The position numbers were made by a program, and so were the translations under genes. The notes under the pieces are model-generated. The model was not told where the DNA came from and made no database searches. It saw nothing but the letters and a program-made list of their open reading frames with translations. Positions 1 through 64,000 of a stretch of 64,000 bases of DNA are shown piece after piece. This stretch comes from Planctomycetota bacterium (GTDB lineage Bacteria > Planctomycetota > B15-G4 > SIAN01), in contig JANNXA010000055.1 in assembly GCA_031409275.1 (NCBI GenBank), positions 32,001-96,000 of the forward strand, read 5' to 3'. The stretch's first letter is position 1; the number at the start of each line of letters is the position of its first letter.

Positions 1-213
1 TTGAAGGCTCTCTCCGATGGCTACGCCGCCCCCACCGAGCCCTATTACCTCGAACCTTCCAAGTTGCTTGATCCCTGGAATCGCCCGTACTTCTTCGTCG
101 CACCCGGCCCGGACTTGCGCCCCTACGAAGTCGTCAGCTACGGCGCCGACGGCGCACCCGGTGGCCAGGGCGAGAACGCTGACATCTCGTCGGTCGACTT
201 GCGAAAGAGCTGA
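1..213 (+). CDS. gspG: T2SS major pseudopilin GspG-like, C-terminal part (truncated by window edge)
   Basis: LLDPWNRPY and VVSYGADGAPGGQGENADISS match the GspG C-terminal signature; heads a pseudopilin cluster. Confidence 0.85.
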   Translation: MKALSDGYAAPTEPYYLEPSKLLDPWNRPYFFVAPGPDLRPYEVVSYGADGAPGGQGENADISSVDLRKS

Positions 214-225
214 CGAGACGGAGCG

Positions 226-693
226 ATGGCGATGACTCACACCGGGAGCTTTCGAGGTCTGACACTGATCGAGGTGCTGGTCACCACGGTCTTGATCGGG
301 CTGGTGGCGGCGGTGCTGCTTCACAGCTTTGGTGACGCGCAGCACGAGCGCGCCGCGTTTCGCGCGCTGCTGCGCGAGCTGCGCGACCTCGACGCGAGGG
401 CCCGTCTGGTGGCGAGAAGTGGCGAAGCGGTCGAGCTGTCCCACGACGGCACGAGTGGCCGGGTCGTCATTCGCGGGAGTGGTGGCGGCAGCATCATTGC
501 CGAGCGCGAGCTACCACCTGGGGCGACCTGTTCGATTCGGCTCAAGGGTGCACGGAGCGCGCGTGCGATCGCTTTTGACCCGATCGGAGCCTCGCGCGAC
601 TACACGCTCGACGTCGAGTTCGGGCAGCAGCGGGCGCGACTCGACGTCGCTGGGCTCACGGGGTGGGTCACGCAGTCGGAGCCATCTCCGTGA
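226..693 (+). CDS. Minor pseudopilin, GspH/FimT-like
   Basis: Prepilin cleavage motif RG|LTLIEVLV plus hydrophobic helix; follows gspG. Confidence 0.75.
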   Translation: MAMTHTGSFRGLTLIEVLVTTVLIGLVAAVLLHSFGDAQHERAAFRALLRELRDLDARARLVARSGEAVELSHDGTSGRVVIRGSGGGSIIAERELPPGATCSIRLKGARSARAIAFDPIGASRDYTLDVEFGQQRARLDVAGLTGWVTQSEPSP

Positions 694-1112
694 GTGGCAG
701 CCGACGCGGGATGACCCTTCTTGAAGTCGTGGTCGCGATCGCGCTGCTCGCGATCATCGCTGTCGTGGTGCTGACGGTCATGATGGCCGCGACCGCGATG
801 ACGGCTCCGAGGCGCGAGTCGATCGACCCGCACGTACTGCGCGCGCTCGTCGAGAAGCACTTTGCGAATGACGAGGCACTTGCGGCCTTTCGTGACGCTG
901 GCGAGCTCACTTTGATGCTCGGGGACACAGGCCATCCCCACGACGTGCGATTGCGGTGGCTGCCTCAAGACGACGGGTCTCGGCTCCACGATTGGATCGA
1001 GGCGATCTGCGATGAAGAGAGAGTCCTCCTCTACGTCCGGCGACCGCGCGATGACGCCGTAGGTGCTGAAGCCTCGGTAAGGGCGCCTTCCACGAGTGAG
1101 CCGCGCAAATGA
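690..1112 (+). CDS. Minor pseudopilin, GspI-like
   Basis: GTG start overlaps upstream stop (GTGA); RRG|MTLLEVVVAIALL prepilin motif. Confidence 0.75.
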   Translation: MSGSRRGMTLLEVVVAIALLAIIAVVVLTVMMAATAMTAPRRESIDPHVLRALVEKHFANDEALAAFRDAGELTLMLGDTGHPHDVRLRWLPQDDGSRLHDWIEAICDEERVLLYVRRPRDDAVGAEASVRAPSTSEPRK

Positions 1113-1633
1113 AGCGTCGCGCCGCGGCTGGGCTCACGCTGCTCGAAGTGCTCCTCGCGGTGGCACTGCTGGCGACGGTCGTGTCCGGGACTTCGTGGTT
1201 TCTGCTGACGGCAGCAAAGCGAGCGGTCACCTCCGCGGCGGTAGTCGACGAGCGTGTCGCGCTGGCGGCGCTGTTTGCGGCGATCGATCGCGACCTCATC
1301 GTCGGCGATACAGATGCAAACGCCGTCGAAGGGAAGAGTGGCCGGGTGGCGGTCTCGTCGGATGGCCTGTGGATCGCGACGCGATCGAGCACCACGCACG
1401 TCGGTGCGGTGATCCGCGAGTACACCTGGCGCGCGACTACCCGGGAACTCCTGAGCGTCGAGCGCGCCCGCCTTAGCGCGACCACGGAGTCAAGCGTTCC
1501 GACAGCGGCGCGTGTCGTGCTCGGCGGGGTCGTCGCGTTCGCGACCGAACTGAGCCCGGGTAAAGAGTCGCTTGAGGTCGCCGTCGAGCTTGCATCCGGA
1601 GCAGGGATGCGCCGCGAATGGTCTCTGCCATGA
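1109..1633 (+). CDS. Minor pseudopilin, GspJ-like
   Basis: AG|LTLLEVLLAVALL prepilin motif; ATGA coupling to upstream gene. Confidence 0.75.
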   Translation: MKRRAAAGLTLLEVLLAVALLATVVSGTSWFLLTAAKRAVTSAAVVDERVALAALFAAIDRDLIVGDTDANAVEGKSGRVAVSSDGLWIATRSSTTHVGAVIREYTWRATTRELLSVERARLSATTESSVPTAARVVLGGVVAFATELSPGKESLEVAVELASGAGMRREWSLP

Positions 1634-2544
1634 ACGCGCGCGAAGCCGAGCCAGCGCGCCGCCCACGCAAGCCGCAGCGAAGCGAGCGGCGGGGAGCGGC
1701 ACTGCTCTTCGCGCTCGCGGTCCTTGCGTTGTTGATGCCCCTTTGCCTCGGCCTCTCAAAGACGATCACCACGTCGGCGCTCAGTCATCACGTCGATCAA
1801 GGCGTACGACTCGTTGACGACCTCCTCGCCGCATCCGAGGGGGCCATCGAAGAGTGGCTGGTGCACGAGGCGCGCTCGCTCGTCCTGCCGCCAAACAACC
1901 TGTATCCCGCCGCCTTGGTACTCGCCGATCACTTCGAATCAGACGGGGTGGATCGCGAGCTGACGATCATCGCGTGGGACCAACACGGGCTCGTGCCGCT
2001 CGCGATTGCGCGTGGCGCCTCGCCGCTGCGACTGGCGCTACCGCGTGGGGTGGCAAGCGCAATCGATCACGGCCCAAGCGGCGGTGAGCACCCGGGGCTC
2101 GACTGGTACCTCGAAAATGGCGACGGCGAAGCATTCCCGCCGATGCCACGGATCGAGAGCTCTACCGGGGAAGCAGTCCTTCGCTGGCCACAATCGACCG
2201 GGAGCAGCGTCGGCGCCTGGATCGCGACGCACGGTAGTGCTGCCATCAACGTCAGCACCGCTCCCATCGCCATCGTCGATGCCGCCCTGCGCGAGCTTGG
2301 CCGTGGCGGGATCGACCTCATCGTCGCTGCACGAGAGAAAGGCGAGTCGGTCCCCGTGCCGGCGCTTGATGGCAGCCACCGTCGCGACGAGCGGCCTGGC
2401 TTCGACTTGGTGTCGAGCAGCGATTGCTTCGCGTTTCGGATCGAGGCGCGGGCGGGACGCGCCAAGCGCAGTATCTGGGCGATCTACGACATGCACGAAG
2501 GGAAGTGGCGACTTGCGCAACGCCTCCTCATCCAGGGTGAGTGA
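1630..2544 (+). CDS. Pseudopilin GspK-like
   Basis: RRG|AALLFALAVL (no Glu5, typical of GspK); INVSTAP motif; C-terminal SSDCFAFRIEA. Confidence 0.75.
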   Translation: MNAREAEPARRPRKPQRSERRGAALLFALAVLALLMPLCLGLSKTITTSALSHHVDQGVRLVDDLLAASEGAIEEWLVHEARSLVLPPNNLYPAALVLADHFESDGVDRELTIIAWDQHGLVPLAIARGASPLRLALPRGVASAIDHGPSGGEHPGLDWYLENGDGEAFPPMPRIESSTGEAVLRWPQSTGSSVGAWIATHGSAAINVSTAPIAIVDAALRELGRGGIDLIVAAREKGESVPVPALDGSHRRDERPGFDLVSSSDCFAFRIEARAGRAKRSIWAIYDMHEGKWRLAQRLLIQGE

Positions 2545-3034
2545 GCCCTCCCGCGATCCGCGGCGAGTTTGGCGGCGCCGTTTCGCGGCGATCTGCGGGG
2601 GCGGCGCGTTGCTCGGCGGGGCGCTGGCGCAGTGGGCGCTGTCTCCGTTACCCGCGACCGATGACGTCCTTGAGAAAGATGTCCCTACGGAGGCCGCACC
2701 GGCGGCGGTGGCGGACAAAGTCCTCGCAGTCGATCGACGAGCGTTTGAGCGCCAGCTCTGGTGGGTGCTGCCGAAACTCGATGCCACCACGAAGAGTGAT
2801 GCCAGCGCGCAGCCGCCGCCCGCGCTGCCCCTCGAACTCGACTTGATCGGTGTCACGGAAGTGGGCGGTGTCTTGATCGCCGCCCTCTATGACCGACGCG
2901 CGGACCGACTGCGCCTTGTGCGTCAGGGCGAGCGGATCGAGGATGCGGACGTGGTCGAAGTCACGACGGAGCGGGTGCGACTGACGCGCCAAGACGGCGA
3001 GCTGCTGCTGACCCGACGCAGGCCAGGCCCATGA
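2537..3034 (+). CDS. T2SS accessory membrane protein, GspC/PilP-like
   Basis: N-terminal TM helix, then LDLIGV..AALYD..LVRQGERI..VVEV beta-sandwich pattern; in-frame GTG at 2537 overlaps the gspK end. Confidence 0.55.
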   Translation: MSEPSRDPRRVWRRRFAAICGGGALLGGALAQWALSPLPATDDVLEKDVPTEAAPAAVADKVLAVDRRAFERQLWWVLPKLDATTKSDASAQPPPALPLELDLIGVTEVGGVLIAALYDRRADRLRLVRQGERIEDADVVEVTTERVRLTRQDGELLLTRRRPGP

Positions 3035-3942
3035 CCGACGCCGCGCCACCGACGCCCCACTGCGAGCGGCTCACTTGGCCGTCGTCACGCTGCTACTTCG
3101 CACTGCTCGATGCGTCGCGCGTGCCAGGCGGTGAGCGTGTCAGCGAAGAGCGCCTGCGCTTCATACTGGAGCCAGAGCTCCCGGAGCCGCTCGAAGACGT
3201 GCACGCGGCGTTTTTGAGAGTCAGCGCGACGCAGTGGATCGCGTGCGCGGTGCCGCGCCGGGCGATTGAGGCGGAGGTCGCAGCCAGCGTCGTGTCGCTG
3301 ACACCGGATGCCATTCCGAAGCAGCTGCTTGACGCGGTCGCCGCGATCGAAGGGTCGATCGCCCCCAGCGACTTTGAACTGCTGATCGGCGACTACGAAC
3401 CCAAGACGATCCGCGCGTGGCGGCGGCGCTGCATCACGGGTGCGATTACCGTCGTGGTGGTCGTGCTGGCCATCGCGCTCATCGGAGTCGAGCGGCGCAT
3501 TCGACAAGCGATCGGCCATGCTGAGAAGCTCCGAGCGCAACGCTTCGAACTCGTGGCGAAGGCGCTTGGCGAGGCGGGCGCAGCTGCATCGCTACCGCCG
3601 GAGCTTCGCCTCGTGGCGGCACTTCGCGCCCTGCGCCAGACCCGCCGTCAGGGGGACGCGATCGCGCCGGCACGCGATGCAACGGACGTGCTTGAGCAGC
3701 TGCTTCGAAGCTGGCCAGAGTCACTGCCGACGCGCACGGACTCGGTGGTGATCTCGGAGACGGCGGTCCACGTCCGCGGCATCGTCGCCGACAGCGACGC
3801 GGCGCAGTCGCTGGCATCCGCGACGGCGCCGCTTGCGGGGTTTGAGGCGGCGTTTCCGGCGGTGCAGTCCGCACCCGATGGCTGGCGCTTCGGGCTCGCA
3901 TGGCAGCGCAAGTCCACGGCGACTGGAGGGCAACAACCATGA
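3031..3942 (+). CDS. T2SS platform protein, GspL/PilN-like
   Basis: Cytoplasmic LPEPLEDVH segment, central TM helix, periplasmic VHVRGIV domain; operon position. Confidence 0.65.
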   Translation: MTDAAPPTPHCERLTWPSSRCYFALLDASRVPGGERVSEERLRFILEPELPEPLEDVHAAFLRVSATQWIACAVPRRAIEAEVAASVVSLTPDAIPKQLLDAVAAIEGSIAPSDFELLIGDYEPKTIRAWRRRCITGAITVVVVVLAIALIGVERRIRQAIGHAEKLRAQRFELVAKALGEAGAAASLPPELRLVAALRALRQTRRQGDAIAPARDATDVLEQLLRSWPESLPTRTDSVVISETAVHVRGIVADSDAAQSLASATAPLAGFEAAFPAVQSAPDGWRFGLAWQRKSTATGGQQP

Positions 3943-4478
3943 AGCGATCGCACGGTCGACTCATGGTGATGGCGGTCACGGCGGTGGCGGTCTTCACTGT
4001 CACGCTGCGGGCGCGCGCGCTTGGCGACGCGGTGGAGGCGGTGGAGGTGGAGGCTCGCGCCACGCATCAGACGACAAAAGACCTCCGCGAACTGGCGATG
4101 CTCAAGACGCAACGCGCGGTGGTCGCCGAAGCGAAGCGCCCCACCAACGACGTCATCGCGCAGGTGAACGCGGTGTTGCGCGACGCCGGGATCCCGACCG
4201 GAAGGCTGAAGTCGCTCGATCCGGAGGCCGACGTGCCACTTGGCGGGCGCTACCGCAGCCAGACCATTCGGCTCGCCCTCGATCGATTGGCACTCGGCGA
4301 AGTGGCCAGCTTTTTGTCGGCGTGGCGGGGTGCTGAGACGGTCTGGACGCCGCGATCGATCGAGCTGACCCATGTCGCTGCGACCGATGGAGCTGACCTT
4401 GGCGTTGACGTGCGAATCGTCATCGCCGCGACCTATCTCGCGGAACTAGCGGAACTTGTCCAGGAGCCCTCTCGATGA
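3939..4478 (+). CDS. T2SS platform protein, GspM/PilO-like
   Basis: N-terminal TM helix, coiled coil, ferredoxin-like pattern; follows GspL-like gene with ATGA overlap. Confidence 0.55.
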   Translation: MKRSHGRLMVMAVTAVAVFTVTLRARALGDAVEAVEVEARATHQTTKDLRELAMLKTQRAVVAEAKRPTNDVIAQVNAVLRDAGIPTGRLKSLDPEADVPLGGRYRSQTIRLALDRLALGEVASFLSAWRGAETVWTPRSIELTHVAATDGADLGVDVRIVIAATYLAELAELVQEPSR

Positions 4479-5062
4479 GCACTTCGCCACGCCACCGCCA
4501 CCGCATGGTCGTGCTCGCGATGGTCGCCGCAGCTGCCGGATGCGCGGGTCCCTCGATCGCAGGGCCCTACAGCACCACCGATCCTGCGCACCGCGACGCT
4601 TCAAAAGCCGAGACGCTCACGCGCGACGCCGTCGAGTGCGCGGATGCCGATGCTGCACGCGCGGAAGCGCTGCTGCGCGAGGCGCTCACCGCCGATCTCT
4701 TCCACGGCCCCGCCCACAACAACTTGGGCGTCCTCTACTTTCGCCAGGGAAAGCTCTACGAGGCGGCCAACGAGTTTGAGTGGGCGAGGAAGCTCCTGCC
4801 GGGGCACCCCGATCCGCGCCTGAACCTCGCGCTCGTGCTTGAGCGCGCGGGTCAGGTGACGGAAGCGTTCACGGCGTATGACGCGGCGCTCGAGGCAGCG
4901 CCCGAGCACGTGCCGACGATGCAGGCGTACGCGCGGCTGGCGGTGCGGGAGGGAAGGCGGGACGAGAAGGTCGACGCGATGGTGAAGGCGATTGCGCTGC
5001 GGGGGGAGGATGAGCGGTGGCGAGCGTGGGCGCGCGCGCAAATGGCGCAAGTGGACCGGTAG
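4475..5062 (+). CDS. TPR lipoprotein (pilotin/PilF-like)
   Basis: Lipobox-like AAGC; TPR motifs AHNNLGVLY and PRLNLALVL; last gene of the operon. Confidence 0.7.
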   Translation: MSTSPRHRHRMVVLAMVAAAAGCAGPSIAGPYSTTDPAHRDASKAETLTRDAVECADADAARAEALLREALTADLFHGPAHNNLGVLYFRQGKLYEAANEFEWARKLLPGHPDPRLNLALVLERAGQVTEAFTAYDAALEAAPEHVPTMQAYARLAVREGRRDEKVDAMVKAIALRGEDERWRAWARAQMAQVDR

Positions 5063-5101
5063 CGTTGCGACGGAATCAGTGTCGCGAGTCGAGCGCTGCC
5101 G

Positions 5102-6412
5102 TCATCGTCCCGAACCCGCGGGCTTTCGTTCGACCGAGACGTCCAGCTCGACGATCCCGCCGGCAAGCAGCGTTCCGGTCTCATCGAAGAACCGCAGATG
5201 CCCAAGTTCGGCACGGCGGACGAGTTCCGCTACGGAAAGGTGAGCTGTACCGACGTTGTCGTGGTCCTCGAGATCACGATCCCGAATCGTCACCGTGACA
5301 AGGCGCCCATCGCTCGCCGCCGTGTAGGGCAGCGTGAAACGCAGTCCCCAATGCGGCAAGAAGTCATCCTGATCGAACGTCCCCTCGCCGCCGAACATGT
5401 GGCCATCGACTTCAACGACAACGAAGCAGTCCGGTGCGGCCGATCCCCTTGAGACCGCGCCGCTCAGCAACGAGGCCGCACTCGTGACGAGCGGATTGGT
5501 CGTGGCGAGTAGCGCCAGCTCCTTCCCGAACTTCGAGACGTCGGCCCCGCCACCGAGCCCATCCCACGGCTTCCCCGACACTGGCTTCGCGGGGAGGATT
5601 ACTGCGCCCTGAATCGTGATCACGAGGTCAACGATCTCGGTCGCTGCGATGCGGGCATCGACGTATGAGGTATCGAGTTCGTGCTGCCGCGCTTGCTTGA
5701 AGCATTCGCACGCTCGGTCGAAGGACCGCTGATCACCACGTGCAGCAGCCGCTTCACCATCGGCCATCGACTTTGCGAAAGACGCTTCGCGATCAGCGTC
5801 CGGCCGGTCCTGTGCCTGACGAGCCCGCTCAAACTCCGCTGTCGCACCACCCCAATCCCGCGTGCTCAAGAATCGCCGCGCCGCTGCAACTCGCAGGTCG
5901 TACTCGACTGTCCGTGCAAGAGCGTCTGCCGTCCTGGCCTTGGCAAGAAGCTCTGACGCCTCGTCGCTCGGAGCGAGGGTCGCCGCGCGAGCAAGGAGTT
6001 CGACTGCCTCCGAGAACCGCTCCTGCTCAAGCGCCAGCCGACCATCACGCAAGCTTGCTGAACCTTCGACTGCCTGCGACTGCTGAAGACGGGCGCGGAC
6101 ATCCTCCGAAGGCCTTAACTGGTAGGCTCGCTCAAGGTGGCCGAGTGCTGCGCGATCATCGTGCAAGGCGCTGCTTTGGGTGGCGAGCGCCAGGTGCAGA
6201 TCGGCGGCGTGCTCGCGAGCTTCAAGGAGCCGTGCCTTGATCACCGCGATCGCGGCCGGGTCGTTCGTCGCCCGAACCGCCTCCTCATAGGCACCAACGG
6301 CCGCGTCCCAGTCATCTCTCGCGCGGGCCGCGTCGCCACGCTCAATTGCGGACGTACAGCCGATGCACATACCAAGGGAAACGCTCAGCATCATCCCCAA
6401 CAAGTGCTTCAT
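5102..6412 (-). CDS. Lipoprotein with TPR-like repeats and C-terminal C2-like domain
   Basis: Signal MKHLLGMMLSVSLGMCIGC; helical repeats; C-terminal PDCFVVV..LPHW..VTIRDRDLEDHDNVG. Confidence 0.6.
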   Translation of the reverse strand: MKHLLGMMLSVSLGMCIGCTSAIERGDAARARDDWDAAVGAYEEAVRATNDPAAIAVIKARLLEAREHAADLHLALATQSSALHDDRAALGHLERAYQLRPSEDVRARLQQSQAVEGSASLRDGRLALEQERFSEAVELLARAATLAPSDEASELLAKARTADALARTVEYDLRVAAARRFLSTRDWGGATAEFERARQAQDRPDADREASFAKSMADGEAAAARGDQRSFDRACECFKQARQHELDTSYVDARIAATEIVDLVITIQGAVILPAKPVSGKPWDGLGGGADVSKFGKELALLATTNPLVTSAASLLSGAVSRGSAAPDCFVVVEVDGHMFGGEGTFDQDDFLPHWGLRFTLPYTAASDGRLVTVTIRDRDLEDHDNVGTAHLSVAELVRRAELGHLRFFDETGTLLAGGIVELDVSVERKPAGSGR

Positions 6413-6539
6413 TGCTCGCCCCTCAGCGCAATTGGCAGGTCCGGACATCACCGTGGCAGTACGAAGGCTACCATCGTTGTAGTTCATGGTGTACGTAACC
6501 ATTGAATCGAATCACATCCCCAATCGTGAGGAGCACTCG

Positions 6540-7058
6540 TTGAAACGCGAGAAGCGCCTGTCCGCATCGTCGTCCACCCTCACCCTCGGCGACCTGTCGC
6601 GCCTCCTGCGCGAGCGCGAGTCGGCGATCGCCGAGATGACCTCTCGTCGTGACGCTCTCGCGGCGGAGATCGCGCGGGTCGACGAGGAGGTCGCCGCGGC
6701 GGTGGGTGAAGTGACGATGAAGCGCGGTCGCAAACCCGGCAAACGTGGTCCAGGTCGACCGCCGAAGATCGCGACGAAGGCGAAGCGCGGTCGTCCAGCC
6801 ACGGCGGCGAAAACCATGGAAAAGGCCAAGCGCTCCGGCCGCCCCGCCGGTCCGAAGGGGCAGAGCGGCCTCCACAATGCGATCCGTGCAGCGCTGACGG
6901 GCGCGACCGATCCGGTGAAGGCGGTCAACATCGCGAAGATGGTGCTCGCCAGTGGCTACGAGACCAAGAGCAAGGTCTTTCATCTCATCATCGGGCATCG
7001 GCTCGCCGAGATGTCGGACGTGGTGAAGCCTGAGCGCGGGCTGTACGCGCTGAGGTGA
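6540..7058 (+). CDS. Putative nucleoid-associated DNA-binding protein
   Basis: GAGGAG upstream of TTG 6540; coiled coil, basic RGRKP/PGRPPK/RGRP repeats, C-terminal wHTH-like segment. Confidence 0.6.
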   Translation: MKREKRLSASSSTLTLGDLSRLLRERESAIAEMTSRRDALAAEIARVDEEVAAAVGEVTMKRGRKPGKRGPGRPPKIATKAKRGRPATAAKTMEKAKRSGRPAGPKGQSGLHNAIRAALTGATDPVKAVNIAKMVLASGYETKSKVFHLIIGHRLAEMSDVVKPERGLYALR

Positions 7059-8026
7059 ATCGCCCAGGTGCCAAAAGGACAACACGTCGACCGCCGCGCA
7101 GTCGAGCATGTTCAATTCGGTTGCCGTCAACGCGTCGGCGTGCTCATCCGCCGTTGATCCGTCCGTCGAAGGTCTATCTCGACACGTCGCACTGGATTGG
7201 GCTGAGTCAGGGGCGGCATGCCGCGCCGGCGTTCGAGAGGCTCGTCGCAAATGGCGCCATCGCCCCGGTGCTCTCGTTCGCGCACATAAGTGACCTCGCT
7301 GCCAACGCCGACCGTAGCGGCCGTTCGCGCGCGGGAATGTACCTCGATCGAGTGTGCACCCTCGGAGCGGTCTTGTGGGTCCAGGGGTTGAACACGTGTG
7401 CCGCTGACGAGCTTCAAGCGTTCTACGAAACGGTGAAGCTGAAGCGACCGTTGGCGCAGCGGCGGTCTCCGTTCTCGACGATGCTGGTGGACTCTCTCGA
7501 CTTCAAGAATCACAGCAATCCGATCGACCTTGAAGCAGCGCGCCGTTTTGAGCGCAAACACTCTGTCGCCGAGATCATCGACGCCGTTGCTCAGTCCCCA
7601 GGGCGACCCGAGTACGCAGAGTTTCGGGCACAGCTTCCAGCCTCGATCACGAGAATTCGCGAGAGCCGCGGAGCTCTGAAAAGGTTCACATCGAGCGAGA
7701 TTCGGCAGTTCGTGCGCGACATCATCGCGAAGGCAAGCTTGGTTTTTCGGTCAGGCGCCGAGCAGGAGTTGTTCGTTGACGCGGTTCTTGCTCGTCAGGA
7801 CGAGCATCCTGCGCTGAACTTGCGACTGCGGTATCGACAGGGCGGCATCCTCACCGATAGCCCCGCTGCGCCGAGCGACGTCGAGGACTACGACCACCTT
7901 GCCGGATTCGCGTACTGCGACGTCGCATTCGCTGACAAGCGCACGATCGACGCCTTGCGGCGCGCAGGTTGCGACCGCCTTCCCCTGCCAAATGGCTGCT
8001 TTGATCGATGGCTCAAAGAGCGATAA
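7055..8026 (+). CDS. Hypothetical protein, PIN-like fold (start uncertain)
   Basis: VYLDTS near N-terminus; acidic C-terminal DVEDYDHL..CDVAFADK. Confidence 0.5.
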   Translation: MNRPGAKRTTRRPPRSRACSIRLPSTRRRAHPPLIRPSKVYLDTSHWIGLSQGRHAAPAFERLVANGAIAPVLSFAHISDLAANADRSGRSRAGMYLDRVCTLGAVLWVQGLNTCAADELQAFYETVKLKRPLAQRRSPFSTMLVDSLDFKNHSNPIDLEAARRFERKHSVAEIIDAVAQSPGRPEYAEFRAQLPASITRIRESRGALKRFTSSEIRQFVRDIIAKASLVFRSGAEQELFVDAVLARQDEHPALNLRLRYRQGGILTDSPAAPSDVEDYDHLAGFAYCDVAFADKRTIDALRRAGCDRLPLPNGCFDRWLKER

Positions 8027-8105
8027 TCGAAGCGGCGATCGGGGACCGTCCGCAGCACGGTTGAGTCAATTGATGGCGCTTCCCAATCCCGGGGAGCACC
8101 GTGCG

Positions 8106-9590
8106 ATGGCTGCGAATCCGCCGATCCATGAAGTTGAGATGTCGCTCGCCGACCTTGACGCCGCCCGCGCCGCCTACAACCCCCGCCTGATGCCCGAGCA
8201 CGAGGCCGCCGCCCTCAAGACCTCGATCGAACGCTTCGGACTCGTCCAACCGCTGATCTGGAACGCCCGCACCAAGCGCCTGGTCGGCGGCCACCAGCGC
8301 CTCGATGCCCTCCTCGCCATCGGTGAGACCCGTACCAAAGTGATCGTCGTCGACCTCGACGAGTGGGACGAGAAGGCGCTCAACCTCGCGCTCAACAAGG
8401 TCCACGGCGAATGGGACTGGCCAAAGCTCGACGCCCTCCTCCACGAGCTCGCCGAGCGCAATCCCGAGCTTCCTGCGATCGCCGGCTTCACCGAAGAGGA
8501 GATGCAGCAGATCACGGACGAGGGGCATCTGCTCTACCTGCGGCTGAGCGAAGCAAAGGCGGCAGCTCGCGCAGTCGAGGTGGCGAACGCCGCAGTCGTC
8601 GACCCCGCCGTCGATGACGGCGGCCCTGAGGAAGCGCCCGAGCAGCCGGTGACGCAGCTTGGCGACCTCTGGATCCTCGGCGACCACCGCCTCCTGTGCG
8701 GCGACTCGACCAAGGGGGATGACATCGCCCGCGTCCTCGCCGGCGAACAGGCCACTCTACTCGCGACCGACCCGCCTTACTGCGTCGACTACACCGGCAC
8801 CAACCGACCGAGCAGCGTCCGCGGCAAGTCGGGCGGCAAGGACTGGACGGACGTCTACCGCGAGATCGACATCCCTGACCTCGGGAGGTTCATTGACGCC
8901 TTCTTCACAGCGGTGCTGCCGCATCTGGCGGCGGACGCGCCGATCTACATCTGGCACGCGCACACCCAGCAGCCGGTGCTGCTCGCGACGTTCGCCAAGC
9001 ACAAGATCCTCTTCCATCAGGTGATCATCTGGGTGAAGCCGACCGGCGTCTTTGGCCACTGCTACTTCCAGTGGCGGCACGAGCCGGCAGCGTTTGGGTG
9101 GCGTCAGGGCCACATGCCGGCGCACGGTCAAGCGCAGCTCGACACGGTCTGGGAGTGCGACTGGGACGGCAAGGCGCGCTTCTCGACGTTTCACCCGACG
9201 TCCAAGCCGCCCAAGTTGTTCGAGATCCCGATGGCGCTGCACACCAAGCCGGGGGACATCGTGCTCGAAGGCTTCTCTGGCAGCGGTAGTCAGATCATCG
9301 CAGCGGAGCGCATGGGCCGCAGATGCCGGGCGATCGAGCTGTCGCCGGCGTTCGTCGACGGGACGATCCTGCGCTGGCAGAAGGCCACCGGAAAACTGGC
9401 GCGACTCGAGGGGGATGGACGGACGTTCGCGGAGGTCACTGGCGCGCGCGCTCTTGAGCCCGCCGCCGAGGCGGTCGCCACCACGACCACCGTGGTCGCC
9501 GCACCGGCGGTGCCGGCCGCGTCGGCGTCGGCGAGGCCGCAGCGATCGGCGCGGCGCTTCAAGGCGACCACGCGCGCGGCAGCACCGTGA
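8106..9590 (+). CDS. ParB-like N-terminal domain fused to N6A/N4C DNA methyltransferase (copy A)
   Basis: YNPR..SIERFGLVQPLIWN..VGGHQRL (ParB); HRLLCGDS, TDPPY, HPTSKP, EGFSGSGS (beta-class MTase). Confidence 0.9.
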   Translation: MAANPPIHEVEMSLADLDAARAAYNPRLMPEHEAAALKTSIERFGLVQPLIWNARTKRLVGGHQRLDALLAIGETRTKVIVVDLDEWDEKALNLALNKVHGEWDWPKLDALLHELAERNPELPAIAGFTEEEMQQITDEGHLLYLRLSEAKAAARAVEVANAAVVDPAVDDGGPEEAPEQPVTQLGDLWILGDHRLLCGDSTKGDDIARVLAGEQATLLATDPPYCVDYTGTNRPSSVRGKSGGKDWTDVYREIDIPDLGRFIDAFFTAVLPHLAADAPIYIWHAHTQQPVLLATFAKHKILFHQVIIWVKPTGVFGHCYFQWRHEPAAFGWRQGHMPAHGQAQLDTVWECDWDGKARFSTFHPTSKPPKLFEIPMALHTKPGDIVLEGFSGSGSQIIAAERMGRRCRAIELSPAFVDGTILRWQKATGKLARLEGDGRTFAEVTGARALEPAAEAVATTTTVVAAPAVPAASASARPQRSARRFKATTRAAAP

Positions 9591-9616
9591 GTGCGCACTA
9601 ACCACGGGAGCGCGCG

Positions 9617-10513
9617 GTGACCGAAGCACCGACGACCGCTACCACCAGCGAGTCCGCGCTCTCAGTGTCGGCGTACGCACAGCACCGCGGCGTCAGCCAC
9701 ACCGCCGTCCAGCGCGCGATCGCCGATGGCCGTTTGTCGCGCTCACTGGTACTTGCACCTGGGCGCCCGCCGCAGCTGTTGCCGAGCCTCGCCGACCTCG
9801 AATGGGAGGCCCACACAAGCCCAGCACACGCGCGCGCGACTGAATCCCCGACCCAGGTCACCGCCGCGTCGGCGCCGCGGATTTTCCCACCGCCGAGCGC
9901 TGAGCGGCGGAGCCCCACCGCCGACGACTATCGCCGGTCGCTGGTGCTCGAAAAGGTGGTGAAGACCAAGCTCGCCCAAGTCCGCCTCGACGAGCAACAG
10001 GGGCGTCTGATCGACGCGGCGGAAGCGGGGCACGCGCAGTTCGAGATCGCGCGCCTCGTTAGAAATCAGCTGCACGAACTGCCCGACCGGCTCGCCGACG
10101 AACTCGCACTCGAAAGCGACGCCCATCGCGTCCGCTCGATCCTGGCGCGCGAACTCGACGACGTGCTCCGCAAGCTCGCGCGCCGCCTCGACCCGAGCGT
10201 GGTGGTCCCACCAGCCGCGACCGCCCCGCTATCGCCAACGGTCCCGCGGATCGCGGCGCCGCTGCCCTCGCCGCCGCCCTCGCCGGCACCTACACCGACG
10301 ACACCACCCCCCTCTGCGATCGCGCGACCGACGCCTCCAACGTTGAAGACGCCGCCCGCTGCACCACCCGCCGAGTCGCAGGCTCTAACCGTGTCGCCGC
10401 GCGCTGCGCCCCCCACTCGGCACTTCCGCCCGCGCCTCTCGCAGCCGTCGCCACCCGCGCCGACACCACGCCCAACACCCTCAGAGGAGCGCCTCAATGC
10501 CCACCGCGCATGA
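9617..10513 (+). CDS. Terminase small subunit, Nu1-like, with Pro-rich tail (copy A)
   Basis: N-terminal HTH LSVSAYAQHRGVSHTAVQRAI; coiled coil with GRLID..LPDRLA; overlaps the terL start. Confidence 0.75.
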   Translation: MTEAPTTATTSESALSVSAYAQHRGVSHTAVQRAIADGRLSRSLVLAPGRPPQLLPSLADLEWEAHTSPAHARATESPTQVTAASAPRIFPPPSAERRSPTADDYRRSLVLEKVVKTKLAQVRLDEQQGRLIDAAEAGHAQFEIARLVRNQLHELPDRLADELALESDAHRVRSILARELDDVLRKLARRLDPSVVVPPAATAPLSPTVPRIAAPLPSPPPSPAPTPTTPPPSAIARPTPPTLKTPPAAPPAESQALTVSPRAAPPTRHFRPRLSQPSPPAPTPRPTPSEERLNAHRA

Positions 10514-12443
10514 CCTCTTCCGCCGGCAGTGGGCGCTCGGGCTCATGCCCGATGAGAAAGTCTCGCTTTGCGATTGGATCGAAGAGCACATCGTCCTCTC
10601 CGACGGCGAGACCAACTCGCCAGGCCCCTACCGCTTTCGGCGCACCCCTTATCTGCGCGCCGTGTTCGAGGCGCTCTCGCCCGACTCACCGGTGCAACGC
10701 GTCGTCGCAATGAAGGGGGGACAGCTCGGCTGGACCATCGGTGCCGCGGCGTTCGTCGGCTTTCTCATCGCGCAGGCGCCGCGCACGATCCTGTTCGTCT
10801 CGCCCACCGTCGATCTGGCGAAGCGCGCCTCAAGGCGCAAGGTCGGCCCGGTCCTAGAAAAGACCGAGATCGTCCGCGCACGGCTGCGCGACCTTGGACC
10901 GCGCCAGACCGGCAACACCACCCTCTTGAAGGAGTTTCCGGGCGGCGCGCTGCTCTTTGCTGGTGCCAACTCCGGTGCTGGTCTGCGCCAGACCTCCGCC
11001 GCCGTCGCGATCCTCGATGAGGTTGACATCTACCCAGCGTCGCTGCCAGGCGAGGGCGATCCGGTGCTCCTCGCCGAGCGCGCTACGAAGACCTTTCCCC
11101 GTAGAAAGCACCTCTACATCTCGACGCCGACGCTTGCCGGGCGCTCGCGCGTCGAGGAGCTTTACGCGCAGTCGGATCAGAGCCGCTACTTCGTCCCCTG
11201 CCCGACGTGCGGCCACTTTCAGGTCCTGGTCTTTCGCGACCGCGTGACCGGCAGGAAGGGGCTCTTGTGGGAAGGCACGCCTCCCAACCTGCGCGTCTGG
11301 TACGCGTGCGCTGCTTGCGCAGGCGCAATCGATGAGGGCAAGAAGGCCTGGATGCTCGAGCGCGGCGAGTGGAGAGCGCAGGTCCCGGCACTCTCGCATC
11401 ACTTCAGGGGCTTTCAGATCTCCTCGCTCTACGCTGCACCGGGCACGTTTTCTTGGCGCGACGTGGTCGAGCAGTTTCTGGCGGCCAAGGACGACGTCGA
11501 AAAGCTGCGCGTCTTCGTCAACCAAGTCTTGGGCGAAGTTTGGGAGGAGCGCGGCGACGCGCCGCCGTGGGAAGAGCTCTACCGGCGGCGCGAGAAGTAC
11601 CCGCGCGGCAGGGTCCCCGTGGGCGGCCTCGTGCTCACCGCAGGCGCCGACGTGCAACGCGATCGCATCGAGGTCGCCGTGGTCGCGTGGGGTAAGGGGC
11701 TTGAGAGCTGGTCGATTGACTACATCGTGATCCCCGGGGACTCCGCGACGGAGGCTCCTTGGAAGGAGCTCGACCGACTGCTCGCGCGGCCGTGGCCGCA
11801 TTCAAACGGCGTGTCGCTGCGCATCCGGGGGCTCGCGGTCGACTCCGGCTTCGAGACCCAGGGGGTCTACAACTGGACGCGTCGGAAGCCCGCCGACAGC
11901 GTCTTCGCCATCAAGGGCTCGGACGCGCTGTCGGCGCTGGTCGGACAGCCTTCGTACGTCGACTTCACCTGGAGGGGGCGTAAGGCCCCGCGCGCGATTC
12001 GGCTCTGGCACGTCGGCAGCAGCGTCGCCAAGCGCGAGCTCTACGGCTGGTTGCGACTGCAACCCCCTCTTCACCCCGAGCGTGGCGAGCCTTACCCACG
12101 CGGCTTCCTTCACTTCCCCGAGTACGACGAGGAGTACTTCCGCCAGCTGACCGCCGAACAACTCGTCGCCCGCGAGCGCCGCGGTGACCACAGGATCACC
12201 TACGTCTGGTCGAAGAAGCACGCGCGCAACGAAGCTCTCGATGCGACGATCTACAGCCGCGCCGCGGCCGCGATCATTGGCCTCGACCGCTACAGCGACG
12301 CCGACTGGCAGCGCGTCGCCGATGAATTGAAGCCGAAGCCACCCGCGCCAGTGACCCCGCCGGTGCGAAGGGTCCCGCCGCCGTCGCGTTATTCGAAAGG
12401 AGGGGAGTCGATGCGCGACTGGTGGGCGGGCCGGCGACGCTGA
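10497..12443 (+). CDS. Terminase large subunit, lambda gpA family (copy A)
   Basis: MKGGQLGWT, ILDEVD, ISTPT, CPTC/CAAC, AGADVQ, AVDSG, RNEALD. Confidence 0.92.
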   Translation: MPTAHDLFRRQWALGLMPDEKVSLCDWIEEHIVLSDGETNSPGPYRFRRTPYLRAVFEALSPDSPVQRVVAMKGGQLGWTIGAAAFVGFLIAQAPRTILFVSPTVDLAKRASRRKVGPVLEKTEIVRARLRDLGPRQTGNTTLLKEFPGGALLFAGANSGAGLRQTSAAVAILDEVDIYPASLPGEGDPVLLAERATKTFPRRKHLYISTPTLAGRSRVEELYAQSDQSRYFVPCPTCGHFQVLVFRDRVTGRKGLLWEGTPPNLRVWYACAACAGAIDEGKKAWMLERGEWRAQVPALSHHFRGFQISSLYAAPGTFSWRDVVEQFLAAKDDVEKLRVFVNQVLGEVWEERGDAPPWEELYRRREKYPRGRVPVGGLVLTAGADVQRDRIEVAVVAWGKGLESWSIDYIVIPGDSATEAPWKELDRLLARPWPHSNGVSLRIRGLAVDSGFETQGVYNWTRRKPADSVFAIKGSDALSALVGQPSYVDFTWRGRKAPRAIRLWHVGSSVAKRELYGWLRLQPPLHPERGEPYPRGFLHFPEYDEEYFRQLTAEQLVARERRGDHRITYVWSKKHARNEALDATIYSRAAAAIIGLDRYSDADWQRVADELKPKPPAPVTPPVRRVPPPSRYSKGGESMRDWWAGRRR

Positions 12444-12550
12444 CGGGGCGATGGTCGGAAGCTGGCGACGACTTCGGCAGGCGAACAAAGCCCCGCTCGT
12501 CATCGACTGGAGAGCGCCGCGCGCCGGTCGGGCGAAAGGGGGGGTGGCGG

Positions 12551-12740
12551 TGGCACGTTGCAGCTGCACGTTGCAGCTGCACACGATTCGCAGGCACCAT
12601 TTCGAACCATCCCCCCGGGGAAGGGGCGGACTAGGCGCCATATCTGCACGTTGCAGTTGCAACGCCGAATTTCGGTACCGGACCCAAGCGAACCAGCGCC
12701 GCGGACGCCACCCCCGGGCAAAGGGGGCGGCGGAGGACCC
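12551..12740 (-). promoter_or_regulatory. Putative cos packaging site A (cosQ-, cosN-, cosB-like)
   Basis: Minus strand GGGTCCT (12740-12734), 20 nt, GGGTGGCGTCCG (12713-12702); GCACGTTGCAG repeated 3 times in 12553-12657. Confidence 0.65.
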
Positions 12741-12888
12741 ATGCCCGGGGGGTAGGGGCGGGCTCCCAGGGGGCATTGGGAGCATGTCGCCGGCGGCGCT
12801 GACGCGCTGGACTAGACTCGGGCGACGAGCCGTGGCCGGGCGGCGACGACCGGCGGCGCGCGTCGAATTCATTCAGTCACACTGCCCA

Positions 12889-14046
12889 ATGACCACGGCT
12901 CAACCACACGGCCCGCCTTGTGACCCGACACCAGCGCTGCCTGCCAGAGCGCACGTCATCGAACTCACCCCCGAGCAGCGAGCGCTGCAGCGACTGCGCC
13001 GCTTACTCGCTCTGCACGAACGCATGCTCGACCGCGTACGCGGCATCGAGATCTTCGAACGAGCCGCCATCGTATTCCACGGGGGCGAGGGCACGGCGGA
13101 AGACTTCCGACTCCTCCAGGTTCACTCGCAACCGCATTCGAGGATGCTCGTTCGACACGCGACCAAGTTCGTGCGTGCGATCTCACGAACCCGGCTTTGG
13201 ATCGCACCGATCCTGCCTCGGCTCGCGTTGCTTCGTCCGAACCCGCGAATTTCGAGCGACTTTCCGGGAGCATCCGCTGCATCCGCCGCATGGACTGCGG
13301 TGGAGATCCTCGCACGTGAGTTGAACGGAGCCCGTCGATGCGAGCAGCACGCCGAGGCAGGGGTGTTCCGTGCGGGAGATCATCTCACCACCCAGCAGTC
13401 GGTCCCGGAGCGTTGGGAGTACGAGGTCCGACGGAATGGCGCCGTTTCGAATGCGAACAGCTCTCAACCAGGCGACGCTGAGACCGCAAGCGAAGAAGCC
13501 GAGCGACGGCATGCCGAGATCGTGCGAGAAGTAGCTGCCGCCCCGATCTGCTGGCCCGACCTCGCTCAGCTCCTCGCGCTTCTCGGGAAGCAGTGTCCAG
13601 CAGGGGCATTCTGGCGACTGAACGACGAGCTTGCCTACGAAGCCCTGCATTCACCGCTCGTCGACACGAACACCGTCCGGACCGCCGCCAAGTCAGCCGC
13701 TCCGGCCGCAGGCTCATCAGCACCCGCACCCAGCGCAGCCAAACCGGTCGCGCCACGCCGGCTCATTCGGGGTTGGGCGGCGATCCTGAAGGAGCTGGGG
13801 CTGCCTGCGAGCAGGAACAACCGACGACTTGTTCGAGACTACGCGGTGCGCAACGGCAGCCCGATCAAGCTAGCGAAGCGAACAGTGACCGTCTTTGCCG
13901 ACCTACTAGTTCCGTGGTGGAACAGCGTACTCAACGCAACGGAAGGCGACGGTTCGCCGCTGATCGCGCCGGCCGCCGAGTTGAACAACGAACACCAACT
14001 TCGCGCCGCCGGGATGCACTCGTTGCGACGGCCGGCATCAGGCTGA
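12889..14046 (+). CDS. Hypothetical protein with possible C-terminal DNA-binding domain
   Basis: Long ORF; LIRGWAAILKELG..VRDYA resembles an HTH; same position as 45322-46140 in copy B. Confidence 0.5.
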   Translation: MTTAQPHGPPCDPTPALPARAHVIELTPEQRALQRLRRLLALHERMLDRVRGIEIFERAAIVFHGGEGTAEDFRLLQVHSQPHSRMLVRHATKFVRAISRTRLWIAPILPRLALLRPNPRISSDFPGASAASAAWTAVEILARELNGARRCEQHAEAGVFRAGDHLTTQQSVPERWEYEVRRNGAVSNANSSQPGDAETASEEAERRHAEIVREVAAAPICWPDLAQLLALLGKQCPAGAFWRLNDELAYEALHSPLVDTNTVRTAAKSAAPAAGSSAPAPSAAKPVAPRRLIRGWAAILKELGLPASRNNRRLVRDYAVRNGSPIKLAKRTVTVFADLLVPWWNSVLNATEGDGSPLIAPAAELNNEHQLRAAGMHSLRRPASG

Positions 14047-14145
14047 CCGCCCAAGCTGCACAGGTCCCCCGAGCGGAACGGGCGGATGGCTCGCGGGGCC
14101 TCATGATGTCATTGACGTCACGGACACCGAATCGCGGCCGCGCGA

Positions 14146-14190
14146 TGACCAATCTTGACCAATCTTGACCACTGTCGACCAACCTTGACC
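14146..14190 (+). repeat. 10-bp tandem repeat, ~4.5 copies (TGACCAATCT)
   Basis: TGACCAATCT TGACCAATCT TGACCACTGT CGACCAACCT TGACC. Confidence 0.85.
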
Positions 14191-14270
14191 GTACGGCCGG
14201 CGCAAGGCACCCCCTCCCATGAGGCCACGCATTTCGCGTCGGCCGACGGCGCAAGCCACGGGAGGGTCCG

Positions 14271-14606
14271 ATGCGTGTTCCGTGTTCCACCGGTGAAGCC
14301 GCTCGATTCCTTGGGACGACTGAGCCGCGACTGGCTGAGACGGTTCGTCGCGGTCGGGTGAAACCGCCTCCGGCGATCGTTGCCGGGCGTCGACTCTGGC
14401 TCCCCGCGCAACTCGCCCAAGCGGCGAGCCTGCTCGGCCTGCTGACCAATCAGCTGGCGGAGCGCCTCGGCGGTCTCGAGGAAGCCAGACACTTTGACGG
14501 TGACGCCAGAACCACCCTCGAGCGACCGATTGCGGACACGGCGCTGCGGCAGGACGAGGCGGTCAGCTTGCGCGCCACCAGATCAGGGACACGGACCGCG
14601 ACCTAG
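14271..14606 (+). CDS. Excisionase/MerR-like HTH protein
   Basis: STGEAARFLGTTEPRLAETVRRGRV..GRRLW; GGAGG upstream. Confidence 0.7.
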   Translation: MRVPCSTGEAARFLGTTEPRLAETVRRGRVKPPPAIVAGRRLWLPAQLAQAASLLGLLTNQLAERLGGLEEARHFDGDARTTLERPIADTALRQDEAVSLRATRSGTRTAT

Positions 14607-14678
14607 CTCAGACAATCGACCGCTCCCGCACGGGCACCTTGACCGGGCACGCCCGAGCGGGAGCAGGGGAGAACTTGC

Positions 14679-15734
14679 GTGGACCATCCTAACGGCAACG
14701 CCAGGAAGAAGACCGCCGAATTCGAGCCAGTCGAGTTCGAACGCGGCAAGTGGAAGTCATTCGAGACGTACGCGACGGACTTCCTTACGAACACGGCCGC
14801 GCTCCCACTCGCAGCGGTGGGCGTCTACAGCCGGATGCGCGCATCGATCTGGGCCTACGGCAACGGCTGGTCGTTGACCGCGACGCTGCTCGCATGGCTC
14901 ACGCACAGCGGAGCTCGTGATTCCACCGAACTTGACGCCGCGATCGAGGTGCTCGAGCAACGCGGCATTGCCATCTTTGAGCGCGATGGCCTGAACTTGA
15001 CCGTGATCGAACCCTACATGCACGCCGACCTGCGGCGGAAGGAGAAGCGGCGCACGCAGAAGGTTCGGTCTCGGAAGACATCGCGTGAGACAGGGCATGC
15101 CACGTCTGTCGGGACATCGCACGCGACATCGCATGCGACATCGCATGAGACGTCGCATGAGACGTCGCGCGAGACATCGGTACTTCCTCCTTCCTCTGTC
15201 CCCCTTCCTCCGACCTCCACCTCCCCTGCCACTGCGACCAAGGCAAAGACCGCATCTCCGATTGGAGATGCTCGTCCCGCTGGCGCGGGACCAGCCGGGA
15301 CCGACTCGGGGCACCTTCCGCCAAATGCTCGACCAGGGCGTTCACCGCTGCGCATCGACTCTGCCGAGGTCGAGGCGGTCATCGCGCACTACGTCAGCTA
15401 CCACCCCAAGGCATTCCCAGGAGACAGGGAACGACGCCTCATCTGCGCGCGCCGGAAGGAGGGGTACTCGCCGGCCGACCTCTGCGAGGCCATCGACGGT
15501 TGCCACCGCTCGCCGTTCCACTGCGGCGTGAACGAGCGTGGCACGAAGTACCAATCGCTCGAGCTCATCGTCCGCGACTCAACGCGCGTCGCGCAGTTCA
15601 TCGAGATTGCCCGCGCCCCGCCCGCCACTGGTCCGATCACGCATCGCCAGTCGGCCGAGGACGCTGCCGAGGCGCGACTCCTCGCCCGCGCCGGCCTCCC
15701 ACCGAAGGAGCGTGCTAACCATGAACGCACTTGA
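14679..15734 (+). CDS. Putative phage-type replication initiator
   Basis: YATDFLTNTAAL..GVY N-terminus (YdaU/DUF1376-like); internal repeat linker; C-terminal ARRKEGYSPADLCEAID..SLELIVRD. Confidence 0.6.
   Translation: MDHPNGNARKKTAEFEPVEFERGKWKSFETYATDFLTNTAALPLAAVGVYSRMRASIWAYGNGWSLTATLLAWLTHSGARDSTELDAAIEVLEQRGIAIFERDGLNLTVIEPYMHADLRRKEKRRTQKVRSRKTSRETGHATSVGTSHATSHATSHETSHETSRETSVLPPSSVPLPPTSTSPATATKAKTASPIGDARPAGAGPAGTDSGHLPPNARPGRSPLRIDSAEVEAVIAHYVSYHPKAFPGDRERRLICARRKEGYSPADLCEAIDGCHRSPFHCGVNERGTKYQSLELIVRDSTRVAQFIEIARAPPATGPITHRQSAEDAAEARLLARAGLPPKERANHERT
15078..15179 (+). repeat. 12-bp tandem repeats inside the initiator gene (candidate iterons)
   Basis: ACATCGCACGCG ACATCGCATGCG ACATCGCATGAG ACGTCGCATGAG ACGTCGCGCGAG, encoding TSHA/TSHE/TSRE. 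Confidence 0.8.
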
Positions 15735-16287
15735 ACTCCCCGTCCTCTTCCATGAGCTGAGGAAGCTCTGCACGATCCATGGTCGGGTTTTCGACGAGAT
15801 GCTTGGCGAGACCTACGCCGAGACGTTGGCGGACGTGCCGATCAAGACCATCGTCGCGAACGCGCACGCGGCCATGCTCGCCGCACGCTTCCCCCGGCCG
15901 GTCGATCTCATGGCCGAAGCGAACGTGGAATCCCCCGAAGTCGCTGCGGTAAGGGCGTGGACCCTAACGCGACCGCACTTTGCGCGTCACACCCTGCCCG
16001 CTGATCCCATCGCGCGTGAAGTGGTGCGACTCCTGGGAGGCTCCGCAGCGATCGGCGGCAAGGACTCCGACGAGGTTGAGCGTTGGGTTCGCAGGGAGTT
16101 CCTTCGGCTCTACATCGAGTGCACCACGGACGCCAAGCGGCAGGAGATCGTCCGAGCCGCGCTCGATCGACCCGCCACTCGCGGCGTAGGAAGCGGCGAT
16201 GTGAACAGCAAGGACGGCCACACCATTCGGTCCGCGCTGCCGGAGAGCGCGTTAGAGCCGCGGAAGAAGGGGGCGGCGACGCCATGA
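15721..16287 (+). CDS. Putative helicase loader/initiator partner (DUF6475-like)
   Basis: RFPRPVDL, AW, DPIAREVVRLLGG, RREFLRLY; overlaps the initiator gene. Confidence 0.55.
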   Translation: MNALELPVLFHELRKLCTIHGRVFDEMLGETYAETLADVPIKTIVANAHAAMLAARFPRPVDLMAEANVESPEVAAVRAWTLTRPHFARHTLPADPIAREVVRLLGGSAAIGGKDSDEVERWVRREFLRLYIECTTDAKRQEIVRAALDRPATRGVGSGDVNSKDGHTIRSALPESALEPRKKGAATP

Positions 16288-16496
16288 CCCCTCGCCTCGA
16301 CCCGACAGCCATGGCACCCACCGAACGCAAGGCTGAACTCGCGGCCCTTCTCGCCGCGGCTTACCTGCGCCTGCTCGCCTCCCGAAATGACCTTGAGTCG
16401 AGCCCCCAAGGCGAGCCCTCATGCGCACGGGTTGACCGACGCGAGAGGCACGGGGCTTCCGGCGTCGCAGCGACCCAGAAGGAGGACCACCGATGA
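16284..16496 (+). CDS. Small conserved protein preceding DUF2924 (copy A)
   Basis: ERKAELAALLAAAYLRLL; paralog at 49557-49766; ATGA overlaps on both sides. Confidence 0.65.
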   Translation: MTPRLDPTAMAPTERKAELAALLAAAYLRLLASRNDLESSPQGEPSCARVDRRERHGASGVAATQKEDHR

Positions 16497-16960
16497 CACC
16501 CCTTGATGCCGAGCTCGCCGCGCTGCGCGCGCTTGCACCGGCCGCGCTCGCCGCCCGCTTCCGCACCGAGTTCGACCGCGAACCACGCTCGAAGCAGCCT
16601 GCATGGCTGCTGCGCCGCCTCGCCTTCAAAGCCCAGGAGCGCCGCCTGGGGGGTCTCTCCGAGGTCGCGCGGCGCCGCCTCGAAGCGCTGATCGCCGAGA
16701 TCGAGCTGCCCTTCAACCAGTGCGACCATGTGATGTCGCAGCGCCTTACACGAGCGCGGCGCCGCGGCGACCCGCTACCCGGCAGCACGCTCACCCGCGT
16801 CTGGCGCGACCGAGCGCTCGTCGTCCGTGTGCTCGACTCGGGGTTCGACTTCGACGGCACGGTCTACAAGAGCTTGAGCGCCATCGCGAAAGTCGTGACC
16901 GGCACCCACTGGAACGGCCGCCTTTTCTTCGGGCTCGCGGGACGCGGAGCGCAGCCATGA
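16493..16960 (+). CDS. DUF2924 family protein (copy A)
   Basis: RRLAFKAQERRLGGLS..PGSTLTRVWR..YKSLSAIAKVVTGTHWNGRLFFGL. Confidence 0.88.
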   Translation: MTPLDAELAALRALAPAALAARFRTEFDREPRSKQPAWLLRRLAFKAQERRLGGLSEVARRRLEALIAEIELPFNQCDHVMSQRLTRARRRGDPLPGSTLTRVWRDRALVVRVLDSGFDFDGTVYKSLSAIAKVVTGTHWNGRLFFGLAGRGAQP

Positions 16961-18543
16961 GCCCGACCGTGACGCCCTCCATGCGGCGCACCGCCACCAC
17001 CAGCGCACCGCCGAAGCGAGTCGCGGTCTACACGCGGCAAAGCGTCGACCGCGGCGACGAGTACGGCTCGACCGATGCGCAGCGCGAAGCCATCGTCGCC
17101 TACGTCACCTCGCAGCGCGCTCACGGCTGGGTCGCACTCGCAGCCCCCTACGACGATCGCGGTGAGTCTGGGTCAACGCTCGATCGCCCCGCGTTCAAGC
17201 GCCTGCTGCGTGATGTCGAGGCCGGCGATGTCGACGTGATCGCCGTCTACAAGATCGACCGCCTCTCGCGCTCGCTCCTCGACTTCACGCAGCTGATGCG
17301 GCGCTTCGAGGAGAGGGGGGTGGAGTTCGTGTCGGTGACGCAGCAGTTTTCGACGTCGACCAGCGTCGGCCGCATGACCTTGAACCTCCTTGCCACGTTC
17401 GCCCAGTTCGAGCGCGAGACCATCAGCGAGCGCACCCGCGACAAGATCGCCGCCACCCGCCGCAAGGGCATGTGGACCGGTGGGCACCTCGTCCTCGGCT
17501 ACGACGCGGTCGACGGCAAGCTCCGAGTGAACGCCGCCGAGGCGGAGCGCGTTCGCACGATCTTCGACCTCTACCGCCAGGCCAGGTCGCTCCACCCGGT
17601 GGCCGCCGAGCTGCGCGAGCGCGGATGGACGACCAAGTCATGGACCAACCGCGCGGGGGCCGTGGTCGCAGGCCGGGCGTTCTCGGTGCCGACGCTGCGC
17701 CGCCACCTGGAGAACGCCCTCTACGTCGGTCAGGTCCGGCTCGGCGACGAGATCCATCCGGGCGCGCACGAGGGCATCGTCGACCGCGCGCTGTTCGACG
17801 CCGTGCAGGACCTCCTCGCCGCGACGACCAGCCAACGTCCCGCCCTCCCGAAGCGCAACAAGTGGGGGGTGCTGCTGCGCGGCCTGCTCCACTGCGGCGC
17901 CTGCGCCAGCACGATGGTCCACCACTTCGCGAGTCGCGGGACTCGCCGCTACGGCTCCTACGTGTGCGCCCGCTACGCAAAGTCCGGCGCCGCGGCGTGT
18001 CCGGGTGCGCGGATCGCGGTCGGCGCCATCGAAGGGTTCGTGGTCGAACGGCTGCGCGCGATCGGGCGCGAGCCCGGACTGGTCGCGGCCACGCTCGCCG
18101 CCGCGCAGCGCGCCCTCGCCGAGCGCCGGCCGGCCGCGGAGAAGGAGATCGCGGGCTGCGAGGTCGACCGCAGAGGATTGCGCGACGAGCGCAAGCACCT
18201 CGTCGCCGCGGTCGGGAGAGGTGGCCAAGGATCGGCCCAGATCCTCGAACGACTCGGGGCGCTCGACTCCGGAGTCACCGCGCTCGACGAGCGGGAGCGC
18301 GCGCTTCGGCGCGAGATTGCGGCGCTTGAGGCGGCGGCGATTGATCCCGACGACCTGCGTGCGGCGCTCACGGCGTTCGACCCCCTGTGGGCGCGGCTCA
18401 GCGTGGCCGAGCGCACGCGCGTGATGCACCTCTTGCTCGAACGGGTGACCTTCGACGGCCGCACCAACGACGTCGCCATCACCTTCCGCGCGAACGGCCT
18501 GCGCTCGGTCGCCGCGGCGGCGAGCGGAGACGAGGCCCCCTGA
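16957..18543 (+). CDS. Large serine recombinase (copy A)
   Basis: AVYTRQS catalytic Ser, SGSTLDRPAF, KIDRLSRS, recombinase domain, CGAC..YVC..C zinc ribbon, coiled coil. Confidence 0.93.
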   Translation: MSPTVTPSMRRTATTSAPPKRVAVYTRQSVDRGDEYGSTDAQREAIVAYVTSQRAHGWVALAAPYDDRGESGSTLDRPAFKRLLRDVEAGDVDVIAVYKIDRLSRSLLDFTQLMRRFEERGVEFVSVTQQFSTSTSVGRMTLNLLATFAQFERETISERTRDKIAATRRKGMWTGGHLVLGYDAVDGKLRVNAAEAERVRTIFDLYRQARSLHPVAAELRERGWTTKSWTNRAGAVVAGRAFSVPTLRRHLENALYVGQVRLGDEIHPGAHEGIVDRALFDAVQDLLAATTSQRPALPKRNKWGVLLRGLLHCGACASTMVHHFASRGTRRYGSYVCARYAKSGAAACPGARIAVGAIEGFVVERLRAIGREPGLVAATLAAAQRALAERRPAAEKEIAGCEVDRRGLRDERKHLVAAVGRGGQGSAQILERLGALDSGVTALDERERALRREIAALEAAAIDPDDLRAALTAFDPLWARLSVAERTRVMHLLLERVTFDGRTNDVAITFRANGLRSVAAAASGDEAP

Positions 18544-18595
18544 CCGCATGTCGACGACACGAACGACCAGCCCCGCGCACCAAGGAGACGAAGCC

Positions 18596-18988
18596 ATGCC
18601 AGCACTGACGGTGACCGGCCGCCTTGAGCGACCAGCGGCCCGACCGAGGACGGTTGCGCGCGATCCCGAACCCGGAGTCGACGGCGTCCCCAACGGGCCC
18701 GCAGCAACGCCGCCCATGCCGAGACCGGCCGGGACAGCACGTGTGGCGCGGCAGCTCGCGCTCGCTTACCACGTCGAGGCGCTGGTCGACTCCGGTTCAG
18801 TGCGCGACTACGCGGCGGTCGCGCGCGCGCTGGGGCTCACGCGCGCCCGCCTGTCGCAGATCGTGGCCCTGCGCTGGCTGCCGGTGGCGACCCAGGAAGC
18901 GATCTTGACCGGCGCTTCGACCGCGTCGGAGCGTCAGTTCCGCGCGGCGGCGGGTTCGCCTTGCAAGCGCGCCGACACCTCGCCCTGA
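18596..18988 (+). CDS. HTH protein downstream of the recombinase
   Basis: LALAYHVEALVDSG..AVARALGLTRARLSQIVALRWL; AGGAG upstream; paralog at 52139-52480. Confidence 0.7.
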   Translation: MPALTVTGRLERPAARPRTVARDPEPGVDGVPNGPAATPPMPRPAGTARVARQLALAYHVEALVDSGSVRDYAAVARALGLTRARLSQIVALRWLPVATQEAILTGASTASERQFRAAAGSPCKRADTSP

Positions 18989-18996
18989 TCGCCGCC

Positions 18997-19224
18997 ATGA
19001 ACGAATCGCCGCACGACCAGCCGAAGTCGACCTCGCCGCCGAAGCCGCGGCTCAAGCTCATCGGCCGCGACGGGAACGTCTTCAACGTGATCGGTCTCGT
19101 TCGTCGGCGCCTGATCGACGCGGGCCGCCCAGACGCCGCCGCTGAGTTCACGGAGCGAGCGACGCGCACCAGCAGCTACGACCACGTCCTCCAACTCGTC
19201 TTCGAGTACGTCGACCCGTACTGA
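18997..19224 (+). CDS. Small conserved phage-type protein
   Basis: LIGRDGNVFNVIG..SYDHVLQ; close paralog at 53339-53566. Confidence 0.75.
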   Translation: MNESPHDQPKSTSPPKPRLKLIGRDGNVFNVIGLVRRRLIDAGRPDAAAEFTERATRTSSYDHVLQLVFEYVDPY

Positions 19225-19237
19225 CCGGAGCACCGCC

Positions 19238-19483
19238 ATGCCAACGACGACGGAGACCCTCTACCACTCGCCGGTGACGGGGGAGATCTGCTGCCCCGAG
19301 CATGCGCCGCGCCGCAAGACCGACTGCTGGTGGCGCGATCGCTGGTGCCGAGTGTCGCCGCGCTTCCGTACGACGTGGCCCGGCGACGAGCTCGGCGAGA
19401 TGCGCTGCGAGGTCTGCAAGTCGATCGAGCGAAGGGCGACCGCCGACGCCAACCGCCTCGCTGACCCCGCCGCCGGAGGATGA
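19238..19483 (+). CDS. Small Cys/His-rich (putative Zn-binding) protein
   Basis: CCPEH and CEVC; paralog at 53580-53825. Confidence 0.7.
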   Translation: MPTTTETLYHSPVTGEICCPEHAPRRKTDCWWRDRWCRVSPRFRTTWPGDELGEMRCEVCKSIERRATADANRLADPAAGG

Positions 19484-19803
19484 CCATGCGCATCGGCCCG
19501 AACGACAAGTTCTGGTTGGTGACCGACCCGACGCCCACCTCGCAGCCGAACGACCACGTGACGCAAGCGTCGCTCAAGAACCTCGACTTGATGTTCAACG
19601 GCGGCCTCTCCATGACCGAGAACCCGACCCTGTTCACCGACAAGCAGGAGGCCGAGATCGAGGCGTACGGCCGGTACGTCGCGATGCGGGCGAAGCGGGT
19701 CATCGCCGAGCACGCCGCTGCGGGAAACTCGCTCAGCAACGTCGACCGGATCGAGATCCGCGACGCGAAGGGCGCGGTCGTATTCACGGCGCCGCTCGGG
19801 TAG
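19480..19803 (+). CDS. Hypothetical protein
   Basis: GGAGG RBS; paralog at 53822-54148. Confidence 0.7.
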   Translation: MTMRIGPNDKFWLVTDPTPTSQPNDHVTQASLKNLDLMFNGGLSMTENPTLFTDKQEAEIEAYGRYVAMRAKRVIAEHAAAGNSLSNVDRIEIRDAKGAVVFTAPLG

Positions 19804-19844
19804 GGCCAACCGAACTTCGGATCGAACGGCTGAGATAGAATCGC

Positions 19845-19926
19845 AGCGCCGCCCGCCACTCCGGTGCGTCGGGACGCGAAACCCCTTCGCGATCCGGCCG
19901 GGCAGACCGGAGAGGCGGGCGGCGCT
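19845..19926 (+). ncRNA. Candidate hairpin small RNA (copy A)
   Basis: 20/21-bp outer stem, inner CGCGAA/TTCGCG stem with ACCCC loop, TAGAAT at 19836-19841; homolog at 54826-54903. Confidence 0.6.
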
Positions 19927-19944
19927 CTTGGTGAGATCCGCTGG

Positions 19945-19997
19945 CCATCGACCTGCGACCACCGGACCGGCGACCCTGTCAGAAGGGCATGTTAGCC
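19945..19997 (-). repeat. Truncated attC-like site
   Basis: Minus strand GGCTAAC ATGCC CTT..GTCGCCG..CGGTGGTCG resembles the first half of the attC at 57242-57334 and overlaps the stop codon. Confidence 0.55.
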
Positions 19998-21200
19998 TGC
20001 TGTTTCATCACCGGAGCCATCCGTCTCCTGCATGAAATACGCCTCTGCAAGTGGTTCTGGAAGCACGGTTCCGAACATGCGAACGTCCGGTCGATAGCCG
20101 AGTTGTTCCGTCCGCATGAACATCTCGATTGCTTGGCAATACTGATCCTGAAGGCATGTGAGTGCATGCCGAACGAACGAATCGACGACGTTCACGGCCG
20201 CGATCGCCTTGTCTGGTTCCAGCTGATGAATGGCGCTCCGGAGAGCGAATTCTGACATTGACCGCTCAGTCTTAAAAAGTGGGATGAACTTCTGGTCGAA
20301 GTAGATCTCTTCGAGGTCCTTGCGGTCGAATTGAATGCTCCCGTGAAGCTGTTGATTCCGGTCACGCATCAGGCCAAGGAACTCAGCTACCTCGGGTGAG
20401 TCGTCGGTGAGCGGGCGTATGAAGCCGAGGCAGTGTACGTGCAGCATCTTGACTCGAACATCGATTTGCTCGCGGAGCCGGGAATTGAGGACCACCTTGT
20501 CCCGGCGCAAATCGGGTCGAAGTAGCGTGAGTAGCAAGAGGTTTACGAACGCCTCGCCCATGACCGGAGCCAACATTCGAATGGAGAGGCTAAGCTCAGC
20601 CGCGCGGCCATACGCACGCATCGCCTTCGTCATCGCATGAGAACGTGAGGCAGCCTCACGGCGATGCACAGGCCGTGGCGGCACATGTATGGCATTTAGA
20701 TTGATACGGTTGAGCTGCCGCGTACGTCTGCGAACTACGTCCGTAATCCGGAAGTAGGGGTTGACGACAAGCGACCAGCGTTCAAAAGAGGACTTCATAG
20801 ACTCAAGCGCGGGCCCTAACTGATGGATGTCCTTCTTCAACTGCTTGGCGAGCGCCGTCCATTCATTCTTGTCGAACCCTGGATCTCCGGCGACCGCAAG
20901 CTTCATTTGAAAACTGTAACCCGTGATCATGAGCAACGATGTACCGGCCATCAGCCAGTACTCCCAGTGAACCAAATTGCTAACGGACTGATCACGCAAC
21001 GCCATCGCGGGACCATTCGGAAGTCCAAAACGAACTCTGAGGTACGCATACGTGTCGAGCGGCGACAGCAAACCATCGTTCCACCAGTTGGTGACCAGAT
21101 GGCGCATTGCACTGCCGGGTGCGAGCAAGCGAAGGAATGACGAGGCCTCGTCAGCCGTAGCGACTCGCCAACTACTGACATTGCATGCGGCGTGCGGCAC
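19992..21200 (-). CDS. Cassette-like hypothetical protein, possible HEPN domain
   Basis: Visibly lower GC; GAGG upstream of GTG; RNQQLH Rx4H motif. Confidence 0.65.
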   Translation of the reverse strand: MPHAACNVSSWRVATADEASSFLRLLAPGSAMRHLVTNWWNDGLLSPLDTYAYLRVRFGLPNGPAMALRDQSVSNLVHWEYWLMAGTSLLMITGYSFQMKLAVAGDPGFDKNEWTALAKQLKKDIHQLGPALESMKSSFERWSLVVNPYFRITDVVRRRTRQLNRINLNAIHVPPRPVHRREAASRSHAMTKAMRAYGRAAELSLSIRMLAPVMGEAFVNLLLLTLLRPDLRRDKVVLNSRLREQIDVRVKMLHVHCLGFIRPLTDDSPEVAEFLGLMRDRNQQLHGSIQFDRKDLEEIYFDQKFIPLFKTERSMSEFALRSAIHQLEPDKAIAAVNVVDSFVRHALTCLQDQYCQAIEMFMRTEQLGYRPDVRMFGTVLPEPLAEAYFMQETDGSGDETAG

Positions 21201-21225
21201 TTGTGATCACCTCAGTGCAGTCAGG

Positions 21226-21483
21226 CTAGCACGCCCTTATTCCGCGCTCGACGCCAAGGTCGAAGTAGGCCGCCTCCCGCTTGGCACGGAGCTCGTCGGC
21301 TGCCGCCTCGAACTCGAGCCAGCGCCTCCGCTTGGTGCCAAGCGCCTTCACGATCGCGGCCGCCTTCGTCGTGACGACTCGCTGCAAGTCGCGGCGCCCA
21401 ACGCGCCGGCGGACCGTCCGGTCGACTGGGTGCTCGTAGCTCGGATCCTTCTCGATCGCGCGGTAGCTGAGGCGGGGTTTCAC
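21226..21483 (-). pseudogene. 3'-truncated paralog of 61702-62136
   Basis: Matches MKPR..EKDPSYEHPVD to GVE.GI.AC, then stops at 85 aa; the paralog runs to 144 aa. Confidence 0.6.
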
Positions 21484-21683
21484 GCCTGGCTCCCGACGCG
21501 CGCCACCGCGAAGCTGGCGCCCGCCAGGAAGGCCTCGACGTACAGGTCGACTGCAGCGACGGCATCGAGCACCGCATCGGGCGTCAGTCGATCGTGGGCG
21601 CGCTCGTCTGCCTCAGTTCGCCATAAGGCATCGTCAGTGACCGCGGTCGGTCCCGCGGTCAGGGCATCGGATTCGATCGGCAT
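21480..21683 (-). CDS. Small hypothetical protein
   Basis: LW..EA.ERAHDR..AVDL.VEAFLAGA shared with 62133-62321. Confidence 0.65.
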   Translation of the reverse strand: MPIESDALTAGPTAVTDDALWRTEADERAHDRLTPDAVLDAVAAVDLYVEAFLAGASFAVARVGSQA

Positions 21684-22852
21684 CGTCGTCTCCAAGCGCA
21701 CGCGAAATGCGCGCGCGGGGAGACAGTCACGCTCTCGAGCGACCTGGAATCAAGATGGCGGAGCGACCCGTTCGCGCTCTGTTGGCGTCAACCAAGCTGT
21801 CCCGCGTTTGCATCACGCTTGGGGGCCAAGCGGATCTCGGGTTCGCTGTTTACCGCCCTCTTCCTCTCTTCCACGACGAGAGAGTCCGAGAGCAATCGCG
21901 GCCGAGAGTTCGCTGATGCGCGACGCGGGTCCAAGCGAAGCGCTGCGAACAGAGAAACGGCGGCGCTTTGGTGACCGCCGTATCTCGCGCGTGACGCGCG
22001 ACTTCCGACGAGGCCAGCGAGCGGGGTACGAGCGGCCGCTGTCAACCACCGGGGCTGCCGCGCTGACGGGCGAGGAGCGCGTTGGCTCCCCAAGCGATCA
22101 GGAAAAGCGAACTGCTCTCTGTTCGTATTCGCGGCCGATCGGGCACCCAAGTCCAACTGTGACGCGAAAGCGAACAGCGTCGTGCTCTCGGTCAACAAAC
22201 TTTGAGCGACGAGACGTGGCGTGACAAATCGTCGAGATTCGCTCCGCCTCGCGGCGTTGCGGTCGCCCGCCTTCGACTGCCGTGCTCTCGGCGCGAAACG
22301 AACGTGGTGGTAGGGGCCGTCGTCGAAGCACCGGCTGAGCTCTGGCACGACCGATCCTCCAAGCACCGCATTCAGTCGCGGTTCGGCACGCGATTCAGCC
22401 ACGGCCGTTCGGCTGCACCATAAGGGCGTGGCGACGGTCGGGCAGCTCCGGTGCGCGACCTTGACGAAAACTCAAACTGCGGGCAACTGGTCGGCGCGGC
22501 GGTTCCGAGACTTGTCGGCCGGCGTGACATCGATCGCATCACGGAGCGGGTGTCCACGCCAATCGTGAGGGCGTCGGTCAGGCGCTCCGACTGTGGCTCC
22601 GGTTTGTGCCCGACCGACTTCCCCAGCCAGTAGCCATGTTTCGATCGGCGCACGGCGAACTCTCGGCAGATCCTCACTAGCGCCACGTCGGAGCGCCGTA
22701 CTTCCCCGCAGCGTCACGCGTCGGCTCGGACCAGACGGCTTCGTATATCTACTCGCGGGTGAGGTCGATGGATTCCAAGGGCATCGGTTGCGCTCACTCC
22801 GGAATGAGCACTGCGTCAAAACGTCTTATGTTACGGACTCGTTGTTCTGGTC

Positions 22853-24238
22853 TCATCTGGCACGCGCGCCTCGCAACGCAAAGGCTGGTCGATCGTCGTG
22901 GTTCGCGACGTAGCGACTGAGCGCATTCATGAAGTCCTCGCGTGGACGTAGCCGCCCCTCTTTCCGCGCTCGCACAAGGCGCATGAGCACGCCGCTTGCG
23001 GCGCGGAGCGAGAGTGGCTGTACGTGTAGATGTCGCCTTTCTGGCGCGAGGATCGACATTTCGGATAGCCGCTTCCGCGAGCAGTTGCCGACCGGCCCTT
23101 CGGGCTGGCTGCGCGCCTCGAATGCCTTTCCTTCACGGCTGAACGCGGCAAGGGGCCACGAGCGTCCAGACGCACGATCGAATGGGACGCCATCCTCCGT
23201 CACTGCGACAGGTGAAAGAAGTCGCTTGCCAATCCACTCGGCGACGCGGACGGGAACAGCGTTCCCGACATACTTCCAACGAGAGTTGTTTCGAACACCA
23301 GGCCCGCTGACATCAGTCCAGCCAACGGGAAAACCCTGGATCCGTTCCGCAAGTTCAATTGACGGTGTCGAGAACTCATTCGTGTCACGGAACCAGATCG
23401 CAGGGGGTGAAGGGATGCCGAGGCTCGATCCACCCTTGAGCGTCGGGATGGCCTCTGCTGCCCAGCCCAGCCCTCGGTTGCCCTCGGTCCAGTAGAAGCC
23501 ATAGCAGGAGCCGCTTTCTTCGTCAGACGGGAGTTCCTTCACAACGCCATCGGACGGGTCGAACAGGACGGATCGAGGATCGTCCTCGGGCGAGCGAGAT
23601 GCCAGGAAGAAAACGCGCCGACGGCGCTGGGGAAGACCAAACTGCAGCGAGTCGAATACTCTGTATGCCCACCAACGGTAGCCGAGCTTTTCGAATCCCT
23701 GGACCACGCATTCCATGGCGCGCCCAGACTGAAGCCGAAGCATGAACGGCACGTTCTCGAACAACACCCAGCGCGGAGCGGTGCCCTTGCGCTTCGCAGC
23801 GGCGAGGAGACGGAACACCTCGCTGACGAGTCCGCTCTTCTCGCCGTCGATGCCGGCGGTCAGCCCCGCCTGGCTCAAGTCCTGACACGGAAAACCAGCG
23901 GTGACAAGTTCCGCCCCGTCAAGATCGCGAAGTTGGCGGACATCGGAGTGAAGTCCGCCCTTCAGGCCAAACCGAGCGGCCAGGATCAACCGGGCGCCCG
24001 CGTCGATCTCGCACGCGAGCCGAAGTCCGCTGACGGAAAAGCCAGCGCGGTGAAGGCCCAGCTCGATCCCGCCGATTCCGGTGAACAGCGACGCGACCCG
24101 GCTGTCCCTACGGAGAGCAGGAGAGGCTGGATGTCCCTCCCTTGCCCGCTCGGATTCGGTGCTGATCCGCTTTGCGGTTGACTTGATCTCGGCGAGGGGC
24201 AAGGCCAACCTCCGATTGTTCCAGACAGATTGAACCAT
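22853..24238 (-). CDS. DNA (cytosine-5)-methyltransferase (start may be TTG 24202)
   Basis: LFTGIGG, GFPCQD, ENV, PQRRRRVF, YVGNAV. Confidence 0.92.
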   Translation of the reverse strand: MVQSVWNNRRLALPLAEIKSTAKRISTESERAREGHPASPALRRDSRVASLFTGIGGIELGLHRAGFSVSGLRLACEIDAGARLILAARFGLKGGLHSDVRQLRDLDGAELVTAGFPCQDLSQAGLTAGIDGEKSGLVSEVFRLLAAAKRKGTAPRWVLFENVPFMLRLQSGRAMECVVQGFEKLGYRWWAYRVFDSLQFGLPQRRRRVFFLASRSPEDDPRSVLFDPSDGVVKELPSDEESGSCYGFYWTEGNRGLGWAAEAIPTLKGGSSLGIPSPPAIWFRDTNEFSTPSIELAERIQGFPVGWTDVSGPGVRNNSRWKYVGNAVPVRVAEWIGKRLLSPVAVTEDGVPFDRASGRSWPLAAFSREGKAFEARSQPEGPVGNCSRKRLSEMSILAPERRHLHVQPLSLRAASGVLMRLVRARKEGRLRPREDFMNALSRYVANHDDRPAFALRGARAR

Positions 24239-24279
24239 AAACCGGGGGCGATCTCGAGCCCCCGGTGGCGAGACTGGCG

Positions 24280-24771
24280 TCAAGGCCGGAGAATCTGCTC
24301 GTCGCACCGCTCGCAGCGCCTTCGGGCGATTGAATCGAAGATCCGACCGGCGGCCTTGACGGGATCTTCGTGAGCCCAAACGCGGATGACCAGCCAACCC
24401 GCCAACCGAAGCCGACGGTCCGTATCCCTGTCCCTGCGTACGTTCGCAGCGAGCTTCGCGCACCACCAAACGGCATTCGACTTCGGTTGAGTTCCATGTC
24501 GCGGACAGCTGTGCCAAAAACAGCCGTCGACAAAAACTGCGACGCGTTCGCGTCGAAACATGACGTCGGCCCGGCGACGAAGTCCGGGCAGCGGCGCGGC
24601 GTCCACCAAGTACCGTAACCCAACTCCATGAAGAACACGACGAAGACGAAGTTCTTCGGGCGTGTCGCGCTTCTTCGTCGAGGCCATCCGCTTGCGAACC
24701 GCCGGGGACGACGCGAGCGGCCTGATCGTGTTAGACGGTGAGCGATTCGCCAACGGCATGCGATACATCAC
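24280..24771 (-). CDS. vsr: Very short patch repair endonuclease
   Basis: RDTPEELRLRR, ADVMF, AVFVDGCFWHSCPRH, NVRRD, RVWAHE. Confidence 0.92.
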   Translation of the reverse strand: MMYRMPLANRSPSNTIRPLASSPAVRKRMASTKKRDTPEELRLRRVLHGVGLRYLVDAAPLPGLRRRADVMFRRERVAVFVDGCFWHSCPRHGTQPKSNAVWWCAKLAANVRRDRDTDRRLRLAGWLVIRVWAHEDPVKAAGRIFDSIARRRCERCDEQILRP

Positions 24772-25481
24772 TTAGCTTGGGCGAGAGACATGTATTGTTT
24801 CGTTTCAATGAACCGGCCAAGACTTCGAAGGAACCCTCGGACGTAGAGTTCCGTCTCCTTAGCCGTCCGCTTGAGGTCATCGAGCGTGACGTCGCGGCCG
24901 CATTCCGCGAACGACTTCTCGCCGTGGGCAAGAGCATTCCGCTGATCCTTGACGATGACGAGGCTGGCACCGCCCTTTGCGTTCTTGTGCACTTTGAGAC
25001 TCAAGTTGTGCCTCTCACATACCTTCCTGATTTTGGCTGCATCGAGACTGCCCGCACCGGGCAGCTCGTCGGCACTCAGATGTACGATCCTCTTTTGGAC
25101 GATTTCGTCGACGAGTTCTGAAGCCGCCTTGCGATAGTTCTCAGGAGACGCAGTCTCGAACCTCACAGCTCGATGCTTCTGGTCAATCCAGACTGCACGG
25201 ATCGACTCGCTCAGGTTGTGGCATGTGCATTGGTCAGTTTTCACCGCGAAGTACAGCCGTTCGAAACCCGACCTCACTGCCGATTCGACGAGGTTGTAAA
25301 TGAGCAAGTAGGCGGTGGCCTTTCCGATGACCCGCCAATTGTCTTCGACAGCAACCGAATGCGGCCTACCACCTGAACGACGACGAAGCACGGAGCCCGG
25401 GGACTCCATCCTCTTCAGCATCCTCAAATAACTCTGGATGTCTTTCGCACGCTGCTCGAAGTCCTTGACGACGGACTGCAT
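24768..25481 (-). CDS. HEPN nuclease, MAE_28990/MAE_18760-like
   Basis: YLLIYNLVES, GSLDAAKI, QRNALAHGEKSFAECG. Confidence 0.85.
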   Translation of the reverse strand: MQSVVKDFEQRAKDIQSYLRMLKRMESPGSVLRRRSGGRPHSVAVEDNWRVIGKATAYLLIYNLVESAVRSGFERLYFAVKTDQCTCHNLSESIRAVWIDQKHRAVRFETASPENYRKAASELVDEIVQKRIVHLSADELPGAGSLDAAKIRKVCERHNLSLKVHKNAKGGASLVIVKDQRNALAHGEKSFAECGRDVTLDDLKRTAKETELYVRGFLRSLGRFIETKQYMSLAQAK

Positions 25482-25483
25482 CG

Positions 25484-26536
25484 TCAGCCCTCGACACCGA
25501 GCAAATGGTCGCGGACGAATTCAACTCGTCCCCGAAGTCGTGGGCCGGAATTGCTCGCATGCGTCGTGGTGTGGTCCTCAAACTCTGCAGATGCAAGCCA
25601 CCTATGGACATCCGAGGGTGATAAATCTTGCTTCAACCTCAGTGCAAGGTTCGTTCCGACAGCAATCGCTTCGAATCGAACGCGGGGTGTGATCTGGGCT
25701 CCGGGACCCTTTGCGAATCCGTGAGGAAAGTGCTTCTCGACGAACTCCATTGTGCTGTCGAATTCGCTCTGGAGCCGCTTGGCCTCGAACGCCGTCCGAT
25801 GCTCACACGCATAGCGATCCAGAAACGAATCAACGTCGTGCCGAAAGTCCTTGTACGTGTCGGAATATGCAAAGAACCTCAACACAAGCTCCTCGTCCTC
25901 TCGACGCTTCTTCATCTTGTCGCTGATCGGACACAGTTCGACGAATCGTTTGTCGTTGGCCAGCTTCTTGACGAAGTCCATGAAAGGTCCCGTCAATGCT
26001 CCTCGGCGGACTTCGCTTGCTCGCGCCCTCACCCCGCTCGTATTCACTCTGTCGAACACCTCTTGTCGCAACTCAGGAGTCGTACTGTCTTCGAGAACTA
26101 CAACTCGGAGCGCCTTGGTTCCGAACTTGCGCTGTTGCGCAATCGGAAGATCAGAAAAGACGAAGCCTTCGAGGGACTTGAGTCGCTTGAGACCCTCCAA
26201 TCGAAGATCGGAGTTCGTGAACTCCTCAAGCGTCTGGATCCGTTGAGCTCCGTCCACGATCTCCAGTCGGCCGTCGTCCATGTCGGCGACGAACATCATC
26301 GGAATCGGAAGTCCGAGGATGACCGACTCGACGAATCTGCACTTGTGCGTCGAGGGCCAAATAAACTCCCGCTGGTACGGCGGCACGTAGAAGAACGACT
26401 CGCGAAACTTCGTGACGATGTAATCGATCGTGAAATCACGCAGGTCGTAGCGGACCTCGTGCTGCATCTCGCGGATCTCCTGCTCCGCTACTTGGCGCTC
26501 TTTGTCCCCGACTTTGTGGAGCAATTGCTGTTTCAT
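25484..26536 (-). CDS. DUF262 (GmrS/ParB-like) domain protein
   Basis: PPYQREFIW, FVESVILGLPIP, VDGAQR, FDRVNTSG. Confidence 0.9.
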   Translation of the reverse strand: MKQQLLHKVGDKERQVAEQEIREMQHEVRYDLRDFTIDYIVTKFRESFFYVPPYQREFIWPSTHKCRFVESVILGLPIPMMFVADMDDGRLEIVDGAQRIQTLEEFTNSDLRLEGLKRLKSLEGFVFSDLPIAQQRKFGTKALRVVVLEDSTTPELRQEVFDRVNTSGVRARASEVRRGALTGPFMDFVKKLANDKRFVELCPISDKMKKRREDEELVLRFFAYSDTYKDFRHDVDSFLDRYACEHRTAFEAKRLQSEFDSTMEFVEKHFPHGFAKGPGAQITPRVRFEAIAVGTNLALRLKQDLSPSDVHRWLASAEFEDHTTTHASNSGPRLRGRVEFVRDHLLGVEG

Positions 26537-26671
26537 GCCTTCCTCGCGTTCAGGTCGAAATCTGACTCAGCGTCTTTCGTGGTGGCCATTGCAACGAGGG
26601 TTCGACAAAGCGCCAGTATCTCGCCGGGATGGAAGTCACTAGAGGGGCGACATCGGGCGAGCGGCTCCGGA

Positions 26672-27493
26672 TCATGACGCATTGGCGTCTCCAAGCTCCG
26701 CGATCTGCGCCGAATTGACTAGCCAAGCGATTTGTTCCGCGACGCGCTTCGGACTCGGACCGCCTTCGATGAAAACACCAAGCTCCATGTTGAAGTCGAA
26801 TGCCGCCTCGGTCAGGTTTGCGCTCGTCACGAGCAACGTGGTCGAGTCGGCCAACGCGAACTTGGCGTGCAGTGCGCCGGGAGTCCCACGTCCACTCTTG
26901 GGACGGTTTTCGAGCCGCCACTCATAGACGACGGCTCCAAGATCGACGACGGACCGCAACGCCGAGATCCCGTCGTGCGTGATCCGTCCACCCCCGGACT
27001 CCCTTGATTCGAGGAGTAGCCGAACGCGCACGCCTCGCCGGAGGGCATCGACCAGTGCGTCCCGGATGCCGCTGATCGCGTACGCGACAAACGAGACGAT
27101 CCACAACTCGCTTCGAGCTCCCTGGACCAGCTCAGTCAGGGCTTGCTCGGTTCGCCGGAGGGCAGATCCCGGCTTCGTCGGCCCAGACCATACGAGTTCC
27201 ACTTGCTCACCGAGGCGCGCGGCCTCGACGGCACAAGAAGCACTCGAGATGGCCAACGCAATCGTGTCCGCTGTCACGGAGCCGCTGGCATTCCGCCAGG
27301 CAGCGACGAGAGAGTCGACGCGGTCACGACACTCAGCCGGGAATCCCGCCGGGGTGGGATCAATCCCGATTCGATCACCCGGTGTCGTTCCAAGCGACTG
27401 CAAGTGTCCGACGAGTTCCTCGGCGACGGCCGCCGGTAGGTCGGCAACAAGTTCCGCGATCTTCCGAGCCAGGAGATCAGCACGCGGGTCCAT
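26672..27493 (-). CDS. drmC: DISARM phospholipase D-family nuclease
   Basis: ELVWSGP, LHAKFALAD (HKD), TSANLT, NMELG; follows drmB. Confidence 0.9.
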   Translation of the reverse strand: MDPRADLLARKIAELVADLPAAVAEELVGHLQSLGTTPGDRIGIDPTPAGFPAECRDRVDSLVAAWRNASGSVTADTIALAISSASCAVEAARLGEQVELVWSGPTKPGSALRRTEQALTELVQGARSELWIVSFVAYAISGIRDALVDALRRGVRVRLLLESRESGGGRITHDGISALRSVVDLGAVVYEWRLENRPKSGRGTPGALHAKFALADSTTLLVTSANLTEAAFDFNMELGVFIEGGPSPKRVAEQIAWLVNSAQIAELGDANAS

Positions 27494-27494
27494 G

Positions 27495-29351
27495 TCAGCT
27501 CGGCGCTCCTTCCATCCAGGGCGCGAGCGGCTTGCGAACGGTCACCGCAAGAACCGAGCGGTCGAGGTACTTGTTCCCGCGCTCGCACGATGTTTCGGAG
27601 ACGAACAAGCAGGAATGGCAGGCGGTGCCGTGGAGCACTCCTCGACCGCGCTCGGGTCGATGTTCGGCGCAAAGCGGATCCGACGAGCAAAGCTGGAGGC
27701 GCTGGAGTCCGATAGTCAGGTGTCGTCGAAGCGACTCCGATTCACCGAGGGCGACGAGCCCACCAAGCGTTCCTTCGCTGTCGGCTGCAGCTGTGAAGAG
27801 CAGGACGCCAGCCATCGCGCCGCCCTCCTCGTCCGCTCCGGCCGAGTAGATGCGTTCCTCGATACTGGCGGCCGAGTACCCGCATTCGATCGCGAACTGA
27901 CGAAGCAGCGTGTGCGACAGCGTGTGCAGGACGACATAACGCAGGCCGGGATACTGCTCCTCGGGATTGGGGATGTTGCGCGCGCGACGGAAAGAGACGT
28001 GCGCGCGGCGGAATTCGCCGTCGAGTTGTCTCGCCTCGGTCCCATCGAGCCACGCGGACAGCGTGTCCTCGCGCAAGCGGAGGAATACCCCCTCGCCCCT
28101 CACCTCGGTCGATGGGACCCAGGTCGGAGCCCCGCGTGAGAGCGGCCCGCGCTGGATCTGCGGAATTTGCGCTGGATCACCGAAATCACCGGGCGATTCG
28201 ATCCGTGTGAAGCCGATGCAGGCACGCACCACGCGCAGCCGTTCGACGAGGACGACTTCGGCGATGAACTTCTCGAACCCCCTCGGAGCCGTCGCGGACC
28301 GCACTCGGAAGTCGTCGGACTTCGGTGCAGCGGCAGGATTCGTGAGCACGCCCCACTCTTCCCGTCGCAGATCGCCGAAGGACTGAGTCGTCGCCTTCGT
28401 GATGGTTGCTCGGCGGCGCTCCTCGATGGCCTTCCAGACTTCATCCCGCGACCATGCACCGAACTGCGTCAGGACCATGAGGAGCGGCTTGAGCTGATCG
28501 ACGCTCGAGACCTCCTTCAAGACGGTCCAGATTTCGTCAACTTTCTGTCGCAGCTTTCCCTTGTCCGTCGGCAGCGACAGTGCAGAGAGCGGGATCGAAA
28601 ACCAGAGGTTCGATGCACCGATCAGCATCACGCGCGGCTTTTCCGTGCAGCCTTTGTCCTCGTAGTCGCGCCCAAGATGCGGATGCCTTCCCGTGCACTC
28701 TTGAGGCAGGTGCTTCAGCGCGTTGTCGCCGAACGCCAGCGTCATCGGCTTGCCCGCGTTGCACCCCTTGCAGAACACGCGCAGGTCGGCGACCTCGGAC
28801 GAAAGTCCGCTCTCTTGGAATTCGAGTGGCCCGGAACACCCCGGAGTCTTGTGCGCGATGAACTGGTCCCACGGGAAGTCGTCGAGATGGCCGTTCCGGC
28901 ACGCGACGACGAACCTCGCGGGAACGACCTGCGGCGGCTTGCCGATCTTGCAGTTCTTGTGCACGTAGCAGGTGCGATCCTGCCGGAATGGCTCCTCCTT
29001 CAACTCGAAGATCCCGAGATCGAGCGGCGCGAGCGTCTGGCAACGTGGGCAACGCACCCAGCGCGGGAACGTGACGACGGGCACCCCGGTGCGCGCGTCC
29101 TCGCTGAACGGATCGCTCCCGTCCCGATAGATCGGCGCGACCAGCCGTTGGACCTGGCTCCCGAGATGGCTCTGCACCAACGCGAGCAGTCGATCTTCGG
29201 TGATCTCGTTGAGAGGCGACGGTGCTGCCCACTGCTGCAATCCGGAAGGCATCACCGACATGCGCGGGAGATCGACGATGGAGCCGACCCCGTACGTGTG
29301 GAGGATCTGGCTACGCCTCGCTTGTCCGACTCGGAAGGGTGCGAACGGCAT
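27495..29351 (-). CDS. drmB: DISARM DUF1998 protein
   Basis: YGVGSIVD, CRNGHLDDFPW, LHTLSH, GTLGGL, CSSDPLC..ACHSCLFVSETSC. Confidence 0.92.
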   Translation of the reverse strand: MPFAPFRVGQARRSQILHTYGVGSIVDLPRMSVMPSGLQQWAAPSPLNEITEDRLLALVQSHLGSQVQRLVAPIYRDGSDPFSEDARTGVPVVTFPRWVRCPRCQTLAPLDLGIFELKEEPFRQDRTCYVHKNCKIGKPPQVVPARFVVACRNGHLDDFPWDQFIAHKTPGCSGPLEFQESGLSSEVADLRVFCKGCNAGKPMTLAFGDNALKHLPQECTGRHPHLGRDYEDKGCTEKPRVMLIGASNLWFSIPLSALSLPTDKGKLRQKVDEIWTVLKEVSSVDQLKPLLMVLTQFGAWSRDEVWKAIEERRRATITKATTQSFGDLRREEWGVLTNPAAAPKSDDFRVRSATAPRGFEKFIAEVVLVERLRVVRACIGFTRIESPGDFGDPAQIPQIQRGPLSRGAPTWVPSTEVRGEGVFLRLREDTLSAWLDGTEARQLDGEFRRAHVSFRRARNIPNPEEQYPGLRYVVLHTLSHTLLRQFAIECGYSAASIEERIYSAGADEEGGAMAGVLLFTAAADSEGTLGGLVALGESESLRRHLTIGLQRLQLCSSDPLCAEHRPERGRGVLHGTACHSCLFVSETSCERGNKYLDRSVLAVTVRKPLAPWMEGAPS

Positions 29352-29354
29352 CGA

Positions 29355-32300
29355 TCACTTCCCTCCCTTAGTGGCGTCCTCTTGGAGCACGAGACCGGGC
29401 GATGGCTCGACATCACGCAACGAGTTCAGGCACGTAAACGTCTCCCAATCCCGCTCTTCTGGCTTCTGGAGCAGCGGAACCGAGACGCCGTCCTTCCGAG
29501 CCCGGTAGACGAGCATCGGCTTCTTTCGCGCCATGTTCACCCACTCGTCGAGCACGCGGCGCAGTCGATCCGCGACCTCGTCGCCGAGAGCCTGGCTTCC
29601 CGAAACGCCTGCGACACGAGCGCGAACTTCTTGAATCGCCTGCTGTGCCGACACATCCGTCACCTGCGCGCGCGAAGCTCCGTCATTCGCTGTGAGGGTT
29701 GGAGAGCGAAGCCTTGCCAAGGAAATGAGCAATGCAGTGATCCCTCGATCGAGAGCTCGGGCCGAAAAGGGCGTCACCGAAAGTGGCTCGACCTGCTCGT
29801 AAAACGTCCCGTGGTAGTGACCAAACCTTTCGTAGTGCGACAGGTCACGCGGCCGCGCCCAGTTGTAGACCGTGCAGACGATGCCCGGATGCCGACGACC
29901 GACGCGGCTCGTCGCCTGGATGTACTCGGCCGTGCTCTTCGGCTGACCGGCGACGACCATCAGCCCGAGTCGACCGATGTCGACACCGACCGAGATCATG
30001 TTCGTCGAGAGCAGCACGTCGATCGGCTTCTGCGAAGTGAACGTCGTGCGCGCCTTCCGCTCGGCTTCGCGCTGCTTCTCCAACGCCGGATCGAAGACGG
30101 CCTCCATCAAGTCGAGCAGGCCGGGGATCTCCGTCGAGTTCCGCCGCGAGGTCAGTTCCTCGACCAACGGCCTCGGCCGCCGCGCGAGTCCGCGCTCGTT
30201 CATGCGCAGTAGTCGGTTGGCGACGTCGTCGTCCACCAGCCGTCGCATGCCGCCGAGTTCGCGGAGCGAGTTGAAGTAGCCGACGAGCGTGCACCACGGA
30301 TCCGTGTGCTTGCCGTACTGCTTGTCGTAGAGAAGCCACGTCGCCGCGAGGTAGGCCGTGTACGTTCGGATCAGAACGCCCTTGAGTCGACGACCTGGCG
30401 CGCACACTCCGACGTACAACCGCCCCGGCGTGTCCTCGCTCGACTTCCGACGAACCGAGAAGAAGTTGTCCGCGATGTCCGTTCCGGGCGGCGGGAACAC
30501 CGCGACCCTGCGCAGGAACAGCGAACGCACTTGGTGCGCCGCATTGCGGATCGTCGCCGTCGACACGATGACCTTCGGCCGCACCGTCTTGCCGCCGACC
30601 TTCCACGTACACATGGCGTCGACGGCAGTCTCGTACAGCCCGACCAAGCTCCCGAGCGGGCCGGAGATCAGGTGCAGCTCGTCCTGGATGACGAGATCCG
30701 GCGGCCGTAGCGGCGGGTGGTCGATCGTCTTGGTCGCCGGATGCGAGCCCTTTGCCGGATGCGAGTCGGCGTCCTCTAGGTCCGGCGCACGGAACCCGTG
30801 CCGTGGACAGAGGCGCAACACGCGGCCGAACAGGTTCTGCGTCGCGCCGTTCCACGGCATCTGCGCGAACTTGTCGACGGTCGCGATCAGGAGCGACGGC
30901 GGGCGTCGGTAGATTTCCTCGTCGACGACGAGGACGGGCAGTCCCTCGTCCTTCGACTTGGCCTTGCTGAACAGGCACTGGCCGTAGGTGTCACCGCAGT
31001 ACGTGATCGTGCGACAGCGCCCCTGCGCCACCGTCTCCACGTCGATGTCGCGCCCCTCCTTGATCTCGGAGCCGCACCACGGGCAGGAAGTGAGCTGAGC
31101 AGGTGATCCGCTCGCGCCTGTCTTGTGGAAGCCCTTGGAGCCACCGCCGCGCGCCTCCTGGATGTACTCGTGCGCCTCCTCGGTCCAGTTCGGCGTCGTA
31201 CGCGCGCCGACCCAGATGCCGATGCGGAACGGCTCCTCGCCCCAACGCTTGTCGCCCTTCTCAAGCGCCTCGCGGCGGATCGCCTCGCACGCGCACACGA
31301 GCACGGACGCGCGCTGGAACTGCTGCAGCGTCAACAGGCGCAGCGTGTAGCGCATCAGCACGGCGATGCCCTTCTCGCCCGAGTATCCTTCGACCATTCC
31401 CCGGAGACGGCGCAGGCCCATCACGTACGCGGAGAGCCCCAAGTACGCTTCCGTTTTTCCTCCGGCTGTCGGGAACCAGAGGAGATCGGCGACGGCCTCG
31501 CTCGCATGACTGCGCTCGGGGTGATGGAGATCCGTGCAGCTCGGCAGGTTGAGCAGGATGAACGCGAGCTGGAACGGCCTCCACAAGTGGTTCGCCGGAT
31601 CCGCGTCGATGGCCTCGAGGTCGGGCTTTCGACCGCGCCTGCGATCCTCGGCGAACTTGGAATGGATGCGCTGCTTCCACATCGCATAGTTCGCGAAGCG
31701 GAACGACTCGGCCGCCTGCTCGTCTCGCTCCAGCAGCGCGATGCCCGCCTCGACTCGACGTAGCGCCGCGCGGCAACTCGTGATCGCATCGTGCGCGGGC
31801 GACTGGTACTCGTCGAGTCTCGCCGCCGGATCCGTGATCTCGCCTTCGCGCAGGTCGATCCAGCGCTGGTACGCCTGAACGAGCGGCCGGAGCGCGGGTC
31901 CGAGTTCTGCCCGCGACTTGAAGGCCAGGACCTTCATGTCGAGTTCGAGGCCCTTGAGTCCCTCGAAGCCCTTATCGTTCTCGGTGGGCGCGTCGACGCG
32001 CTCGACTTCGGACGTCGGCATCGCGACGGTCGTCAGCAACCGCGCTTTCCAAGCATCCTTCGGGTCGACCTCGGAGTGGGTGGCCGTCCCGTGTCCGACG
32101 GCGAACTCGCCGTAGCGGCGGTACAGCATCGCCATCTCGCGCTCCTCACGAGACAAGTCGGTGCCGTCGTCGAACTTGCCGCGCATCGACGGCCGACGCT
32201 CGAACACCGAGGAACCGTCGACGCCCTCGACGGCCAGCTCGACTTGGAAGAGCCACGCACTGCCCGCCTTCTCGTCCTGCACTTCTTCTTGCTCGTTGAC

Positions 32301-32948
32301 CAGGAAGAGCGTGACGACCCACTGGTCGTTCAACTTTCGGACGATGCCCTCGACGTGGACCTCGGGCTTCCGCGCATCAGGGCTGACCTTCGCGATCGGC
32401 CCTTCGCGCAACGCGACGGTGAACGGTTCGCCTCCGTGGGGCGTGCGCTTCCAGACCTTTTGCGGGTTGCCGCTCTTGGTCTCGAGCGAGGCGCTGTCGG
32501 TGCGCTGGTACTGGCCCCATGCGGCCGTGACCCGAACCTGCGTCACATGCTTCGCGACGACGAAGCTGAGGCCCAGCGACGAGGGAAACATCGTCCCCGT
32601 GCGGACACCGGAGAACTCTCGCGTGCCCTCCTCCCGGCTGTCGGGATGGTCGCCGGTCTCGATCGTGTCGTCTTCGCGCTGATCGAGGCTCGTTTCCTTC
32701 GGCGCGAGCATCCCGACGAGGTAGCGGTCCTTGACCGAAGACTCGTCGACCTCTTCGTCGGGGCCACCGGCCGGTCCTTGGAGTTCGAGCCGCACGAGGC
32801 GATCGATCTCCAAGCGGATGGTCGGCAGGCTCGGCGTGCGCGGAGCCACGAGCTGGGCGTCGGTCTTAGCGGAGGGGGCCATCTCCATCGCTCGAACCTG
32901 AGGCTCGGCAGGAGATCGCACCGGCTTGTCGGGATCAGGATCGGGCAC
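29355..32948 (-). CDS. drmA: DISARM SF2 helicase
   Basis: WRPFQLAF, WFPTAGGKTEAY, IQDELHLISGPLG, NMISVGVD, YIQATSRVGR. Confidence 0.92.
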   Translation of the reverse strand: MPDPDPDKPVRSPAEPQVRAMEMAPSAKTDAQLVAPRTPSLPTIRLEIDRLVRLELQGPAGGPDEEVDESSVKDRYLVGMLAPKETSLDQREDDTIETGDHPDSREEGTREFSGVRTGTMFPSSLGLSFVVAKHVTQVRVTAAWGQYQRTDSASLETKSGNPQKVWKRTPHGGEPFTVALREGPIAKVSPDARKPEVHVEGIVRKLNDQWVVTLFLVNEQEEVQDEKAGSAWLFQVELAVEGVDGSSVFERRPSMRGKFDDGTDLSREEREMAMLYRRYGEFAVGHGTATHSEVDPKDAWKARLLTTVAMPTSEVERVDAPTENDKGFEGLKGLELDMKVLAFKSRAELGPALRPLVQAYQRWIDLREGEITDPAARLDEYQSPAHDAITSCRAALRRVEAGIALLERDEQAAESFRFANYAMWKQRIHSKFAEDRRRGRKPDLEAIDADPANHLWRPFQLAFILLNLPSCTDLHHPERSHASEAVADLLWFPTAGGKTEAYLGLSAYVMGLRRLRGMVEGYSGEKGIAVLMRYTLRLLTLQQFQRASVLVCACEAIRREALEKGDKRWGEEPFRIGIWVGARTTPNWTEEAHEYIQEARGGGSKGFHKTGASGSPAQLTSCPWCGSEIKEGRDIDVETVAQGRCRTITYCGDTYGQCLFSKAKSKDEGLPVLVVDEEIYRRPPSLLIATVDKFAQMPWNGATQNLFGRVLRLCPRHGFRAPDLEDADSHPAKGSHPATKTIDHPPLRPPDLVIQDELHLISGPLGSLVGLYETAVDAMCTWKVGGKTVRPKVIVSTATIRNAAHQVRSLFLRRVAVFPPPGTDIADNFFSVRRKSSEDTPGRLYVGVCAPGRRLKGVLIRTYTAYLAATWLLYDKQYGKHTDPWCTLVGYFNSLRELGGMRRLVDDDVANRLLRMNERGLARRPRPLVEELTSRRNSTEIPGLLDLMEAVFDPALEKQREAERKARTTFTSQKPIDVLLSTNMISVGVDIGRLGLMVVAGQPKSTAEYIQATSRVGRRHPGIVCTVYNWARPRDLSHYERFGHYHGTFYEQVEPLSVTPFSARALDRGITALLISLARLRSPTLTANDGASRAQVTDVSAQQAIQEVRARVAGVSGSQALGDEVADRLRRVLDEWVNMARKKPMLVYRARKDGVSVPLLQKPEERDWETFTCLNSLRDVEPSPGLVLQEDATKGGK

Positions 32949-32952
32949 TCGA

Positions 32953-35900
32953 TTACTCCTCTACCTCAGCAGCGTGACGGGTGTGATTCAGGGCGAGCAG
33001 ACGGTCGAGGATCTCCGCACGGAGCGAGTCCTGCATCGAGAACCTCACGCCCTCGACCAGTGTGTGGAAGCCGTGTTCAGGCTGGAGATCGGACCATTCG
33101 TAGGCGGCCAGCGTCGCGCGGTCCATCTCGGCCATCAAGGACCGCAGAACACCCACATCCTCGTCGTTGCACGCGGGGTCATGGAACTTGTTGTAGAGGG
33201 ACGTGAGGCCGCAACGGCGCACTCTCATGCTGCCAAGGCGCGCGCTCTCAAACTCTGAGGCGGCTGCTCGCACATCATCGGACCCTGGAGGACATGGAAA
33301 GGTAGAAAAGCACGCGGTTATCGAATAGCTGAGTGTGCTGCCGAGGTGCGAGATGTAGTTGAGTGCCCACGCGCTATGTATGCCAGAGCACAGCACTCCA
33401 AAGAGGTGCCAATCAAAGCGTCGCAGAAAGATCAACTTGTTGGACAAGATCCAGCTTGAAGGAACCACCGCCACATTGAGGTACTTGGAAACGACAGGGA
33501 TCACGATGGCTTGCTCGGACGATTGGCGCAGCTCCGCATAGGCTGCGGCCCTCTTGTCCCAGTGCTTCCAATAGCACGCTTCATGGATCTGACGGTGAAG
33601 CACGTCACGCTGTGGGCGAACAAGGCGACGCACTCGTTCGATTGCTTCTGGGAACTCAGCAAACTGATCCTCGCTCAAGTCGTCCGCACAAATCACCCAG
33701 CTCGAAGGCTCATGGCCGGGAGAAGTGTTCACGTCCATGCCATTGACATACGGTCGGAGAATCTGCGAATAGCGAGGGTTGCTCCGCATCCACGCATGCG
33801 CCGTGTCAAACGACACCGTGAAACCGTCCCCGAGTAGAACCGTGCCCTGCGAAACGAGCCCCTTGTTCGACGGCAAGACATGTGGAGTCCGGCTATTGGC
33901 ACGTGAATCCAGGAATGAAGTGATTGCCGACACAGGGGTGTCGTTCAATAACGGCGTTCCCTTGTGTACACCGGAAATCAAGACGCAAGGACTAACGACG
34001 ACTCCAGCCGCACCCGGCCAAGGAATTGCCGTTCTGGACCAACAGATTGTCCATCCACGCGACAACAACCACTCAAGTCCGATCTCGCGACCCTTGCCTT
34101 CCGCGATCGCTTTGCTCAGCACCAAGCCCATAGCCCCTCGCCTATGGAGTAGCTCGCTCGCTCGCAACAGAAAGTAGACAACCAGGTCAGCGTTGCCCCG
34201 ACGATGCCTCCAGCGATTCTTGATCGAGGCCAGGACAGAATCGCCTATCGCCTCCGCAATTCGCATCGATCCCAAGAACGGCGGATTCCCGACGACGCAG
34301 TCGAAGCCTTTCGGTCGAGACTCATGATCGAAGACTTCTGGAAACTCCAAGAGCCAATGAAATGGACCGCTGTAGCCGCTATCGATAGGAACATTACGCG
34401 CGAACGAAGCGACATTCTGCTGGGTCAGCGTTGCACGCCTTAGCGCGGACTCGCTGGCAGCTCCAGAATCCTCCAGCAGCGTGAGAAGGTCAGACGCGAG
34501 GTCTTGAATGGTATCGCTGGGCTGGTGGCTGGATTTGTCCTTCGAAGCGGAATTGAGATGCCAAGCAACCAGACCATCGGCAGCGATGTGCAAGTCATGT
34601 GTAGCACGCTCGGCTGTGGTCAGAAGTTGCGCCTTGTGCTCCACGTCTCTTGTGCTTTCCGTCGGGAGCACTTCCAATTGTTCGCGAAGTGAGCGCGCGA
34701 CCGCAAGCGTGCGGCGGACTGCCCCCGAGGCCAGCAACAATTGAGCACCACTGTCGGCTAGGCTAAGTCTTTCAAGCTGCCAACTGTGGACCACACCGAG
34801 GAGGGCATCTCCACATCGCATGCTGTGGTCCAGGAAGCCGAAGGGCTTGTCCCGCTGCAAGGTAACCAGCCAGAGCGAGAGCTTCGCCATCTCGATGGCC
34901 GACGGATTGATGTCGACGCCATAGAGGCATCGGTCCGCCACAACGCGGCGAGCGATCGCTTGTCGCTCCGCGTCGTCCTTCGGGATGATCCGTTCCCCTT
35001 GCGCTCCGGTCGAAAGGCCACCCTCGGGCGTCACGAGCAGCCGCCCTGGGTTCGCGGTTTCGAGCAGCTCCCACGCCTCGACGAGTCGCTCGGCGAGGTA
35101 GCGGCACGCCTGCACGAGGAACGCGCCTGACCCACAGGCGAGGTCGCACACGCGGAGCGCGAGGATCTCCACCGGCGTCCTCAGCTTCCACTCGGCCTCG
35201 GGGAGACCTTCGGCGGGTCCGACGTACACGAGCGGTTCGAGCGCGTACCGAACGACGGGCTCCGTCAAGCTCGGCGGCGTGTAGTGCGTGCCCGTGCTGC
35301 GTCGATCCGCGCCCGCCGTGACGTACACGCTGTCCTTCGGATACACGGCCGGTTGCTGGCGACGATCTTCGCGAACCAACCCGGCGACCGGCTTCACGCG
35401 CCCATACAGGTCGTGGTCGTTACCGCACGCGACCAGCCAGCGCGCCGAATCGTCTTCGATCTCGTACTCGAGGTCCTTTTTGATCGAAGGCTCGGAGCGC
35501 CCGGTCTTCTCCTTCACGAACGAAACGAGCTTCGACGGATCGCTCGCGTCGTAGCACTGCTCCAGCTCGCGCAGCTCGATCTCGGGCTCCTCGCCCTTTG
35601 GCCCCTTGAGGCTGACCACGGCGTCGGCCGCGCGCTTCGCCGTGTGATCAAGCAGGCTCTCGTAGACGTTGCCGATCTGCTCGACACCCAGCTCGCGGAA
35701 CGACAGACGCCGTGTCTCGGCTCCGTTCGCGCCCGTGTCTCGCACGCGCAGGACCTGCAGCGCCTCGAGCACGAACAGCACCGTCGCGTCGTCGACACCG
35801 AGCGGCGATGCCTGGACGGTGTGCCAGCTCTCGCCCGGCTTGCGACCTTCCAGGAACGGGAAGCGGTCGGGATCGAACAGGTGCCCGCCGTACGCGGGCA

Positions 35901-36999
35901 GTCGCATGTCCTCGTGGACGACGCCACCGTGGATCGCGCGGAAACACGCCAGCAGACGACACCAGGCGGACGACCGACGTTCGAGCACGTCGGGGCCGAG
36001 ACGGTCGGCGTCGGCGCGCAGGGTCGCACCGAGCGGCGAGAGCGCGTAGTGCCGCTGGTAGAAGGTCGACTTCGCGACCGGGAAGTACAGGTCGGCCTGC
36101 TCTTCCAGGTAGAAGACGAAGACGAGACGCATCATCACCGTCACGGCGGCCTCGTAGACCTGCTTCTCCGACACTCCGGCGAGGACCGTGCGGTTGGAGC
36201 GGCGGTCGAGTTCGTCGATGCGGCGCACGAGCAGCTCGATCGCCTCGCGCACCTGCAAGCCGAGCTGGATCGTGACGTCGTGCTGGTGCTCGGCGCTGCG
36301 TTCGATCAGGCGCTCAAGCGTGTCGTCGACGGCTCCAAGCGTGCGGCGCACGCCGAGCAGCGTGCGGAACGACTGGAGTGTGATCTTCTCCTCGAACCAC
36401 AGCGAGGCGTGCCAGGTCACGAACGTCGTCGTGCCCTTGTGCGGGGCGGACACGAGCACCCACTGCTCGCCGTTCGTCACGAGGCCGAGCGACAGGCCGG
36501 AGACGGAGGAGCCGCGTAGCAGCTCGACCATCCGCGTCAGGGGCGAGGCCTTCCAGTGAGCGTTCTCCAGGGCCCGTTGGAGATCCGTGTCGGGATCGTG
36601 CATCTGGATCACCAGGCGCGCAGGGCGATCGCCTTGGTCGACGATTCCGAGCAGGGCGACGTCGGGCTGGAGCGTCTCGCCGTGCAGGGCAGCGCGCACG
36701 CGGAGCTTGGCCGGGATTGCCGGACCATCGACGAGGACCTCGGGTCCATACTCGAGCGCACGCGACAGCACGAAGCGGATCCACTGCGTGTGGTAGGCAC
36801 GATCGTCGGAGTGCGCGTTCCATTCCCCGTGAGCGGCTTTCAGCTCGGCGCGTACGTCGCGATCGTCAGCTTCGAGTCCCTGCGGCAGGGCTTCCTTTAG
36901 GACGGGCAGCGACAGGAACGGGCCCGACACGTCGACCAGGCGCAGCCACTCGAGGTGACTTGCTCCCGCAGTCGGGGGTTTCGGCGCGCGGCGTTGCAT
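32953..36999 (-). CDS. drmMI: DISARM adenine methyltransferase (type IIG-like)
   Basis: GTHYTP, DLACGSGAFL, LYGVDIN, FHWLLEFPEVF, VGNPPF. Confidence 0.88.
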   Translation of the reverse strand: MQRRAPKPPTAGASHLEWLRLVDVSGPFLSLPVLKEALPQGLEADDRDVRAELKAAHGEWNAHSDDRAYHTQWIRFVLSRALEYGPEVLVDGPAIPAKLRVRAALHGETLQPDVALLGIVDQGDRPARLVIQMHDPDTDLQRALENAHWKASPLTRMVELLRGSSVSGLSLGLVTNGEQWVLVSAPHKGTTTFVTWHASLWFEEKITLQSFRTLLGVRRTLGAVDDTLERLIERSAEHQHDVTIQLGLQVREAIELLVRRIDELDRRSNRTVLAGVSEKQVYEAAVTVMMRLVFVFYLEEQADLYFPVAKSTFYQRHYALSPLGATLRADADRLGPDVLERRSSAWCRLLACFRAIHGGVVHEDMRLPAYGGHLFDPDRFPFLEGRKPGESWHTVQASPLGVDDATVLFVLEALQVLRVRDTGANGAETRRLSFRELGVEQIGNVYESLLDHTAKRAADAVVSLKGPKGEEPEIELRELEQCYDASDPSKLVSFVKEKTGRSEPSIKKDLEYEIEDDSARWLVACGNDHDLYGRVKPVAGLVREDRRQQPAVYPKDSVYVTAGADRRSTGTHYTPPSLTEPVVRYALEPLVYVGPAEGLPEAEWKLRTPVEILALRVCDLACGSGAFLVQACRYLAERLVEAWELLETANPGRLLVTPEGGLSTGAQGERIIPKDDAERQAIARRVVADRCLYGVDINPSAIEMAKLSLWLVTLQRDKPFGFLDHSMRCGDALLGVVHSWQLERLSLADSGAQLLLASGAVRRTLAVARSLREQLEVLPTESTRDVEHKAQLLTTAERATHDLHIAADGLVAWHLNSASKDKSSHQPSDTIQDLASDLLTLLEDSGAASESALRRATLTQQNVASFARNVPIDSGYSGPFHWLLEFPEVFDHESRPKGFDCVVGNPPFLGSMRIAEAIGDSVLASIKNRWRHRRGNADLVVYFLLRASELLHRRGAMGLVLSKAIAEGKGREIGLEWLLSRGWTICWSRTAIPWPGAAGVVVSPCVLISGVHKGTPLLNDTPVSAITSFLDSRANSRTPHVLPSNKGLVSQGTVLLGDGFTVSFDTAHAWMRSNPRYSQILRPYVNGMDVNTSPGHEPSSWVICADDLSEDQFAEFPEAIERVRRLVRPQRDVLHRQIHEACYWKHWDKRAAAYAELRQSSEQAIVIPVVSKYLNVAVVPSSWILSNKLIFLRRFDWHLFGVLCSGIHSAWALNYISHLGSTLSYSITACFSTFPCPPGSDDVRAAASEFESARLGSMRVRRCGLTSLYNKFHDPACNDEDVGVLRSLMAEMDRATLAAYEWSDLQPEHGFHTLVEGVRFSMQDSLRAEILDRLLALNHTRHAAEVEE

Positions 37000-37015
37000 G
37001 GGTGGTCTTTGGCTC

Positions 37016-40000
37016 TCACCACGACTCGGGAACGAGGAACGCAACAGCGACCGGGAAGCTCCAAGGCTTCGGATCACGGAAGCGGCGACGTAGTTCGGCC
37101 TGCTCCGCGCGCACGCGATCGGGAATCCGAATCAGTTCTTCCCGCAAGCTATCTGCGTCGCGAATCCATTGCGCCTGTTCGAGCGCGGTGAACAATCCGA
37201 GTTGCGTCTGTTTGCGCTCTTCGAGTTCGGTTTCGATCTGCTTCTGGAGTTCGGCGAAGATCGCCTCGATCTTCTTGCACTCGTCCTCGGCACGGTCCTC
37301 GAGCATCGTGTGCAGGTTCTTCGTGCGTTGCTGCTCGCGGAATTGCAGGGCTTCTCCGAGCGGTTTCTCGATGCGTGGCCAGAGAGCGCGGATGCGCTGC
37401 CGTTGCGCGTCGGTCGCGGATCGATCGGAGAGAGCACGTTCGATGCGCGATGTCTCCTCGACGGTATCGAAGCGCCGGAAACGGCCATCGCTCACGTAGC
37501 CACCGGACACGATCACCTGCTCGTGCAGGCGATGGCCGTCTGTTCCGAGGACGAGGATGCGCGACCACGCGACCACGGCGAGTTCCTTGCTCACGCTCGC
37601 CGGGACCGTGCAGGCCACGACACGATGGATCTGGCGTGCATCCTGCCCGGCGGAGATCTCCGCGCGCAGGAGCCGTTGCGACATGTCCACCAGCCGGTGG
37701 TTGAGGTGGGCGAGCACCACGTCATCGCGATCCTTCGCCACTCCGTGATCGAACGTGATCGGACGTTCCTTCTTCGTGTGCGGGTGCAGCAGACCGGCAA
37801 GGCATCCGCCCCACGCGCCGGTGAGCTTCGGCATCCAGAAGGTCTGCGAGCGAGCGTCGACGGGCCGTAGCGCAGGCTGCCGAGCGAGCCGCAGGGCAAC
37901 CTCGACCACACGGCGCACGGACTCGGGCGTGATGTGCAGCTCTTCGCGCGACTCGTCCAACGTGCGCCGAAGGCGAGCAACCTCCTCGGCGAGCTTGCGT
38001 TGGAACGAGAGCAGGCGGCGGATCGGCTCCGCTTCTTTCTCGGCGCGCGACGTGTCGATGTCGCGACGCTTCCCGAGCATGGCCTCCTCGACCTGCCTCG
38101 CGATGACCGGGCTCACCTTGCCGAACAGGTCGCTACCGATCAGCTGGATCTTCTTCGCAGCGACCATGAGGAACTCGAGGTCGCCGTCGAGATCGCCGGG
38201 TCGAGTGTTCGCGTCTCCCACGTTCTGGCGGTAGTCGGCCCCCACGAAGTGGAAGATCTCGGGTGCGAACTTCTGTCCATGGCGATCGATGCGACCATTG
38301 CGCTGTTCGAGAACGTTCGGGTTCCAGGGAATCTCGATGTGGATGAGTCGGTGGCAGTGGTTCTGGAGGTCGATCCCCTCGGAAGCCATGTCAGTGGCGA
38401 GGAGGATGCGGACCTTCGACTGCGCCGGGTCGGACTGGAAGGCGGCCTTGATGCGCTCGCGGTCGTCCTCGTCCATGCCGCCGTAGAGCAATTCGAGACG
38501 TTCGTCGACCGCGAAGCCGTGATGGGCGAGGATCCCATGGAGCCAGTTCTGGGTCGCGCGGTACTCGGTGAAGAGAATCACGCGCTCGTCGTTCCACCTG
38601 CCACCCGGGCGCAGCGTCACTTCGAGCCAGCGCAGGAGTTCGGCCGTCTTCGAGTCGGGGCGGTTCACTGCCTGGCGCGCTCGCGTGCTCAAGTCCTGGA
38701 GCAGTCGCTTCTCTTCGGCTCCCAGTTCGTCGAACGCGTTCGTCGACGCGACGATCGCATCCCCAAGATCCTCTTCGTGTTCGTCGTCGGTCGTTTCCTC
38801 GGGATCTTCGGCGGCTTGAAGCTGGCGACGCAGCACGCCTTCGGGAACCAATCGCTTGGGTGAGGCCTTCTCCTCGATCCCGCGCAGCGTCTTGACGTGC
38901 TTGTCGAGCGTGTCCGCGAAGGCCTGCGGCGAAGAGAACATCCGCTTCTTCAGCAACTTCAGCACGAACTCGGTCCCGATCGAGCGCGCACCGCTGGATC
39001 CACTTTCAGCTACACGACGCAGCTCTCCGTATCGCTTCAGGTCCTGGTAGAGCGCCTTCTCCTCGACGGTGTAGTGGATCGAAATCGCCTGGAGTTGGCG
39101 CTCGAGGAAAATGCGCTTTCCTTGCTCATCGACGAGCTCCGTCTTCAGGCGACGAACCGTCACTGCCTGCACCTGCTTGGGATCCTGGCGACGTACACCC
39201 CGCGTGAACCGCTGGTCGTCGAGCAGGTGCAGGAGCGCAGAGAAGCTCTCGGGAGAACCGTTGTGCGGCGTCGCTGAGAGGAAGAGCTTGTGCTCGAAGT
39301 GCGGTGCGAGCAACCGGATCGCGTCGGTGCGTTGGGATTCGATCGCGTAGTTCCCGCCCCCCGATGGAGCGATGTTGTGCGCTTCGTCGACGATCAGGAG
39401 TCCGTGGCGGCGCGGATAAGTCGGCTCGGTCGAGCCCGGGAGCGTCTCGCGGAAGAGTCGCAGCGGCATTTCGCGCTTCAGGTAGTCCATCGACGTGATC
39501 AAGCGCGGGAAGTGCGTCCACGGATTGACGTGAAGTCCGCGCTCACGACGCAGTCGCTTCATCGCCTCCGAGTCGACGATCACGAAGTCGAGACCGAACT
39601 TGTCGCGCATCTCGTCCTTCCACTTCGCGTTCAGCGCAGCGGGGCAGACGACGAGCACGTTCTGGATACGGTGGCGGAGCAGCAGCTCCTGGAGGACGAG
39701 CCCAGCTTCGATCGTCTTGCCGAGCCCCACATCGTCGGCGATCAGCAGGTTGACGCGCGGCATCTTGATCGCGCGAACGACGGGTTCGAGCTGGAAGCTC
39801 TCGATCGTCACACCGCTGCGGAAAGGCGACTGCAGCGAGCTCGCATCGGCCGACGAGACGGTGCCCCAACGGACCGCGTCGAGGAACGCGGAGAAACACT
39901 CGGGGTCGTCGAAGCCGTCCGGACGCGGCAGCTCGGGGCGTCCACGATTGACGATCCGCGCGCCCGGTTCGATCTCCCAGATGACCTCGAGCTCCTCACC

Positions 40001-40168
40001 CCATCCGTCTTCGTCCATCGAGGAGAGGCGGACGACGTGACTCGCTTCGTTCGTCGGCGGGTGGAGCGGGTCCTTCGGCAGCGAGGAGCTGACCACCTCG
40101 CGGACCACCCACTGACGACGGCGCACCTCGACGGAGTCGGCGGATTGGGGGACGGCTTGGGTCGTCAT
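37016..40168 (-). CDS. drmD: DISARM SNF2-like helicase
   Basis: LIADDVGLGKTIEAG, IVDEAH, LSATPHNG, LEQRNGRIDRHGQ. Confidence 0.92.
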   Translation of the reverse strand: MTTQAVPQSADSVEVRRRQWVVREVVSSSLPKDPLHPPTNEASHVVRLSSMDEDGWGEELEVIWEIEPGARIVNRGRPELPRPDGFDDPECFSAFLDAVRWGTVSSADASSLQSPFRSGVTIESFQLEPVVRAIKMPRVNLLIADDVGLGKTIEAGLVLQELLLRHRIQNVLVVCPAALNAKWKDEMRDKFGLDFVIVDSEAMKRLRRERGLHVNPWTHFPRLITSMDYLKREMPLRLFRETLPGSTEPTYPRRHGLLIVDEAHNIAPSGGGNYAIESQRTDAIRLLAPHFEHKLFLSATPHNGSPESFSALLHLLDDQRFTRGVRRQDPKQVQAVTVRRLKTELVDEQGKRIFLERQLQAISIHYTVEEKALYQDLKRYGELRRVAESGSSGARSIGTEFVLKLLKKRMFSSPQAFADTLDKHVKTLRGIEEKASPKRLVPEGVLRRQLQAAEDPEETTDDEHEEDLGDAIVASTNAFDELGAEEKRLLQDLSTRARQAVNRPDSKTAELLRWLEVTLRPGGRWNDERVILFTEYRATQNWLHGILAHHGFAVDERLELLYGGMDEDDRERIKAAFQSDPAQSKVRILLATDMASEGIDLQNHCHRLIHIEIPWNPNVLEQRNGRIDRHGQKFAPEIFHFVGADYRQNVGDANTRPGDLDGDLEFLMVAAKKIQLIGSDLFGKVSPVIARQVEEAMLGKRRDIDTSRAEKEAEPIRRLLSFQRKLAEEVARLRRTLDESREELHITPESVRRVVEVALRLARQPALRPVDARSQTFWMPKLTGAWGGCLAGLLHPHTKKERPITFDHGVAKDRDDVVLAHLNHRLVDMSQRLLRAEISAGQDARQIHRVVACTVPASVSKELAVVAWSRILVLGTDGHRLHEQVIVSGGYVSDGRFRRFDTVEETSRIERALSDRSATDAQRQRIRALWPRIEKPLGEALQFREQQRTKNLHTMLEDRAEDECKKIEAIFAELQKQIETELEERKQTQLGLFTALEQAQWIRDADSLREELIRIPDRVRAEQAELRRRFRDPKPWSFPVAVAFLVPESW

Positions 40169-40685
40169 CGCGACTCTCGCAGATCGCCATGCGGCCGCCT
40201 CGTCCGCAGATCGGCGAGATCGCCGTTCAGGTCAAGCGTCGCAGGTCCCACGCGGGCGCGTCGTTGCACTTCTCCGAAGTCTCCGACCGCGAAGTCGCTC
40301 TCGATGACCGGGCGCCGGTCAACGCCGTCAGCTGAAGTCGTGAGGACCCGAGCAGCCGGTGTGCTCACTTCGAGTCGCACCATGCTTCCCCCCTGCGACA
40401 ATGTCGGAGCTGTCCCTCCGCCGCCGGACGAGCGGGCGGTCACGAGGGAGCATCCCGTGAGCCTCGGCGATCAACAAGCCACTCAAATTCGTCTGGCTCA
40501 CCATAGGAGTGGCTTGCCGCGCGGGTCGGACGCTTCGACATCGAGACGTTCGGAGCGGTGTGTTCGTGTTTCGTTTGGTATCGCCGTTCAGCAAGCGATA
40601 ATCAGGAAGGCGAACGGGAACGCGCATTCATTGAAGGCGTCGGTACGGCGACATGGCGTGCCCGATCGCTTGGGGGGTACGGAAC

Positions 40686-42134
40686 ATGGCCACGCAGCCG
40701 CCGATCCGCGAAGTCGAGATGACGCTTGCCGACCTGCACGCGGCCCGCGCCGCCTACAACCCTCGCGTCATGCCCGAGCATGAGGCCGCCGCCCTCAAGA
40801 CATCGATCGAGCGCTTCGGGCTCGTCCAGCCGCTGATCTGGAACGCCCGCACCAAGCGCCTGGTCGGCGGCCATCAGCGCCTCGACGCCCTTCTCGCACT
40901 GGGTGAGACCCGTACAAAAGTGATCGTCGTCGACCTCGACGAGTGGGACGAGAAGGCGCTGAACCTCGCCTTGAACCGCGTCCACGGCGAGTGGGACTGG
41001 CCGAAGCTCGAGGCACTCCTGAATGAGCTTGCCGAACGCAATCCGGAGCTCCCTGCGATCGCCGGCTTCACCGACGCGGAGATGCAGCAGATCACCGACG
41101 AGGGGCACCTCCTCTACCTGCGGCTCAGCGAAACCAGGGCCGCTGCGCGCGCGGTTGAAGTCGCGGACGCGGCGGTCGTCGATCCGTCCGTGGACGACCA
41201 TGGCCCCGAAGCAGCGCCCGAGCAGCCGGTGACGCGGAGTGGCGATCTTTGGATCCTCGGCGAGCATCGCCTCCTCTGCGGCGACTCGACCAAGGCCGAA
41301 GATGTCACGCGCGTCCTGGCTGGCGAGCAGGCGACGCTGCTGGCCACCGACCCGCCCTACTGCGTCGACTACACCGGCACCAACCGCCCCACCCACGACG
41401 GCAAGCCGGGCGGCAAGGACTGGACCGACGTCTATCGCGAGATCGACATCGCCGACCTCGGGACGTTTCTCGATGGTTTTTTCACGGCTGCGATGCCGCA
41501 TCTGGCGCCGGATGCGCCGATCTATCTGTGGCATGCGCACATCCAGCAGCCGGTGATCCTCGCGACCTTCGCGAAGCACGGACTGCTCTTCCACCAAGTG
41601 ATCGTCTGGGTGAAGCCCGCTGGGGTCTTCGGCCACAGCTTCTTCCAGTGGCGCCACGAGCCGGCGGCCTTCGGCTGGCGTCAGGGCCACAAGCCTGAAC
41701 ACGGCCAAGCGCAGCTTGACACCGTCTGGGAGGTCGATTGGGATGGGAAGTCGAGGTTCTCGACGTTTCATCCGACCTCGAAGCCGCCGAAGCTGTTCGA
41801 GATCCCGATGGCGCTGCACACGAAGCCCGGCGACATCGTGCTCGAAGGGTTTTCAGGCAGCGGCAGCCAGATCATCGCGGCGGAGCGCATGGGCCGCCGT
41901 TGCCGCGCAATCGAACTGTCGCCAGCGTTTGTCGACGGGACGATCCTGCGCTGGCAGAAGGCGACCGGCAAGGTCGCGCGGCTGGCCATGGTGGCGGGCG
42001 CGAACGACGCGGGACCGAGCTTCGACGAGGTCAGCGCGCAGCGGCGTGCGGCGCCGGTGCCTGCCGAGCCGATGACCGCCGCGCCGACGCCCCCGCGCCG
42101 CAAGCGAGCCGCCCGCGCAGCGGCGGCGACCTGA
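40686..42134 (+). CDS. ParB-fused DNA methyltransferase (copy B)
   Basis: Same motifs as 8106-9590; close paralog. Confidence 0.9.
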   Translation: MATQPPIREVEMTLADLHAARAAYNPRVMPEHEAAALKTSIERFGLVQPLIWNARTKRLVGGHQRLDALLALGETRTKVIVVDLDEWDEKALNLALNRVHGEWDWPKLEALLNELAERNPELPAIAGFTDAEMQQITDEGHLLYLRLSETRAAARAVEVADAAVVDPSVDDHGPEAAPEQPVTRSGDLWILGEHRLLCGDSTKAEDVTRVLAGEQATLLATDPPYCVDYTGTNRPTHDGKPGGKDWTDVYREIDIADLGTFLDGFFTAAMPHLAPDAPIYLWHAHIQQPVILATFAKHGLLFHQVIVWVKPAGVFGHSFFQWRHEPAAFGWRQGHKPEHGQAQLDTVWEVDWDGKSRFSTFHPTSKPPKLFEIPMALHTKPGDIVLEGFSGSGSQIIAAERMGRRCRAIELSPAFVDGTILRWQKATGKVARLAMVAGANDAGPSFDEVSAQRRAAPVPAEPMTAAPTPPRRKRAARAAAAT

Positions 42135-42175
42135 TCCCGCGCGGCGATCCGAAGCGCTCGCAGTAGGAGTTTCGG

Positions 42176-42865
42176 TTGCAGGCGACCGTGGCCGCCCACG
42201 ACGAACCGCCCATCTCCGTCCGCGCCTACGCGCGCCGACGCGGAGTGAGCCACACTGCCGTGCAGCGCGCGATCGCCGATGGCCGCCTCGTGCGTTCGGT
42301 GCTCCGCGTCGGCGACGGGATGGCTCAGATCCTCCCGACCCTGGCGGATCGCGAATGGGACCGACGCACGAGCCCGGCGTTCAGCCGAATCGGCGAGCCG
42401 CACGCGACGCCACCACGACTCCCGATTGCGCCGCGCCCGGTCGCTCCTGCAGCACCGATCGCGCCGCGCCCAGATCCGCGCCCCGACGCACGCGGCGGCC
42501 CCGACGACTACCGCCGGACGCTCGTCGTCGAAAAGGTGGTCAAGACGCGGCTCGCGCAGGTCCAGCTCGACGAGCAGCTTGGCCGCTTGATCGACGCGAC
42601 CGACGCCGGCGACGCGCAGTTCGAGATCGCGCGCCTCGTCCGCAACCAGATCCAGGAACTGCCGGATCGGCTCGCGGGTGAACTCGCGCTCGAGAGCGAC
42701 GCGCATCGCGTACGCGAAATCCTCGCCCGCGAGATCGACGACGTGCTGCGCAAGCTCGCAACCCGGCTGCGGACGTTGGCGGCCACAGCCGGATCGGCAG
42801 CTGCCGGCGCGGCGCCAGGTCGCACCGCCACCGCGCCGGCGCCCACCGCCATGCCAGTGCAGTAG
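42176..42865 (+). CDS. Terminase small subunit, Nu1-like (copy B)
   Basis: AGGAG RBS before TTG; ISVRAYARRRGVSHTAVQRAI; paralog of 9617-10513. Confidence 0.75.
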   Translation: MQATVAAHDEPPISVRAYARRRGVSHTAVQRAIADGRLVRSVLRVGDGMAQILPTLADREWDRRTSPAFSRIGEPHATPPRLPIAPRPVAPAAPIAPRPDPRPDARGGPDDYRRTLVVEKVVKTRLAQVQLDEQLGRLIDATDAGDAQFEIARLVRNQIQELPDRLAGELALESDAHRVREILAREIDDVLRKLATRLRTLAATAGSAAAGAAPGRTATAPAPTAMPVQ

Positions 42866-42893
42866 GTCTTCGAATTCGCTGGAGGACGCCCGC

Positions 42894-44831
42894 GTGTCGA
42901 CCGCCCTCGAGCTCTTCGCCACTCGCTGGTCCGACGGCCTCATGCCCGACGAGAAGACCTCGATCTGCGCCTGGATCGAAGAGCACATCGTCCTCTCCGA
43001 CGGCGAGACCAGCGCGCCCGGCCCCTACCGCTTCCGCCGTGCGCCGTACATGCGTGACGTGCTCGAGGCACTTTCCCCCGACTCGCCGGTACAGCGCGTC
43101 CTCGGCATGAAGGGCGGCCAACTGGGCTGGACGATCGGCGCTGCGGCCTACGTCGGCTTCCTCATCTGCCAAGCGCCGCGCACGATCCTCTTCGTCTCGC
43201 CCACGGTCGACCTCGCGAAGCGCGCGTCGCGGCGCAAGGTTGGACCGATCTTCGAGCAGTCGGACGTGCTGCGCGATCGTGTCCGCGCATCGATCAGCCG
43301 CCGCTCTGGCAACACGACGCTGATGAAGGAGTTCTTGGGCGGGGCGCTGATTTTCGCCGGCGCGAACTCGGGCGCGGGGCTGCGCCAGACCTCGGCGGCG
43401 GTCGCCATCCTCGACGAGATCGACATCTACCCCGCGTCGCTCCCTGGCGAGGGCGACCCAGTGCTCCTCGCCGAACGCGCGACCAAGACGTTTCCGCGCC
43501 GCAAGCACCTCTACATTTCAACGCCGACCATCGCCGGTCGCTCGCGCATCGAGGAACTTTTCGAGCAGTCGGACCAGAGCCGCTACTTCGTGCCGTGTCC
43601 GCTTTGCGGGCACTTCCAACGACTGGTGTTCACGGACAAGGAGACCGGCCGGCACGCGCTGCGTTGGGAGGGCATGCCGCCGGATCTCAAGGTCTGGTAC
43701 GAGTGCGAAGCGTGCAGCCAGCCGATCGAGGAAGGCAAGAAGGCGTGGATGCTTGAGCGCGGCGAGTGGCGGGCGGCGGTACCGGCGCTCTCGAGCCGCT
43801 TCCGAGGCTTTCAGATTTCATCGCTCTACGCCGCGCCCGGCACGTTTTCGTGGACCGACGTCGTCGAGCAGTTCCTGGCCGCAAAGCAGGACGTCGAGAA
43901 GCTGCGCGTCTTCGTGAACCAGGTTCTCGGCGAGACCTGGGAAGAGCGCGGGGACGCGCCACCGTGGGAGGACCTTTACCGGCGGCGCGAGGTCTATCCA
44001 CGCGGCGTGGTGCCGATCGGCGGGCTCGTGCTCACCGCCGGCGCCGACGTGCAGCGCGACCGCATCGAAGTCGAGGTCGTGGCCTGGGGCGCCGGGCTCG
44101 AGTCCTGGTCGATCGACTACATCGTGATCGCCGGCGACTCGGCGACCGAAGCACCGTGGCGTGAACTCGACCGCATTTTCGATCGCCAGTGGAAGCACGC
44201 CGGCGGCCTACATCTGAAGATCCGCGCGCTCGCCGTCGACTCCGGCTTCGAGACCCAGGGCGTCTACAACTGGGTGCGCCGCAAGTCGGCCGACAGCGTG
44301 TTCGCAGTGAAGGGTTCGGATGCGGTGCCAGCGCTCGTCGGGCAACCAACCTACGTCGACTTCACCTGGCGCGGGAAGAAGGCGTACCGCGCGATCCGGC
44401 TCTGGCATGTCGGGGTCAGCGTCGCCAAGCGCGAGCTCTACGGCTGGCTACGGCTGCCGGTCCCGCTGAACGTGGCGAAGGGTGAGCCGTACCCCGCCGG
44501 CTTCGCGCACTTCCCGGAGTACTCCGAAGAGCACTTCAAGCAGCTGACGGCCGAGCAGCTGGTCGCACGCGCCCGCAAGCGCGACCACACGCTCGCCTAC
44601 GTCTGGACCAAGAAGCATGAGCGCAACGAGGCGCTCGACGCCCGCATCTACGCGCGCGCTGCCGCAGCGATCCTCGGCCTCGACCGCAATACCGACGCCG
44701 ACTGGAAGCAACTGGCCGCAGCGCTCGTGCGGCCAGAGGTCACGCCGGTGCGACCTGCGCCGAACCGTGGGCGCCCGCGCCGAGAGGGGTACTTCACCTC
44801 GCACCAAGACGGACGGTTTTTCGGCGACTGA
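42894..44831 (+). CDS. Terminase large subunit, gpA family (copy B)
   Basis: GGAGGA RBS, GTG start; ATPase, Zn and nuclease motifs as in copy A. Confidence 0.92.
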   Translation: MSTALELFATRWSDGLMPDEKTSICAWIEEHIVLSDGETSAPGPYRFRRAPYMRDVLEALSPDSPVQRVLGMKGGQLGWTIGAAAYVGFLICQAPRTILFVSPTVDLAKRASRRKVGPIFEQSDVLRDRVRASISRRSGNTTLMKEFLGGALIFAGANSGAGLRQTSAAVAILDEIDIYPASLPGEGDPVLLAERATKTFPRRKHLYISTPTIAGRSRIEELFEQSDQSRYFVPCPLCGHFQRLVFTDKETGRHALRWEGMPPDLKVWYECEACSQPIEEGKKAWMLERGEWRAAVPALSSRFRGFQISSLYAAPGTFSWTDVVEQFLAAKQDVEKLRVFVNQVLGETWEERGDAPPWEDLYRRREVYPRGVVPIGGLVLTAGADVQRDRIEVEVVAWGAGLESWSIDYIVIAGDSATEAPWRELDRIFDRQWKHAGGLHLKIRALAVDSGFETQGVYNWVRRKSADSVFAVKGSDAVPALVGQPTYVDFTWRGKKAYRAIRLWHVGVSVAKRELYGWLRLPVPLNVAKGEPYPAGFAHFPEYSEEHFKQLTAEQLVARARKRDHTLAYVWTKKHERNEALDARIYARAAAAILGLDRNTDADWKQLAAALVRPEVTPVRPAPNRGRPRREGYFTSHQDGRFFGD

Positions 44832-44933
44832 GGGCACGTTCGCCGCAACCGAAGGGTCGTTGGGGGGCAGGGCGGATCGGGTCCGGCCGATGCTCTGGGG
44901 TGGGCACCGACCGCGAATCGGAGCGCGGGATGG

Positions 44934-45116
44934 ACTGGCAACCTGGGAGTGGCACGTTGCCACCGGGGCGCCCTAAGTTGCCACCCGCCGCCCTCCGGAG
45001 GCGTCCCCGGAGAACCGTGGCCATCCTCTGGGTGGCAACGCCGAATTCCTGAACCGTTGGTAGCGACGTTCCGCGCGCGAGCGTCACCCCCGGAGAAAAG
45101 AGGGCGGGAAGGACCC
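44934..45116 (-). promoter_or_regulatory. Putative cos packaging site B
   Basis: Minus strand GGGTCCT (45116-45110), 20 nt, GGGTGACGCTCG (45089-45078); TGGCAAC/GTTGCCA repeats in 44936-45039. Confidence 0.65.
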
Positions 45117-45321
45117 AACGTGGGGGGCATGGGGCCGGCTCGCCCGGGCGCCCGCGTCGCGCACGACGTTGGCTCGTGGCGCGCACCTCCCGCGAGCGCC
45201 TGCAAAGTGCGACGGATGTTGCAGGGCATCATCCTGCGTCTCCTTTCCACCGATGCGCCCCCTGCTCTTCCGTTCTAGTTTTTGGTGGCAGACATTTCTC
45301 GGCATCCGACTGGAGGCGGGC

Positions 45322-46140
45322 GTGAACGAATCCAACACGGGCTCTCGCAAGTCCCCGCGTTCCTCAACGTCTGCGACCCGCCGCCGCACCCGTCGCACCC
45401 AGCCGTCGCCGATCGAGCCCGTGCTCGATAGCTGCTTTCACGCTCTGCGACACTTGGTTCGCATGCAGCGCGCGATCATTCACCTGTCTCGTCCATCTGA
45501 AGGCGCGGTCGCAAACACCGCCGCGATCGAACGCCAGCTTGCTGAATCGTGGGACTTGATCTGGCGCCAGTCACGCGCGTGGTCGACATGGATTGAAGAA
45601 CCGAACGTCTCGAAACTCCTCAACGCCGCCCAAGAGACCACCCGAGAAGTTGCTCGCCTCGCGTTGAGGCTGCACCGTGTCGGAGGTCACATCTTGAGGT
45701 TGTCGGATGTGTTAGATCAGTGCGTGACCATCACGACGATGGATGCGGACGGCAGGACTCCTAAGTCACAGTCGACCGAGCCCATTTGCCTCCAAACCTC
45801 GGCGTCGATGGCCGACATCAAGGCCTACCTGGCTCAAGTCGATCTACCGTCGCTTCAAGCCGCCGCCGACGAGCTTCGGCTTCGGTTGGTCGGCAGCTTC
45901 GTGCCAACGAGAAACCAACGTCGGCTGCACGAAACACTGACGGCCCATGGTCCGCTGAAAAAGGAGGCACTGGCGGCGCGATTGAAAGCGGACCCGTCGA
46001 AGTTGTACGACCGCTGGGGGCTTACGCAGCTGATGGACCTTGAATACGTCGCTTCCGGTTCAGATGGTTACTCCGCCATCGGCGAGTTACCGCGTGCTTC
46101 GCCTCGGGCGAAAAACCGACGGAGCTTGGCCCCAATCTGA
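45322..46140 (+). CDS. Hypothetical protein with C-terminal winged-helix-like domain
   Basis: GGAGG RBS; TRNQRRLHETL..LKKEALAARL..LTQLMDLEYV. Confidence 0.55.
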   Translation: MNESNTGSRKSPRSSTSATRRRTRRTQPSPIEPVLDSCFHALRHLVRMQRAIIHLSRPSEGAVANTAAIERQLAESWDLIWRQSRAWSTWIEEPNVSKLLNAAQETTREVARLALRLHRVGGHILRLSDVLDQCVTITTMDADGRTPKSQSTEPICLQTSASMADIKAYLAQVDLPSLQAAADELRLRLVGSFVPTRNQRRLHETLTAHGPLKKEALAARLKADPSKLYDRWGLTQLMDLEYVASGSDGYSAIGELPRASPRAKNRRSLAPI

Positions 46141-46262
46141 CCCCCATCGCTCCGGGGGAATCGCCGAAGTCCGAGACCTAAAGTGCCTCCTGACGTCGTC
46201 GTTCACATCGTCTTTGCTTTCCCTCGCTCGCCCAGCGAATCGCTGGCGACCGGGGGCAAACG

Positions 46263-46574
46263 ATGGCCAACGATGAACCGCTCATCACGCTCGCTCTGGC
46301 TGCCAAGCTTCAATGGCTGCCGCGACGGCGCAAGGGCGCCCGGCCGCACCTAACCACCCTCCTGCGTTGGGTGAAAGTCGGAATCGCCGGCATCCGACTC
46401 AGGGCTTGGCGGGTCGGCAACGCCTGGTGCACAACCGAAGGCAGCCTTCGAGAGTTCTTCGCTGAACTCGCCGTCTCGCCAAAGATCTCCGTCGCGCTCG
46501 GCGACGACCGCACAGCCGGGGTTGCGCGACGACGACTCCTGACGCGTGCGCAGAGTGACGGCACCGATGCCTGA
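46263..46574 (+). CDS. DUF1580-like HTH protein
   Basis: PLITLALAAK..RPHLTTLLRWVKVG..GIRLRAWRVG..WCTTEGSLREFF. Confidence 0.75.
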   Translation: MANDEPLITLALAAKLQWLPRRRKGARPHLTTLLRWVKVGIAGIRLRAWRVGNAWCTTEGSLREFFAELAVSPKISVALGDDRTAGVARRRLLTRAQSDGTDA

Positions 46575-49047
46575 GCTCGCTCACGTTCGACGGTTGCTCA
46601 ATCTTCTCGAGAACGCCAAACCGGCTGGCGCTCAGTGGAAGGCGCGTTGTCCAGCCCATGAGGACAAGAGTCCCTCCCTCTCGATCTGCATCGGCAGCGG
46701 CGGGATGGTTCTCCTGAAGTGCTTCGCCGGCTGCACCGTCGAGAGCGTAGTCTCCAAGCTGAACCTCACGCTGCGCGACCTCCGGCCGGACGACGGCGCC
46801 GACACGCGGCCGCCCGCGCGCAGCAGGACGAGGCGGGCGACGCCGGCCTTCGCGACGCTCGACGAGGCTGCGCAGCGGGCGACGCCCAGACGTTACAAGC
46901 TCGTCGCGACCTGGACCTATCACGACGCCGACGGCAGGGATGCGTTCTGGGTCTGCCGCTACAACGCGGTCGTCCCGCCGAAGGACAGCGCGAAGCCCAA
47001 CAAGACGTTTCGGCCGATACATCGAACTGCCGAGGGATTCGTAGTCCGCGATCCGCCCGGCATGTTGCCGCTCTACCGCCTCCCCGACCTGCGCGCGGCA
47101 CCGGCTGCGACCGTCTTCCTCCCCGAGGGCGAGCGGAAGGCTGACCTGCTCGCCTCTCTCGGGCTCGTCGCGACGACGACGGCGCACGGTGCCGAGTCGC
47201 CGAAGAAGACCGACTTGTCGGCCCTGGCCGGCCGCGACGTGGTGCTCCTGCCCGACAACGACGACGCCGGCATGAAGTACGCGCAGGTGATCGTCGCGCT
47301 CCTGCACGCCCTCACGCCGCACGCCAAGGTGCGCATCGTCCACCTCCCCGACCTGCCGGCGAAGGGCGACGCGGTCGAGTTCATCATCGACCGCCGCGCG
47401 AAGGGCAAGAGCGACGTCGAGATCCGCCGCGAGATCGATGAGCACGCGGCAAACGCGAGCGTGGTGCCATGTCCGCCACACGCATCGCGAGCTCGTCCAC
47501 GAGTGGCGTCTCGAGACGGCGGGCTACCACGCATTATCGTGACCGATCGCCCCCTGCGCGACATCGTCGACGACGCCGTGCGCGCGATCGACGCGCAAAA
47601 CCATCCACCTGTCATCTTTCAGCAGTCGGGATCCGTGGTACGCGTCTGCATTGACGACCACGAAACTCCAATCATCCAACGGATGGACGAAGCACGGATG
47701 ATCGAGGCGCTGACGCGCGCGTCCGATCTGTTCAAGGTCCTCAAGAAGGAATTCGTCCACGTCTCGCCATCAAAGGTCGTCGCGCAGACCATCCTGGCAC
47801 TCAAGACGTTTCCCTTCCCATCGCTCGAAGCAATCACCGAGATCCCGGTTCTGCGCTCGAGCGGCACAATCCTTTCGACGCCGGGCTACGACCCCGAGAC
47901 CCGTCTCCTCTACTCCCCGGCTTCGGGGCTGACGGTTCCCGTAGTCCCCGAATCGCCGGACGCGGACCAGATCGCCGCAGCGAGCGCGCTGCTCCGCGAA
48001 GTCATCTGCGATTTTCCGTTCGCCGACAACGCCAGTCGCACGAACGCGGTCGCGCTCATGCTGACGCCAACCCTGCGTCCGGCGATCGACGGCCACGTAC
48101 CTCTCGCGATCGCCGACGCGCCGCGCATGGGCACCGGCAAGTCGCTCCTGGTGTCGGCGAACGCGCTGATTAGCACTGGGCGGGCGGCCGCGATGATGAG
48201 CGTGCCGGAGAACGAGGCGGAATGGCGCAAGCAGCTCACGAGCGTGTTGGCGACCGGCGACACGTACGTCACCATCGACAACGTCGAGGGCGTACTGCGG
48301 TCGCCCAGCCTCTCGCGTTTCCTCACCTGTAGCACATGGGTGGACCGGCTCTTGGGCGGCAACGACCGGCCCAAGTTGCCGCAACGCACGACCTGCTGCG
48401 CGAACGGCAACAACGTACAGGTGCTGGGGGATCTCCGGCGGCGCTGCTACCGCATCCGGCTGGATGCGCAGCTGGCGAAACCGTGGACGCGGAGCGGCTT
48501 TCGCCACCCTGAGCTACTCGCTTGGGTCACCATCAACCGAGGCGCGATCCTCGCCGCAATCCTCACTCTCGCGCGAGCGTGGTTTGCGGCGGGAAGGCCG
48601 TCCTCCAACGGAGCTCGATTCGGAGGCTTCGACGGCTGGGCGAAGACCGTCGGCGGCGTGCTCATCCGCGCCGGCTTTGAGGACTTCCTCGGCAATCAAG
48701 ACGAGTTCTTCGAGCAGATAAGCAGCGAGGACACCGAGTGGGAGGTGTTCCTCGCGACCTGGCGCGATGTGTTCGGATCGACTCCGATCACGGTCGCACA
48801 ACTCGTCGAGCGCATCCAGATCGACGACAAGTTGAAGGGGGCGCTTCCTGGCCCCCTCGCGGAGTACATCCCGGCGGCACCGGGGAGAAACCTCGCAATG
48901 CGCCTGGGCAAGGCGCTCGTCGCGCGCTGCGACACGCGGTACGGCGAGCAGGGGTTCCACCTCCGCCGCGCAAGCCGCGACGCCCACGCCAAGACGAACT
49001 GCTGGCGCGTGGTGACCAACCAGGAGGCGCACCATGAGCAGGTCTAG
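46567..49047 (+). CDS. Primase-helicase (Zn finger + TOPRIM + P-loop domain)
   Basis: CPAHEDKSPSL..CFAGC; PEGERKAD, LPDND; APRMGTGKS, TIDNV, GNN. Confidence 0.85.
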   Translation: MPELAHVRRLLNLLENAKPAGAQWKARCPAHEDKSPSLSICIGSGGMVLLKCFAGCTVESVVSKLNLTLRDLRPDDGADTRPPARSRTRRATPAFATLDEAAQRATPRRYKLVATWTYHDADGRDAFWVCRYNAVVPPKDSAKPNKTFRPIHRTAEGFVVRDPPGMLPLYRLPDLRAAPAATVFLPEGERKADLLASLGLVATTTAHGAESPKKTDLSALAGRDVVLLPDNDDAGMKYAQVIVALLHALTPHAKVRIVHLPDLPAKGDAVEFIIDRRAKGKSDVEIRREIDEHAANASVVPCPPHASRARPRVASRDGGLPRIIVTDRPLRDIVDDAVRAIDAQNHPPVIFQQSGSVVRVCIDDHETPIIQRMDEARMIEALTRASDLFKVLKKEFVHVSPSKVVAQTILALKTFPFPSLEAITEIPVLRSSGTILSTPGYDPETRLLYSPASGLTVPVVPESPDADQIAAASALLREVICDFPFADNASRTNAVALMLTPTLRPAIDGHVPLAIADAPRMGTGKSLLVSANALISTGRAAAMMSVPENEAEWRKQLTSVLATGDTYVTIDNVEGVLRSPSLSRFLTCSTWVDRLLGGNDRPKLPQRTTCCANGNNVQVLGDLRRRCYRIRLDAQLAKPWTRSGFRHPELLAWVTINRGAILAAILTLARAWFAAGRPSSNGARFGGFDGWAKTVGGVLIRAGFEDFLGNQDEFFEQISSEDTEWEVFLATWRDVFGSTPITVAQLVERIQIDDKLKGALPGPLAEYIPAAPGRNLAMRLGKALVARCDTRYGEQGFHLRRASRDAHAKTNCWRVVTNQEAHHEQV

Positions 49048-49051
49048 ATTC

Positions 49052-49169
49052 TGCGGGGCTTGCGGAGGTTGCGGGGCTTGTTTTCGCGCATTCCCATGTG
49101 AATTCACCACCTCGGTTTTCTTTCGCGCGACGAGTGAAACAACCACCGCAAGACCCGCAAGACCCGCAG
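49052..49169. repeat. Inverted arrays of 9-bp repeats (candidate replication origin)
   Basis: TGCGGGGCT TGCGGAGGT TGCGGGGCT ... CCGCAAGAC CCGCAAGAC CCGCAG around a T-richer spacer, right after the primase stop. Confidence 0.75.
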
Positions 49170-49263
49170 TCCAGATCGTGCCTCCGTCTGGCGTACCTCG
49201 GCGTGCGGCCGCCGTCGGCGTTTGCGCCCACCAGCTCATCCGCCACCATCGAGCCGGCGTGCG

Positions 49264-49560
49264 ATGACAGACATTTTGCGCGTCTCCAACTTTCGCTTCA
49301 CCGCGAGAAACGAGGCCACTGCCAAGGCCGACCGTCTCGGCCGCCTCGCGTTCGACGTCGGCCCGCTCCATGTCAGCGGCGTGCAACTCCATCGATCCGC
49401 TGACGGCCGGATCCACCTCTCGTTCCGGAGCTTCGGCCGCATCGACCGGCGCGGCCGCCAGCACCTCGGGCTACGCCCCAAGGACGACGACGCTCGCCTC
49501 GCCTTGGAGATCGCGATCTTCACCGCGCTGCGAATCAGGTCGGAGGAGGCGGCGCGATGA
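49264..49560 (+). CDS. SpoVG-like small protein
   Basis: LGRLAFDVG.LHVSGVQLHRSADGRIHLSF..RP..D pattern. Confidence 0.5.
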   Translation: MTDILRVSNFRFTARNEATAKADRLGRLAFDVGPLHVSGVQLHRSADGRIHLSFRSFGRIDRRGRQHLGLRPKDDDARLALEIAIFTALRIRSEEAAR

Positions 49561-49766
49561 ACATCACCGTTTACGCGCCAGAGGCGATGAAGCCCTCTGA
49601 TCGCAAGACCGAAATCGCGGCCCTTCTCGCGATCGCGTTCGTCCGTCTGCTCGCCCGCCGGAACGGCCTTGCAATGACCTCCCGAGGCGAGCCCTCATGC
49701 ACCACGGTTGACGGCCGGGAGAGGCGGGGTCGCCTCGCGCCGACGACCAGGAGGGAGGTCCGATGA
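49557..49766 (+). CDS. Small conserved protein preceding DUF2924 (copy B)
   Basis: DRKTEIAALLAIAFVRLL..GEPSC; paralog of 16284-16496. Confidence 0.65.
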   Translation: MNITVYAPEAMKPSDRKTEIAALLAIAFVRLLARRNGLAMTSRGEPSCTTVDGRERRGRLAPTTRREVR

Positions 49767-50224
49767 CGAAAACGATGCAGCAGGAGATCGCCGCGTTGCA
49801 CGCGCTCGACGTGCCCGCGCTGGTCGCGCGGTTCGGCGAGTTGTTCGGCAAGCCGCCACGGTCGAAGCACCGCGCGTGGCTGCTGAAGAGGTGCGCCCAT
49901 CAGCTCCAACTCGCGCGCTGCGGCGGGCTCTCGGAGGTCGCGCGGAAGCGTCTCGCCGAGCTGATGGCCGAGATCGACTTGCCGATCGAGCCGGTAGACG
50001 CGACGACCGGCACGCTCGCGCGCGCGAAGCAGCGCGGGCTCACGCTCGGGACGACCTACACGCGCATCTGGCGGGATCGCGAGGTCCGCGTCGTGGTCGT
50101 CGACGGCGGGTTTGAGCACGAGGGCATCGTCCACAAGAGCCTGAGCGCCGCCGTGCGCGCGATCACCGGTGCGAAGTGGAACCCGTCGATCTTCTTCGGT
50201 CTCAAGTCGAGGAAGACCACGTGA
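49763..50224 (+). CDS. DUF2924 family protein (copy B)
   Basis: GGLSEVAR..GTTYTRIWR..KSLSAAVRAITGAKWN..FFGL. Confidence 0.88.
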   Translation: MTKTMQQEIAALHALDVPALVARFGELFGKPPRSKHRAWLLKRCAHQLQLARCGGLSEVARKRLAELMAEIDLPIEPVDATTGTLARAKQRGLTLGTTYTRIWRDREVRVVVVDGGFEHEGIVHKSLSAAVRAITGAKWNPSIFFGLKSRKTT

Positions 50225-51804
50225 GGCCGAACGCGACGAGCACGCGCAAGCTATCGCGCAACGGCGTGCCGCCCGCGACGAAGCGCGTCGCGATCTACAC
50301 GCGCCAGAGCGTCGATCGCGGCGACGAGTACGGCTCGACCGACGCGCAGCGCGAAGCGGTGGCGGCCTACGTCAGCTCGCAGCGCGGCGTTGGCTGGGTT
50401 GCCGTCGAAGCCCGCTACGACGACCTCGGCTTCTCCGGCTCGACGGTCGAGCGGCCGGCGTTCCAACGGCTCCTGCACGATGTCGACGCGGGTGGCGTCG
50501 ACGTGATCGCCGTTTACAAGATCGACCGCCTGTCGCGCTCGCTCCTCGACTTCACGCAGCTGATGCGGCGGTTCGAGCAGAAGGGCGTCGAGTTCGTCAG
50601 CGTGACGCAGCAGTTCAACACGTCGACGTCCGTCGGCCGCATGACGCTGAACTTGCTCGCCACCTTCGCGCAGTTCGAGCGCGAGACGATCAGCGAGCGC
50701 ACGCGAGACAAGATCGCGGCGACGCGGCGGCGCGGTCTCTGGACCGGCGGTCGGCCGGTGCTCGGCTACGACGCCGTCAACGGCAAGCTCGCCGTCAACG
50801 CCGACGAGGCCGCGCGCGTCCGCGCGATCTTCCAGCTCTACCTGGAGCGCGGCTCGCTGCCGACCGTCGTCGAGGAGCTGCGCGCACGCGCCTGGGCGAA
50901 CAAGACCTGGACGAACAAGCACCAGAACCTCGTCCCTGGCCGCGCCTTCGACAAGCTCGGCGTCCGCCGCCTGCTCACAAACCCGCTCTACGTCGGCCGG
51001 ATGACGCTCGGCGACGAGGTCCACGACGGCCAGCACGAGGCGATCGTCGACGCGAAGACGTGGGATGCGGTCCAGGCACTGCTCACGCCGCACGGCCAGG
51101 AGCGGCCGCGCGCGGAACGGAACAAATGGGGCGTGCTGCTGCGCGGGCTGCTGCGCTGCGCGACGTGCGGCTCGGCGATGACGCACCACGTCGCGCACGG
51201 CCGCCGTCGCCGGTACAGCTCTTACGTCTGCGCGAAGTATGCGAAGGAGGGCGCGGCCGCGTGCCCCGGCTCGCGCGTCGCCGTCGGCGAGATCGAGAAG
51301 TACGTCGTCGAGCAGGTCCAGACCGTCGGGTGCGACCCGAAGCTCGTCGTCGCGACGATCGACGCGGCCAAGGCGCGGCTCGCCGCGCGGCGGCCGGAGA
51401 TCGCGGCCTCGTTGGACCAGATCGACCAGGATCGCCAGCGCGCAGAGCGCGAGCGCAAGGACCTCGTCGCGGCGACCCGCAAGGGCGGCGAGGGATCGCA
51501 CGCGCTCGGCGCCCGGCTTGGTGAGGTCGACGAGGCGATCGCCGGAATCGACGCGCGGCAGCTCGACCTCGAAGGCGAGCGCGCGGCGCTCGAAAACGCC
51601 GTGATCGACGGAGCCGACCTGCGCGGCGCGATCTCCGCGTTCGCGCCGGTGTGGGCCGAGCTGACGCCGCGCGAGCGGGCGCGTGCACTCAACCTCTTGA
51701 TCGACCGCATCACGTTCAACGGAACCACCAGCGAGGTCGCGATCACGTTCCGGGCGAACGGGTTCCGCAGTCTCGGCGCTGCCAACAATGGAGGCAACGA
51801 ATGA
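50221..51804 (+). CDS. Large serine recombinase (copy B)
   Basis: AIYTRQS, KIDRLSRS, CATC zinc ribbon; paralog of 16957-18543. Confidence 0.93.
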   Translation: MRPNATSTRKLSRNGVPPATKRVAIYTRQSVDRGDEYGSTDAQREAVAAYVSSQRGVGWVAVEARYDDLGFSGSTVERPAFQRLLHDVDAGGVDVIAVYKIDRLSRSLLDFTQLMRRFEQKGVEFVSVTQQFNTSTSVGRMTLNLLATFAQFERETISERTRDKIAATRRRGLWTGGRPVLGYDAVNGKLAVNADEAARVRAIFQLYLERGSLPTVVEELRARAWANKTWTNKHQNLVPGRAFDKLGVRRLLTNPLYVGRMTLGDEVHDGQHEAIVDAKTWDAVQALLTPHGQERPRAERNKWGVLLRGLLRCATCGSAMTHHVAHGRRRRYSSYVCAKYAKEGAAACPGSRVAVGEIEKYVVEQVQTVGCDPKLVVATIDAAKARLAARRPEIAASLDQIDQDRQRAERERKDLVAATRKGGEGSHALGARLGEVDEAIAGIDARQLDLEGERAALENAVIDGADLRGAISAFAPVWAELTPRERARALNLLIDRITFNGTTSEVAITFRANGFRSLGAANNGGNE

Positions 51805-52142
51805 ACGATCGAGAACCGCTTCCCATCTCAGATGGTCGCGCGACCTACGCCGAGCACGACCGGCGCCCTGCGAAGCCGGCCGCCACGCTCGTTGCGCCTG
51901 ACGTCGTCGTCGAGGATGCACGCGGGCGGGCCTTCCACCTGAGTGCCACGATCGACCGCACCGTGGATGGTTCATACGAGGTCGTCGTGCAGGGCCCGCG
52001 CCCCGATGTTGACGACCGCGCGGCGGTCGCTTGCTTCGGGAGCGATCGCGAAGCGATCGCGGGCGTCCCCGACCTCATGTTCGCTTGGCTCGTCCGCCAC
52101 GGCCGCTCGGTCGGCGCCGAACTTCGGAGGATCACGTCATGA
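51801..52142 (+). CDS. Hypothetical protein
   Basis: GGAGG RBS; ATGA coupling at both ends. Confidence 0.55.
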   Translation: MNDREPLPISDGRATYAEHDRRPAKPAATLVAPDVVVEDARGRAFHLSATIDRTVDGSYEVVVQGPRPDVDDRAAVACFGSDREAIAGVPDLMFAWLVRHGRSVGAELRRITS

Positions 52143-52480
52143 CCGGCCTCACGATCACCGGCCGCCTTTCCCGTCGCACCGTCGGCCGCTCGCCAACAAA
52201 ACCGATCGTGCTGCCTGCCGCGCCGCCGCCTCGCCCGATGCCGACCGGTCCGACCCGCCTCGCCCGCATGCTCGCGCTCGCCTACCACGTCGAGCAGTTG
52301 ATCGACGAAGGCGAGCTACGCGACTTCGCGCAGGCGGCCCGCGCGCTGCGCATCACGCGCGCCCGCGTGTCGCAGATCGCCGATCTGCGGTTCCTCCCGA
52401 CGACAGTGCAGGAGGACATCCTGCTCGGGCGCACGACCACGACAGAACACCAACTGCGTTCCCGCAACAACCCCCATTAG
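52139..52480 (+). CDS. HTH protein downstream of the recombinase (copy B)
   Basis: LALAYHVEQLIDEG..AARALRITRARVSQIADL. Confidence 0.7.
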   Translation: MTGLTITGRLSRRTVGRSPTKPIVLPAAPPPRPMPTGPTRLARMLALAYHVEQLIDEGELRDFAQAARALRITRARVSQIADLRFLPTTVQEDILLGRTTTTEHQLRSRNNPH

Positions 52481-52492
52481 GAGTCAAACCCA

Positions 52493-52939
52493 ATGACCGC
52501 GAAGAGCAAACTGAAGTCTCCGGCCCGTCCACATATCGATGTGGCTCTCAGTTCCAAGATCGACGACGCAATAAACGCGATCGCACGGGCGATCAAGGAG
52601 AAGGAACAGCGACCGAACAAGCCGAAAATCACTGAGGCCGAGCGCATCGCCAAGCTCGTCGCAATGTTGGCCCTCGGCGAGATCAAGTGGTGGTGCGGAC
52701 CGGACCATGGCTTCTGGCATGAAGGGCGCAATGTCAGGAGCACTCTGGTCGCAGCGTTGCGAGCAGTCGGTGCGATGAACTGGTCGGAGATCCTCCGCAA
52801 CGGCCCCTTCAACGACTTGGACGAAAGCGAAGACATCGGTCTATGTTTGCTGGGCTTTGTGAAGGCCAACCGGAACGCGATCCTCGAAGGCAAGTTGCCG
52901 GAAATCGACAACTTGGACATCGCTCGCGGCATGCACTAA
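52493..52939 (+). CDS. Hypothetical cargo protein
   Basis: AGGAG RBS; visibly lower GC; absent from copy A. Confidence 0.55.
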   Translation: MTAKSKLKSPARPHIDVALSSKIDDAINAIARAIKEKEQRPNKPKITEAERIAKLVAMLALGEIKWWCGPDHGFWHEGRNVRSTLVAALRAVGAMNWSEILRNGPFNDLDESEDIGLCLLGFVKANRNAILEGKLPEIDNLDIARGMH

Positions 52940-52974
52940 CGGAGTTGCAGGGGACGATTGACTGCCGGTGAGAG

Positions 52975-53330
52975 TTGAGCTGGCTGGCAGATCCCACCGC
53001 CCGCCTGTCGCACCTGATCTCGGCCGTGACCAAGCACGACGGCGGGGGCTGGCGACTCCCTCCGCCGTCGCGGCGATGCGTCCATCCGGTCTGTCGCAGC
53101 CTCGCGCGCGTGCTCGCGCTCGCCTACTACCTCGACCAGCAGATCGAGGACGGCTTCGTCCGAGACTTCGCGCAGAGCGCCCGCGCGCGAGGCTGTCGCA
53201 GGTCGTCGCGCTGCGGTGGCTGCCGGTGGCGACCCAGGAGGCGAGCCTGACGGGCATGTCGACCGCGACGGAGCGTCAGTTCCGCGCGGCGGCAGGCGCG
53301 CCTTGCAAGTCGCTCGACTCTGAGCCCTGA
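52975..53330 (+). pseudogene. Frameshifted extra copy of the HTH gene
   Basis: LARVLALAYYLDQQIEDG in one frame and RLSQVVALRWLPVATQEA in another; small deletion near 53190. Confidence 0.7.
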
Positions 53331-53338
53331 TCGCGGCC

Positions 53339-53566
53339 ATGACCGACGAACCGCGCCACGAGTCGACGCCGCCGAAGCCGGCAAAGCCCCGCTGCAAGCT
53401 GATCGGCCGGGATTCGAACGTCTTCAACGTGATCGGCCTTGTGCGACGGCGCCTGATCGATGCCGGCCGTCCCGACGCCGCCAGCGAGTTCACCGATCGA
53501 GCGACTCGGGCCAAGAGCTACGACCACGTCCTGCAACTCGTCTTCGAGTACGTCGACCCGTACTGA
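53339..53566 (+). CDS. Small conserved phage-type protein (copy B)
   Basis: Paralog of 18997-19224. Confidence 0.75.
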   Translation: MTDEPRHESTPPKPAKPRCKLIGRDSNVFNVIGLVRRRLIDAGRPDAASEFTDRATRAKSYDHVLQLVFEYVDPY

Positions 53567-53579
53567 CCGGAGCACCGCC

Positions 53580-53825
53580 ATGCCAACGACGACCGAGACC
53601 CTCTACCACTCGCCGGTCACAGGCGAGATCTGCTGCGCCGAACACGCGCCGCACAAGAAGACCGACTGCTGGTGGCGCGATCGCTGGTGCCGAGTGACGC
53701 CGCGCTTCAGGGCGTCGTGGCCGGTCGCAGAGCTGGACGCGCTCCGATGCGAAGTGTGCCGGTCGATCCAGCGGAGGGCGACCGCCGAAGCCAACCGCGA
53801 CACTGACCCCGCCACCGGAGGATGA
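53580..53825 (+). CDS. Small Cys/His-rich protein (copy B)
   Basis: Paralog of 19238-19483. Confidence 0.7.
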   Translation: MPTTTETLYHSPVTGEICCAEHAPHKKTDCWWRDRWCRVTPRFRASWPVAELDALRCEVCRSIQRRATAEANRDTDPATGG

Positions 53826-54148
53826 CCATGCGCATCGGTCCGAACGACAAGGCGCTCTGGGTCGTCGTCGACCCGACGCCTCAGTCGACGCCCGGCGACA
53901 TCGTGTTCCAGGCATCCCTCGCCGACCTCGTGCTGCAGTTCAAGGGCGGGCTCAAGATCGAGCAGAACCCGACGCTGTTCACCGACCGCAAGGAGGCGGA
54001 GATCGAAGCGTTCGGACGCATAACGGCGCTGCGGGCGGCCCGCGCGATCGCGGCGCAGGCGGCAGCCGGACGGCTCCTGCCCGGACCACACCGGCTCGAG
54101 ATCCTCGACGGCGACGGCAAGTTGCTCTTCGGCGCCGACCTCACCTGA
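53822..54148 (+). CDS. Hypothetical protein (copy B)
   Basis: Paralog of 19480-19803. Confidence 0.7.
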   Translation: MTMRIGPNDKALWVVVDPTPQSTPGDIVFQASLADLVLQFKGGLKIEQNPTLFTDRKEAEIEAFGRITALRAARAIAAQAAAGRLLPGPHRLEILDGDGKLLFGADLT

Positions 54149-54158
54149 CGGCGGCGAG

Positions 54159-54746
54159 CTACCGGCCGCCGAGCGCCCGACGCAGAATCCCGACGCGGTG
54201 CGAGAGCAGGTAGCGCGAGAAGTCCCGCTGCGTTCGACCGTGGTAGCCGCGCGTCTGAACGACCTCGTCCGCGTCATCGAACCCGAAGCCGAACATCGAG
54301 TCCGGCTTGCCCTTCGCAGTCCGGATCGACCGCAGCAGCCGGCGCATCTCGCGTTGCGTGAAGACCAGGATCTGCGGCGACCACCAGCTCCCGCGCTCCC
54401 GATGCTGGGCGACGTCAACCGAGGGGTAGAGCGCGACGAGGCAGAAGAAGTCCGCCTCCGGTGGGCAGTCGAAGGTCTTGAGCCAGGTGTAGAAACGGAA
54501 CTGCCGTAACGGCGGACTGCGTGGCGCCCTCGTCGATGGCTTCCGTGAGTACGTGCGCGACGACTTGATCTGGATCGTCTTCGCCCAGGAGTGACGGCCG
54601 CGCCGGCGCACGACGACGAGGTCCACGCCCTTCTGCTGCCGCGAAAGCGGCGTGTGGATCGAGAAGCCGAGCTTCGCCGGCAGCTCTTGAGCGAGCTGTT
54701 GGGCGACCACGAACTCGGAGTAGGGCAGCGTGAAGACTGGGTCCAT
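54159..54746 (-). CDS. Putative PD-(D/E)xK-type nuclease
   Basis: SEFVVAQQL..KGVDLVV..IQIKSSR; GGAGG upstream. Confidence 0.55.
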   Translation of the reverse strand: MDPVFTLPYSEFVVAQQLAQELPAKLGFSIHTPLSRQQKGVDLVVVRRRGRHSWAKTIQIKSSRTYSRKPSTRAPRSPPLRQFRFYTWLKTFDCPPEADFFCLVALYPSVDVAQHRERGSWWSPQILVFTQREMRRLLRSIRTAKGKPDSMFGFGFDDADEVVQTRGYHGRTQRDFSRYLLSHRVGILRRALGGR

Positions 54747-54825
54747 GCGACGAGCCTCCGTCAAAAGGCGATCGGTCCGCCACCCGCTCCGACTGAACCC
54801 GCGCCGAGCCGCGATAGAATCGAAC

Positions 54826-54903
54826 TGCCGCCCGTCTTTCCGGTGTGTCGGACCGCGAAACCCCTTCACGATCCGACCGGGCAGATCGGGGAGGTGGGCG
54901 GCA
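54826..54903 (+). ncRNA. Candidate hairpin small RNA (copy B)
   Basis: 19-bp outer stem fully paired only with G-U wobbles on the + strand; same GCGAAACCCCTTC loop; TAGAAT at 54815-54820. Confidence 0.6.
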
Positions 54904-54980
54904 CTCTCAGCGTGATCAGCGGGCCAACGCGCCAATGAGTTGCGGTGTCGCGTCGCTGCTGCGGACCGCTTCTGCGCTTG

Positions 54981-55304
54981 TCACGACGGCGACTCGGCCG
55001 ACCTCGAGCCGAACGCCGCGAACCGAGCATTCGCCTGCTCGCACCACCGGACATCGCGCGCCGTCACGCCACCTGCATCGTGCGTCGCCACCCGGGCGAT
55101 GAGCCGGCTGTAGACGTTCGTCCAGTCCGGATGGTGGTTCATCGACTCCGACACCGCCGCCATCGAGGCCATGAAGCCGAAGCACGCTGAGAAGTCGGCG
55201 AAGCGGAACCGCCGCACGAGCTTGCCCTTGGTCAACCTCCAGCCGTCCAGTCGTTTCAGAGCCGTCGTGATCTCGGCGGCGGACAGCCTCTTCAGTGACG
55301 GCAT
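54981..55304 (-). CDS. Pterin-4-alpha-carbinolamine dehydratase
   Basis: FRFADF..MNHHPDW.NVY..THDAGGVT.RD. Confidence 0.88.
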   Translation of the reverse strand: MPSLKRLSAAEITTALKRLDGWRLTKGKLVRRFRFADFSACFGFMASMAAVSESMNHHPDWTNVYSRLIARVATHDAGGVTARDVRWCEQANARFAAFGSRSAESPS

Positions 55305-55408
55305 CGTTAACCTCACTCGCGCCGTCGCATTAGCGTCCGGCGGCGACACATCAGCCCTGTTCGACCTCGATCCGCCCGCGCCGCATGTGCGACACCGAGC
55401 GGCGCGGT

Positions 55409-56086
55409 TCAAGGCGTCGACTTGTAGGTGATTGGAAAGGCCGGTCCGGTTGCGCCGGGCGAGGTCATTAGTCCAAGGTGGGTCGCTGTCAAAGTCGCTG
55501 GAGCGACTGGTGCAGCGGGAAGAGCGAGGCCGGAAAGCAAGGGTGTGCTTTGCGCCGCGTAGGCACTCTCCATCTCCGAAAGTCGCGTCGCCATCGTGGA
55601 TGCGAGCGATGATCCAGCCAATACTGCAGGCTTGATCTGGGTGTCGTAGGCGTGTCGAAGGTCGACTGCGAGCTGAACGGCGTCGACAGAAACTGCACCA
55701 GTTGGTGTCCTGACCAGATGCATGGTCGGGGACGACTTCACGATCTCCAAGTTGCCTTTGACGACGAATGCGTGCGCGAGCCCGTGTCGCGCGACCTTGT
55801 AGAGGACAGTTCCGGCAGCCTGTCGCGCCGCGTCGTTCGGGTAAAGGTGACTGCGCCAGAACTCGTCGAATCGATCTGCGCCCCTCGTCGCATCGAATGA
55901 ACTGCTGCTGACGAGATTTCCAAGCAACTCAACGCCAGAGAAGGCAGTCATGATGAGCGGATAGCCGACTGCGCCGTCGGACTGTCCAGGCGGTGGGGAG
56001 GCAGCCTTCAGCGTTTCCAAGTCGGCAAACAAGTAGCCCTCGACGTTTCTCGTGACGAAGGCGGACAGACGAGCGATCATCGACAT
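55409..56086 (-). CDS. Integron cassette ORF, possible HEPN domain
   Basis: Starts just after attC core GTTGGGT with GAGGAG RBS; LYKVARHGLAH Rx4H motif. Confidence 0.65.
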   Translation of the reverse strand: MSMIARLSAFVTRNVEGYLFADLETLKAASPPPGQSDGAVGYPLIMTAFSGVELLGNLVSSSSFDATRGADRFDEFWRSHLYPNDAARQAAGTVLYKVARHGLAHAFVVKGNLEIVKSSPTMHLVRTPTGAVSVDAVQLAVDLRHAYDTQIKPAVLAGSSLASTMATRLSEMESAYAAQSTPLLSGLALPAAPVAPATLTATHLGLMTSPGATGPAFPITYKSTP

Positions 56087-56108
56087 AGCGATACTCCTCA
56101 ACCGTTCC

Positions 56109-56207
56109 ACCCAACGTCGTCCTTCACTTACAAGGGCGCCGGTCCGACGCCACCCGTCTACCGACCACCGTAACGGTGACATCGTCAGGTGCAATCGCAC
56201 GTTGGGC
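56109..56207 (-). repeat. attC site
   Basis: Minus strand GCCCAAC-N5-ATTGCACC...AAGTGAAG-GACGAC-GTTGGGT; 99 bp; homologous to 57242-57334. Confidence 0.85.
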
Positions 56208-56214
56208 AGCGCCA

Positions 56215-57213
56215 TCATGGACGAGTCGTTGGCGAATGAGTTGAGCGGATGACGGCTGGCATCGGTGCGTGCAAACTTGGGTAGCCCACCTCGGCGAGCA
56301 ATCGATGCACTTCTCCCTCCGTTGAAGGAGGTGCGTCAGGACCGACGATGACCTCGGCGAGTGCGATGAGACGACCGTCGACACGTACGCGCAGCGGGGC
56401 AAAGGCCCTTCCATCTTGATGACTGCGACACTGAGCACCCGCCGGAGCGAGCCCAACGATTCGCCACTCTTCCTCTTTCGAGAACTTAGGCTTCTTTGCA
56501 AAAGACTCGGCGTACGCGGCGATCTGCTGCAGTGCCACCCCAGCTATCACCAACGAGTCACCGCTATCAACATGCGGGTACGTGGTAAGGCAACGACGAC
56601 GCAGCGACATCACTTCCATGAACTTTCGCTTCACGCGATTGCGCCACGATCCAGGATCGTAGTCAACTTGCAGGAGTACACGGCCTCCGATGGGCGGCAG
56701 CTCCGCTGGCGCCGGTTCATCACGAATGACCTTGACTCCGAGGCATACGCCCCTGCCCGAGTCTCCGTAGTCGCGCCATTGACTCACCTTGTCGCGAGCT
56801 GAGCAAAAGCAAGCCAAGAATGAGTCGAATGCCTCGGACGCCTTCCATTCAGAGTACTTGTCAAGGAGCATGTCAAGGACCCGCGCGTCGTCTTCTTTCG
56901 GCGTACACTGCCGAAGTTCGGTGGCGACAGCGCGGATGACGTCTCCGGCTGAATCGAGCTCTGCCGGGTCGTCCATGTCCCGATGAATCGTCGCCCAGAA
57001 CTCCTTGCTGGTCAGTATCCCTCGGGCGGATTGAAGCTTCGTGTAATGATAGAGGACGTCAGGCGGCGTCGCGGTGTGGAAGTCCGCGACGATTAGGTCG
57101 AGCTGGTGCTCGAGTTCCGCGATGGTGTTGGGACAGTTGTCCGCCCTTCGCGCGGCCCGCTTTTCCATGCGCCGGCGGCGACGGAGGACCTTTGCGAGTC
57201 GAGCTGTGCCCAT
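56215..57213 (-). CDS. DUF2971 family protein (integron cassette)
   Basis: LYHYT, DDPAE, ACF, SQWRDYG..GVCLG, EEEWR. Confidence 0.82.
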   Translation of the reverse strand: MGTARLAKVLRRRRRMEKRAARRADNCPNTIAELEHQLDLIVADFHTATPPDVLYHYTKLQSARGILTSKEFWATIHRDMDDPAELDSAGDVIRAVATELRQCTPKEDDARVLDMLLDKYSEWKASEAFDSFLACFCSARDKVSQWRDYGDSGRGVCLGVKVIRDEPAPAELPPIGGRVLLQVDYDPGSWRNRVKRKFMEVMSLRRRCLTTYPHVDSGDSLVIAGVALQQIAAYAESFAKKPKFSKEEEWRIVGLAPAGAQCRSHQDGRAFAPLRVRVDGRLIALAEVIVGPDAPPSTEGEVHRLLAEVGYPSLHAPMPAVIRSTHSPTTRP

Positions 57214-57241
57214 CGTCGGCGAGCGGCCCTCTCCAGCGTCT

Positions 57242-57334
57242 GCCCAACGTCGTCCTTAACCTGCGAGGGCGCCGGGCTGACGCCGTTCGACTACCGACCA
57301 CCGTAACGGCGACATCGTCAAGGGCATGTTAGGC
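57242..57334 (-). repeat. attC site
   Basis: Minus strand GCCTAAC-ATGCC-CTTGAC...GGTTAAG-GACGAC-GTTGGGC; 93 bp; overlaps the stop codon. Confidence 0.85.
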
Positions 57335-57892
57335 GGGGAGTGACTGGAGCGCCTTCTCGAGGAGTGCACCAAGGCCCTGACCATCCGCATCAACGTCTTC
57401 AAACATGCGAGTAATGGCTTTGCAGAGTTCGACCTTCGCGCCATGCGAGACAATGCGTGCGCCAGCAAGGGCCATGTTGTGGGCCACCAGAGCGTCCCCA
57501 AGTCGACATGCCGTGGCGACCCGTTCAAAGTAGTGCCCGAGGCGAGTACGTAGTGCAGGATCACGAATCAAGGGTACGACGTCAGTTCGGTTCACTTCCC
57601 ACGTCGTGGTGTCGATGCCGAGATCAAGAATCGCTTCATTGTTTCGTAGCAGATCTACAAGCTGCTTGGAACGACGCGTATTAGATACAACTGCTGCCCT
57701 AATCGATTCAAGTCCAACGCGAAGTCGCGCAAGGGCTTCAACGCCTTCCGCACGCTGTTCATGTGCGAGCATCCAGCGGTTTGTCCACAGCGCGATCGGC
57801 AGACCCAGAATCAAGCCGATGACCGTTGCAACTAGGTTTGGCCAGAAGTCGCGAAGAAAACCACTCCAGTCGAACGCGGCCAAGTCGAACAT
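57329..57892 (-). CDS. Membrane-anchored hypothetical protein (integron cassette)
   Basis: N-terminal TM helix; bounded by GTTAGGC and GCCTAAC. Confidence 0.7.
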   Translation of the reverse strand: MFDLAAFDWSGFLRDFWPNLVATVIGLILGLPIALWTNRWMLAHEQRAEGVEALARLRVGLESIRAAVVSNTRRSKQLVDLLRNNEAILDLGIDTTTWEVNRTDVVPLIRDPALRTRLGHYFERVATACRLGDALVAHNMALAGARIVSHGAKVELCKAITRMFEDVDADGQGLGALLEKALQSLPA

Positions 57893-57910
57893 GTCGCGAC
57901 CCCCGACTCC

Positions 57911-57932
57911 GCCTAACGTTGATTTGGGCAGC
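57911..57932 (-). other. attI-like or first-cassette junction
   Basis: Minus strand CTGCCCAAATCAAC-GTTAGGC; GTTRRRY core complementary to the cassette's inverse core. Confidence 0.5.
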
Positions 57933-58200
57933 TCTCACCTTATCCCGATCGACCGCGTGGCTTCGACGTGGATGCAGGAAGGTGGCAGGCGCCGATCGGC
58001 CAGAGCATTTCGACGGTCATCGGTTGAGACGAGAGGTTGCGGCCCCCGATTCGGCGTTCAGCTGCGACGGCTTGCGACGAGCTGCCTACGACGCGACATC
58101 GGTCAGCGTCGGCGCCTTCTGCCGGCGCGTCCGGCCGGGCTGCCTCACCGGCGACACCGGTGCGAGCGACGTTGGTGCGCTCTTCTGGCGGCTCGGCGAC

Positions 58201-58459
58201 TCAGCGGCTCTGGCGCGCCCGCGTCGGTACCGGCGTCGGATGCTCGCTCATCAGTGCCCACGCCGCCACCAACGCCGCCCTCACGGCCTCCTGCGGGGAA
58301 ACGCCCGTTCGCAGCAACTCCTGGACGACGTGCTGAGCGTGCTGGCGTCGGCCCGCAGAAGCACTTGGACGATCCGTTCGATTCCGGCGGAACAAGGCCG
58401 GTGCGATGCGCACGTTCTGACGGCCGCCAGACGCATCGGCTGCCGGTCAGCGGCTTCAT
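58201..58459 (-). pseudogene. Degraded third copy of the 61702-62136 gene
   Basis: HAQHVVQELLRTGV..AV.AALVAAWAL shared; 5' part missing or out of frame. Confidence 0.55.
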
Positions 58460-58481
58460 TCACACCGCTGCGCCGTTCGCC

Positions 58482-58727
58482 CTACCGTACGCTGCGCTCC
58501 GCACCCGCGAACAGCCGCGTCGGCTTCGTCCCGAGCGCCGCCGCGATCTTGGCGACCATCTTGACCGTCGGGTTCCGGACGCCGCGCTCGATGCCGCTGA
58601 GGTAGGTCCGGTCGATCCCGGACTGGAAGCCGAGCTTCTCCTGCGAGAGGTCGAGCCGCTCGCGGGCACGCCGGACCGCTCGCCCGAAGGCGCGCAGGTA
58701 GGCGGAAGCGGCGGCGTCAAGGTCCAT
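58482..58727 (-). CDS. XRE-family HTH regulator
   Basis: FGRAVRRARERLDLSQEKLG..IDRTYLSGIERGVRNPT. Confidence 0.88.
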   Translation of the reverse strand: MDLDAAASAYLRAFGRAVRRARERLDLSQEKLGFQSGIDRTYLSGIERGVRNPTVKMVAKIAAALGTKPTRLFAGAERSVR

Positions 58728-58893
58728 CCCGGGCACGCACCCGGTGCGTCGAGCATGGTCGACCGGACCGGTGACGTCCGGCCTTGCAAGTCGCGATCAG
58801 GTCGCGTGACATGGCCCGCACTGTCGCGGTGCACGGACGGGGCTGCCTACTTCAGCACGCCGAGCGGCAACGGGTCAACTCGGAGAGAGTCGC

Positions 58894-60576
58894 ATGGCCA
58901 TTCGTCGCGCCGGAATCGTCAGCGTGGTCGTGGTTCTCGTCGCCGGGGTCGCCAGCGCTCAGTCGACGATGCGGGTCAGCGTCTCGTCAGCGGGCACGGA
59001 CGCCAACGCCAGTTCGCGCCGGCCCGCCTTGTCGGGCGACGGTCACTTCGTCGCGTTCGAGAGCACGGCGTCGGACGTCGTTGCTGGCGACGCGAACGGC
59101 GCTTACGACGTTTTCCTGCGCAATCTTGGGGCGGGCACGACCGTGCGTGCCAGCATCGCCACCGACGGATCTGAAGCCAACGGAGACAGCTACGTGTACC
59201 GGCAGGGCATCTCCGCCGACGGGCGCCTTGTCGCGTTCGAGAGCGTCGCGTCCGACCTCGTCCCCGGCGACGCGAATGGCGTCTCGGATATCTTCGTCCA
59301 CGACACCGTGACCGGCCAGACCGAGCGCGTCAGCGTTTCTTCAGGCGGAGTCGAGGGGAACGGCGTCAGCGCGCTTGCGTCGATCTCGGCCGACGGTCGT
59401 TTCGTCGTTTTTACGAGCGCGGCGAACAACCTCGTCGCCAATGACACCAGCGTCTTCAACGATGTCTACGTCCACGATCGCACGACCGGGGTCACGACTC
59501 GAGTGAGCGTCGACTCATCTGGAGTCGAGGGAAACGCTTGGAGCGTAATCCCTTCGATCTCTGGCGACGGTCGCTACGTCGCCTTCTACGGTGATGCGTC
59601 GAACCTCGTTCCCAACGACAGCAATCAAACCTTCGACGCCTTCATCCATGACTGCTCGACCGGATCGACGATTCGGATCAGCGTCGACTCGAACGGAAAT
59701 GAGGCCAACTCGTACAGCCATAGCCCGGCGATCTCGACCGATGGCGCGTTCGTCGCGTTTTGCAGCGTGGCGACGAATCTCGTCGCTGGCGACAGCAATG
59801 GGGTTCAGGACAGCTTCCTGCGTGATCTCGTCCTCGGTACGACCACGATCGTCTCGCGCGGGTTCGATGGCAGCCCGGCAGACGGCGCGAGCTACCCGCC
59901 CGGGATCTCGGACGATGGCCGTTACGTCAGCTTCACGAGCAGCGCGACCAACCTCGTGCCGGGCGACACAAACGGTGTCGACGACACCTTCGTCTTTGAC
60001 CGCGTCGCCGGCACGACGACGTGCGTGAGCGTGCACTCCGACGGCACCGAGGCCAACGACAACAGCATCGCCTATTCGTCGAGCATCTCGGGCGACGGTC
60101 AACTCGTAGCGTTCGCGAGCTTGGCGACGAACCTCGTCGACGACGATGCCGACGGCTTTGAGGATGTCTTCGTCCACGATTCGTCTTGTGGCGTGGACGC
60201 CTCCTGGTCCAACTACGGCAGTGGCTTCCCCGGCAAGAACGGCGTCCCGAGCCTGACCGCGCAGAACGACCCCGTCCTCGGGACAACGCTCTACGTTGAC
60301 CTGGGATCGTCGGCGACGGCTTGGACCATCGCCGCAATCCTCGTCGGCGATCACGAGGCTTCGATCCCGATGCGGAAGGGTGGCGACCTGCTCGTGGTCC
60401 CGCTGATCGTGAGCATCATCGCGTTGCCCTCGTGGGGGACGACGCTCGACGAGGACATCGACGACGACCCACTCCTCTGCGGGCTGGAGTTCTTCGCGCA
60501 GACCTTGATCGTCGATCCCGGCGCGGCGAAGGGGCAGTCGGCGAGCGCGGGGTTGAAGCTGGTGCTGGGGTACTGA
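58894..60576 (+). CDS. Secreted TolB/PD40-like beta-propeller repeat protein
   Basis: Signal peptide; ~7 ISADGRFVAF.S.A.NLV.GD.NG..D.F repeats; distinct C-terminal domain. Confidence 0.85.
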   Translation: MAIRRAGIVSVVVVLVAGVASAQSTMRVSVSSAGTDANASSRRPALSGDGHFVAFESTASDVVAGDANGAYDVFLRNLGAGTTVRASIATDGSEANGDSYVYRQGISADGRLVAFESVASDLVPGDANGVSDIFVHDTVTGQTERVSVSSGGVEGNGVSALASISADGRFVVFTSAANNLVANDTSVFNDVYVHDRTTGVTTRVSVDSSGVEGNAWSVIPSISGDGRYVAFYGDASNLVPNDSNQTFDAFIHDCSTGSTIRISVDSNGNEANSYSHSPAISTDGAFVAFCSVATNLVAGDSNGVQDSFLRDLVLGTTTIVSRGFDGSPADGASYPPGISDDGRYVSFTSSATNLVPGDTNGVDDTFVFDRVAGTTTCVSVHSDGTEANDNSIAYSSSISGDGQLVAFASLATNLVDDDADGFEDVFVHDSSCGVDASWSNYGSGFPGKNGVPSLTAQNDPVLGTTLYVDLGSSATAWTIAAILVGDHEASIPMRKGGDLLVVPLIVSIIALPSWGTTLDEDIDDDPLLCGLEFFAQTLIVDPGAAKGQSASAGLKLVLGY

Positions 60577-60803
60577 CGGAACCGATTGGAGGTGCCCGGT
60601 CGCCGGTCGAGTGATCAGCGGCCGGCGCGTGTCCGATTCACCGCCGTTCTCCCGCCCAGCAGCGCCCGCGCGGCCGCCAGTACGGCCCCGTCACCTCGTT
60701 GCGCCCGATGAATGCCGCGTGAGCGTCCATCTCTGCCGCACGACCGCATCGCAGGTAGAAGACTCCGCCAGCCGCGACCCACCTCCCTCAAGAGGACCGC
60801 ATC

Positions 60804-61175
60804 GTGCCCGACGCCCCCGCCCCCAACGAGCGTTCCGAGGTCGTCGACCAGCACGTGCCCGAGCTGGTTGCACGCGCCATCGCGACCGCGCGCGAGCGTC
60901 CAGACCTGCGCGTGGTGGCACTGGTCGCCGAAGCCGATGCCCCCGAAGCGCCGTCGCTCCGAGCGCTTCCGTCTGAGGTCCTACGCGGCGCTGACGGGAG
61001 CGTCGCGCTGATCATGACCCGCGACTCGGCGAAGGACCTGCTCGTCGCGGCGAACCCGTGGCTGCTGGAGTTCTTGGAGGACGAGGGATACGGACCGCGC
61101 CGAGGACTACCGCTCATCCACGCGGCGCGACGAGGGATGCGGACGTCGGTGATTGAATACGACATGCCGGACTGA
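60804..61175 (+). CDS. Hypothetical protein
   Basis: AGAGGA RBS before GTG; plausible composition. Confidence 0.5.
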   Translation: MPDAPAPNERSEVVDQHVPELVARAIATARERPDLRVVALVAEADAPEAPSLRALPSEVLRGADGSVALIMTRDSAKDLLVAANPWLLEFLEDEGYGPRRGLPLIHAARRGMRTSVIEYDMPD

Positions 61176-61211
61176 CGACGGCGAACGCTCGGCTCCAATT
61201 AGGATTTCGGT

Positions 61212-61580
61212 ATGACCCCATCCAACGCGCGGTCGTTCCTCCTTGCAATGCTCGTGGCCCGACGAGCAAAGGGCGTGGATCTCTCCCACTGGGAGTTCTC
61301 CCTCCTGGATGAAGCTCGCCTCTTCGATTTCATCCACCCGAGCGTCAACACGCGCGGTGGGTCGTTCACGTTGTTCAACCTGCCGGTCAAGTGGGACGCG
61401 GCCCGCAGCGCGCTGGCAGGCGATGAGGGAGTGCGGTTCCCCTTCGAACTGGCGCCTTGTTTCGAGATCCCCGAGGGCGCAAACGCCGAGCTTCGTGTTC
61501 GATTTCTGCGCACCGGCGCGAGTCCGGAGGCGGCGGCCAAGGCAGCAGAGATCTCGGTGAGAGGTGAGCAGGTGAGGTAG
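61212..61580 (+). CDS. Hypothetical protein
   Basis: AGGA RBS; plausible composition. Confidence 0.5.
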   Translation: MTPSNARSFLLAMLVARRAKGVDLSHWEFSLLDEARLFDFIHPSVNTRGGSFTLFNLPVKWDAARSALAGDEGVRFPFELAPCFEIPEGANAELRVRFLRTGASPEAAAKAAEISVRGEQVR

Positions 61581-61701
61581 ATAAACGGAGAGCCACACGG
61601 CAGCGACAACGTCGTATGAGTGAATCGACGTTCGACACGCCGACGTGCCGCTTGATCAACCTCTCATGCGAGCGTGGGCAGCGTGGAGGCACCTGCCAGG
61701 A

Positions 61702-62136
61702 TCATTGGTCGACATGCTTCGCCTTCGTCGCCACCTTCCCGCCGAGCAGCGCCCACGCCGCCACCAGCGCCGACTTGACGGCGTCCCGCCGCTCGACGCC
61801 CGTCCGCAGTAGCTCCTGCACGACGTGCTGAGCGTGCGCCCGGACGCGCTTCGAGGGCCGCCCGAGCCCGTGGACCGCGCACGCCGCGATTCCCTGCTCG
61901 ACGCCGACGTTGAAGTACGCCGCTTCCCGCTTGGCTCGCAGCTCGTCGGCGGCGCTCTCGAAGTCGAACCAGAGCTTCCTCTTCCTCGGCCCGAGCGCCT
62001 TCACGATCGCGTGCGACTTGGTCGCGACGATCCGCTGCAGGTCCCGCCGCCCGACCCGCTGGCGCACGGTCTGGTCGACCGGGTGCTCGTAGCTCGGGTC
62101 CTTCTCGAGCGCGCGGTAGGTGACGCGGGGCTTCAT
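61702..62136 (-). CDS. Hypothetical protein at the element end
   Basis: Full-length paralog of 21226-21483. Confidence 0.7.
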   Translation of the reverse strand: MKPRVTYRALEKDPSYEHPVDQTVRQRVGRRDLQRIVATKSHAIVKALGPRKRKLWFDFESAADELRAKREAAYFNVGVEQGIAACAVHGLGRPSKRVRAHAQHVVQELLRTGVERRDAVKSALVAAWALLGGKVATKAKHVDQ

Positions 62137-62321
62137 CGTGAGGCTCCCGTCGGCGGCGCGGCGAACGCGGCCCCGGCGAGGAACGCCTCGACGAAGAGGT
62201 CGACCGCCTCGACGCCGATGAACGTCGACTCCGGCGACACTCGGTCGTGGGCGCGCTCCTCCGCCTCGGCCTCGGCCCACAGCCCGGCCTCGGCGGTGGC
62301 TTCCTCTGATCCGGCGCTCAT
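62133..62321 (-). CDS. Small hypothetical protein
   Basis: GGAGG RBS; paralog of 21480-21683. Confidence 0.65.
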   Translation of the reverse strand: MSAGSEEATAEAGLWAEAEAEERAHDRVSPESTFIGVEAVDLFVEAFLAGAAFAAPPTGASR

Positions 62322-62795
62322 CGTCGTCCTCCCCGCGCGCCCATTCGCGCGTGGACGACATGCACGCTTCGGCGGAGGGGCATTGCAAGCGCCACGACCC
62401 GGCGACGACCGGGTCCGCTCTCCATCCTGTCAACCAGCGTGCAGGAGAATCGAGTCGAACAAGATCGAAGAAAGCCGATGCGGATGAGGGGGCGCTGTCA
62501 ACCACCTCGCCGAAGTTCGCATTTGCGTATCGATCGATCGGCTTCCGGCTCTCCGTTTTCTGTCAACCACGGTCCCGCTCTCCCCTTCGAACGGAGAGTT
62601 CGAGAGCAAGTCGGCGATCCGATTCGCATCACGAGATTGGGGGTGCGTTCGATCCGACGCGAATGGAGAGCACCGCGTCCGTTTCCGGACGCCGCATCCC
62701 GGGGACACGTCGCGACTTGCGACGCCTCGCGAGCACTCGACGAGCGCCTCGCGTCAACCGCTTCGGCGGGGAGCGGGCCGGCCGGAGCGCGCCAT

Positions 62796-62870
62796 TGGCT
62801 CCCCGAGTAGGATTCGAACCTACAACCCTCCGGTTAACAGCCGGATGCTCTACCGTTGAGCTATCAGGGA
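62796..62870 (-). tRNA. tRNA-Asn (GTT)
   Basis: TCCCTGATAGCTCAACGGTAGAGC..CTGTTAA..GGTTCGAATCC..GGGGAGCCA cloverleaf with encoded CCA. Confidence 0.97.
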
Positions 62871-63098
62871 GCAGCGAGAGCGTGCCCTGCGGATCGGTCC
62901 GACCGACGGGGGCATCCCCGCGAGCGAGCCTCTCCGCTGAACGAGCGGGGCATGCTAGGCCCTCTCGGCTCGAAATCAACGCCAGCTTGAGCGCGCCCGT
63001 GGCCGCGCGACGGCCGCAGGTCGGCGGCGCTCCTCGACCTCGCGTCTCGGCCGTTGACGGCCGAGGGCCGGCGAGTGGCGACGACGCCGCCGGCCCCG

Positions 63099-64000
63099 TT
63101 ACGACGCGATCGGTGGCGCCTCGGCGATCCCGGGTCGCGATTCGAGTCCGGCCACGTTGCCATGGCCGTTGACGCCGGCGCTGCCGGTGAGGCGCGGCAC
63201 GCTCGCCGGATCCACGGGACCGAGAAGACCGGTGAAGATTCGATCCAGGGTCTCGACGAGCTCGGCGCGCGGGACGATGCGGTCGAGCTGCCCGTGCTGG
63301 AGCAGGAACTCGGAACGCTGGAAGTCCTTCGGGAGCTTCTGCTTGATCGTTTGCTCGATGACGCGCGGGCCGGCGAATCCGATCAGCGCGCGCGGCTCGG
63401 CTAGGACGAGATCGGCCACCGTCGCGAAGCTCGCCGTGACGCCTCCGGTGGTCGGGTCGGCGAGCAGCGCCAGGTAGAGCCCCCCCGCCTCCGTCAGGCG
63501 CGCCAGCGCGGCGCACGCCTTCGCCATCTGCATCAGCGACAGCGCTCCCTCGTGCATGCGCGCGCCGCCCGAGGCGCACACCAGCAGCAACGGGATCTTC
63601 TTCTCGAGGGCGAGCTCCGCCGCCAGCAGGACCTTGTGGCCGACGACCACGCCCATCGAGCCGCCGAGGAAGTCGAACTCCATCGCGCCGAAGGCCACCT
63701 CGCGACCGCGCAGCCGTCCGGTGCCGATCACCATCGCGTCCTTGCGCCCGGTCTTCTTCTGCTCGTCGGCAAGCTTCTTCGGGTAGGCGACGCCCTTTGC
63801 CGAGAACCCGAGCGCGTCGATGGCCTCGAGGTCCGCGGCGAACTCGACGAAGCTCTCCGCATCGAGGATCGACGCGACGCGCTCCGCGGCACTCATCCGG
63901 AAGTGATGGCCGCACTTCTTGCAGACCTTGAACGCCTCGTCTAGCTCCTTCTGGAAGAGCATCTCTTCGCAGACGTCGCACTTCGTCCAGAGCCCTTCCG
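63099..64000 (-). CDS. accD: Acetyl-CoA carboxylase carboxyltransferase beta subunit (5' end outside the window)
   Basis: LWTKCDVC..CKKC Zn finger, GGSMG, SGGARMHEG, PTTGGVTASFA, IGFAGPRVIEQT. Confidence 0.95.
   Translation of the reverse strand, partial: EGLWTKCDVCEEMLFQKELDEAFKVCKKCGHHFRMSAAERVASILDAESFVEFAADLEAIDALGFSAKGVAYPKKLADEQKKTGRKDAMVIGTGRLRGREVAFGAMEFDFLGGSMGVVVGHKVLLAAELALEKKIPLLLVCASGGARMHEGALSLMQMAKACAALARLTEAGGLYLALLADPTTGGVTASFATVADLVLAEPRALIGFAGPRVIEQTIKQKLPKDFQRSEFLLQHGQLDRIVPRAELVETLDRIFTGLLGPVDPASVPRLTGSAGVNGHGNVAGLESRPGIAEAPPIAS

Follow-up and report, generated by a model that had tools for sequence, protein, structure and literature searches.

The 64,000-nt window analysed here, C55:32001-96000 of the Planctomycetota source genome G000 (C55 being its contig), contains the joint between two large genomic islands stacked at a tRNA-Asn gene. 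Judged from sequence, the likeliest history, to which we give a probability of about 0.75, is that an island-encoded large serine recombinase (LSR) inserted element B (22083-62795; 40,713 bp) between tRNA-Asn and the older element A, leaving a joint at 22082 (C55:54082), with stacking driven by the LSR. Element B carries an anti-phage system and DNA-packaging genes with no detectable shell genes, and so may travel in another phage's capsid.

The intact target, tRNA-Asn(GTT), occupies 62796-62870 on the minus strand, with the anticodon-loop GTTAAC at 62833-62838. The A/B joint core (22082-22091, minus strand) reproduces tRNA-Asn positions 68-76 with one further base and is the probable crossover region. 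The preliminary description paired a string at 22074-22091 with one at 62784-62804; both are present there. Its caution that a 10-bp match alone could be chance is answered by the wider match: the 10 bp form the centre of a joint that has a conserved arm on either side. Chance would produce the bare 10-mer 0.13 times in a 64-kb strand and the 18-mer with a 0-4 nt spacer 4e-5 times; in addition, ~220 nt of arm sequence are alignable between the two sites. The joint at 22082 is confirmed as a real att joint, in which island arms flank 9 nt copied from the tRNA-Asn end. The 10-mer has 10 exact copies in G000: four at internal joints, one at a further joint on C17, one in the tRNA, and four not assigned to joints.

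Two details of the original comparison need correction. The extra CCA (62792-62794) is a 3-nt indel within the island arm, the tRNA's own CCA being the TGG at 62796-62798. The shared 14-mer CGCTGTCAACCACC is not in equivalent positions at the two sites, lying 45 versus ~300 nt from the core; it is an arm motif with 3-4 repeats per arm, and its positional counterpart in B is GTCAAC at 62753-62758. The same pair of terminal minus-strand genes does precede both sites, the copies being homologous at 75% and 53% amino-acid identity.

Element B has at its left end a distal arm (P; 22092-22425, minus strand), of which ~35-45 nt, with a CGAAC..GTTCG palindrome, are conserved at all internal joints; an IS right-end remnant occupies ~22262-22425. 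The cargo follows, all on the minus strand: a C5 DNA methyltransferase (22853-24517), a defence-like pair consisting of a GmrSD_N-domain gene and a MAE_28990-like HEPN gene (24768-26536), and a class I DISARM system called by PADLOC, with drmD, drmMI, drmA, drmB and drmC (26672-40168). DrmA, B, C and D have NCBIfam matches above cut-off, and the five genes that define class I stand in one cluster. The proposal that DISARM is cargo of element B is well supported, and a 40.0-kb unit in the relative G340 likewise encloses DISARM. On the plus strand lie genes for a ParB-methyltransferase, TerS and a lambda gpA-type TerL (40686-44831), with no portal or capsid match after them, then a Toprim primase/replication protein (46705-49047). 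The recombination module (49775-52480, plus strand) comprises DUF2924, the LSR (50266-51804) and a small protein with a predicted ParB/Noc fold (52238-52480). A WD40/PD40 repeat protein with 174-180-nt repeats is encoded at 58894-60576 and has paralogues on C16, C17, C25 and C51. The two terminal genes (61702-62321, minus strand) are homologous to 21226-21701 of A; no family was found for them, and the terminal gene T1 had no atlas match. The tRNA-proximal arm (P') of B spans 62400-62795 on the minus strand, the GTCAAC noted above being its anticodon-mirror motif.

Element A is 45,123 bp long and starts outside the window at C55:8959; its right part fills 1-22082. Its cargo is T2SS/pilin-like, with a secretin/ATPase/GspF/pilin cluster at 226-5062, and includes a 2164-aa protein with a weak Peptidase_M91 match (locus L002:2241-8735). 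Methyltransferase-TerS-TerL (8139-12443), rep (14679-15734) and DUF2924-LSR-HTH (16493-18988) follow. A also carries IS copies. Its tRNA-proximal arm (P'; 21760-22081, minus strand) has repeated GTCAAC/CTCTC motifs, with the anticodon-mirror GTCAAC at 22041-22046.

When the 43 ORFs of A and B were scanned against PHROGs, terminases were the only head and packaging matches, and a genome-wide profile search found no PF05136 portal in G000 (93% complete). In B, 1.9 kb separate TerL from the primase. TerS and TerL are intact in both elements; between A and B, TerL has a dN/dS of 0.19 at a dS of ~0.9. A possible portal in A, the 531-aa ORF that follows TerL, was rejected for having no Pfam or PHROGs match and a weak coding signal. 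Other genomes, G176, G221 and G237, also have a TerL beside the LSR with no portal match nearby, and their TerLs are of different types. G345 was dropped from this set, as its contig ends ~1 kb past the TerL match. The 40-kb elements of G205 and G340 have a TerS match only. No conserved cos- or pac-like sequence was found between A and B upstream of the methyltransferase.

The six large units measure 40.0-47.1 kb, and units of 1.6-13 kb have the same ends. The 40-47 kb cluster is consistent with a packaging limit for the large units; 40 kb is also a general peak of genomic island sizes (PMC12424338). The overall interpretation in the preliminary description stands for tandem integration, the 40.7-kb unit and the DISARM cargo, its capsid-size idea being at most consistent with the data. 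The class of recombinase, the mirroring of the arms and the small units devoid of a recombinase had escaped that description. Satellite packaging of the large islands is, on the gene content, about an even proposition. A lambda-type portal lies within 30 kb of the LSR in 9/66 relatives; these are reckoned to be full prophages using the same module, which makes them candidate helpers.

The portal-bearing relatives also lend weight to a different account of the packaging step, and of that step only: A and B would be decayed prophages that lost head and tail genes and gained cargo, the terminase a relic and the array an inert pile. The three portal-bearing relatives that are in the tree are interspersed with portal-less ones, the low dN/dS could stem from a phage past, depth is without amplification, and A has its IS copies. 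We consider decay less likely, though a serious contender for this step. The TerLs of A and B have diverged to a dS of ~0.9, yet both elements stop directly after an intact TerL; a cut at this point is also seen in G176, G221 and G237, whose TerLs are of different types; and the large units cluster in size.

Turning to the recombinase, the LSRs of A and B both have PF00239, PF07508 and PF13408 (Resolvase, Recombinase and zinc-ribbon) matches above cut-off, with R22, Y26, R28, S30 and four Cys invariant, i.e., the domains and the catalytic Ser of a large serine recombinase. They are two of the four resolvase-domain matches in G000, one such gene per element, and the distance from their end to the joint is 11 kb in B and 3.5 kb in A. 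Their named homologues are for the most part labelled Planctomycetes. At E ≤ 1e-100 the LSR is found in 67/401 genomes of the phylum. In 29/66 relatives a tRNA-Asn (25) or tRNA-Met (4) is no more than 50 kb from it, where part of the Asn calls rest on BLAST only and Met links were counted only in fetched loci; in the LSR-bearing Planctomycetota genomes of at most 20 contigs, it lies within 25 kb of tRNA-Asn or tRNA-Met in 10/10. The related genome G003, of the same genus and 84% complete, has the joints and no match to the LSR of A/B.

A single-protein search of viral sequences returned no LSR relative, whereas an alignment-based search did find relatives. Among 80 viral loci with a related LSR, 17 have a tRNA: 12 Asn, 2 Met and 3 Gln. 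In three viral loci (L102, L106, L135) the LSR adjoins tRNA-Gln; the Gln(TTG) and tRNA-Asn genes have a common GGGGAGC end. Scans for the junction pattern retrieved two metagenome stretches and no viral sequence. In a quick LSR tree of 32 rows, near-identical pairs included, the six Met-targeting rows form a single branch (SH-aLRT 100; one change versus 5.6 when shuffled, 0/500). As to the partners, a fold like that of ParB/Noc DNA-binding domains is predicted for the small HTH protein that follows the LSR (structure matches at E 0.17-0.7, TM ~0.6-0.7; by sequence, E 7e-4). DUF2924 gave no Foldseek match; its best VIA hits (Z 6-7), a SAP/HeH-like N-terminus and an MPND/CcrM-like C-terminus, are a weak lead only.

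The anatomy of the site is as follows. The core letters common to all G000 joints narrow to AGCCA, tRNA positions 72-76, and the sequence common to the unit joint and the tRNA is 3 nt in G205 and 4 nt in G363. From these shared letters we infer a crossover at the end of the acceptor stem, with a gene that needs no repair; a shared core of 3-5 nt is in keeping with the short overlap of serine-type enzymes. In G237, G221 and G414 the joints contain 16-25 nt of tRNA, as in tyrosine-type islands. Counted from position 74, the island arm has a GTTAAC (at most one mismatch) at 30-42 nt on the island side, and the anticodon-loop GTTAAC that it faces lies at 35-40 nt on the tRNA side. This anticodon-mirror motif is present in 16/19 genome arms versus 1/49 other G000 tRNAs, a post hoc count that uses the internal joints of G221 and G414 and becomes 14/19 with their tRNA-adjacent, motif-less arms. 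In an independent set it is found in 11/12 viral Asn arms versus a shuffled mean of 0.46. It also occurs at 2/11 tRNA-Asn sites with no LSR known nearby. In other families of the order, arm-like CTCTC/GTTAAC motifs occur ~220 nt beyond tRNA-Asn (L025, L026 and L028, from G008, G017 and G021), in genomes with no LSR at E ≤ 1e-100. Many relatives' arms have a T-loop mirror at +14 to +17, which is absent from G000's own arms. The motifs mirror one another across the tRNA end and are candidate imperfect inverted half-sites; the exact dinucleotide within the 3-5 nt core is not fixed. A site 38 nt out is beyond the usual LSR footprint, which points to an accessory reader of the mirrored site.

Long arms with repeated motifs resemble a tyrosine-type attP. 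It could accordingly be argued that true att sites were made by a tyrosine integrase acting in trans, the LSR being a passenger or an invertase, all the more as the available text of the Islander study states that only tyrosine integrases are known at tRNA genes (PMC4383910) and the large unit of G237 encodes a tyrosine integrase as well. This is quite improbable. Neither A nor B has a tyrosine recombinase, and 0/5 PF00589 matches of G000 fall within C55:1-96000 (the array is split over contigs). The 3-9 nt of identity sit at the very 3' end of the gene, outside the anticodon and T-arm subsites given in the same Islander text (PMC4383910), and the target tRNA follows the LSR tree. LSR-driven insertion is the preferred reading.

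The joint recurs in G000, where it is found six times besides the tRNA: C55:284, C55:7406, C55:8959, C55:54082, C35:7733 and C17:27223. Another, more degenerate joint lies at C17:13912. Each joint has an arm of 250-650 nt on one side and the conserved arm of ~35-45 nt on the other; at tRNA-Asn, the tRNA gene stands in place of the short arm, as serial integration predicts. Further copies had been foreseen upstream of the window, and they are there, at C55:8959, 7406 and 284. The units on C55 measure 40,713 bp (B), 45,123 bp (A), 1,553 bp and 7,122 bp. The ~40.7 kb unit between the two original copies is well supported. So is tandem integration at tRNA-Asn, by the joint family, the upstream copies and the 40.0-kb unit of G340 with the same 9-nt core. 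Similar joints surround different cargo in G003. At C7:104408 and C17:14975 the short (distal) arm and a degenerate core adjoin foreign DNA, resembling insertions at secondary sites. The first of these, an isolated distal arm with its degenerate core (C7:104214-104416), has no tRNA in the region and no recombinase match among the ORFs scanned, and is possibly a secondary insertion scar.

In the small G000 units that were scanned, the genes are of toxin-antitoxin, metabolic or membrane type, accompanied by IS pieces. No recombinase match was obtained in them, nor in the small units of G237 and G363. An IS left-end remnant lies 550-610 nt from the core in five G000 arms (none of them an arm of A or B) and in two G003 arms; an IS right-end remnant is found at three joints, B's left end included. 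Two distinct rve-type IS families, as well as the IS remnants in the arms of small units, are preceded by a ~30-nt repeat starting with GTAG (C55:6780, 8367; C17:23986, 26618, 29383, 35481; C18:14978; C27:1856; C15:3665), which is possibly a REP-like IS target. A toxin-antitoxin cluster (YefM/ParE, YefM/PIN, UPF0175) at C55:7400-10960, covering the 1.55-kb unit and the start of A, may stabilise the array. Within an array unit on C35 there is a group II intron reverse transcriptase/maturase (L003:1653-2975). The peptidase cargo of a 4-kb G003 unit (L019, G003:C58) matches the non-array segment C10:145071-148030 of G000 at 71%, which hints at chromosomal gene capture. Contigs C2, C15, C26 and C8 hold pieces of at least one further related element, namely terminal genes, ParB-MTase, a rep region, another resolvase-domain gene and SNF2/methylase clusters; they are probably the same array broken by repeats.

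Tandem arrays recur in G205, G340, G237 and G363. G205 has two elements of 40.9 kb and ~42 kb, with no distal arm common to both by BLAST, and the units of G237 measure 47.1, 5.0, 12.0 and 4.7 kb. Another idea sees in the match no recombination scar but chance or a non-coding repeat of dispersed type (REP/MITE-like or a terminator). It draws on the IS-end remnants that adjoin many joints and on the distal-arm copy on C7 away from any tRNA. It is largely refuted: on C55 every copy has the same orientation, is downstream of the tRNA and marks off one whole unit from the next; exactly one arm gives way to the tRNA; and the same layout occurs in four other genomes with unrelated arm sequences.

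The ends of the array are harder to read. DNA downstream in G004 has no clear syntenic block in G000, so that empty-site mapping does not place the far (distal) end. The ~55 nt past the tRNA in G004 are common with the island arm and are either a scar or a natural trailer; the proximal boundary is therefore not readable from that genome. Contigs mapped to the locus gave no circle joint, emptied site or alternative tRNA neighbour, at a flat depth of ~16-18x. They come from runs X1/X2, possibly the assembly's own source, and break at 22081, so that the order of A and B is not independently bridged by them.

The closest published systems, by analogy, appear to be SCC composites and the Dehalococcoides ssrA islands. 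According to the available text on the latter (PMC3146451), they lie, like the G000 array, in tandem downstream of a structural-RNA gene and are split by short direct repeats; DsiB is, like the LSRs of A and B, a serine recombinase of ~540 aa; ParB-like and methylase genes belong to the module; and many units have no integration module (accretion). They differ in their target, tmRNA with a 20-bp repeat versus tRNA-Asn/Met with a 3-16 nt core here, and in that dsiB overlaps attL and has DsiA as partner, whereas here the LSR ends 3.5-11 kb from the site, with DUF2924 and the HTH protein as partners. The TerS/TerL of A and B are a further difference from the islands as described there (PMC3146451). 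With tRNA-Asn as target, the LSRs 11 and 3.5 kb from the joint and one resolvase-domain gene per element, A and B fall outside the ssrA islands proper.

In SCC/SCCmec, as far as the available text goes (PMC13739063), CcrAB/CcrC likewise insert at a gene 3' end using degenerate inverted-repeat half-sites, composites arise by serial integration, and ccr-less units bounded by att sites exist. The target there is rlmH with the core TATCATAA, versus tRNA-Asn here, and terminase is unmentioned for SCC in that text (PMC13739063), versus TerS/TerL in A/B. The LSRs score 149, 112 and 106 bits against ccr recombinase cut-offs of 900, 900 and 700 (CcrB: 149 versus 900), which places A and B outside SCC.

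AlpA-type regulators and small size are hallmarks of PICIs. A and B have the integrase, primase and TerS of a PICI, but at 40-45 kb with an intact TerL they are neither small nor TerL-free, and no AlpA match was found among the scanned ORFs. In the available account of PICIs and cf-PICIs (PMC10085698), these resemble A/B in having an integrase, a primase, a small terminase, no tail genes and defence cargo. Cf-PICIs couple TerL with capsid, portal and head-tail genes (PMC10085698), whereas A/B have TerS and TerL without those, at 40-45 kb. Tycheposons, in the portion of the text available, are cargo or satellite-like elements stacked, as here, at tRNA genes with partial tRNA copies between them, but 474/501 use tRNA-associated tyrosine recombinases (10.1101/2020.12.28.424599), unlike A/B; the on-board PF00589 gene that marks tyrosine-integrase tRNA islands has 0/5 of its genome matches in the C55 array. 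Paracoccus phage vB_PamS_Pami6 is a serine-recombinase prophage reported, as for this clade, at tRNA-Met (PMC6536676). Pami6 and lambda-like DUF2924-LSR prophages are single full prophages, for which the available text gives no att anatomy or arrays (PMC6536676); their likeness to the clade is by description only.

We propose the following mechanism. A circular island would recombine at tRNA positions ~72-76, leaving the tRNA gene intact. The resulting tRNA-island joint would remain usable as a target, so that islands stack with the newest nearest the tRNA. The mirrored motifs ~38 nt out would serve as accessory sites for a reader encoded alongside the LSR, probably the ParB-like HTH protein or DUF2924. 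Recombinase-free small units that keep both arms would owe their position to movement in trans or to accretion, and their cargo probably to IS-assisted capture before such movement. TerS and TerL would probably load the large islands into a helper phage capsid, plausibly that of a full prophage of the same LSR family. Extended to its full reach, the proposal is that this LSR clade reads the T-loop and anticodon loop of the tRNA, cuts at the very end of the gene and never uses up its site, and so underlies two things: recombinase-free cassettes in an integron-like row, and undescribed 40-47-kb satellites that have a whole terminase, no capsid, and defence cargo in the space of structural genes. 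We hold this extension tentatively, as possible but, taken whole, somewhat doubtful.

Serine integrases are stated, in the available text of the Islander study, not to be known to target tRNA genes (PMC4383910), Pami6 at tRNA-Met (PMC6536676) being the one exception listed here from the available text. The word 'tRNA' is absent from the available main text of Durrant 2022 (PMC10083194). Our literature search, which covered part of the work on serine integrases at tRNA genes, found no description of a DUF2924-LSR island family; it returned Wolbachia studies for DUF2924 with recombinase, and nothing on Planctomycetes genomic islands at tRNA-Asn. Here, throughout a phylum, an LSR clade targets tRNA genes at a site whose anatomy is defined and which, it appears, can be used again. 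This bears on how LSR directionality can be relaxed, and it makes a conserved gene available as a landing pad for serial insertion. If true, packaging with a full terminase but no capsid would be a strategy distinct from those of PICIs and cf-PICIs. The array also illustrates a way in which defence islands can accumulate DISARM and other cargo.

Follow-up and report, generated by a model that had tools for sequence, protein, structure and literature searches.

A lambda-type cos site behind the terminase genes of tandem planctomycetotal islands that look like a novel satellite form

Two related islands in tandem at a tRNA-Asn gene

The window analysed here, a stretch of 64,000 nucleotides from the genome of a Planctomycetota bacterium, holds two related genomic islands in tandem, designated A and B (Table 1). 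The gene order common to both is ParB-methylase, TerS, gpA-type TerL, an inverted cos site, replication genes, a DUF2924-like ORF and a serine recombinase. The site under study is the cos of copy B; in both islands the cos is positioned behind terL and faces it.

Table 1. Features of islands A and B, with positions counted from the first letter of the window
Feature	Position	Strand	Basis or remark
ParB-methylase, TerS (helix 1 SVSAY) and TerL of A	8139..12443	plus	
cos of copy A, whole	12550..12740	minus	
GTTGCA repeats of copy A	12557, 12570, 12650		
R3-like site of copy A	12656-12671	minus	
Core of copy A	12702-12712	minus	
cosQ of copy A	12734-12740	minus	
A module: phage-type replication initiator, DUF2924-like ORF, large serine recombinase	14679..18543	plus	
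Second attachment core with flanking arms (A/B junction)	22082..22091	minus	
DISARM class I cargo (drmD, drmMI, drmA, drmB, drmC), left arm of B	26672..40168	minus	PADLOC
ParB-like/N6-N4 DNA methylase of B	40686..42134	plus	Pfam N6_N4_Mtase; ParB-like matches on the A paralogue
TerS of B, N-terminal winged helix, helix 1 SVRAY	42176..42865	plus	phrog_57; model and fold search; start codon uncertain
TerL of B, gpA type, intact	42894..44831	plus	Pfam GpA_ATPase and GpA_nuclease
Three more GTTGCC/GGCAAC repeats of B, R2/R1-like	44936..44983		both orientations
R3-like predicted TerS site of B, core GTTGCC	45033..45047	minus	holds the shared block GCAACGCCGAATT
CGCTA-like element of B, between cosN and R3	45060..45065	minus	conserved family-wide
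cosN-like core of B, predicted nick region	45076..45090	minus	homologous RcBaka motif holds genome end
GGGTGACGCTCG of B, 20 nt after GGGTCCT	45089-45078	minus	
cosQ-like heptamer GGGTCCT of B, predicted termination signal	45116-45110	minus	identical to lambda heptamer
B module after cos	45169..51804	plus	order: unknown ORF, small HTH-like ORF (label by eye), then the next three rows
Primase of B module	46546-49047	plus	
DUF2924-like ORF of B module	49763-50224	plus	
Large serine recombinase of B module	50221-51804	plus	
Attachment core GGGGAGCCAA, right end of B	62795..62804	minus	3' end of tRNA-Asn (62796-62870)

The 3' end of tRNA-Asn is repeated, together with its flanking arms, at the A/B junction and at six other locations elsewhere in the genome. 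Since it recurs at the junction, B was delimited at 22,092-62,804 (40.7 kb). An exact search for direct tRNA repeats in the window found none, and the 10-bp core emerged by alignment. Island A extends past the window start and measures up to 45.1 kb; this extent is less sure than that of B, being based on junction repeats some of which flank, elsewhere, just 1.5 kb. A genome of the same genus has an apparent empty site. We infer that the serine recombinase acts at tRNA-Asn; no tyrosine integrase was found in the window. The islands thus carry an attachment site, a recombinase and a replication module of their own, a trait of phage-inducible chromosomal islands (PICIs).

The two islands sit in a long tandem array at tRNA-Asn, whose junctions lie at C55:293, 7415, 8968, 54091 and 94804, C35:7742, and C17:13922 and 27232. 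These junctions have the 10-bp core in common, arms of several hundred bases and repeated GGTTGAC/GGTTAAC boxes; similar junctions occur in another genome, G003. Some units of the array are cassette-like, just 1.5 kb long with a toxin-antitoxin-like pair. A type II secretion/pseudopilin-like cluster (window 1-5062; C55:26728-37062) falls within the interval assigned to A; the five nearest relatives yielded no close match to its TPR gene. Adjoining DISARM in B (22853-26536) are a C5 methylase, a HEPN gene and a GmrSD/DUF262-like gene. In the right arm of B, cargo genes are flanked by direct repeats of 84 bp (56110-56193 and 57243-57326) and of 91 bp (58252-58342 and 61747-61837), which suggests cassette insertion.

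Other parts of the islands recur as well. A conserved intergenic inverted-repeat element follows the small-gene cluster in A (19845-19926) and in B (54813-54929), and has a third copy at C4:26985-27060. The replication initiator of A has short tandem repeats, possibly iterons, ahead of it (14146-14171) and inside it (15141-15168). Homologues of the unknown ORF, HTH-like ORF and primase of B are found with a tyrosine integrase at C4:20326-25338, followed by defence-like genes; no terminase match was found in that element. A third copy of the terminase region, on contig C15 (L317), has the methylase, TerS and cos and lacks TerL; its methylase is 95% identical to that of A. Contig C26 (L316) carries A-like replication genes with a different serine recombinase, and may form with C15 a third related element in pieces.

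Anatomy of the site and its relation to lambda-type cos

In copy A, as in copy B, the minus strand reads GGGTCCT (12740-12734), 20 nt, and then a core, here GGGTGGCGTCCG. The pattern GGGTCCT-N20-GGG[TC]G[AG]CG has two matches in the 5.59-Mb genome, which are the sites of these two copies. The initial annotation had noticed this motif at the same position in copy B, in an otherwise poorly conserved intergenic region, and had taken it to be cos-like and under selection. The alignment of the A and B intergenic regions bears this out. The local score was 48, as against a mean of 22 and a maximum of 35 in 1000 dinucleotide shuffles, none of which reached 48, and conservation peaked at two blocks: cosQ with the core, and GCAACGCCGAATT, common to B (45035-45047) and A (12659-12671). 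Ungapped identity was 5-8/10 from -19 to +40 and 7-10/10 at +61 to +80, and near background outside these blocks (1/10 at +41 to +60, 1-5/10 past +90). The cos-like character is upheld by the heptamer, by the spacing of R3, by a profile built from other loci and by a phage genome end that falls in the motif, as follows.

In the lambda record, the same heptamer lies 23 nt ahead of the left end and a core GTTTCC occupies bp 54-59; R3 is placed at bp 50-65 (PMC9026076). The likeness to lambda cos and its gpNu1/gpA terminase extends to the order of subsites, to a gpA-type TerL, to a winged-helix TerS (weak fold match to 1J9I) and to the R3-like core, GGCGTTGC[A/C] here and GGCGTTTCC in lambda. Beyond the R3-like site inverted R repeats occur, as expected of cosB. 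The GTTGC core stands at +78 from cosQ in A, B and the C15 copy and at +77 in the related locus L035, whereas the lambda core stands at +84, and the overhang is probably shorter here. Two further differences from lambda are that the site lies behind terL, facing it, and that the variation between A and B maps to helix 1 of TerS instead of the recognition helix.

A cos profile was built from 16 sites at other terminase loci. It matched the C15 copy (E 4e-4), B (E 1.5e-3) and L035 (E 0.31), copy A being absent from the matches at E<=1; it aligned weakly with RcOceanus (E 0.005) and with the lambda junction (E 0.17). Among 51 matches, seeds and duplicates counted, 47 were upstream of terS on the terminase strand, and the remaining four, namely B (twice), C15 and L035, were all inverted. 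A scan of viral sequences for the cos pattern returned at least 120 stretches. Of those listed, 36 were followed by terminase genes on the same strand and none showed the inverted layout; for the other 84 the flanking DNA contained no terminase, 40 of these having flanks of 300 bp only.

Rhodobacter RcC phages are among the cultured phages that match best in TerL, at 44% identity. These have a homologous cos motif, a gpA terminase, a ParB-type gene near cos and 11-base 5' overhangs (PMC8601537); they differ from the islands, as does the uncultured phage G106 described below, in being complete phages with gpW, portal, capsid and tail. The RcBaka genome record starts and ends within the homologous motif. 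Such a clean end was found in one of three Rhodobacter records, one that differs from its relative by two G; the nick could not be placed from RcOceanus and RcMeacham, the records of which are not cut cleanly at cos. On the strength of the RcBaka ends and the RcC overhangs, an 11-nt 5' overhang of B is tentatively placed at 45088-45078, the nick positions being estimates; positions 5, 8 and 9 distinguish the overhangs predicted for the two copies. The site matches lambda-type cos in its cosQ, its cosN-like core and its cosB-like repeats, with nicking and packaging as the predicted functions, and a cognate pair, a gpNu1-like TerS and a gpA-like TerL, is encoded beside it.

Association of a TerS residue with a repeat base

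The repeats of A and B had also been described as different. They do differ, and consistently so: B contains four copies of GTTGCC and none of GTTGCA, and A contains five of GTTGCA (strand-counts, one site being palindromic) and none of GTTGCC, for shuffle means of 0.08-0.22. They are not unrelated, however, since one hexamer is involved, GTTGCA or GTTGCC, of which the last base changes; B also holds GCACGTTGC (44952-44960), in common with an A repeat. The differing base corresponds to bp 59 of lambda R3, which is named as important for recognition (PMC4669245).

The initial annotation had gone on to propose that each element has its own packaging specificity. TerS is predicted to have an N-terminal winged helix, with weak matches to Xis, BldC and lambda gpNu1 domains (E 0.24 for the gpNu1 fold); no match was obtained when TerS was compared with lambda gpNu1 by BLASTP or with solved structures by profile. 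A and B do not differ in the predicted recognition helix, for which reason any difference in specificity is probably modest; helix 1 reads SVSAY in A and SVRAY in B.

A motif filter supplied 32 related TerS for an analysis of covariation with the repeats, L031 being dropped as probably frameshifted. The helix-1 position best explained the sixth base of the core: Arg with C in 28 cases, Ser with A in two, Lys with C in one and Arg with A in one, this last being a mis-parsed repeat that reads GTTGTC. Residue pairs in the recognition helix accompanied the central bases (T/Q with TG in 12 of 15, V/Q with TT in 5 of 5, R/Q with AG in 3 of 3) and may form a candidate code with them; V/L or P/L was further seen with TA. 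Viral contigs were then scanned for cos sites picked by repeat type alone. Scanning for GTTGCA gave 24 stretches, 15 of them with a TerS match; the nine that were confidently aligned had Ser (seven), Ala (one, seen earlier) or Thr (one), and none had Arg. With GTTGCC, nine stretches were obtained, five with TerS, and all four aligned had Arg, three of these having been seen earlier.

Pooling gave 26 distinct TerS/cos pairs, three low-scoring alignments being left out. Arg in helix 1 went with C in 14 of 14, and a residue other than Arg with a base other than C in 11 of 12 (Fisher P = 1.6e-6, uncorrected). The base thus tracks the TerS residue across relatives, as own specificity would have it, and the covariation holds in these counts; it is less firm by descent. 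On a tree made without the trait region the two traits changed six and seven times, and well-supported branches offered only three independent pairs, none of them opposite (sign test, P = 0.25). Copy A departs in both traits from B and L035, although these are its closest relatives.

Lambda, 21 and N15 form specificity groups (PMC4669245, PMC9026076). According to the first of these sources, lambda-type terminases have no cosN specificity, overhang bp 7-12 vary freely, mismatched ends cause only about a fourfold loss, and termination in lambda is not cosB-specific (PMC4669245). For this reason the cosN difference was rejected as a source of specificity, and what the initial annotation called a different core is probably mostly neutral. 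A partial preference of A and B for their own sites, at initiation only, is what the TerS and repeat sequences make likely. The suggestion that such a preference serves to avoid cross-talk between tandem neighbours is unsupported: besides the indifference of lambda termination to cosB, both repeat types occur in ordinary phages, so that they need not have arisen against a neighbour.

Terminases without a portal and the satellite reading

No match to PF05136, PF04860 or PF05065 (lambda-type portal, HK97-type portal and capsid) was found in the genome, which is 92.9% complete, so that a prophage could be missing from it; nor did the eight structural proteins of G106, the nearest phage, match anywhere in it. 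Portal, capsid and tail genes linked to terL, the mark of an intact prophage, are absent from both islands. As a control, 401 genomes of the phylum were searched for gpA matches at E<1e-40, and all 11 other strong matches had a portal within about 5 kb. The TerL proteins of A and B are 80% identical and form one clade with that of L035. All three loci have the same portal-less layout, which in L035 continues with replication genes and a tyrosine integrase; upstream of L121, a near-identical twin of L035, lie type I restriction genes. No additional clade member turned up when 100 relatives were searched for TerL and TerS, and a metagenome scan yielded only L121 and L122, nearly identical to L035. 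For TerL of A, B and L035 dN/dS is 0.16-0.19 at dS 0.7-0.9, for TerS of A and B it is 0.22, and the C-terminal tail of TerL is kept. The island terminases are under purifying selection.

G106, the nearest complete phage, is uncultured and 46,530 bp long with terminal repeats. Its TerL is 63%, its TerS 46% and its ParB-methylase about 56% identical to those of the islands, and it also carries gpW, portal, capsid and a contractile tail. Its cos and terS are 12.7 kb apart. An operon on the opposite strand, which includes the ParB-methylase, points its 3' end at this cos, much as terL does in the islands; the flank ahead of cosQ is almost identical to those of A and C15. A G106-like phage is the likely source of the islands' methylase, terminase and cos. 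G106 (L352, L355-L357) also has a second cosQ-like remnant just ahead of terS, and is a candidate helper type or donor lineage. Relative to its length, B amounts to 88% and A to as much as 97%.

The TerL loci surveyed, counting duplicates, numbered 148. A portal followed in 80 of them and was missing from at least 1.5 kb of downstream sequence in 37; the other 31 were too short. The portal-less loci are not all satellites: at least two of the 37, L055 and L072, are rearranged phages with the portal on the other strand. In six others (L014, L018, L027, L033, L127 and L133) cos and terminase are accompanied by one or more of serine recombinase, primase, and restriction or DISARM-like cargo, the cos being in the usual upstream position. 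These loci stand elsewhere in the TerL tree, so portal loss may have occurred more than once. In the host genomes of portal-less loci, a lambda-type portal was absent from four of five; the fifth has two, beside two of its four gpA genes. Several of the six portal-less cos-TerS-TerL loci come from Candidatus Eisenbacteria. In one genome, G105, two gpA genes are accompanied by portals and two are not, so that helper and satellite may occur there together.

Given its own TerS and gpA TerL and the lack of portal, capsid and tail genes, the island probably spreads as a satellite, its own terminase cutting cos and loading the island into empty heads of a helper phage. Contigs examined for depth and joints, two of them possibly from the source sample, gave no sign of a circle or of defined ends, which contigs are unable to reveal. 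It might instead be a decaying prophage, a G106-like phage stripped of head and tail genes and no longer moved, with cos and terminase as leftovers. The phage origin of methylase, TerS, TerL and cos would suit such decay, as would the C15 copy without TerL and the frameshifted TerL of three of the five portal-less loci just mentioned, frameshifts that may be assembly errors. We think it unlikely, however, in view of three portal-less copies that keep TerL about 80% identical, one rearranged layout, intact frames and dN/dS below 0.2, and of the fact that all repeats of A are of the type matching A's own TerS residue. Slightly less probable still is that terminase and cos act mainly in interference, by competing for helper proheads, or in transfer in place between tandem cos sites, and not on excised islands of unit length. 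Defence cargo is common in these loci, and cosA and cosB have the same orientation, 32,376 bp apart, so that the 32.4 kb from cosB to cosA, with DISARM, could be such a segment; lambda packages the DNA between tandem prophage cos sites, with termination that is not cosB-specific (PMC4669245). Against this, both A and B come with a replication gene, a recombinase and attachment ends of their own. The interval is moreover only 70% of the length of G106, under the lower packaging limit of lambda, which is roughly 78%.

A different doubt concerns specificity: the cos sites may be real and used while A and B recognise them alike, the A/C change being tolerated drift and either terminase starting at either site. 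This we hold to be a possible though not the favoured account. TerL at 80% identity, the identical predicted recognition helix and the few independent contrasts (three, P = 0.25) all fit it, and shared specificity was inferred for Monarch and N15 from identical recognition helices (PMC4669245). It sits less well with the pooled counts, with the lack of Arg among the nine TerS aligned in the GTTGCA-only scan, and with copy A departing from its nearest relatives in both traits.

Under the satellite reading, the island would excise and replicate to concatemers; TerS would bind the GTTGC[A/C] repeats; TerL would nick at the core and dock on the helper portal through its C-terminal tail; and packaging would run leftwards to the next cosQ-cosN. 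At initiation B (Arg, GTTGCC) and A (Ser, GTTGCA) would prefer their own cos, termination and the cut core being likely common to both.

Known satellites resemble the islands in part. Gram-negative PICIs such as EcCICFT073 are likewise integrated, with their own replication genes, a lambda-type cos and accessory defence genes and without virion genes (PMC6092414, PMC9026076, PMC10085698). As described there, they use the TerL of the helper, with Rpp or their own TerS, and are small with the integrase at the end, whereas the islands here encode TerS and TerL and measure 40-45 kb with a serine recombinase mid-element; only the C15 copy fits the PICI trait of having no TerL and relying on that of a helper, TerL being intact in A and B. 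The cf-PICIs do encode both TerS and TerL, but by the same account they carry their own head genes (capsid, protease, head-tail connectors) and steal tails (PMC10085698), and no portal or capsid was found here. Tycheposons (bioRxiv 10.1101/2020.12.28.424599) and VEIMEs (PMC9618062) are similar in lying in tandem at a tRNA 3' end with cargo, some with a serine recombinase or TerS; their reported packaging genes are TerS or a capsid protein, with TerL from a helper, unlike the islands. In the literature searched, mostly open-access texts, there was no description of a portal-less satellite that encodes TerL. The cos site belongs to a known type, and the element that carries it looks like a novel form of satellite.

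We give an even chance to a fuller proposal: that A and B represent an undescribed class of satellites of phage-genome size, which bring only cos, TerS and TerL, hijack empty proheads and tails, and fill the remaining head space with defence cargo such as DISARM, while a TerS/cosB code (helix-1 Arg/Ser to C/A, recognition-helix pairs to central bases) lets tandem residents prefer their own DNA. The satellite families compared, as their sources present them, either borrow the large terminase of the helper or build their own heads. If the proposal is true, an island that brings a whole motor and takes just the prohead from a helper would stand between these types and close the gap, and 40-45 kb of defence genes could be moved per particle. 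The tandem pair is a natural experiment: its two terminases are 80% alike and do not differ in the predicted recognition helix, and a single base and a single residue vary together. The divergence of terminase specificity could be tested on it precisely and at little cost. Should the wider TerS-repeat code prove true, cos sites and packaging compatibility would become readable from metagenome sequence, across gpA phages.
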